Positions 1 through 32,000 of a stretch of 32,000 nucleotides of DNA are shown here, piece by piece (position 1 is the stretch's first letter; each line of letters opens with the position of its first letter). The stretch is taken from positions 780,001-812,000 of the forward strand of contig NZ_CP026606.1 in the NCBI RefSeq assembly GCF_002945325.1. The letters run 5' to 3'. Position numbers and translations under genes: made by a program. The notes beneath the pieces are model-generated. The model worked only from the letters and a program-made list of their open reading frames with translations. It had not been told where the DNA came from and did no database searches. Source of the DNA: Methanococcus maripaludis. GTDB lineage: Archaea > AGJL01 > Methanococci > Methanococcales > Methanococcaceae.

Positions 1-1
1 A

Positions 2-160
2 CAAAATATTGCATTCCAAAACATTTTTGTTATTTTAATAGTAAAAATAGCATTTATTAGCCTTGGAATATTTGGAGAAACCACGATGTGGCAGGCCGTC
101 TTTGCAGACGTTGGAGTTGCCCTTCTTTCCGTCTTGAATGCAGTTAGAATTTTAAAATAA
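2..160 (+). CDS. C-terminal end of a P1B-type (Cd/Zn/Co-like) heavy-metal translocating P-type ATPase; the 5' part lies outside the window
   Basis: Frame 2 is open from the window edge to TAA at 158-160. It reads ...GIFGETTMWQAVFADVGVALLSVLNAVRILK*, the conserved final-TM/C-terminal signature of CadA/ZntA-like ATPases. It is absent from the ORF track because no start lies in the window. Confidence 0.8.
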   Translation, partial: QNIAFQNIFVILIVKIAFISLGIFGETTMWQAVFADVGVALLSVLNAVRILK

Positions 161-182
161 GATTTAATAAAATAAAAAAATA

Positions 183-593
183 TTATTTTTTATGTTTTAG
201 CATTTCTGAACCTTTTTCAGTTATATTATATCCATCGCCCAGTTTTGAGATGTATGCTGACTTTTCCAACTCTTCCAGATATTTTTCAACCATTTTACAG
301 CCAATGTCTTCTAAAATCATTTCATACCTATCAATAGATTCTTTACATGGGCTGTTATATACATTGTACAAAATCTCAACGTATTCTTTTATAACTTCGT
401 CATTTAATTTAAAAAATCCTTTTTCTAAATCGAATATTAATTCTTTTACGGATTCCCTATCTTCACCATAATGTTTCAATTTGTGTTCAATGTACAATTT
501 TTCAATTTCATCTAACGATAACACACTTCCTTCAAATGCTGAAAGAAGGTTTAATTGAAATCTATTTAATTCCCCAGTTTCTGGTTTGGCCAT
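183..593 (-). CDS. Hypothetical 136-aa protein, possible winged-helix DNA-binding protein
   Basis: Clean ORF with an ATG start. The C-terminal YISKLGDGYNITEKGSEMLK resembles a wHTH wing. I recognise no family. Confidence 0.5.
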   Translation of the reverse strand: MAKPETGELNRFQLNLLSAFEGSVLSLDEIEKLYIEHKLKHYGEDRESVKELIFDLEKGFFKLNDEVIKEYVEILYNVYNSPCKESIDRYEMILEDIGCKMVEKYLEELEKSAYISKLGDGYNITEKGSEMLKHKK

Positions 594-706
594 TATTATC
601 CCCCGGATAGTTTATAATAAAATTATTTTTTGTAAGGCTATAAATATGTGCAAGCCCGAGTTAAATGATAGTATTGAAATTAGGCAGATTGCATCCTGGT
701 GATTTT

Positions 707-1261
707 ATGAAAATTTATTTTGCAACAGGGAATCAAAATAAGATTAATGAAGCAGAAATTATATTAAAAGAAGCTAATTGCGAAATCGAACAGATTGAAA
801 TTCCTTACGCGGAAGTTCAGGGAAGACTCGAAGAAGTTTCTGCATTTGGGGTTTTAGAAGTTTTTGAAAAATTCAATAGACCCGTTATAGTTGAAGACAG
901 CGGATTTTTCATCGAAAAACTAAATGATTTTCCAGGAACTTATTCAAGGTTCGTTCAAGAAACTATAGGAAATGAAGGGATTTTAAAACTTTTAGAAAAT
1001 GAAACTAACAGAAATGCGTACTTTAAAACAGTTATCGGCTACTATGATGGCGACAACATCAAACTATTTACTGGAATTGTAAAAGGAACTATTTCAACAG
1101 AAATAAAAGACGGTGGGTTTGGTTTTGCCTACGACAGCATTTTTATTCCAGAAGGGAAAACTAAAACATTTGCAGAAATGACTACTGAAGAAAAAAGCGA
1201 AATATCGCACAGAAAAAGAGCATTTTATGAACTTAAGAATTATTTAGAAACAAACTTGTAA
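707..1261 (+). CDS. Non-canonical purine NTP pyrophosphatase (ITPase, HAM1/RdgB family)
   Basis: [13 protein letters not shown]-terminus, FPGTYS, and SHRKRAF near the C-terminus are HAM1 family motifs. I chose ATG 707 over the track start at 665, whose extra 14 aa are non-homologous. Confidence 0.9.
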
Positions 1262-1272
1262 CTAGTGAAAAA

Positions 1273-2154
1273 ATGAAAGCATTTGACATAATGAAAGCTT
1301 CCCAGATCGCCTGTTGCTTTGAAGTTGGAAGTTTTAAACCTGGAAACGTCCATAAAAATAGAGACTACGACGATATAAAATATCACCACTTTATAAGCTC
1401 GGGAATTGCATTTGGGGATATAATTTACGAAGCCTGCCTTGAAAAAAATAATATCGGAAATTTCATTAAAAAAGGAGTAATTGAATCCAAAAAATGGTCT
1501 CCAACAAATGCAAATCTTGGAATAATTATGCTTCACATGCCAATAGCAATTGCCGCGTCAAACTTAGATAAATTTAGCGAATCGCAACTAAAAAAAGAAA
1601 CAGAAAAAATTATTAAAAACACGACTGTTCAAGATGCAATTGAAGTGTATGGGGCAATTGAAATTGCACTTGCTTTTGTTAACACTCCTGAAAACGGGCC
1701 AGATTTAAAAAGTAAGGATGCTAAAGACGAACTTATTGAAAAAAATCTTACTCTTTACGATGTTTTTAAAATTTCATCCACTTGGGACAGTATTTCCAAT
1801 GAATGGACCGAAAATTTTAAGATATCCTACAAAGGCTATAATTTAATAAAGGAATACTACGAAAAATACAATAACATCAATATTGCAGTTACCAAAACAT
1901 TTATCAATCTACTCTCAAACTATCCGGACACGTTAATTGCAAGGAAAAAAGGTATCGATGTCGCTAAAATGGTTTCAGAAAAAGCTAAAGAAGTTTTAAA
2001 TAACTTCAATGAGGAATCGGTTTTGGAATTCGATAAATTTTTATCAAAAGAAGGTAATAAGTTAAATCCCGGAACTACAGCAGATTTAATCGCATCTTCA
2101 CTGTTAATATTTTTACTCGATAGAATCAGCAACGAAAAAACGATACTTTATTAA
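1273..2154 (+). CDS. CitG-family (triphosphoribosyl-dephospho-CoA synthase-like) protein
   Basis: [24 protein letters not shown] and the C-terminal [12 protein letters not shown] resemble CitG/MdcB family motifs. The role in methanogens is unassigned. Confidence 0.75.
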
Positions 2155-2165
2155 AAGGTGATTTT

Positions 2166-3890
2166 ATGGATAAATACGATAAAATAATTGATTTAACTAA
2201 AAGAAGAGGATTCTTGTGGAATTCTTTTGAGATATACGGCGGAATTGCAGGATTTTTTGACTACGGACCACTCGGTGCAATCTTAAAAAATAACGTTATA
2301 AACACGTGGAGAAAACACTATATCGTAAACGAAGGATTTTACGAAATCGACAGCCCGACAGTAACTCCTTACGAAGTTTTAAAAGCTTCTGGACACGTTG
2401 AAAACTTCACAGACCCACTCGTTGAATGTAAAGAATGTCTTGAGTCTTTCAGAGCTGACCACATCATCGAAGAAAATGTTGATGTTGATACTGAAGGAAA
2501 AACATTGCAAGAACTTCAAGAAATGATTGAAAAAAATAACATTCGATGTCCAAAATGTGGCGGAGAATTTAAAGAAGTAAGCACATTTAATTTAATGTTT
2601 GCAACTTCAATCGGCCCGGGTGGAAAAAGAGCTGCATTCATGAGACCGGAAACTGCTCAAGGTATCTTTATACAGTTTAAAAGAATAAGCCAGTTCTTTA
2701 GAAACAAACTTCCATTTGGTGCAGTTCAGATTGGAAAAGCATACCGAAACGAAATTTCTCCTAGACAGGGTGTAATAAGATTAAGAGAGTTTACACAAGC
2801 TGAAGGTGAATTTTTCATTGATTCAAGGAAAAAAGAGAACTTTGAGAAATTTGAAAGCGTAAAAGATATGGTTTTACCACTACTTTCCGGTAAAAATCAA
2901 GAAAACGAATCATTAAGCGCTGAAGAAAAAATTGTCAGAATGAGCCTTTCTGATGCGGTTAAAAACGGAATAATCGCACACGAAGCAATTGCATACTACA
3001 TTGCAGTTACAAAAAAATTCTTGATGGAAATTGGAATCGATGAAACAAAATTAAGATTTAGACAGCACCTTCCAAACGAAATGGCGCACTATGCTGCTGA
3101 TTGTTGGGATGCAGAATTATACACTGACAGATACGGCTGGATTGAGTGTGTAGGTGTTGCTGATAGGACAAATTACGATTTATTAGCGCATATGAAAAAT
3201 AGCGGCGATGATTTATCAGTATTTGTAGAACTCGAAGAAGATAAAGAAGTTGAAGTTTACGAAATCGAATTAAACTACAAATTAGTCGGAAGAACATTTA
3301 AAGGCGATGCAAAAGTTTTAGAAGAGTCTTTAAAAGAATTAGACGACAAAAAAATGGAAAAATTGGTAGAAGCTCTTGAAAAAGAAGGAAAATATGTTTT
3401 AAAAACATGTAAAAGAGACTTCGAAATATTAAAAGAATATTTAACTGCTAAAAAAGTTAAAAAGATCGTTAAAGGAGAAAAAATAATCCCTCACGTGATA
3501 GAACCTTCATACGGTATCGACAGAATTACATACTGTGTTATGGAACATGCTTTCAAAGAAGAGGAAGATAGAACCGTAATGGGCTTTTCAAATGCAGTTT
3601 CTCCAATAAAGGTAGGTGTTTTCCCACTTGTTAACAAAGAAGGAATGCCTGAAATTGCAATGGATTTGAAAAATAAATTAAGAGAAAACGGTTTAATTGC
3701 AGAATACGACGACAGCGGTGCAATTGGTAGAAGATACATGAGAATGGACGAGGTAGGAACTCCTTTCTGCATAACTATCGACGGAGAAACCTTAAAAGAC
3801 AGATCAGTTACAATTAGAGAAAGAGATTCAAGAGAACAGTTTAGAATCCCAATAAACGAAGTTGTGCCATACATTAAAGATAAACTCTAA
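2166..3890 (+). CDS. glyS: Glycine--tRNA ligase (archaeal/eukaryotic alpha2 type)
   Basis: 574 aa. Motifs: RRGFLWNSFEIYGG, class-II motif 2 FRNEISPRQGVIRLREFTQAE, motif 3 SYGIDR, and an anticodon-binding C-terminus. AGGTGAT RBS before the ATG. Confidence 0.97.
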   Translation: MDKYDKIIDLTKRRGFLWNSFEIYGGIAGFFDYGPLGAILKNNVINTWRKHYIVNEGFYEIDSPTVTPYEVLKASGHVENFTDPLVECKECLESFRADHIIEENVDVDTEGKTLQELQEMIEKNNIRCPKCGGEFKEVSTFNLMFATSIGPGGKRAAFMRPETAQGIFIQFKRISQFFRNKLPFGAVQIGKAYRNEISPRQGVIRLREFTQAEGEFFIDSRKKENFEKFESVKDMVLPLLSGKNQENESLSAEEKIVRMSLSDAVKNGIIAHEAIAYYIAVTKKFLMEIGIDETKLRFRQHLPNEMAHYAADCWDAELYTDRYGWIECVGVADRTNYDLLAHMKNSGDDLSVFVELEEDKEVEVYEIELNYKLVGRTFKGDAKVLEESLKELDDKKMEKLVEALEKEGKYVLKTCKRDFEILKEYLTAKKVKKIVKGEKIIPHVIEPSYGIDRITYCVMEHAFKEEEDRTVMGFSNAVSPIKVGVFPLVNKEGMPEIAMDLKNKLRENGLIAEYDDSGAIGRRYMRMDEVGTPFCITIDGETLKDRSVTIRERDSREQFRIPINEVVPYIKDKL

Positions 3891-3891
3891 A

Positions 3892-4560
3892 TTAAAATTC
3901 CAATTTTCCTTTTTTGATAATTTCTAAGAAATTTTTAACTTCTAAATTATAATTTTTTGAAACAATTTCTGGAATATCTAAAAATCCGGTTACATTTTTA
4001 ATTATGTGAAAATCAGAAGTTGCAACAAATTCGTATTGTTTAAGCTCGAAATCGACTTTTTTTGATAAAATAACTTCCCCAGAAATTGAATATTTTTCCA
4101 TTAAATTCCTTGTTATTTTTGAAATTTCACCGCTTTTACTTGTTTGTTCATCAAAATATACATCAAAATTATTCAAATTTAAACTCAACATAGTTTTTAA
4201 AATAATTTCAATCGTTTCTTCAGATTTTTCAGTTAATTTGTATCCTTTTTGGTATTTTAAATCACGAATTACATTATCTTCGCAAATTATCGCTACACCT
4301 TCGATTAATGATTCTAAAGTTATTAAAACATTAAATCCATCGACTGCGATGGATTTTGTTTTAAACTCTTTTGTTAAATCTGTTCTTTTTTTAGTTAAAA
4401 CTTCCAAATGATTGTCAGAAAACATACACCGCCCAAAAAAGTTTCTTTCAAAACTATTTAACCCATAGTGATTTGTAACAAAATTTAAAGCGGATTTTTT
4501 TCGGTAATTTCGATTTAAAAGATATTTTAAGTCCTGATAAGTTTCAAAAAATGGGTTCAT
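3892..4560 (-). CDS. Hypothetical protein, tentatively DUF434 N-terminal domain plus a PIN/NYN-like C-terminal domain
   Basis: The N-terminal YLLNRNYRKKSALNFVTNHYGLNSFERNFFGRC matches my recollection of DUF434. AVDGFNVLITLES resembles a PIN-like acidic strand. The family assignment is from memory and was not searched. Confidence 0.55.
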   Translation of the reverse strand: MNPFFETYQDLKYLLNRNYRKKSALNFVTNHYGLNSFERNFFGRCMFSDNHLEVLTKKRTDLTKEFKTKSIAVDGFNVLITLESLIEGVAIICEDNVIRDLKYQKGYKLTEKSEETIEIILKTMLSLNLNNFDVYFDEQTSKSGEISKITRNLMEKYSISGEVILSKKVDFELKQYEFVATSDFHIIKNVTGFLDIPEIVSKNYNLEVKNFLEIIKKGKLEF

Positions 4561-4654
4561 AAAATCGCCTTTATTGATTAAATAAAATTATAGAATTTAT
4601 GAAATAAATTTTTTTATGAAACTAAATGATACAAAAAATTAAAAATAAAAGATA

Positions 4655-5554
4655 CTAGTCTCGTTTAATGGTTGAATTAATATATACTCCGCTCATTATG
4701 AATAAAGTGCTTATTGCAGTTATTTTTGTAAATGGCTCCCGTAAAAAAATTGCAGAAAGCATAATTACAATTATTGGAACGAACTGGTAAAACAACATCG
4801 TTTTACTTGCCCCATGATATTTTAAAGATATCTGCTGTAATAGCTGTGCTAAAACCGATGCAAATACTGCCATATATATTATTGAAAGCCAAGTTTCCAG
4901 AGATGCATTTAATATCGCATTTATTGGGTTTTTTAGAATCATATATGGTATCAAAAGTACGACTGTTAAAATATACCCGTATGTTAATATTACCGATGGA
5001 GAATATTTTTGAGCGACTTTTTTACTGAGTACTGCGTATAATGCCATGCATAAAACTGCAGAAAACATTATAACATCCCCGATGTTAAATGAAAGGTTTT
5101 TAAGAACTTCTAAATTTCCGTTTGTAATTGTAATTAATACTCCAAAAAATGCAATAAATACCGCAAATATCCGTTTAATTCCAAAATATTCGCCTAAAAC
5201 TATTGCCGCAATTATTGAAGTAACCATTGGAGTTGTTGCCATCAATAGCGCAGAATTTATTGCAGTGATATATTCAAGCGACATGAAAAATAATGCATGG
5301 TACCCAAACATTCCAAATAATCCTGCTAAAATCACGATATATGCATCGTTTTTCTTTAATTTCAAATTTTTATGTTCTTTCTTTAAAACTAAAGGTAATA
5401 TTATTGCAGACGCTATTAAAAATCTTAAAAATGTTAATTCGTCCCATGAAAGTTCCAAAATTCCGATTTTTCCAGTTATAAATGCTCCGGCCCCGAAAAA
5501 AACTGCCGGAATCATCAGCAGAAATAATTCATATTTTTTCAAAAGTTTTTTCAT
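4655..5554 (-). CDS. EamA/DMT-superfamily transporter (10-TM permease)
   Basis: 299 aa and uniformly hydrophobic, with two EamA-like halves. It is divergent from an XRE-cupin regulator gene. Confidence 0.88.
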   Translation of the reverse strand: MKKLLKKYELFLLMIPAVFFGAGAFITGKIGILELSWDELTFLRFLIASAIILPLVLKKEHKNLKLKKNDAYIVILAGLFGMFGYHALFFMSLEYITAINSALLMATTPMVTSIIAAIVLGEYFGIKRIFAVFIAFFGVLITITNGNLEVLKNLSFNIGDVIMFSAVLCMALYAVLSKKVAQKYSPSVILTYGYILTVVLLIPYMILKNPINAILNASLETWLSIIYMAVFASVLAQLLQQISLKYHGASKTMLFYQFVPIIVIMLSAIFLREPFTKITAISTLFIMSGVYINSTIKRD

Positions 5555-5592
5555 TCATGACACCACTACAATAATACATCAGAGAACAACTT

Positions 5593-5673
5593 TGTATAGT
5601 ATGTTACACAATTTGTATGATATTATGTAGTATAAATATATTATGCTATACAATACGTATGATATACTATACA
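5593..5673. promoter_or_regulatory. Divergent promoter/operator region with TGTATA/TATACA repeats
   Basis: TGTATAGTAT (5593-5602) is the exact reverse complement of ATACTATACA (5664-5673). GTATGATAT occurs twice (5615-5623 and 5657-5665). TATAAATATA at 5631-5640 is a candidate TATA box. Confidence 0.4.
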
Positions 5674-5691
5674 AAAATAAAGGTAATATTC

Positions 5692-6245
5692 ATGGAAAAT
5701 CCCAGCCACGTAATTTCTAAAAACTTAAAAAAAATAAGAAATGAAAACGGATTGAGCCTTGACGCAGTTTCAAAGCTTACTGGAGTAAGTAAGGGAATGC
5801 TCGGACAGATTGAGCGTGAAGAAGTAAATCCAACAATAACCACTATTTTAAAAATTGCGAATGGGCTAAAAATATCTTTTACATCGCTTTTAAGCGAAAA
5901 AGAAGCTGATGTAAAAACAGTAGAACTTAAAAAAGTTCGCCAATTTACGACGATAGTCAAAAATGGAGATCTTATCCATTATTTACTTTTGAAGACAGCA
6001 GACCGTTTGAGATATATCATGTTGAAGCCGATTCTGGAATGGTAATGAGTTCAGAAGGCCACATTAAAAATTCAGAAGAAACAATAACGGTTTATGAAGG
6101 CGAATTAACGATATCAATAGAGGAAAATACTTACACCATTCCAAAAGGAAATTCAATTCGTTTTAAGGCAGATGTACCGCACAAATACGAAAATAACGGT
6201 TCAGAAATGACTAAAATGCACATGATAATATATTACCCAAAATAA
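5692..6245 (+). pseudogene. XRE-family HTH + cupin transcriptional regulator, split by a 1-nt frameshift in an A6 run
   Basis: The HTH part (LSLDAVSKLTGVSKGMLGQIEREEVNPTITTILKIANGL) is in frame 1. The frame-0 reading from 5934 gives SSPIYDDSQKWRSYPLFTFEDSRPFEIYHVEADSGMVMSSEGH...RFKADVPHKYEN, a typical linker plus cupin. One extra A in AAAAAA (5929-5934) would fuse both halves into an intact protein of about 185 aa. Confidence 0.8.
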
Positions 6246-6261
6246 ATAAAATAAAAATAAT

Positions 6262-7491
6262 TTAATTTTTTGATATTTTTTGTTTTAAAGAATTAAAAGA
6301 ACTATAAATCGACATTGCTATTTTAGCTAGTTTTATTTTTAAATTAAATCCGCTTCCACCAAGTTCAGTTGAAACATCTTTTAAAAGTGCCGGAATATCA
6401 AGATTCTGTGGACATGATTTAACACATTTACCGCAATTTGTACAAAGGCCCGCGTGAGACTCTTCACCACCCATTACTCCACCTAATCTTGCAAGATACA
6501 AAAATCCAGTCTTTTTATCGTTAAAAATACTTTTTTCGTTGTACATTGAAAAGCAGGCCGGAATATCTACTCCAAATGGACATGGCATACAGTATCCACA
6601 GCCCGTACAGTTTATTTTCATTAATTTTCGATAAACATTTTTTACCTTATCATAAATTTCTAATTCTTCATTTGAAAGTGAATCTGGAGTGGTTTCGCTT
6701 GCAACTTTTAAATTTTCTTTTACGTGAGATTCTTCATTCATTCCAGAAAGAACGCATGTAACTTCGGGATGATTTAAAACCCATCGCAGTGCCCAGTCAG
6801 CAGGCGTTCTTTTAATTTCGTAGCTATTAAAAATTTCTTCTGCTTCTTTTGGAACTTTTTTTGAAAGGTTTCCGCCCCTTAATGGCTCCATGATAAATAC
6901 GCCGATTCCTTTTGATGCGGCATAGTTTAAACCTTTGGTTCCTGCCTGATTTTGTTCATCCAAATAATTATACTGAATCAAACATGCATCCCAATCATAT
7001 GCATCAATTATTTCCTTGAACGTTTCGGTATTGTCGTGGTAAGAAAAACACGCGTATTTTATTTTTCCACTTTTTTTAGCTTCTTCTAAGAATTTTAAAA
7101 CTCCAAGATCTTTCATTTTTGCCCAACTGTCCTTTGAAAGACTGTGAATAAAATAGTAATCGATAAAATCCGTATTTAATTTTTTAAGCTGGGTATCAAG
7201 ATACATTTCCATATCTTCATATTTTTTAACCTGCCACTGGGGAAGTTTTGTCGAGAGCTTTATTTTATTTCGGTAATTCTCTGAAAGAATTTCACCTAAA
7301 AAAGATTCACTTGCACCACCGTGGTAGGGAAATGCCGTATCAATAAAGTTTACACCATTATCTATCGCGTAGTAAATCTGTTTTTTTGCTTTTTCTTTAT
7401 CAATAGATCCGTTTTTGGTTGGAAGCCTCATTGCACCAAATCCGAGTGCTGAGATTTTGTCGCCAGTTTTTTTAATTTCGCGGTACTGCAT
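6262..7491 (-). CDS. Aldo/keto reductase with a C-terminal 2x[4Fe-4S] ferredoxin-type domain
   Basis: AKR motifs [10 protein letters not shown] and [13 protein letters not shown]. Two Cys clusters, [11 protein letters not shown] and [13 protein letters not shown] prefer ATG 7491 over the TTG at 7509 used by the track. Confidence 0.9.
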
Positions 7492-7546
7492 AATTATCCC
7501 TATTTCCAAGATTTTTTTGTGATAAATAATTGATATATTTTTAAGA

Positions 7547-7562
7547 TTGACTACTCAGTCAA
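7547..7562. promoter_or_regulatory. Palindrome TTGACT-actc-AGTCAA downstream of a TATATATATA tract, upstream of the AKR gene
   Basis: Perfect 6-bp arms. The element lies about 55 bp upstream of ATG 7491 and about 25 bp downstream, in the minus sense, of the TA-rich tract at roughly 7581-7592. Confidence 0.3.
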
Positions 7563-7648
7563 ATAGTACTTTGTTTTTGTGATATATATATAGCATTAGG
7601 CAATAACTTCTTTTTAAAAAATTAAAAATAAATGTTAGACCAATATAT

Positions 7649-8791
7649 TTAATTTAAATCGATTTTTTTCACACTTTGGGTCATTAAAATCGTTATTTTA
7701 TCTTTTAAAAGTTCAATTTTACATTTTTCTCCGACCGCATAATTTAATTTTTTGAATTTATCATTTTGGGCCTTTGACATAAGTTTTAAGCCATTTTGGA
7801 TTACTTCAAGGTATACAAGACTCGTAGAACCTTCATTAACCACATCTTTTATTATACATTCAAAAACGTTTTCTGTTTTTTCGCTGTTTATATCAATTAA
7901 TTTTATATTTTCAGGCCTGATTCCAAAGGAAACCTCATTCATCGATTTATTAAATTTTTTTATCGACATTTTCATGTCCCGATAGTCCAATACTGAAAAA
8001 TCAGGATTATTTTTATTGTAATCTATTTCTGCATTTGAAAAAATATTTATGTATCCAACGAGTTGTGCAACATTCGTGTTTATCGGGTTATAAAATATCT
8101 CTTCTGGAGTTCCGATCTGCTGAATCCGTCCATTATGAAATGTTACAACTTTTTCAGCCATTACAAAAGCTTCTTCAAAGCTGTGTGTCACGAAAACTAC
8201 AGGGATTTTTAATTCTTTTTGAATACTCCTCAAACTTTCCCTTAAACGCATTCTTGAAATCATATCCAGTGCAGAAAACGGTTCATCGAGTAGCAGTATT
8301 TTTGGGCTTGGTGCAAGTGCTCTTGCAAGAGCTACACGCTGTTTTTGGCCACCAGAAATCTGATCAGGATATCTATTTTCGAGTCCTTCAATCTGAGTTA
8401 ATACTAAAAGGTCAGATACCCTTTTTTCCTTTTCTTCTTCGCTTAAATGTTTAATTCCGTATTCAATATTTTCTTTGACTGTTAAATGGGGAAATAAAGC
8501 ATAATTTTGGAAAACATAACCTAAATTTCGTTCCTGTGGGGGCATATTTATGTTTTTATCGGAATCGTAATAGATTTCATTGTTTACAATAATCTTTCCG
8601 TTATCAGGATCTAAAAGGCCGGCAATACAGCCCAGCGTGCTTGTTTTTCCAGAACCTGACCTTCCAAATAAAACTATTATCGAACCGCTATCTATACTGA
8701 ATTTGGATTTTAAATTAAACGAAGGATTTTTATTCTTTTTTAATTTTTTCGATTCGTAGTAGTTTTTTTCAATATCTATTTCTAAAATCAT
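7649..8791 (-). CDS. modC: Molybdate ABC transporter ATP-binding protein with a C-terminal TOBE/Mop-like domain
   Basis: Walker A GRSGSGKTS, signature ISGGQKQRVALARAL, Walker B LLLDEPFSALD, and a roughly 130-aa C-terminal extension. The start is ATG 8791 or the GTG at 8800 that abuts the modB stop. Confidence 0.9.
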   Translation of the reverse strand: MILEIDIEKNYYESKKLKKNKNPSFNLKSKFSIDSGSIIVLFGRSGSGKTSTLGCIAGLLDPDNGKIIVNNEIYYDSDKNINMPPQERNLGYVFQNYALFPHLTVKENIEYGIKHLSEEEKEKRVSDLLVLTQIEGLENRYPDQISGGQKQRVALARALAPSPKILLLDEPFSALDMISRMRLRESLRSIQKELKIPVVFVTHSFEEAFVMAEKVVTFHNGRIQQIGTPEEIFYNPINTNVAQLVGYINIFSNAEIDYNKNNPDFSVLDYRDMKMSIKKFNKSMNEVSFGIRPENIKLIDINSEKTENVFECIIKDVVNEGSTSLVYLEVIQNGLKLMSKAQNDKFKKLNYAVGEKCKIELLKDKITILMTQSVKKIDLN

Positions 8792-8800
8792 AAATACCAC

Positions 8801-9466
8801 TTAAAACTTCCATTTTTCAACAAATCTTCCAGTAAGAAATATCGTCAAAAATGACATTATAACTAACAATACTACCAATACATTTGCTAAATCGTAGTTT
8901 CCGGTTTGAAATGCCTGGTAAATTGATAATGACATTGTATTTGTTTTTCCAGGAAGATTTCCTGCAACCATTAATGTCGCACCAAACTCACCAACTGCTC
9001 GTGCAAAACTAAGAATTGCGCCCGCAACTATTCCTTTTTTAGATAGTGGAAGGGTTATTTTGTAGATTGTCTGTAATTCTGTTTTTCCCAAAGTGTATGA
9101 TACATATTCAAGTTCCCTATCAACTGCAGAGATTGCAGCTGTCGTTGTTTTAACCATTAACGGAAATGATACGATAAATGCAGCTATTACAGCAGCCTGC
9201 CAGGTAAATAAAATTCCTGAGCCTGTAAATTTGTATATTAAACTTCCGATAAATCCATTTTTTCCAAGCTGTAGTGCAAGTAAATACCCCAAAACGGTTG
9301 GTGGAAGAACCATTGGAAGAGTTACTAAATTCTCCAGAATATCTCGCCCGTAAAATCGTTTTCTAGCGAGAATGTATGAAAGAATAACTCCAAAAATAAC
9401 TACAAAAAATGTAGATATAAAAGAAATTTTTAATGTAAGTACTAAAGGAAATACTATTGAATCCAT
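8801..9466 (-). CDS. modB: Molybdate ABC transporter permease
   Basis: 221 aa, MetI-like. EAA loop FARAVGEFGATLMVAGNLPGKTNTMS is typical of ModB/CysTW. Confidence 0.92.
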   Translation of the reverse strand: MDSIVFPLVLTLKISFISTFFVVIFGVILSYILARKRFYGRDILENLVTLPMVLPPTVLGYLLALQLGKNGFIGSLIYKFTGSGILFTWQAAVIAAFIVSFPLMVKTTTAAISAVDRELEYVSYTLGKTELQTIYKITLPLSKKGIVAGAILSFARAVGEFGATLMVAGNLPGKTNTMSLSIYQAFQTGNYDLANVLVVLLVIMSFLTIFLTGRFVEKWKF

Positions 9467-9475
9467 GAAGTATCA

Positions 9476-10279
9476 CTAATTTTCTGCTGTAAAGCCATAA
9501 TCTGTCAAGATTTGTTTTCCGGTTTCACTTGTTAAATAGTCTAAGAAAACTTGGGCTTCTTCTTTATTCTCAGAAGAATCTATGATACATACTGGATAAA
9601 TAATTTCTGTAACAGTTGGTACTGTTGCTATAATCTCGATTGAATTTTCTTTTGCAATTTTTGCATCTGTCATATATACAAATCCTGCATCAACGTCCCC
9701 AGTTTCGAGGTAAGTTAAAACCTGTCTTACATTTTCTCCGTAAACCATTTTTTCTTCGAGTTCATCCCATAAACCAGAATTTGTGAGTGATTCTTTAGCA
9801 TATTTTCCAACAGGTGCAGTTTCAGGATTTCCAATTGAAACTTTTGTTACTGCGTCACTTGTTAAATCTTCAACTGAACTAATGTTCGATGGATTTCCAG
9901 CTGGAACGATTAATACTAAACTGTTTGACGCAAAATTCGTTCTAGAACCAGCGCTTGTTAAATTTTCATCTTCAAGTATGTCTACGTGTTTTTTAGAAGC
10001 TGAAGCAAATACATCTACAGGAGCTCCCCCTTCAATCTGCTGTCGAAGCGATCCAGATGCTGCAAAATTTAATTCAACATTAATATTTGGATTATCTTCT
10101 TCAAATGCTGCTGCAATAGCTGTCATTGCATCAGTTAAACTAGATGCTGCCGAAACGGTTATCGTGGTCGTTTTTTCTGCTGATGACGAATCAGAAACGC
10201 ATCCTGCAAAGAGTAACATTGCAGATAATAAAATTGCAGTTATAAGTCCTGTGATTATTTCTGATGACTTTTTGGCCAT
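9476..10279 (-). CDS. modA: Molybdate-binding lipoprotein (ABC substrate-binding protein)
   Basis: Signal/lipobox LLFAGC. Motifs ITVSAASSLTDAM, NFAASGSL and VDVFASAS are ModA signatures. GGGGAGAA RBS. Confidence 0.92.
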   Translation of the reverse strand: MAKKSSEIITGLITAILLSAMLLFAGCVSDSSSAEKTTTITVSAASSLTDAMTAIAAAFEEDNPNINVELNFAASGSLRQQIEGGAPVDVFASASKKHVDILEDENLTSAGSRTNFASNSLVLIVPAGNPSNISSVEDLTSDAVTKVSIGNPETAPVGKYAKESLTNSGLWDELEEKMVYGENVRQVLTYLETGDVDAGFVYMTDAKIAKENSIEIIATVPTVTEIIYPVCIIDSSENKEEAQVFLDYLTSETGKQILTDYGFTAEN

Positions 10280-10304
10280 ATTTTCTCCCCTTTATATATT
10301 ATAA

Positions 10305-10322
10305 CCGGAAGTACTATTCCGG
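10305..10322. promoter_or_regulatory. Palindrome CCGGAA-gtacta-TTCCGG between a candidate TATA box and the modA RBS
   Basis: Perfect 6-bp arms. In the minus sense, TTATATATA (10348-10356) lies about 25-30 bp upstream, so the palindrome sits at the expected TSS or 5'-UTR of modABC. Confidence 0.35.
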
Positions 10323-10805
10323 GTTATGGGAAATTATAGATTTACGGTATATATAATTTCGCATGGAGCTATTAAAATATTTAAATTTGTAAATAAAATT
10401 TGTAAACAGATTTTACGTTATTTAATGGTCCTTAAGGAGATAAAATTGAATAAAATACATACAAAAATGAGGAATAATCAAAATCAAATGGAAAATTATA
10501 TTAAATGTAACATAAACAATATATTACAATACATACTTAATTTAATCATTACTATCTGGCGTTTAATTAATTTAGCCCCCCCATAATGGATTAATTAAAT
10601 ATTATGCCCCTGAAATATTCTTAAAAAATATTAACCCAAAAACCATTTAATTTCTTTTTTTATTGAAGTATTGGTTTATTAATGTTAAAATTTTAAATAT
10701 TTTAGCTAATTTTTTAAAATTGTATCTTTTATTAACCGCATTGTCCGGTTTTGTCAATATTAATCGTTTAAAAATAAAAAAAAGTAGTATATTTATATAG
10801 AAAAC

Positions 10806-11336
10806 TTATTTTTGATTTAGCGCTTGTTCAACTGTTGACATGATCTGGGAAATTTCAGGGAACTTGCTAGGAGTTTCTTCATTTCCATTGTCAACAAAGA
10901 TAAATCCGTCTTCTTTTAATTGTTTTATGTTTCTCTGAACGGCAGGATTGCTGTACATCATCGGGTTTATGTGCATTGCCGCAACGATGGGAGCTTTTGT
11001 AGACATGATTGTTGTTGCCAGCAAGTTATCTGCTATACCATTTGCAGCTTTTCCCAAGGTGTTGGCTGAAACCGGCGCTAAAATCAGCAAATCTGCCTTT
11101 TGTGATAATGATTTATGATTTGGATCATACATTTTAGGAAGTTCAAAAGCTTCGATTTGAACCGGTCTTTTAGCTTCCCTTTGAACCATCAATGGTGACA
11201 CAAAGTTGACAGAATTCGGTGTCATGATAACATCGACTTCTGCACCCCTTTCGCGCAATTGTCCAATCAAATCCAGAGTTTTTATTGCAGGACTGCATGC
11301 ACAGATACCTACCACAATATTTTTGTCTTTAAACAT
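10806..11336 (-). CDS. HFCD-family flavoprotein (PPC-decarboxylase/archaeoflavoprotein-like), 176 aa
   Basis: ADLLILAPVSANTLGKAANGIADNLLATT is the HFCD core motif. The N-terminal nucleotide loop reads GICACSPAIK rather than the usual G(S/T)GSIAAYK. Confidence 0.8.
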   Translation of the reverse strand: MFKDKNIVVGICACSPAIKTLDLIGQLRERGAEVDVIMTPNSVNFVSPLMVQREAKRPVQIEAFELPKMYDPNHKSLSQKADLLILAPVSANTLGKAANGIADNLLATTIMSTKAPIVAAMHINPMMYSNPAVQRNIKQLKEDGFIFVDNGNEETPSKFPEISQIMSTVEQALNQK

Positions 11337-11405
11337 GGGTGATCTACCTATATGTCTTTTTAAATCTCAATTATTCTATATCAGACATATTAGTATATTC
11401 CAATA

Positions 11406-11639
11406 TTAAAGTTTAGATAATTCATTTTTAATTTCTTCAACACTTGGTACTTTTCCTTCAAAGATTACTTCATCATCAACTACAACGCCAGGAGTTGACA
11501 TTACATATTCTGCAATTTTTGCAGCGTCTGTAATTTTTACTACTTCTGCATCTATTTTGAGTTCTTCTACTGCTTTTTTCACGTTGTCATAAACTTCAAC
11601 GCATTTTTTACATCCCATTCCTAATATTGTTATTTTCAT
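11406..11639 (-). CDS. Small thioredoxin-fold protein (redox-active disulfide protein 2 type)
   Basis: 77 aa, MKITILGMGCKKC with a CxxC motif, followed by TPGVVVDDEVIFEGKVPSVEEIK. GAGGT RBS. Confidence 0.85.
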   Translation of the reverse strand: MKITILGMGCKKCVEVYDNVKKAVEELKIDAEVVKITDAAKIAEYVMSTPGVVVDDEVIFEGKVPSVEEIKNELSKL

Positions 11640-11681
11640 GATTTTACCTCTAAATGTGTGTGTTAGTTAAAAATAATTAAA

Positions 11682-12638
11682 TTAAAGGAGGATATTGAAT
11701 AAATATCCAGTAATTACAATTGCAATGCTCGTAATTCCAAAGAATACCGCGATTAATTTTGGTTTTATTACTTTTCTAAGTAAAACTGCTTCTGGGAATG
11801 ATAACGCAGTTGTCGCCATCATAAATGCAAGTGCAGTTCCAATTCCAACCCCTTTTCCAATTAAAGCTTCTGCGATAGGAATTGTTCCAAGAGCATTTGA
11901 ATAAAGGGGCACTGCAATAATTGTTGCAAAAATTACTGCCAAGGGATTTTCAGGACCTGCATATTTTGCAAGCACTTCTTCTGGCGCATATCCATGTATT
12001 ATTGCACCAATTCCAATACCTATCAGGATATAGAGCCAGACTCTCTTTACAATATCACGGGTGCTGTCGTATGCAAATTTTAACCGCTCTTTTTGTGTTA
12101 ATTCTTTTATTTTTCGAGCCCTGCTTCTTATGCTGTATACATACTCTTCAACCTGATTTTCCATTCCAAGTTTGCCAATTATAAGTCCACCAACTACCCC
12201 GATAATAACGCCCGAAACCACATAAATCATTGCTATCTGCCAGCCAAATGATGCTAAAAGTACAGCAAACGCAGCTTCGTTTACTATCGGAGAAGTAATC
12301 AAGAATGAAAGAGTAACTCCTAATGGAACTCCTGCTTCAATAAATCCAATAAATATTGGAACTGAAGAGCATGAACAAAATGGCGTAACAGTCCCTAGTA
12401 GGGATGCCATAATATTTCCAGAAACTCCAGAGTACCTTTCAAGTATTTTTTTTGTTTTTTCAGGTGGGAAATAACTTCTAATGTATGAAATCGAAAATAT
12501 CATAATAGACAGCAGTATAACAATTTTTAAGCTGTCGTATATGAAAAAATGAACGGATGAGCCAATTGCAGTATCCATACTCATATTCAGGACATTTTCT
12601 ACAATATATCTCGCACCATAATCTAACCAGCCAAACAT
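11682..12638 (-). CDS. ArsP-like/DUF318 (PF03773-type) permease with a vicinal-Cys motif
   Basis: 318 aa polytopic protein. TPFCSCSSVPIFIGF is the family hallmark. GGTGA RBS. Confidence 0.85.
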   Translation of the reverse strand: MFGWLDYGARYIVENVLNMSMDTAIGSSVHFFIYDSLKIVILLSIMIFSISYIRSYFPPEKTKKILERYSGVSGNIMASLLGTVTPFCSCSSVPIFIGFIEAGVPLGVTLSFLITSPIVNEAAFAVLLASFGWQIAMIYVVSGVIIGVVGGLIIGKLGMENQVEEYVYSIRSRARKIKELTQKERLKFAYDSTRDIVKRVWLYILIGIGIGAIIHGYAPEEVLAKYAGPENPLAVIFATIIAVPLYSNALGTIPIAEALIGKGVGIGTALAFMMATTALSFPEAVLLRKVIKPKLIAVFFGITSIAIVITGYLFNILL

Positions 12639-12770
12639 TTTTTCACCAAAAAATCACATAAAACGTGATTTACCCATATTATTATTTTTAAATTGGAAAA
12701 CATGGGCTTTTGAATTTTAAAATACCTTTTTACAGGATTTAGGTATATTATAAAATATATTTATACTTTT

Positions 12771-12803
12771 CGATATACCGATATATATCGATATATATTG
12801 ATG
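12771..12803. promoter_or_regulatory. Tandem/palindromic CGATATA repeats upstream of the permease operon
   Basis: Sequence CGATATAC CGATATATAT CGATATATAT TGATG. Units start at 12771, 12779 and 12789, a period of about 9-10 bp. CGATATATATCG (12779-12790) is a perfect 12-bp palindrome. Confidence 0.35.
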
Positions 12804-13411
12804 TATTTTTAAAATATTTAAATATATAGATATATACTCATTGCAATAAATAGATAATTATAAAAATACGAGATAAGTATTATTAATTGGAGTTAATTAA
12901 CTTAATTAAATTAAGTAATTTATAAAAATTACTATTTGGCTAATTTGGTAAATAAACTCCGCAACAAATATGCATACTAAATTCAAACTACCACACCATT
13001 TTATGTTATACAAAATATAGGCTAAATTGTTTAATATAAAAATTCAGTTAATTTTTTTTCTATTATTTTTAAAAAAACATATCAAACTCTTTTCTAACGA
13101 TATGTAAAAATAGACAATATATACCCAACATAATAAATTAAATAGAAAACTATATTAGGGTTGTATACAATATCTATTAATTGGATGTGATTAATTTATC
13201 TAAAAAAGTAACTACTTATCATTAACATTTCATGTTAAATGACACTCCCTAAATAGTTTTACTTAAAAAACAGTTCGACACCCTGTTTTAAAGTAACCAC
13301 CACTCCTTAATTTTAAACCAGATTGGCCTTTGTGTTTAAAATTAAAAATTTGACCCAATACTTTTTTTATTTTTTAATCTTTTTAATCAAATGTATTTTT
13401 GATATTTTAAT

Positions 13412-13454
<43 letters not shown>

Positions 13455-13457
13455 GTA

Positions 13458-14585
13458 TTAAATCAGCCAGATTTTAACATTTTTTCTGACTTTTACTTCA
13501 TTTTCACTAACATCAACAAGACCGTCAGCATTCGCAATTGAAGTAATCATGTTTGAACCCCGAAATGCAGGGTAAGCAATCCCGTCCTTTAATTTAACTG
13601 GAAAATAGTGTTTTATTCCAAGTTCTGAATTAAATTCTTCTGAAAGGTCGGCAGTTACCAGTTCTCGCTTAAACGTTTTATGAGCCGCGTTTAAAAACAT
13701 TGGCAAAAGATATGCATAACCGCATACAAGACACGATGCAACATTTCCAGGAAGACATATTACAGGTTTTTCACTAACTTTTCCAGCAAATATTGGCATT
13801 CCAGGAATTGATTTTACTTTATGAAATAAAATATCTCCAATAGAGGATATAATTTTAAACATGTAGTCTTTTTTACCTTTAGACGTTCCACCCGAAGTTA
13901 CAACAATATCATACTGTAAAACAGTGTTTTTTATTGCATAGGTTATTTTTTCAATATTGTCCTCAACAACCCCTAAAAAAACAGGCTCACAACCTGCCTT
14001 TCTAACAATCGCAGTTAGTGTTTTTGAATTTACTTCGTTAATTTCTGAAAGTTCATTTCCAATGGAGAGTATCGCAACTTTTGGGATATCGTAAACATTT
14101 ATTTCAGCCATTCCGATTGATGCCAAAATTCCAATCGCTTTTTCATCAATCAAGGTATTTTTATCGAGAACTTTTGTATTTTTTGGAATATCTGTTCCTT
14201 TTTTAAAAATATTTGAATTTTTTGTCATTTTGACTATTCTTATCGTGTTTTCGGAATTTATCGTATTTTCGAAAGGAATTATTTTATCAGTGTTTTTTGG
14301 AATATTTGAACCTGTAGCAACCCATATACATTTTCCAGGGTTTATCAGCATGTCTACAGGGTCTCCAGCGTGAATTTCATCCGAAATTACTAAAAAATCA
14401 TTATTAAATGCATCATTAGTTATTGCGTAGCCGTCAACTGTTGATTTATCACAAAGGGGGACATCCACATTAGAATAAACGTCATCAAAAAGCACTCTCC
14501 CGTATGATTCATAAATTTCAACAGAAACTTCACGATTACATTTAAATCCATTTAAAATATTTTGAACTTCATCAGCAGTTTTCAT
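13458..14585 (-). CDS. moeA: MoeA-family molybdopterin molybdenum/tungsten transferase
   Basis: N-terminal SYGRVL...DVPLCDKSTVDGYAI, MoCF domain VVTSGGTSKGKKDY, and a MoeA_C-like tail ANADGLVDV. GGTG RBS. Confidence 0.88.
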   Translation of the reverse strand: MKTADEVQNILNGFKCNREVSVEIYESYGRVLFDDVYSNVDVPLCDKSTVDGYAITNDAFNNDFLVISDEIHAGDPVDMLINPGKCIWVATGSNIPKNTDKIIPFENTINSENTIRIVKMTKNSNIFKKGTDIPKNTKVLDKNTLIDEKAIGILASIGMAEINVYDIPKVAILSIGNELSEINEVNSKTLTAIVRKAGCEPVFLGVVEDNIEKITYAIKNTVLQYDIVVTSGGTSKGKKDYMFKIISSIGDILFHKVKSIPGMPIFAGKVSEKPVICLPGNVASCLVCGYAYLLPMFLNAAHKTFKRELVTADLSEEFNSELGIKHYFPVKLKDGIAYPAFRGSNMITSIANADGLVDVSENEVKVRKNVKIWLI

Positions 14586-14611
14586 AAAAATACACCAGCA
14601 TTACTCAAAAA

Positions 14612-15196
14612 TTATTCGGCAGATTTTTCTGCACAATTTGGGCAGATATTTTCATCATCAATACCTTTTTTAATAAAAGATTCACCACAAAGCCCGCATA
14701 CTGCAGAAAATTTTGGCTTTTTTTCAGAAACGTGAATTTCAACAGACTTCCATGAATAAATACTATCCCCTGCATCGATTAAATCAGAAATTACTTCTTC
14801 ATGGGGCACTTTTTTTATATTCATAAACCAGTTGTAAAGTGCAGGGTATTTTTCAGCTTTTTTATGATCAAACACTATCCTAACCCCTGTACCAATATCA
14901 TTTTCAGGAATTATCTTGTTTACAGTTACTGCCATGATGTCGTGGTCTTTTATGCTCAAACGTTTGTTTCCAGTCGTACAATTTCCAAGAACCTGAAATG
15001 CATCAGGCATGCAGTTTTTAGTTTCGCATGTTGCATAAACTCGCTCTCCGTCATTTATATCAAGAAATTTTTTTGCAATATTGTACATCTGTATCCCGAT
15101 AAATGCACCTCCGCTTAAATGCCCGTGAAATCTGATAACGTCTTCTATCTGTTTTGAATATTCTTTGTCCGTTACTTTTGATAATACATCATTCAT
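14612..15196 (-). CDS. FmdE-family protein with a C-terminal Zn-ribbon
   Basis: FHGHLSGGAFIG and CETKNCMPDAFQVLGNCTTGNKRL are FmdE-domain motifs. C-terminal CGLCGE...CPNC. ATG 15196 follows a GGTGA RBS; the track start at 15205 is a GTG. Confidence 0.85.
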   Translation of the reverse strand: MNDVLSKVTDKEYSKQIEDVIRFHGHLSGGAFIGIQMYNIAKKFLDINDGERVYATCETKNCMPDAFQVLGNCTTGNKRLSIKDHDIMAVTVNKIIPENDIGTGVRIVFDHKKAEKYPALYNWFMNIKKVPHEEVISDLIDAGDSIYSWKSVEIHVSEKKPKFSAVCGLCGESFIKKGIDDENICPNCAEKSAE

Positions 15197-15213
15197 TTTT
15201 TTCACCGATTAAT

Positions 15214-15990
15214 TTATTCATTATTATCTTTAACTTTCATGGAATATTTCGAAGAATTCCTGCTAAAAATTCCAAAAGAAGAACCGTGTTTTAAATCTGT
15301 GACTGTTTTATCAATATTTATTACTCTTGTTGATGCAGTGTGCGTAATTCCCGAATTTTTCAGGAAATCAGGGTTTATTTGAGCAGTTGGCCCTGTTAAA
15401 ATTTTTAATTTTGCATTTTTTGAGCGCTCCAGCACAAAATCTATCGTGTCGTTTACAAGAGTTGTTCCCGTTATCACTACCGCGTCCATTTCTGGAAGTA
15501 AACGATATTCAAACGTATCATCAATTAATTCTGCACCGCAAGACGAAGAATTTCTCTCAAATACATATATTTCATAATTTTTGCCCTCAATTTCACGTAA
15601 TTCATTTACAACTGGTGCAATATTCCCAACAAACCCTATTTTTTTAATATCTTTGTCTGATACAATCAAATCCAAAACATCTTCGTTCTTTGACTCAGTA
15701 AAATCTATATAATACTGGGAAACTGCATTTATCGCGGCCATTGCAAGTGTTCTTTCAGTCAGATTGTAGCCTTTAGCACATTCTATAATGGATTCAAGAG
15801 AAGTTTCATCAAAATCTCGTCGGTAATGGCATTTTGAATCGAGAACCATCGAAACTCCCATTTTAACCCCCTTTTCACCCTCAACAATTACATAAGCATA
15901 AGGTATTGCTATTGAATATTCTTTTAATGTTAATTTATCTCCATTTTTTAAAATTTCAAGTGTTTTATCAGCTAAATTGTCCACTATCAT
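15214..15990 (-). CDS. DUF4213/DUF364 protein (Rossmann-like, annotated 'putative heavy-metal chelation')
   Basis: About 258 aa. The architecture and the block IGFVGNIAPVV...VVITGTTLVNDT match my recollection of PF13938+PF04016. GAGGTG RBS precedes tandem ATGs. The family call was not searched. Confidence 0.7.
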   Translation of the reverse strand: MIVDNLADKTLEILKNGDKLTLKEYSIAIPYAYVIVEGEKGVKMGVSMVLDSKCHYRRDFDETSLESIIECAKGYNLTERTLAMAAINAVSQYYIDFTESKNEDVLDLIVSDKDIKKIGFVGNIAPVVNELREIEGKNYEIYVFERNSSSCGAELIDDTFEYRLLPEMDAVVITGTTLVNDTIDFVLERSKNAKLKILTGPTAQINPDFLKNSGITHTASTRVINIDKTVTDLKHGSSFGIFSRNSSKYSMKVKDNNE

Positions 15991-16019
15991 CATAACACCT
16001 CAATAATTCATTATAATCA

Positions 16020-16802
16020 CTAAATCATAGTTTTTAAATAGTCTTTATCCGGAAGAACAACTTTTTGCCCGAATATATCTGCAAATTTAGTATTTATCCC
16101 GTAAAGCTCCTGAAAATTTTCAGGGCATACTGAGTTTTTATCCGCAATTTCAGAGAGAATTTTTCCATTTTTCATTAAAAATAGGTTATCGCAGAATAGA
16201 AACGCCAAATTTGGATCGTGAAGCGACAATAAAACGGTTTTATCCATTTCTTTTGATATTTTTTCGATTACTGAAAGTACAAGGTACTGATTTTTGTAAT
16301 CTAAAAAAGATGTCGGCTCATCAAAAATCATCAATTTTGCATCCTGAATAAGCGCAGTTGCAACCATTACAAGCCTTTTTTGACCGCCACTAAGAGATAT
16401 GAATTCTTTATCTTTCAAATGGCTAATTTTTAGTAATTTTAGTATTTCAGTCACTTTTTGTTCGTCTTTTTTGGAAGGACCCCTCAAAAAATTAACGTGT
16501 GGATTTCTGCCCATCAAAACAACTTCAAATACGGTGTATGGAAAATTTATCGAAAATTCCTGCGGTGAATATGAAATTAACCGTGATCTATCTTTATAAT
16601 TCATTTGGGTAGTTTTTTCCCCGTCAATTATGATACTTCCAGATTTAACAGGAACAATTCCAGAAATACACTTTAAAATCGTTGATTTTCCAGCACCATT
16701 TGGCCCAAGTATACATCCAATTCCACTGTCAAGTTTAAAACTACAATCATTCAATATTTTGTTTTTCCCGTAATTAAAATTTATATTTTCAATATTCAAC
16801 AT
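16020..16802 (-). CDS. ABC transporter ATPase, FecE/BtuD (iron-chelate/cobalamin) type
   Basis: Walker A GPNGAGKST, signature LSGGQKRLVMVA, Walker B LMIFDEPTSFLD. The start overlaps the permease stop as TAATG. Confidence 0.92.
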   Translation of the reverse strand: MLNIENINFNYGKNKILNDCSFKLDSGIGCILGPNGAGKSTILKCISGIVPVKSGSIIIDGEKTTQMNYKDRSRLISYSPQEFSINFPYTVFEVVLMGRNPHVNFLRGPSKKDEQKVTEILKLLKISHLKDKEFISLSGGQKRLVMVATALIQDAKLMIFDEPTSFLDYKNQYLVLSVIEKISKEMDKTVLLSLHDPNLAFLFCDNLFLMKNGKILSEIADKNSVCPENFQELYGINTKFADIFGQKVVLPDKDYLKTMI

Positions 16803-17782
16803 TATTTCACCCCTCTTTTTGATAAAATAATAATCAAAATTGGTGCACCAATAAACGAAGTTATAATACTTATTGGAATTTCAGAAGGCGTTAAAGTTCT
16901 TGCAAGCGTGTCGCAGAGTAAGAGAAGTGTAGCACCTACAAAAGCAGATGCAGGAACGAGTTTCCTGTTGTCTACCCCGACTAAAAGCCTTGCAATATGT
17001 GGACTTACAACTCCAACCCACTGAATCATCCCTGCAAGTGAAGTCGATGCAGATGCAGCTAGTGTTGCAAGAAATATCGTTATATTTTTCAGTTTTTTTG
17101 AATCCACCCCTAAACTTTTTGCATTTTCATCCCCTGTTGCAAGGATGTTAAAAACCCATTTTAACATTACAAGCCCGATAATCCCGATTAACATAGGTAT
17201 AACCGATATTCCCAAATCCACCCATCGAAGGCCTACAAAACTTCCAAGAAGCCAGAAAACTATCGTTGGCAATTTTTCATAAGGGTCTGCAACGTATTTT
17301 ATAAGGCCGATCATTGCAGAAAAAAATGCAGAAATCGCCATTCCGGAAAGAATAAGCCCAACAATCCCACTTTTTAAAAGACTGCTGAGTTTATATGCAA
17401 TATATACTGCAATAACACCAAATATAAACGCGGAAAACTGTACAAGATACGGATTGTACGCAAAAAATAAAATTGCAATAGATGCACCAAATGCGGACCC
17501 GCTTGTAACCCCCAAAATATTTGGGCCTGCAAGGTAATTTTTAAAAATATTTTGAAAAGAAACTCCCGCAAGCGCTAAAGATGCCCCTGCAAGCGATACT
17601 GCAATCGCCCTTGGAAGCCGGATATCAAAAAAAATATTGTTTGCAAGTGAATTTGTAAAAATTAAAGAAGGATCAAACATGTATCTTCCAACAAACAGGG
17701 AAAATAAAAACACGCCTGCAAACAAAAAAGGAAAAACATAATTTTTATTCAATATTATCACCAACGAGCGTAACTTCGTCAA
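16802..17782 (-). CDS. FecCD/BtuC-family ABC permease
   Basis: GPNILGVTSGSAFGA and WVGVVSPHIARLLVGVDNRKLVPASAFVGATLLLLCDTLAR are FecCD motifs. The start is uncertain: TTG 17782 overlaps the SBP gene by 38 nt, and GTG 17761 is an alternative. Confidence 0.88.
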   Translation of the reverse strand: MTKLRSLVIILNKNYVFPFLFAGVFLFSLFVGRYMFDPSLIFTNSLANNIFFDIRLPRAIAVSLAGASLALAGVSFQNIFKNYLAGPNILGVTSGSAFGASIAILFFAYNPYLVQFSAFIFGVIAVYIAYKLSSLLKSGIVGLILSGMAISAFFSAMIGLIKYVADPYEKLPTIVFWLLGSFVGLRWVDLGISVIPMLIGIIGLVMLKWVFNILATGDENAKSLGVDSKKLKNITIFLATLAASASTSLAGMIQWVGVVSPHIARLLVGVDNRKLVPASAFVGATLLLLCDTLARTLTPSEIPISIITSFIGAPILIIILSKRGVK

Positions 17783-18806
17783 TACTTACATTAAAAAACC
17801 GTTCATATTCTGATGATGTAAGTTTTAAGATATCAAAGTCAGTATACATATCAGGGTGAAGTGTTTTTGCAGTCCAGTATAGCCCGAGAACATATTTTGG
17901 ACCAAGTGTATCCCAAGATTCACCATCAAACGGCATTGCGTACACATTTCCGTTTTTAACTGCATTAATTTCTTTCCAGCCGTCGTCATTTAATATATCT
18001 TCTTTTACTTTAGTGCTTGGATACTCCATCGTGTGAGCACTCGTAATTATAATGTCAGGATTCCAGCTTGCTGCTTGTTCCACGTTAATTTGTGCTTTTC
18101 CGGTTGGTAAATCACTGGAAACAGTTTTTCCCCCGGCCATTGTAATTAAATTATTTTGATAGAATTCTCCGCCAGGAGTCCAGTATGAATTCTTTTTCTG
18201 GTCGTAAACTAAAAATAAAACCCTTGGTTTTTCATTTTCGCTGATTGATGCCGTTCTTTTTAAAACATCGTTTGTAGATTGATTGTAATAATCGATTAAT
18301 TCCTGTGCATAAGCTTCTTTTTGAAATACTTCGCCCATCATTTCAATAGTTTTATAATAATTAGAAGATGTTTCTATGTCGATAAAAACAACAGGAACTC
18401 CCAAACTCTTTAATTGCGGGTACTGTCCCTGTTGTGAGCCCCAGGATGGCGCAAAAATAACATCCGGATTTAAACTTTTAATTTCTTCAACGTTGTCGCT
18501 TTTAATATCTTTTGACCGGGTTTTGAATTCTGGGTCAACTGCATCAATAAATTCATCAGCCCCCATAACGCCCCTTCCTGCAACAATTTTATCCCCTTCA
18601 CCAAAAAGGTAAATTATCGGCGGTATCAGGCCATAATTAGAAACTACTCTCTCAACCGGTGAATTAATTGTAGAAGTCTCACCCGTAAAATCAGTAACTG
18701 AAACCATGTTAACCGCTGTTGTTGTATCCCCAACTTTAGATTCTGTGGATATGCATCCGGCCAAAAAAACCAGAAGTATTGAAAATAACACCAAATATGT
18801 CCTCAT
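17745..18806 (-). CDS. Periplasmic-binding-protein (PF01497-like) lipoprotein of the FecB/BtuF class
   Basis: Signal plus lipobox VFLAGC. PDVIFAP and WNPDIIITS blocks are typical of cluster-A/type-II importer SBPs. AGGTGT RBS. Confidence 0.88.
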   Translation of the reverse strand: MRTYLVLFSILLVFLAGCISTESKVGDTTTAVNMVSVTDFTGETSTINSPVERVVSNYGLIPPIIYLFGEGDKIVAGRGVMGADEFIDAVDPEFKTRSKDIKSDNVEEIKSLNPDVIFAPSWGSQQGQYPQLKSLGVPVVFIDIETSSNYYKTIEMMGEVFQKEAYAQELIDYYNQSTNDVLKRTASISENEKPRVLFLVYDQKKNSYWTPGGEFYQNNLITMAGGKTVSSDLPTGKAQINVEQAASWNPDIIITSAHTMEYPSTKVKEDILNDDGWKEINAVKNGNVYAMPFDGESWDTLGPKYVLGLYWTAKTLHPDMYTDFDILKLTSSEYERFFNVSIDEVTLVGDNIE

Positions 18807-18986
18807 AAGTACACCTTTTATTCTTTGACATATTAATTACATAAAATTACTATTTAAATATTTTTATAACTAATTTTAATTAACATTTAAAATTTTGAAG
18901 TGACTTAGATATTAAATAATTAAAAAAATAAAAATTTACGAAATTTTAAGTCGTTTAAAACAGCTTTTTGAAATTTAAATCAGTAC

Positions 18987-19301
18987 TCAATATTTAAAAA
19001 GTTCACTTAATTTATCGTGTGACATATTTTCATTTTTTTCGATACTACCGATTCCTTTTCGGGTTAATATAAGAAATATCGGGTTATTATCTGAAATTCC
19101 CATTTTAAATTCTTCATTACTATTTCCCTGAATATAAATCATTTTTTCAAAGGATAAAGTTTCAATGCTGTCCATTAGGCTTTCTTTTCCCTCACCATTA
19201 AATTCCTCAAAAACTTCATTTATATTAACTTTAAACGTTTTTTCTCGAGTTTTCCTGCCGTAAAGATAGTTTAAAAGTTCTTTAGTTATTGAGTCAGACA
19301 T
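18987..19301 (-). CDS. Hypothetical 104-aa protein
   Basis: Strong GGAGGTGTG RBS 5 nt before the ATG. No recognisable family. Confidence 0.6.
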   Translation of the reverse strand: MSDSITKELLNYLYGRKTREKTFKVNINEVFEEFNGEGKESLMDSIETLSFEKMIYIQGNSNEEFKMGISDNNPIFLILTRKGIGSIEKNENMSHDKLSELFKY

Positions 19302-19498
19302 GTAATCACACCTCCGCTATTTCAGGTATTTTTTCTAAATATAATATATATTACTTAACTTTTATTAAATAATGTAATGTATTAATGTTATATTTCCCGT
19401 AAAATAATTAGAAATTAAGCTCAATGATTTTAAAAATTAAAAAATAACTAAAATATTTGAATTTAAGAAAAAAAACGGTTATTAAGATTTAATTGTAA

Positions 19499-20332
19499 TT
19501 AACGAAACCAGTTCATTAAACCCTGCCACATCCATTCAAATACATTTTTAGACTCATTATTTGAACTGCTGGCACTATACTGGTTAGATTGTCCTGTTTG
19601 TGCGGTAGGATTTGTAGAATATCCCGTACCTGTTTCCATTTCGCTTGATATTATTTCATTATACTCTGATTCGCTAATGTACTGTGGCTCGTAAATTCCA
19701 CCATTTTGTTCGATAACTCTCGTAAATGACCTTAAATGGTTTTTCGAACCTTTTTCAAGGTTATTATATACTGCAGTGATATCCTGATTGTCAGATATTT
19801 CATTTAATTTTTTTAAATCATTTATATCTAAATCTTCAATAGTTGCACCAACAGTTAATGCATCCAGCAGTGAAACTGAACCTTTTTCAACCAATGTGCT
19901 GTAAAGTTCTGCCAGATCCTGATTTGTAAATGCTCCTCTCGTGTCATTAGTAACGGGGTCTGTCAAATTATATTTGTCTAAGAGTAACTTTACTGCATTG
20001 GTGTGAGTACTTTCACTATTTGCGATATTTAAGAAAATTTGCTGGCCCCATATGTCATATAATTCCAAATAAACATCTCTTGCCAATTTTTCTTCTTCTC
20101 TCATCAACAATAACCCGTCAATTTCTTCTTGACTTAATTCTTCAACAGGATAATTACCAATTTCTTGCTGGTGATTTACCTGTGTATCGTCATATAATTG
20201 ATACACCTGACCGCCCTGATTTTGCCCATAACTTTTATTTTGATTGCCGTATGCAGATATTGAACTTAAAATAACTAATAATAAAAGAAAGCTCGTAATA
20301 ATTTTTTTATTACTCAAAAATATCACCCCCAT
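19499..20332 (-). CDS. Secreted DUF2202 (ferritin-like) protein with Q/N/S-rich flanks
   Basis: Signal peptide SFLLLLVILSSISAYG. The core EEIDGLLLMREEEKLARDVYLELYDIWGQQIFLNIANSESTHTNAV matches DUF2202. An alternative TTG start at 20317 lies just after GGGGGTGAT. Confidence 0.75.
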   Translation of the reverse strand: MGVIFLSNKKIITSFLLLLVILSSISAYGNQNKSYGQNQGGQVYQLYDDTQVNHQQEIGNYPVEELSQEEIDGLLLMREEEKLARDVYLELYDIWGQQIFLNIANSESTHTNAVKLLLDKYNLTDPVTNDTRGAFTNQDLAELYSTLVEKGSVSLLDALTVGATIEDLDINDLKKLNEISDNQDITAVYNNLEKGSKNHLRSFTRVIEQNGGIYEPQYISESEYNEIISSEMETGTGYSTNPTAQTGQSNQYSASSSNNESKNVFEWMWQGLMNWFR

Positions 20333-20500
20333 TAATAATTATTATTTATTTAAAACCAAAGTATATATTTAATGGATCAGACGTTAATTAAATTTCAAAA
20401 GTATATCGAAGTTTATAACCGCTCGATGAAACATTTATAACTCTTTTAAACTGAAATTTAACTTTTTAAAAATTAGAATTACCCAATTTAAAGGATTTAT

Positions 20501-20529
20501 TATCCCGTTTTAATGATATTAACGGGATA
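20501..20529. promoter_or_regulatory. 9-bp inverted repeat TATCCCGTT-N11-AACGGGATA
   Basis: Perfect arms at 20501-20509 and 20521-20529, about 80 bp upstream of ATG 20611. Confidence 0.3.
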
Positions 20530-20610
20530 TTGGGGTTAATTTTTAAAAAACTGAAAAAAATAAATACTTTTGAAAAAAGAAAGTATAATGAAGATCAGGG
20601 GGTGGTAAAT

Positions 20611-20835
20611 ATGGTTGATCTTTCAAAATACGATACATATGAGCTGATAAAAAAATATCGTGTTTACTTTAAAGAAGGCGAAAAACCTGCAAAAATAACG
20701 ATTGAAAGGTATTTAAAAACTGGGGAATACTATGCAATTTTAAAGCTTCCAGATGGTAAGAAATTTAGCTCCCATCCTACGAAAACACCAGAAGATGCGT
20801 TAAATGATCCCGTAATTTCATTTAACGTAAAATAA
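20611..20835 (+). CDS. Hypothetical 74-aa protein
   Basis: ATG 20611 is preceded by AGGGGGTGGT. The track start at 20530 is a TTG with no RBS. Confidence 0.6.
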   Translation: MVDLSKYDTYELIKKYRVYFKEGEKPAKITIERYLKTGEYYAILKLPDGKKFSSHPTKTPEDALNDPVISFNVK

Positions 20836-20862
20836 ATTTTCTTTTTTTCTGATTTTTAAATT
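20836..20862 (+). terminator. Oligo-T terminator-like 27-mer, copy 1 of an exact direct repeat
   Basis: ATTTTCTTTTTTTCTGATTTTTAAATT lies immediately after the stop of the 74-aa gene and is identical to 24905-24931. Confidence 0.5.
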
Positions 20863-21067
20863 TCAGAACTGCTCTTTTAATTTTATTTAAAGTAAGATTT
20901 GGTGGAAAAGTCCGATTTTATATCTTTTTAGATTTTCTAAATTTTTTAAAATGTTCTCCATGGGTATATTTTCTTAAAATTGACGTTAAAAATATAAATT
21001 AAAAAAATCATAACTCTCGAGTATTCAATATATTTTTAGGCATATAATGAAATGTTCGGGGTGAACA

Positions 21068-24000
21068 ATGATAAAAAAAGTTTTATTTCTATTTTTGCTG
21101 CTTTTAGCAGTTTCAAGCGTTAGCGCTGTGGATTATACAATCAATGAAACAGATTTTGAAAATCAGACTGACGTTGATATGGCAGGATATACTTATCACG
21201 CGTTTATAGTTATTAATGAATCTGGCGAATATCAAGTAACTGCAAATTTTGCAAATAATTTTTCAAGTATCGACAATGTTGTATTCTTGATTAAAGACAC
21301 TGAAAACGTTACACTCGACTGTAACAACATGTCTTTCACAACCAATACTATATTCGGGCCAAATTATCTAGTTTATGCTTACAATTCAAGCAATATTACA
21401 GTTAAAAATCTTAATTCCAACTGGACTAGGGATGTAATTCTTTTTGAAAATGTTAATGATTCTAAAATAGAAAACTCAGAAATTATCTCTGAAAGATATC
21501 CAATTGTTTTAGAAGATTCATACGGCATTACAATCTCAGAAAATACGCTTACCTCAGATACATACCCTGTTTATGCTAAATCTGATCTTATAAACAGTAC
21601 GATTTCAGGAAATACAATTAACAATACTTGTGAATCCACTAGTTACGGCATATATTGTGATTATGCAGTTATAAACTCAATAATGTCAGAAAATACGATT
21701 ATATCATGCGCAGACAGTAGTGCTTATGGGATTTACTGTGGTGACTATTTTGAAAACTGCACGATTTCAGGAAACAATATCTCAGTAAATGGAGGAAGTT
21801 TCCACGCTTTTGGTATATGTTGTGACGAGTATATCTTAGATTCAACAATTGAAAATAACGTAATAACAGTCACTTCAGAAACATACAATGCTTACGGCAT
21901 TTTCGCAAATGAGCATATTCAAAACAGTACAATTTCAGGAAATAACATTACAAGTACTACAATAACTTCTTCGGCTGCAGCTATTGGCATTTATTCTGAA
22001 TTAGATATGTTAACTAGCACATTTTCAGGAAATAACATTACAGCTAATTCTAATCATTATTCGGCAGGTATTTCTTCAAATAGGTATGTTCAAGATACTA
22101 CAATTTCAGGAAATACAATTAATACAAATGCCACCCACAATTCCATTGATATTTGTGTCAATAGGGACCTAACAAATACGAATATCTCGGAAAATGAGAT
22201 AACTGCGATTTCCGAAGCGTACAATGCCTATGGGATTTATACCTTTGGGGGTAAGATTTTAACTAGCACGATTTTGGAAAATAATATCACAGCTAATTCT
22301 TCTACTTATGATGCTTACGGTATTTTCGCAGATGGATATCTTCAAGATACTACAATTTCAGGAAATACAATTAATACAAATGCAGTTGACGACTCTACAG
22401 GCATCTATGTTTACGATTACAGTATCGTAAATACGGATATATTAGAAAATGCAATAACTGCGATTTCAGGAAATAAGGCTTATGGGGTATACACCGAGAA
22501 TTACCATATTCAAGATACTACAATTTCAGGAAATAACATTACAATTACGGGAGATACTAACGCTCGCGGTATATATTCTAGCTATTATTTTACAGGCTCC
22601 ATAATCTCAAATAACACAATAGATGTAACGGGCAATAATTCGTACATTTTAGGTTTTAATTCAGATTTTAATAACAATGAAATATATGGTAATATTCTAT
22701 CCAGTTTGGGTAGCCAAGCATTTGGTATTTATCTTTCTGGCGATTCTGGAAATTATGAATTCTACGATAACAATATTACTGTAGCTGGTGAAGGTTCTGA
22801 AGCAATTAAACTTTCTTACTGGTTATCTGGACCTAACTCAAATATTTATAGAAATAACATCACATCAGAGCAATCTTACGCAATAGATATTATACACTGT
22901 CAAGGCGTTAGATTCTACCAAAACAACATTGATGGATTAATAAACAACGGAACAAACAACTATTTTGTTTCAAGTGAAAATATAACTTATTATTACAATG
23001 GAAATCCATACTCGGGCGTTCTTGGAAACTACTGGGCTGGATATTTAGAAGCTGATACGAATGGTGACGGTATAATCGATACGCCATACACAGAAAACTA
23101 TACAAACGATACAAAACCACTTGCTGGAATTTGGGGTGTAGATCTTACATCAAATGCTCCAAAAGTGGATTACAATGATGGAATGATCCATATTACTGAA
23201 GAAAACTTTACAAGCGTAAGTCCTTATACTGGAGGCGGTAGTGCATACGTCGTAATTACTACCCCGGGTTACTACATACTGGACTGCGATTATGTAAACG
23301 ATTCATCAATTTATAAGTTTATAGTGATTGAATCTGATAATGTAACTTTTGATGGAAACAATCACTGGTTAAATAAGACTGGAGACTACGTAGTCTATTC
23401 AAATACTGAAAACATGCTTGAAAATGTAACTGTTAAAAATTTAATGACTTCAAGCAGTATTTACATAACAGCTTCAAATTCAAATGTATCTTCAAACACT
23501 GCACAGTATGTTGGAGTTTACGGGGAGTATAACACGATTTCTTCAAACACTGCGTATGATGTTGAAGTTAGCGGAGAATATAATACGATTTCCACCAATA
23601 CTGTGGAAAATAGATTTTATTTAGCATATGACGATGGATTAAATAATTCAATAATATTCAATAACACGGTAAACTCTATTGAACTAATCGGAGACAATAA
23701 TAAAATCTCATCAAACACTGTAGATTATATTGATATGGAGGGCGATTGGGAGTATCTTTCGAATAATAACACAATCTCATCAAACATAATAACTGATTAT
23801 ATTTACGTTTACGGAGATTACAACACACTCGCCAATAACACCGTGGAAGACGAGATATACACCTGCGGATTGTATACCATAATTTCATCCAACACTGTAA
23901 CAAACTCAAGCGATTATGCAATCGATTTTGATGGGGAGGGTGAAGGAGCTTACGCAACAGTCTTCAACAACACTGTTCTTGCAAGTGAATATGGTATTCG

Positions 24001-24889
24001 TTTAGATGATTGTGATGAAGACTATTCAAATATCTCTTACAATACGGTCTATTCATCAGAATATCCTCTAATAATTGGCGATGAAGTCACAGGATGTAAT
24101 ATTTACTTAAACAACTTTATCTACACAGATACAGTAAATATTTCGGGCATAACTCCTGGAGAAACTGGAAAAAACAGTTTCTTAAGTCCTTTTAAAATTG
24201 AATATAAATACAACGGAAATAGTTACAGTAATTTCCTTGGAAACTACTGGTCTGATTACAGTGGAACAGACGCAGATGCAAATGGAATCGGGGATACTTA
24301 TTATCTATATGGATGTGACGATGAGAGCGACTATTTAGAAAACGATACAGCACCATTAATTGGAATGTGGGGAATTGATCTTATTCCTTACACGCCAGTA
24401 ACAACCCATACAACAAGATCTTCCGGTGGCGGTGGAAGAAGTTACGATTCAGATATTTCAGATGAAATAGACTCAAAAGTTATTAAAAACTTCGTTTCAA
24501 GTGCAACAGTGCTCTTTGGAAACGAAATCGATCAGCAATTTGCTGAAGAATTAAGAGAAAGAATACAAAATGCAGAAGGATTCAAAATTTCTGGAAATGC
24601 AGTAATTGTTGGCGGACCAAAAGCAAATCCATTTGCGAGAGAATACAACGATCAGTTTGAAATGCCAATTTCAAACGACTACCCTGGAGAAAACAAAGGG
24701 GTTATTCAAGTTATGACTATTCAGGACAATTCTGGAAAAATCGTTAAAAGCTACACTATTGTATATATTGCAGGTTCAGATAGATTAGGAACACAAGCTG
24801 CTTTAGAATACTTTAAAACTTTGGATGAACTTCCAGACGGACCAATCATGGTCGAATGGACCGCAAATGGGCCAGTAGTTGTTGAATAA
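21068..24889 (+). CDS. 1273-aa secreted surface protein with two NosD-like right-handed parallel beta-helix (PbH1) modules and an S-layer-like C-terminal domain
   Basis: Signal peptide LFLFLLLLAVSSVSA. There are many repeats of about 28 aa of the form AYGIY....I.NSTISGNNIT. Each module ends in Y.YNGN.YS..LGNYW..Y...D.NG.GD..Y........D..PL.G.WG.DL. The tail after TTHTTRSSGGGGRSY has the motifs VIVGGPKANP and IAGSDRLGTQAA. Confidence 0.9.
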   Translation: MIKKVLFLFLLLLAVSSVSAVDYTINETDFENQTDVDMAGYTYHAFIVINESGEYQVTANFANNFSSIDNVVFLIKDTENVTLDCNNMSFTTNTIFGPNYLVYAYNSSNITVKNLNSNWTRDVILFENVNDSKIENSEIISERYPIVLEDSYGITISENTLTSDTYPVYAKSDLINSTISGNTINNTCESTSYGIYCDYAVINSIMSENTIISCADSSAYGIYCGDYFENCTISGNNISVNGGSFHAFGICCDEYILDSTIENNVITVTSETYNAYGIFANEHIQNSTISGNNITSTTITSSAAAIGIYSELDMLTSTFSGNNITANSNHYSAGISSNRYVQDTTISGNTINTNATHNSIDICVNRDLTNTNISENEITAISEAYNAYGIYTFGGKILTSTILENNITANSSTYDAYGIFADGYLQDTTISGNTINTNAVDDSTGIYVYDYSIVNTDILENAITAISGNKAYGVYTENYHIQDTTISGNNITITGDTNARGIYSSYYFTGSIISNNTIDVTGNNSYILGFNSDFNNNEIYGNILSSLGSQAFGIYLSGDSGNYEFYDNNITVAGEGSEAIKLSYWLSGPNSNIYRNNITSEQSYAIDIIHCQGVRFYQNNIDGLINNGTNNYFVSSENITYYYNGNPYSGVLGNYWAGYLEADTNGDGIIDTPYTENYTNDTKPLAGIWGVDLTSNAPKVDYNDGMIHITEENFTSVSPYTGGGSAYVVITTPGYYILDCDYVNDSSIYKFIVIESDNVTFDGNNHWLNKTGDYVVYSNTENMLENVTVKNLMTSSSIYITASNSNVSSNTAQYVGVYGEYNTISSNTAYDVEVSGEYNTISTNTVENRFYLAYDDGLNNSIIFNNTVNSIELIGDNNKISSNTVDYIDMEGDWEYLSNNNTISSNIITDYIYVYGDYNTLANNTVEDEIYTCGLYTIISSNTVTNSSDYAIDFDGEGEGAYATVFNNTVLASEYGIRLDDCDEDYSNISYNTVYSSEYPLIIGDEVTGCNIYLNNFIYTDTVNISGITPGETGKNSFLSPFKIEYKYNGNSYSNFLGNYWSDYSGTDADANGIGDTYYLYGCDDESDYLENDTAPLIGMWGIDLIPYTPVTTHTTRSSGGGGRSYDSDISDEIDSKVIKNFVSSATVLFGNEIDQQFAEELRERIQNAEGFKISGNAVIVGGPKANPFAREYNDQFEMPISNDYPGENKGVIQVMTIQDNSGKIVKSYTIVYIAGSDRLGTQAALEYFKTLDELPDGPIMVEWTANGPVVVE

Positions 24890-24904
24890 CTTAATTAAAA
24901 AAAT

Positions 24905-24931
24905 ATTTTCTTTTTTTCTGATTTTTAAATT
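24905..24931 (+). terminator. Oligo-T terminator-like 27-mer, copy 2 of an exact direct repeat
   Basis: Identical to 20836-20862 and located 15 nt after the stop of the 1273-aa gene. Confidence 0.5.
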
Positions 24932-24986
24932 GAATTTGAAAAGTGTAACTTCTATTGTTTATTGTTTGAAAAATTAAAAAAAGAAT

Positions 24987-26012
24987 TTAATCGCATTCTG
25001 GATATATAACATACGTAGCCCAGTTATTTTCAGGGAACGTTTCCCCTCCAAAACAGGTGTCGTTAGCCCATGCACTTTCACAGATGCAATTATATATTGG
25101 AACGCACTCGTAGTTCGCTTTTACTGCATCAATGTCATAGTCGTGCGTTGAAAACGTATCATTTATTCTTATTTTTTCGATACATACGCCACTAGGAAGG
25201 TCATATATGCGGTTTATAAACATATTCGTCACACCTGCGGTGCTACCCAAATTATTCGTAGCATTTCCTACCGGGTAGTAATTTCCGTTAAAATATGCTT
25301 CAATACCAATAGATTCAACCCAGTTTGGGTTCTGATTATATGTTACTTCATAAATTTCTAAATCAGGTGTGGAATTGTCCCCATCACCACAGATACTGCC
25401 GTCAAAACACAATTCTATTGATCCACCATGTCCAAGACTGGTAAATGTCTTTGTGCCTTGATCTGAACTATCATTTTCTCCAAGACATAGTAATGGATTG
25501 TATCTCCATGATTCAGTCGAATCAGGTGAACCGTTAATATAATTGCTGTAATTTATTGCCCAAGGATAATCAAGTGGCTCGTAGCCATAATCTATTATTT
25601 CATCACCTTGCTTACAAACTACGGCATGCGCTGCAATAGTTATGTTTGAACTACCTAATTCACTAATGTTAAGCGAACCAGAATACTCCGTTAAATAGGG
25701 ATCAAACTCTTCATTGATTTCAAACTGTCCAACTTTCGGATTTCCAGTTTTTGTAAGATATCCTTCTGTATACCAGACATTACTGGTATCTGCCTCAGGA
25801 ACTTCATTTAATGCAGCTAAATGTACTTCACAAAGTTCCCATGGTGAATTTATATCGTAATTAAAATACAATGTATCTCCAACCACGTTCAAGGTTAGAG
25901 TCCCTACTTTTTCATTCTGTCCTGCAATAATATCGTAATCTATCGCCACAGCTCCAGGGATTACTGAAAAGATCATTGAAAATAAAATAAATCCAACTAA
26001 AAACTTTTTCAT
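24987..26012 (-). CDS. Secreted Cys-rich hypothetical protein (about 341 aa)
   Basis: ATG 26012 follows GGAGGGGG. Signal peptide FILFSMIFSVIPGAVA. There are 12 Cys in the mature part. N-terminal AGQNEKVGTLTLNVVGDTLYFNY...CEVHLAA and C-terminal SAWANDTCFGG...NWATYVIY blocks. Confidence 0.75.
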   Translation of the reverse strand: MKKFLVGFILFSMIFSVIPGAVAIDYDIIAGQNEKVGTLTLNVVGDTLYFNYDINSPWELCEVHLAALNEVPEADTSNVWYTEGYLTKTGNPKVGQFEINEEFDPYLTEYSGSLNISELGSSNITIAAHAVVCKQGDEIIDYGYEPLDYPWAINYSNYINGSPDSTESWRYNPLLCLGENDSSDQGTKTFTSLGHGGSIELCFDGSICGDGDNSTPDLEIYEVTYNQNPNWVESIGIEAYFNGNYYPVGNATNNLGSTAGVTNMFINRIYDLPSGVCIEKIRINDTFSTHDYDIDAVKANYECVPIYNCICESAWANDTCFGGETFPENNWATYVIYPECD

Positions 26013-26342
26013 GAAGACCCCCTCCAAAGTTTTTCGGAATTTTTAAAAATAGTTTTTACTAATTAATGGTAAATTAACCCCAATTTAATTATATATCCAG
26101 TAATATATAACTATATCTAAGTTAAAAGTGTTTTAATCGGGATTATTAAAAAATAACCCCATATAATAAATAAATTGTAAAAATAAAGCATAACAATTTA
26201 TTTTTTTGTTGGAAGTTAATATTATATTAGATAATACTAAAACGTTAAAGATCAGTATTTCTGTAAAAATACATATTAAAATAATAATATTTTGAAATTA
26301 TAAACCGGCCCTATTGACATTAATACGCGTATCGTGGTAAAA

Positions 26343-27047
26343 ATGATTAAGAATAACGTTACAATCAATGGAATTCCTGCTATTTTGTGGGGAGAAGAAC
26401 AAAACCGTGTTTTTATTGCAGTTCACGGAAATATGTCCAGTAAAGACGACACTGTAATTCAAATGCTGTCAGAAATTGCTGTTAAAAAGGGATATCAAGT
26501 TTTGAGTTTTGATTTACCTGAACACGGGAATCGAAAAAACGATAAAACTCCCTGTAAGGTGGACATTTGTGTAACTGATCTCGAAAAAATAATGAAATAT
26601 GCAAAAAACCGCTGGAATAAGATAAGTTTGTTTGCCTGCAGTATGGGTGCATATTTTAGTCTTTTGGCATATCCTGATGAAAATTTAGAAAAAAGTTTAT
26701 TTTTATCGCCCGTTGTTGACATGGAGCGGATTATTCAAAATATGATGAACTGGTTTGATGTAACCTCTGAACGATTAGAAAAAGAAAAAGAGATAGAAAC
26801 CCCAAGTGGTCAGAAACTATATTGGGATTACTTTTGCTATGTAAAAGAACATCCCATCAAATCTTGGAATTTTAAAACATCTATTCTTTACGGATCTAAA
26901 GACGAGTTATGTGAATATGATACGTTGGATAATTTCGCCAAACGATTTAAATGTAATTTAGAAATCGTAGAATCTGGAGAACACTATTTCCATACAAAAA
27001 AACAGTTAACTTCATTTGAAAACTGGTTGAAAAAAGAAATTGAATGA
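26343..27047 (+). CDS. Alpha/beta-fold hydrolase
   Basis: HGN oxyanion region, nucleophile elbow FACSMGAYF, and late acid/His residues (GSKDEL and GEHYFH). Confidence 0.85.
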   Translation: MIKNNVTINGIPAILWGEEQNRVFIAVHGNMSSKDDTVIQMLSEIAVKKGYQVLSFDLPEHGNRKNDKTPCKVDICVTDLEKIMKYAKNRWNKISLFACSMGAYFSLLAYPDENLEKSLFLSPVVDMERIIQNMMNWFDVTSERLEKEKEIETPSGQKLYWDYFCYVKEHPIKSWNFKTSILYGSKDELCEYDTLDNFAKRFKCNLEIVESGEHYFHTKKQLTSFENWLKKEIE

Positions 27048-27405
27048 TTAAATTCAATATTAAAATTTTATTTAAAAAATAAAAAATGTATTGTTGGGAG
27101 TTTAATGCCTCTTCAAGTACTCGATAATCTTTCCATTCATTATGAGTTCTTTTAAAGCGTTTCAGGTTTTCAAAGAATTCATATTTCAACTCTTCAGATA
27201 AGTTTAACTGTTTTGATATTTTTCCAGCTTGAGTTTTTAATAATTGCATTTTGGAACATTTTGCATTATTGAATACTGATTCAGTTTGCAGGTAGCCACA
27301 ACATTTGTTTTCAGTATCAACAAAAACTGGCCTGACCTTTCCAGTCAAATATTCTTTTTCATAATGGACTACAGCCTTCAAACATTTTGGACATATTCGA
27401 ATCAT
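26947..27405 (-). CDS. Hypothetical protein with an N-terminal Cys-rich (Zn-ribbon-like) region; the 3' third is probably not native
   Basis: GAGGGG RBS. MIRICPKCLKAV...NKCCGY. The last roughly 45 codons are low-complexity and run antisense through the last 101 nt of the hydrolase gene. Confidence 0.5.
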   Translation of the reverse strand: MIRICPKCLKAVVHYEKEYLTGKVRPVFVDTENKCCGYLQTESVFNNAKCSKMQLLKTQAGKISKQLNLSEELKYEFFENLKRFKRTHNEWKDYRVLEEALNSQQYIFYFLNKILILNLIIQFLFSTSFQMKLTVFLYGNSVLQILRFLNYI

Positions 27406-27537
27406 CTAAAACCCCTCACGTAGTTATTGATAGTAATATACTACATGAAAGGTTTTTTATTTGAAATATAAATAATTTGTCCGTTAAATCGCGTATAAGT
27501 CTGTAAAAATCGTTTTTAAATTCTTAAAAATAGACTT

Positions 27538-27626
27538 GATATATCGGACTCGGAGATTTTGAAAATCGATATATCGGACTAGTGAAAAACCATCAAAATC
27601 GGTGCCATTGGTAAAAATCCGATATA
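27538..27626. repeat. Iteron-like repeats: GATATATCGGACT x2 direct plus one inverted 9-mer
   Basis: Exact 13-mers at 27538-27550 and 27568-27580, 30 bp apart. TCCGATATA at 27618-27626 is the reverse complement of TATATCGGA. AAAATCG motifs recur at about 27507, 27562, 27594 and 27613. Confidence 0.7.
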
Positions 27627-27739
27627 GTTTGAGGAACTTTTTCGGGTCCTTTGGATGTAAAATACTGCAAAAAAGCTAAATCTTGTTAAAAACCCACGGT
27701 CTTGAAAGAAACCAAAAAAGAGTGCGTTATTTCAAAAAG

Positions 27740-27790
27740 TGGAGGGAAAGGGATTTGAACCCTCGAACCGCTACCGGATCGGATCTTAAG
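27740..27790 (-). other. Truncated tRNA-Leu(UAA) 3' fragment (anticodon loop to discriminator): attachment-site copy of an integrated element
   Basis: The minus strand reads CTTAAGA-TCCGA-TCCGGTAGCGGTTC-GAGGG-TTCAAAT-CCCTT-TCCCTCC-A. That is an anticodon loop with TAA, the 3' anticodon stem, a 14-nt class-II variable arm, the T-arm, the 3' acceptor strand and the discriminator. No 5' acceptor, D-arm or 5' anticodon stem follows. Confidence 0.8.
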
Positions 27791-27959
27791 GACTAACTTA
27801 TAATTTAGGCTTATTTTTAAATTTTAAAGATAATTAAAAGTTTTATTTTAAAATAAAGCTCAAATATTTGTTATTTTGTAAAATCTTTTAATCTTATTAT
27901 CTGGGATAAAAACATAATTTCTAAAATAGAACAATAACCTAAAAATAGCTTCAAAAAAT

Positions 27960-28928
27960 TTAAAGAAGCTTTTTCAGGTCTTTTAGCATCTTGTCTTTTC
28001 GTTCTCTTGAGTGTGAATAAAACAATGTTGTTTCAAGTGACGCGTGACCGAGATATTCTTTTACAATATCAATTGGAACTCCTTTGTCTAAGAAATCAAC
28101 TGCTCGGCCGTGTCTTAAACTGTGCGTCACCAACCGCCTATTTCTTGCAATGATGCCTTTTTCTTTTAATTTTTTTACATGTTCCCTGAAAACTTTACTT
28201 ATCCAGTTTTTTCGAATAATTTTCCCTTCGATCGTTTGGAAAATATAATTTTCTGGTTTTGAATTCGGATTGTACTGTTTATACTGGTTTAAGACATCCA
28301 AGGTATCTTTTGAACAAGTAACTGTCCTTTCCACTTTTCCTTTTGTATTTTTAAGTTTGAAAATTCCTTCTTTAAAGTCACAATCTTCGTATTTTAAATT
28401 TATAACTTCTGAAAGCCTACATCCTGTATCCCAGAGTAATCTTATGACTAAAGCGTCTCTTATCTGAGTTTTACTTTTTCCGTCAACGATACTTTGAATT
28501 ACTTCGTTTAATTCAGCTTCAGATATAGCGTCATAATGTTTTACTTCGGATCTTGAGAATCGTTTTCTTTCAATTGATTCATCTGAAAAATCTAAAAAGT
28601 TTGAAAGCCTCATTGTTCTATAAAATACTTTTAAAAGGTTAAAATACCGATTTTGTGTGCTTTTGGATAATTTTCGCTCAGTATTTAGATAATTAAAGAA
28701 CTGTATAAAATCTGAGTTTCTCATATTGTCAGGTTCCTTTTCCAAGCGCTTTTCTACAAAGTCTAAAAATATTTTTAATCTTACAACATCCGTAGTCATT
28801 GTATTTTTCATTATGCCATCAAATTCTCGCTCTTCTTTGAATTTAACAAGCCATTTGTTCATTTTTTCGGATTCTTCAGGGTTTTCTCGATTTGGTTTAA
28901 ATACCAACTTATTTTTCAGATCTTGCAT
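27960..28928 (-). CDS. int: Tyrosine recombinase/integrase (intact, non-partitioned)
   Basis: Catalytic residues in context: DTGCRLSEV (Arg), HSLRHGRA (His-x-x-Arg), LGHASLETT (His) and LFYSH (Tyr). A SAM-like N-terminal domain is present. Confidence 0.92.
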   Translation of the reverse strand: MQDLKNKLVFKPNRENPEESEKMNKWLVKFKEEREFDGIMKNTMTTDVVRLKIFLDFVEKRLEKEPDNMRNSDFIQFFNYLNTERKLSKSTQNRYFNLLKVFYRTMRLSNFLDFSDESIERKRFSRSEVKHYDAISEAELNEVIQSIVDGKSKTQIRDALVIRLLWDTGCRLSEVINLKYEDCDFKEGIFKLKNTKGKVERTVTCSKDTLDVLNQYKQYNPNSKPENYIFQTIEGKIIRKNWISKVFREHVKKLKEKGIIARNRRLVTHSLRHGRAVDFLDKGVPIDIVKEYLGHASLETTLFYSHSRERKDKMLKDLKKLL

Positions 28929-28931
28929 TGT

Positions 28932-29186
28932 CTACGCCCTTTGGTTTTCTCTCTCGATTAGTATTACATAATTTACAAGGTGATTTGTGATTTTTCCAGT
29001 CTTTTCGATAATTTTCTGCTCTTCTTGTGAAAGTTTCAAAGTCCTACTGCACTTTTTTGGCATTTTCGAAACTTTTCCAAGTTTTTCGACATCTACATAG
29101 TCAATGTTTTGGATCTGGTGAAAGTAGTATCTCACCGCCAAAACATCTAATGGTTCAATAAGGCTTAGATGGAGTTTTTCATTCAT
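28932..29186 (-). CDS. Hypothetical 84-aa protein, possibly RHH/CopG-like
   Basis: ATG 29186 lies 1 nt after the mcm stop, with AAGGGTG inside the end of mcm. The C-terminal RTLKLSQEEQKIIEKTGKITNHLVNYVIL resembles a ribbon-helix-helix fold. Confidence 0.5.
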   Translation of the reverse strand: MNEKLHLSLIEPLDVLAVRYYFHQIQNIDYVDVEKLGKVSKMPKKCSRTLKLSQEEQKIIEKTGKITNHLVNYVILIERENQRA

Positions 29187-29187
29187 G

Positions 29188-31212
29188 TTAAACACCCTTC
29201 ATTCGATAGGTTCCAGCGCTTATTTCTTCGATATCTCCAAATCCAATCAATTTATCAATTAGTTTTACAGCTTTACCGTCTGAAATATCGTATTCGAGCG
29301 CTCTTTTGATAATTGAAATTTTTTTAGCTAGATTGTGCTCACTATTTTCACATTGGAGCCGTATAATATCATAAACAACATTTAATTCGTTTCTTTCAAC
29401 CTTTGAATTTCCAAAGAGTCGATCAATGTCAAAAGACTTAGTTTTTTGGTCGTATGCAACTTCTTTTAAGGACTCAGTCATCAGATAAATTGCAAATTTA
29501 GCGTCTTCCTCTTCAACTAGATCTTTTAATTTAAGTTTAGCATGAGCTTCTGAGAGCCTCACAAGTGCTTCGAGCTGTCTTGCGGTGATTTGAACAGAAG
29601 ATTTTCTTAAATCAAGATAAAAGTCGTGAATTACCTGTTTAGACTCTTTTGTAAATTTAGGGGTTTTTTGCCTTGCATATGCAATGTATTTGCAGAAAAA
29701 ATCAAAATCTATTTTTATTTCGTCAATTATTTCGTAAAATAAACCGATTTCTTTGTTTTTTGAGTCATCCATGTATGCAATATGCGTATCTAAAATATGG
29801 TTTGCAATTTCGCTGTCTCTTTTTCTATTCGGAGTGTCTTTTATTGGGAATATCAGATCAAATCTGCTTAATAGTGGAGCTGGAATATTGATCTGTTCAA
29901 TTACAGGGATATTTTTGTCATATCTTCCATATTTTGGATTACAAGCGGCTAAAATTGAACATCCTGCTGGAAGTTTTGTATTAAGTCCGCCTTTACTGAC
30001 ATGTATTGTCTGAGACTCCATTGCTTCTAGAATATATGATAAAACACTTCTTTCAACGGTTAATTCATCAAGACATGCAGTACCGCCGTTTGCTTTTACT
30101 AATACTCCTGGTTTTATGACCCAAGTACTGTCTCCAATTTCAGTTTTTTCCTGGACCACACCAGCTGTCAACCCAACTCCTGAAGCAGTTGAAATCGAGC
30201 TGTAAACACAACCTGGAACTCCAGCAATGAATCTTAAAATATCACTTTTTCCAGTTCCAGGATCCGTTATTAATAAAATATGGCTGTCTGCTCGTTTTTT
30301 TCCTTTTTTAACACCTCTGACCTGCTGTAAGAGAATAGATTGCTTTATTATCTCGTTTCCTTTGATTTGTGGTGCAATTCTTCCCGAAAGAATGTTTAAA
30401 ACGTCTTTGTTTTTTGCGAGACTTTCAAACTGTTTAATTTCATTTTCAGTGAATGATACATCCAGTTTTTCGGTTACTGGTTCGCAATTGTATCCTCCGA
30501 TTAAAATGTCATGAAGCGGGATTTTCTTATTTTTCTGGTTTTTTATTGGAATTCCCGTGACTTTGATCCGTCCGCAGTAGATTCCGGGCGTGTATTCGAG
30601 TAATACACTTATGAATTTTGGAGGATCTTCGGGATCATCCATTAAATCCAACGGCTGCTGAATTTTTAGTTCCTGGTAATCTACATATTTTGATTCTTCA
30701 TCCAGCAGCAACATATTTTGAGAACACTTTGGACACTGGGGCCCCATGTGCATTTCAAAAGGCCTTTCAATTGTCACTTTTTTCTTCTGGCCGCATGATG
30801 CACAGACATAAACTGCTTCTTTTAGGGCCAACTTGATTTTAGTTGCCATTACAACTATTCCTTCAACTTCAACGAGTTTTCCATAATTTTCCCCCTTAAT
30901 GTCCTCGATAGTCATTGGTTTTCCGTTAGAATTTCTATTCAATGATTCTGGAAGATTTTTTACAGTAACGGTGCAGTCTGCATCAGCCATTTTGTATGAA
31001 AAATAAGCATCCGCATAAGCTTCATTTAAGAGTTCCAGTGCTGAATAGGGGTTTTCTTCCAGATAATCTAAAAATTCAAAGAAACCATAATCATGAACGT
31101 TTTTTAAATCAACTACCACTCTTTTGGTTTCAGATATTATATCATCGAGGTGAACTTCCTTAAAATACGGAACTAACCTTGACATTAACTTTGATTTTAT
31201 TTTGTCATCCAA
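29188..31212 (-). CDS. mcm: MCM replicative helicase homologue (element-borne)
   Basis: C4 Zn finger CASCGQ...CPKCSQ, Walker A ITDPGTGKSD, Walker B ACLDELT, Arg finger SRFDLIF, and a winged-helix C-terminus. TTG start at 31212, 7 nt after GAGGGGG. Confidence 0.95.
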   Translation of the reverse strand: MDDKIKSKLMSRLVPYFKEVHLDDIISETKRVVVDLKNVHDYGFFEFLDYLEENPYSALELLNEAYADAYFSYKMADADCTVTVKNLPESLNRNSNGKPMTIEDIKGENYGKLVEVEGIVVMATKIKLALKEAVYVCASCGQKKKVTIERPFEMHMGPQCPKCSQNMLLLDEESKYVDYQELKIQQPLDLMDDPEDPPKFISVLLEYTPGIYCGRIKVTGIPIKNQKNKKIPLHDILIGGYNCEPVTEKLDVSFTENEIKQFESLAKNKDVLNILSGRIAPQIKGNEIIKQSILLQQVRGVKKGKKRADSHILLITDPGTGKSDILRFIAGVPGCVYSSISTASGVGLTAGVVQEKTEIGDSTWVIKPGVLVKANGGTACLDELTVERSVLSYILEAMESQTIHVSKGGLNTKLPAGCSILAACNPKYGRYDKNIPVIEQINIPAPLLSRFDLIFPIKDTPNRKRDSEIANHILDTHIAYMDDSKNKEIGLFYEIIDEIKIDFDFFCKYIAYARQKTPKFTKESKQVIHDFYLDLRKSSVQITARQLEALVRLSEAHAKLKLKDLVEEEDAKFAIYLMTESLKEVAYDQKTKSFDIDRLFGNSKVERNELNVVYDIIRLQCENSEHNLAKKISIIKRALEYDISDGKAVKLIDKLIGFGDIEEISAGTYRMKGV

Positions 31213-31224
31213 ATTAAAACCCCC

Positions 31225-31440
31225 TCACTGTTTAACATCTTTTTGAGGTTCTGGACCTTCTGTTTCGACTTTTTTAATGATTCGATCCATCAGTGCTTTT
31301 ACATCGTCGCATGCACTGATAATTCCCGGTCTAAATGCATCTTTGAAATCATCCTGGCTAGTTTCCCATAAATCAGTGTCTACAAAAACGAGTAAAAGTT
31401 TAAAAGTATTTCTTATTTCTTCAGTTTCTAATTTTATCAT
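31225..31440 (-). CDS. Hypothetical 71-aa acidic protein
   Basis: ATG 31440 lies 1 nt after the upstream stop, preceded by GAGGT. The track start at 31449 is a TTG. Confidence 0.5.
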   Translation of the reverse strand: MIKLETEEIRNTFKLLLVFVDTDLWETSQDDFKDAFRPGIISACDDVKALMDRIIKKVETEGPEPQKDVKQ

Positions 31441-31441
31441 A

Positions 31442-31672
31442 TTATTCAACCTCTTTTAACAATTGTTTAGTTAATTCTTCGTCTTCTTCAATTATGGTTA
31501 TTAAAACGGTCTTGCCGATGTATTCTTTAGGTAGTTTTGGTTCAATATTTGCAGAATTGCCGTGTTCAGCTACTTTTGCAATAAATGTCGGAAGTGCTGA
31601 TCTCGGCTTCCTCCAGGTTTTCTTCTTGACTTCTATTCTGACCACCTTTTGGATTAATTTCTTCATTTTCAA
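31442..31672 (-). CDS. Small AbrB/SpoVT-like protein (reminiscent of DUF2080 'transposon-encoded' proteins)
   Basis: KVAEHGNSANIEPKLPKEYIGKTVLITIIE resembles the GNSA..(I/V)P(K)...GK.V swapped-hairpin motif. The start is uncertain, and the N-terminal roughly 35 codons overlap the upstream ORF. Confidence 0.5.
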   Translation of the reverse strand: MKMKKLIQKVVRIEVKKKTWRKPRSALPTFIAKVAEHGNSANIEPKLPKEYIGKTVLITIIEEDEELTKQLLKEVE

Positions 31673-32000
31673 GCTTTTTTAAAGCCTTATTCAACAATTC
31701 AATAAGCTGGAAGATTTTTTCCGTGATTTTAGGTCTTAATGATATTTTAACACGTTCAGGAGTATTTTCCCAGTCATCTGTAAACAATAGTTCTAAAATC
31801 CGGTTAAAGTTCTTCAGGTGTCCTTTTCTGCAATTTTCCGAGCTTTCTGGAACGATCGTTCTTTCCAAAAGCCTCGTTTGAAGTTCTTCAATTATCCGGT
31901 CCTTTTCTTCGAGTTCGAGATTTTTGGTTTTAATTAAAGTTTCAATTTCTCGATCTTTTTGCTTTAATTGAAATTTTAGAAGTTCATTTTCTGCAAAAAG
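31566..32000 (-). CDS. Coiled-coil hypothetical protein, N-terminus outside the window
   Basis: The frame is open from the window edge (145 codons): LFAENELLKFQLKQKDREIETLIKTKNLELEEKDRIIEELQTRLLER... The track reports only the internal TTG-initiated part, 31566-31868. Confidence 0.5.
   Translation of the reverse strand, partial: LFAENELLKFQLKQKDREIETLIKTKNLELEEKDRIIEELQTRLLERTIVPESSENCRKGHLKNFNRILELLFTDDWENTPERVKISLRPKITEKIFQLIELLNKALKKLENEEINPKGGQNRSQEENLEEAEISTSDIYCKSS

Follow-up and report, generated by a model that had tools for sequence, protein, structure and literature searches.

Within the analysed window, a stretch of 32,000 nucleotides of DNA of the model methanogen Methanococcus maripaludis, six consecutive open reading frames on the minus strand correspond to MMP0196-0201 of strain S2. 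Their coordinates were verified against the list of open reading frames, and Pfam upheld all six family assignments with scores well over the gathering scores, so that gene order and families stand as an earlier sequence-only reading had given them. The leading gene encodes a class III (Peripla_BP_2) substrate-binding lipoprotein (SBP; 17745..18806, Pfam 6.6e-29) of a MolA-like subgroup with a lipobox-like LAGC motif. It is followed by a FecCD-family type II ABC permease of uncertain start codon (16802..17782, Pfam FecCD 1.5e-83), an ABC ATPase (16020..16802, Pfam ABC_tran), a DUF4213+DUF364 protein of the PH1506/3NPG subfamily (15214..15993, Pfam), FmdE with its N-terminal domain and a treble-clef Zn finger (14612..15205, Pfam 2.9e-33) and a short MoeA isoform of 375 aa (13458..14585; MoeA_N, MoCF_biosynth and MoeA_C in Pfam). 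Ahead of the SBP gene, an AT-rich spacer of 180 bp (18807..18986, minus strand) has T-runs behind the upstream ORF and, 8 nt ahead of the SBP ATG, an AGGTG ribosome-binding site (RBS); judged by its sequence, it is a possible promoter/attenuation region. The upstream ORF itself (18987..19301, minus strand) is MMP0195, an orphan of 104 aa without a match in Pfam or NCBIfam, with just 5 relatives in a set of 1.84 billion representatives and an unreliable AF2 model (pLDDT 43). At the 3' end of the operon, an (AT)18 dinucleotide repeat (13415..13450) begins 8 nt past the moeA stop codon.

The junctions are tight. Permease stop and ATPase start share 1 nt, the following gaps measure 26, 8 or 17, and 26 nt, and a GGTG-type RBS lies 6-8 nt 5' of every downstream start. 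While these values agree with the sequence-only reading, its 38-nt overlap of the SBP and permease genes presupposes a TTG start of the permease; other in-frame starts lead to an overlap of 20, 17 or 8 nt, or to a 19-nt gap. FmdE most likely starts with the ATG at 15196 (194 aa, 17-nt gap), since the alternative 'GTG' sits within the RBS, a homolog with 94% identity also comprises 194 aa, and no record contains the 197-aa form.

According to the operon map of strain S2 (PacBio/dRNA-seq/Term-seq), MMP0195-MMP0201 form one operon (Zhang et al. 2023 Dataset S1), which confirms the proposed single transcript and extends it to the 104-aa ORF. However, the accompanying view that internal promoters would find no space at the junctions is mistaken, because promoters are located within coding sequence: internal transcription start sites are flagged at MMP0198 (ATPase) and MMP0199 (DUF364) (Zhang et al. 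2023). Expression of the operon in the S2 wild type is very low, with 5 FPKM for the SBP, 0.4 for the permease and 13-20 for the four downstream genes. Given the internal start sites and the low SBP and permease values, coupling across the operon is partial, which speaks against a joint role in molybdenum or tungsten (Mo/W) supply. Two further observations point the same way: expression of the S2 fmdE (MMP_RS01110) is flat between N2-fixing and NH3 conditions and across Fe/S sources, unlike that of the mod clusters, which respond, and a search upstream of the operon, spacer included, revealed no NrpR operator.

Such an operator (GGAAGTACTATTCC, 10307-10320) is found just upstream of modA in the neighbouring modA-modB-modC cluster (MMP0205-0207; 7649..10320, minus strand), for which NrpR control has been described. 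This modABC is genuine, as had been assumed, with ModA and ModB over the NCBIfam equivalog cut-offs. M. maripaludis possesses three Mod clusters, two of them NrpR-regulated (MMP0205-0207 and MMP0504-0507), and WtpABC has been reported as well; this wealth of transporters also weighs against a further supply route.

All three importer components lead to a characterised ABC importer of type II that takes up molybdate/tungstate, MolBC-A (HI1470/HI1471/HI1472) of Haemophilus influenzae. The best PDB relative of the permease is HI1471 (MolB) with 214 bits, compared to 152 for HmuU and 123 for BtuC, and that of the ATPase is HI1470 (MolC, 3.2e-36). The SBP matches 4hn9, 4ovk and MolA (3psa) by sequence, while Foldseek places MolA 3PSA first for its AF2 model (pLDDT 89; E 3e-23, TM 0.75/0.81), at an identity of 23% in the Foldseek alignment and about 29% over the C-lobe. 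However, in this model comparison the lead of MolA is marginal, with YiuA (Fe-catecholate) and CeuE (Ni-His2) close behind, and this near-equality counts against a Mo/W substrate. Public annotation treats the importer as an iron(III) or haem system, yet the SBP reached no NCBIfam equivalog cut-off and none of the transporter genes reached one for siderophore, haem or B12, the scores being far too low (e.g., BtuF 49 vs 234, IsdE 95 vs 299).

MolBC-A consists of the same trio of class III Peripla_BP_2 SBP, FecCD permease and ATPase, and H. influenzae, like M. maripaludis, additionally has a high-affinity ModABC. It differs in being bacterial, and no operon with DUF364, FmdE or MoeA is described for it in the sources cited. 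MolA is described as low-affinity, which makes the substrate assignment of MolBC-A itself somewhat doubtful and counts against the Mo/W interpretation. The earlier assumption that importers of this class transport chelates rather than free oxyanions is wrong in view of the closest characterised relative. The importers BtuCD-F (cobalamin), HmuUV-T/BhuUV-T (haem) and FhuBCD/FecBCDE (ferric siderophores) share superfamily and fold in all three components, but Moco genes alongside them are not described in the sources cited.

FmdE (PDB 3d00, 3.8e-19) reads HGHLS where the consensus is FHGHxC, a deviation correctly recognised before, and carries four C-terminal Cys that are invariant in five orthologs. 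Among 77 fmdE-anchored loci with its orthologs (45-54% identity), 62 have fmd structural genes at most 5 genes away, mostly with FmdE leading fmdEFACDB. Of all 77, a Mo/W transporter component of type I is present in 31 and a ModE-like regulator in 9. The best PDB match of MoeA is P. horikoshii MoeA 1uz5; among the matches recovered, Methanococcales and metagenomic contigs are the only sources of close relatives of the short form (44-47% identity, 372-424 aa), which adjoin fmd and ModABC. With 46-54% identity, FmdE and MoeA are orthologous to genes that in other Methanococcales flank ModABC and the fmd structural genes, and the suspected link of the operon to the Mo/W cofactor thereby holds.

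The DUF364 protein (PDB 3npg, 4.5e-59) keeps the Rossmann features G123, P127, E146 and D170. Orf5, the sole DUF364 enzyme characterised, forms an azetidine carboxylate by cyclising a SAM derivative, with Tyr61 and Glu204 as catalytic residues; nicotianamine synthesis employs this chemistry. The window protein is 41-49% identical to importer-linked copies from M. voltae and locus L083 and to a copy (L102) with seemingly Thermococcales-like neighbour genes, but only 26-30% to Mod-embedded DUF364s, which thus represent different subfamilies. This, and the lack of a transporter neighbour beside its nearest relatives outside Methanococcales, are points against the Mo/W connection. However, since DUF364 is also embedded in modA-DUF364-modB-modC operons of type I, where the binding protein is of the ModA class for free oxyanions, its presence is no sign of a chelate.

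Gene neighbourhoods of other organisms indicate that the operon is put together from two units. The first combines the type II importer with the PH1506-type DUF364; this block also occurs in M. voltae, with a MoCF_biosynth gene about 3 kb away, and in the metagenomic loci L083, L092 and L108. The second is the fmdE-moeA pair, which in Methanotorris igneus encloses the genes of Mo-formylmethanofuran dehydrogenase and is directly followed by modABC (fmdE-fmdA-fmdC-fmdB-MoeA-ModA-ModB-ModC-x-DUF364); in Methanothermococcus it encloses the Fmd genes in convergent orientation. Outside M. maripaludis the complete six-gene block was absent from the sampled loci, so that the synteny asked for by the sequence-only reading is limited to sub-blocks (importer+DUF364; importer or binding protein+fmdE; importer+DUF364+MoeA), which again disfavours the Mo/W interpretation. 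Type II components with FmdE, MoeA or DUF364 partners nevertheless recur in separate lineages and at least three SBP clades (L066, L077, L040/41/59, L085).

The same partner families also accompany a different importer class. Locus L111 is ordered FmdE / ModA-DUF364-ModB-ModC-..-MoeA, and in S2 modA-modB-DUF364-modC adjoins fmdE-fmdACB (MMP0504-0511); identity to the window proteins is 47-54% for FmdE and 46-47% for MoeA. Like the window operon, the S2 and M. igneus clusters place DUF364 and FmdE beside an ABC importer, and M. igneus shares the orthologous short MoeA. In contrast, their importer is of type I (ModA SBP_bac_11, ModB BPD_transp_1), they contain the Fmd structural genes whereas the window operon is without adjacent fmdACB, and MMP0504-0507 are NrpR-regulated. 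The DUF364-containing mod operon of S2 is co-fit with nifH in RB-TnSeq.

No characterised system of such composition exists, in accordance with the earlier view, while calling the arrangement undescribed was overstated. DUF364 genes are known to lie beside ABC transporters whose annotated substrates are tungstate, molybdate, vanadium and iron (Miller et al. 2010); the majority of FmdE/PF02663 genes adjoin metal-ion transporters, and FmdE fusions to a MoCF_biosynth domain have been reported (Axelrod et al. 2010). These JCSG studies offer pairwise STRING or Pfam context only, without the window operon, a distinction of importer types or an assigned function.

Taken together, we give about an even chance to the interpretation of MMP0195-0201 as a Mo/W importer of the Mol type, linked to genes for cofactor loading, that supplies Mo and/or W to the pterin cofactor. 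Molybdate or tungstate would cross the membrane as in MolBC-A, DUF364 would act at some step in the cytoplasm and probably bind a ligand that contains adenosine, insertion of the metal into molybdopterin would fall to MoeA, and FmdE might serve as accessory or chaperone toward Fmd/Fwd-type enzymes. This interpretation draws support from the relation of permease and ATPase to MolBC with MolA among the top SBP matches, the tight RBS-equipped junctions and published transcript map, the fmd genes near fmdE, the FmdE-MoCF_biosynth fusions, the recurrence of type II components with these partners in separate lineages and the occurrence of the partners beside type I importers. As MolBC-A imports molybdate and tungstate, the arrangement does not require a chelated metal, and the operon is probably an extra Mo/W supply route rather than a new chelate pathway.

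Other scenarios could be envisioned. The adjacency might be accidental and co-transcription meaningless: importer and DUF364, carrying an iron chelate, a Ni/Co complex, haem or a corrinoid in line with the public annotation, would have landed beside an fmdE-moeA pair left over in M. maripaludis once fmdACB moved elsewhere. The window order DUF364-FmdE-MoeA-[3 genes]-ModABC, mirroring fmdE-fmdACB-MoeA-ModABC of M. igneus, fits such a remnant. Only in M. maripaludis is the importer followed by FmdE and MoeA, whereas the M. voltae and metagenomic blocks end at DUF364; Methanotorris formicicus has the importer without even DUF364, and more distant SBP homologs (L084, L086) are without Mo context. 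The internal start sites and 3- to 30-fold higher downstream transcripts show partial independence. However, repeated recurrence in unrelated lineages and SBP clades is not expected of chance, and the MolBC affinity, the missed iron, haem and B12 cut-offs and the MoCF_biosynth gene of M. voltae oppose this scenario as well, which we consider rather unlikely.

The chelate route of the sequence-only reading survives weakly and appears improbable to us. Here the importer would take up Mo/W or another metal as a thio-species or on a small organic ligand, nicotianamine-like or otherwise SAM-derived, which a SAM-utilising DUF364 would make or dismantle ahead of FmdE and MoeA. Besides the Orf5 chemistry and the small-metal-chelate binders among the SBP's structural neighbours, SAM enzymes added in related loci favour it: L085 combines three DUF364 copies, MoeA, a UbiE-like methyltransferase and a radical-SAM/Peripla_BP_2 fusion with FecCD, SBP and ATPase; L066 reads FmdE'-DUF364-MTase-FmdE-MTase-SBP-FecCD-ATPase; in L007, DUF364-MTase-FmdE-MTase is accompanied by nicotianamine synthase and radical SAM; and in Methanotorris (L082) a FecBCD set precedes two methyltransferases and a radical-SAM/SBP fusion. 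The comparison with opine/nicotianamine-type metallophore systems, whose SAM-derived aminocarboxypropyl chemistry resembles the Orf5 reaction, is our own, the archaeal nicotianamine synthase family (Pfam NAS) being the only one observed. However, the window operon contains no nicotianamine synthase, opine dehydrogenase, methyltransferase or radical-SAM gene, and no ligand biosynthesis genes were found nearby within the window. The bacterial metallophore systems use Opp/Nik-type importers, not FecCD-type ones. DUF364 in free-oxyanion operons and the free oxyanion carried by MolBC-A argue likewise.

Finally, a decaying or silent paralogous system, redundant and kept by drift among several Mo/W importers, seems highly improbable. 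It would agree with the very low expression, above all of the permease, and the operon is unmentioned in the main text of the RB-TnSeq study. Moreover, two of the frames are broken elsewhere, that of the ATPase into 66+194 aa in one strain and that of MoeA into 231+144 aa in Methanococcus sp. CF, which also disfavours active Mo/W supply. However, the window has all six frames and their RBSs intact, the proteins share at least 90% identity over about 20 M. maripaludis sequence variants each, and a scavenging system would likewise show low expression in metal-replete medium.

The six minus-strand genes at 13458-18806 are publicly annotated as an iron(III) transporter, while our analysis places the operon closest to MolBC-A, the molybdate/tungstate importer of Haemophilus influenzae (HI1470-HI1472); this placement is new. 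A sequence-only reading had listed a substrate-binding protein (SBP), a permease, an ATPase, a DUF364 protein, FmdE and MoeA. All six ORFs are present, and Pfam bears out each family well over threshold (Peripla_BP_2, FecCD, ABC_tran, DUF4213 plus DUF364, FmdE, and MoeA_N plus MoCF_biosynth plus MoeA_C). The junctions are likewise as claimed, with a 1-nt overlap of ATPase start and permease stop and gaps of 26, 8 or 17, and 26 nt, and a GGTG-type ribosome-binding site can be read before each downstream start. The 38-nt overlap of SBP and permease hinges on a TTG start, to which several other in-frame starts are possible alternatives. For fmdE, the ATG at 15196 is most likely the start, since the GTG is part of the ribosome-binding site and a 94% identical homolog has the resulting length of 194 aa. 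The GTG was rejected for the same reasons, and it being the wrong start also explains why exact-sequence look-up returned no record of the 197-aa form.

Exact-sequence look-ups also placed the window in Methanococcus maripaludis and gave CAF29752-CAF29757 (MMP0196-0201) as the strain S2 counterparts. New-style S2 tags were deduced from gene order, one of them, MMP_RS01110 (fmdE), being confirmed. The published PacBio, dRNA-seq and Term-seq map, from which the operon boundaries have been known since 2023, gives a single operon 'MMP0195 MMP0201', consisting of the six genes and an upstream 104-aa ORF, MMP0195 (Zhang et al., 2023). The map also flags transcription start sites at MMP0198 and MMP0199, and wild-type FPKM values from MMP0195 to MMP0201 are 5.2, 5.0, 0.43, 13.2, 12.5, 13.5, and 19.8 (Zhang et al., 2023). 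Thus co-transcription is experimentally shown but partial, and the argument that the tight junctions leave no room for internal promoters fails. In a transcriptome supplement MMP_RS01110 figures as second fmdE, with low and flat expression over nitrogen and Fe/S conditions. The operon genes are absent from the RB-TnSeq supplement, a literature search found no main-text mention of MMP0196-0201 or MMP_RS01090-01115, and we found no discussion of the operon in work on Mo/W uptake by M. maripaludis. An operator search revealed no NrpR operator upstream of the operon, and in Rfam the window matched neither a riboswitch nor any other RNA.

The chelate idea of the earlier reading rested on the premise that this importer class carries no free oxyanions. 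This is wrong: MolBC-A, an already known and characterised type II ABC importer, takes up molybdate and tungstate and coexists with ModABC. The chief argument for a chelate thereby falls away. The FecCD model matches the permease over its full length (1.5e-83), and among solved structures MolB (HI1471) scores best with 214 bits, followed by HmuU (152), FhuB (148), and BtuC (123); the ATPase finds its best match in MolC (HI1470). By sequence, permease and ATPase have type II architecture and stand nearer to MolB/MolC than to chelate importers. All NCBIfam equivalogs for siderophore, haem and cobalamin uptake (Fec, Fhu, Fep, Hmu/Isd, Btu) score far under cut-off: archaeal-type BtuC reaches 204 (cut-off 461), E. 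coli-type BtuC 188 (334), FecC 157 (396), IsdE 95 (299), BtuF 49 (234), and the haem ATPase 183 (261). In contrast to the type I systems ModABC, WtpABC and TupABC, the SBP is of the Peripla_BP_2 type and the permease of the FecCD type, rather than of the ModA/WtpA/TupA class and BPD_transp_1. The modABC cluster reported 3.2 kb away is genuine, with ModA and ModB exceeding their equivalog cut-offs. Published work counts three Mod clusters for Mo uptake in M. maripaludis, and one paper also gives WtpABC; as the species reportedly has WtpABC, we dropped a 'missing tungstate transporter' as headline.

The SBP speaks less clearly. Its sequence matches in the PDB are led by two unliganded structural-genomics proteins (4hn9, 4ovk), with MolA third and aligned mainly over the C-lobe. 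The AF2 model (pLDDT 89) has MolA (3PSA) as Foldseek top match (E 3e-23, TM 0.75/0.81), while 4hn9, 4ovk, YiuA, and CeuE follow within one to four orders of magnitude. YiuA binds Fe-catecholate fragments and Helicobacter pylori CeuE Ni-His2, so Foldseek on this model does not tell binding of oxyanions apart from binding of small chelates. Alignment with fragments of MolA, 4hn9 and 4ovk revealed common motifs, but picked out no ligand residues. MolA itself is described as low-affinity.

[quoted passage not shown] The finger ligands C170, C173, C188, and C191 are invariant in five orthologs, and the alignment to PDB 3d00 takes in the finger. The earlier reading had suggested that the metal site may differ, and the N-terminal FHGHxC Zn/Ni site is indeed missing: FmdE reads FHGHLS, with Cys replaced by Ser. 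Across orthologs the second His varies as H/C/Y/F, and invariance is confined to the distal Cys (C65). The best PDB relative, 3d00, lacks the same site (His15 to Tyr, Cys19 to Ala) and binds an anion instead. No fmdA, fmdC or fmdB adjoins FmdE in the window, where it is not the first gene of an fmd operon. Scanning a single genome for each species yielded 80 loci (45-54% identity), all from methanogens or ANME-type archaea. Their neighbourhoods, with ORFs called by us and labelled by best match, comprise 77 usable loci that are linked by kinship and in many cases incomplete. Among these, fmd structural genes lie within five genes in 62, mostly with fmdE leading fmdEFACDB. Components of type I Mo/W transporters (an SBP resembling ModA or TupA, ModB or ModC) occur in 31, a ModE-like regulator in 9, Peripla_BP_2 SBPs in 4, and a FecCD permease in 1; in another locus, L077, a FecBCD set lies 2.4 kb upstream. 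From these neighbourhoods, the FmdE of the window is a close relative of genuine fmdE products.

Two side observations concern other fmd loci. In Ca. Methanoperedens (L003, L009, L013, L020 and others) a ModE-like regulator (HTH_1+TOBE) and a TupA-like SBP (PBP_like_2) stand immediately upstream of, and co-directional with, fmdE-fmdFACDB. In Methanothermococcus, fmdB is seemingly split into 119 + 328 aa (L015:11811-13172, L023:4157-5518). The break in L015 is an in-frame TGA (12168-12170) beyond which the frame runs on into the next ORF, most likely marking a selenocysteine codon and not a pseudogene.

For MoeA, the Pfam models MoeA_N (domains I-II), MoCF_biosynth (III), and MoeA_C (IV) are all over cut-off and the protein aligns nearly full length to Pyrococcus horikoshii MoeA (1uz5, 4.9e-55), with the four-domain architecture in place; its best NCBIfam equivalog reaches 228 against a cut-off of 440. 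Among the matches recovered, the close relatives (44-47% identity) of this short MoeA are confined to Methanococcales and metagenomic contigs. In Methanotorris igneus the order is fmdE-fmdA-fmdC-fmdB-MoeA-ModA-ModB-ModC-x-DUF364, Methanothermococcus has MoeA convergent to fmdE-fmdC-fmdB, and two further loci read ModABC-..-MoeA (L110) and FmdE | ModA-DUF364-ModB-ModC-..-MoeA (L111). Pairwise identities of FmdE (47-54%) and MoeA (46-47%) support, as a further new result, that both are orthologous to Mod/Fmd-linked genes. In related genera this short MoeA goes with Mo-type fmd and with ModABC, which hints at Mo for the operon; Mo/W selectivity of MoeA isoforms stands as a hypothesis in the literature. 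The window order FmdE-MoeA-[ArsP, thioredoxin-like, flavoprotein]-ModA-ModB-ModC matches M. igneus in order and orientation, while in S2 fmdACB is located elsewhere and a second fmdE lies beside modA-modB-DUF364-modC. By its make-up, we infer, the operon resembles two fused units, an importer-DUF364 block conserved in Methanococcales and an fmdE-moeA pair left over from an ancestral fmdE-fmdACB-moeA-modABC supercluster. It is new as well that a type II importer occupies the place that ModABC holds in sister genera.

The DUF4213 and DUF364 models both exceed cut-off, the crystal structure 3npg matches at 4.5e-59, and the glycine loop and acidic residue of DUF364 are conserved; the protein combines enolase-N-like and Rossmann-like domains. 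It is of the PH1506/3NPG type and shares merely 26-30% identity with Mod-embedded DUF364s, one of which was reported in 2024 as co-fit with nifH. Orthologs of the SBP share 43-48% identity. Methanococcus voltae and the metagenomic loci L083, L092, and L108 share the block SBP-FecCD-ATPase-DUF364, and Methanotorris formicicus has the importer without DUF364; no FmdE or MoeA lies downstream in any of these. Among the loci sampled, only M. maripaludis showed the exact six-gene synteny. A metagenome scan with a three-sequence DUF364 alignment gave 22 loci, only three of them linked to an importer (L092, L093, L108). L102-type loci, Thermococcales-like by their neighbours, have no transporter beside DUF364. 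In this group (L096-L106) PH1506-type DUF364 has as conserved neighbours a Pterin_bind enzyme (dihydropteroate-synthase-like), a GHMP kinase, a glutamine amidotransferase, and RLI, which recalls a pterin-related-ligand suggestion from 2010 but may reflect mere shared ancestry. We rejected the Pterin_bind/GHMP kinase/RLI neighbourhood as functional evidence, as gene orientations differ and the loci are closely related. In M. formicicus (L082:1179-10973) two tandem FecBCD-type importers enclose two methyltransferases, a radical-SAM/Peripla_BP_2 fusion, and DUF2119; the latter also immediately precedes the SBP in L083 and L092.

Taken together, we propose a Mol-type Mo/W importer with cofactor-loading genes, a reading to which we give about an even chance. 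The importer would bring in molybdate and/or tungstate like MolBC-A, MoeA would put the metal into molybdopterin, FmdE might aid maturation of Fmd/Fwd-type enzymes, and DUF364 might work at a cytoplasmic step. Architecture, families, operon structure, orthology and genomic contexts are established here, whereas what is carried, how it is handed on, and what FmdE and DUF364 do are inferences. Alternatively, and rather less probably, the importer has an unrelated cargo and the juxtaposition is accidental; if it carried iron or a corrinoid, an ordinary transporter would stand beside a remnant gene pair. A functional link is favoured by type II components recurring with the same partners in separate lineages: FmdE'-DUF364-MTase-FmdE-MTase-SBP-FecCD-ATPase in a Methanobacteriaceae locus (L066), SBP-FecCD-ATPase upstream of fmdEFACDB (L077), an orphan Peripla_BP_2 SBP immediately upstream of fmdE in Methanosarcina (L040, L041, L059), and, in L085:127-10483 (Logan SRR28341240), a co-directional DUF364-FecCD-SBP-SBP-DUF364-MoeA-DUF364-UbiE-like methyltransferase-radical SAM/Peripla_BP_2 fusion-ABC ATPase. 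The SBPs of these loci fall into at least three clades with about 27-31% identity to the MolA C-lobe (21% in L077). Against such a link count the sighting of the six-gene block in M. maripaludis alone, the expression of SBP and permease far below the downstream genes, and the split ATPase or MoeA of some strains. These splits, annotated as 66 + 194 aa for the ATPase of one M. maripaludis strain (BAP60320/BAP60321) and 231 + 144 aa for MoeA in Methanococcus sp. CF, are strain-level decay. That the operon as a whole is a decaying redundant system appears the least probable reading: weak expression in metal-replete laboratory medium is expected of it, but fits a scavenging or conditional system equally.

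An uptake of metal by a chelate route, which we consider unlikely, would agree with the only characterised DUF364 enzyme, Orf5 (Tyr61, Glu204), which is described as cyclising a SAM derivative, and with related loci that carry methyltransferases, radical-SAM/SBP fusions, and a nicotianamine synthase. However, the operon itself has no genes for any of these, and DUF364 occurs within the gene sets of type I oxyanion importers as well. One might speculate, with slightly less confidence still, that the operon is the minimal form of a wider methanogen system. A MolA-like type II importer would take up Mo/W as a SAM-derived nicotianamine-like complex or as a thio-species of the kind usual in sulfidic habitats. 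DUF364 would build the ligand or take it apart, in other lineages aided by methyltransferases, radical-SAM/SBP fusions and nicotianamine synthase, and FmdE as anion- or cofactor-binding chaperone, together with a metal-selective MoeA isoform, would load the metal onto molybdopterin. Two loci deserve mention besides. L085, with its three DUF364 paralogs, holds this guild in a far richer form. In L007:3787-11460, part of a Methanobacteriota MAG, the cluster DUF364-methyltransferase-FmdE-methyltransferase is accompanied by genes for nicotianamine synthase (PF03059) and a radical-SAM protein, which hints at a SAM-derived metallophore tied to FmdE and DUF364.

Associations of DUF364 with Mo/W/V/Fe transporters and of FmdE with metal-ion transporters have been known since 2010. 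If the operon of this genetically tractable model organism does import Mo/W, archaea would have their first Mol-type importer, and there would be a natural case of a type II importer replacing ModABC beside same-family partner genes. It would then also offer a handle on FmdE function, on the role of DUF364 beside metal importers, and on Mo/W choice by archaeal MoeA isoforms. The question bears on Mo acquisition by methanogens in sulfidic habitats.

The 104-aa ORF (18987-19301, minus strand), which the published map includes in the operon transcript, matches neither Pfam nor NCBIfam, has only five relatives among 1.84 billion representatives, and gives a single-sequence AF2 model with pLDDT 43. 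Among the weak relatives are three small proteins of 106-109 aa. MMP0195 rises 9-fold upon depletion of the termination factor aCPSF1. A role as regulator is conceivable but speculative. Just upstream of modA lies an NrpR operator, matching the published account. An exact match to the operator consensus GGAATATCTGTTCC within moeA (14185-14198) is probably due to chance, as the window holds three matches against 0.66 expected and three were reached in 4 of 100 shuffles. A perfect (AT)18 repeat (13415-13450) begins 8 nt past the moeA stop codon, in a gene-free AT-rich stretch of 820 bp (12639-13457) without Rfam match. Three genes separate moeA from modA (10806-12638, minus strand); they encode an ArsP_1-type permease (SaoE-like efflux), a thioredoxin-like protein of the MTH895/ArsE family, and a CoaC-like flavoprotein, and look like an insertion relative to moeA-modABC of M. 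igneus. Further away lie a minus-strand DUF2202 protein with signal-like N-terminus (19499-20332) and a plus-strand ORF of 1273 aa (21068-24889), highly repetitive, rich in Asn, Ser and Thr, with a hydrophobic N-terminus and surface-protein-like. Finally, a XerA-like tyrosine recombinase beside an MCM helicase homolog, the latter well under its curated cut-off (27960-31212, minus strand), suggests an integrated element or provirus remnant.
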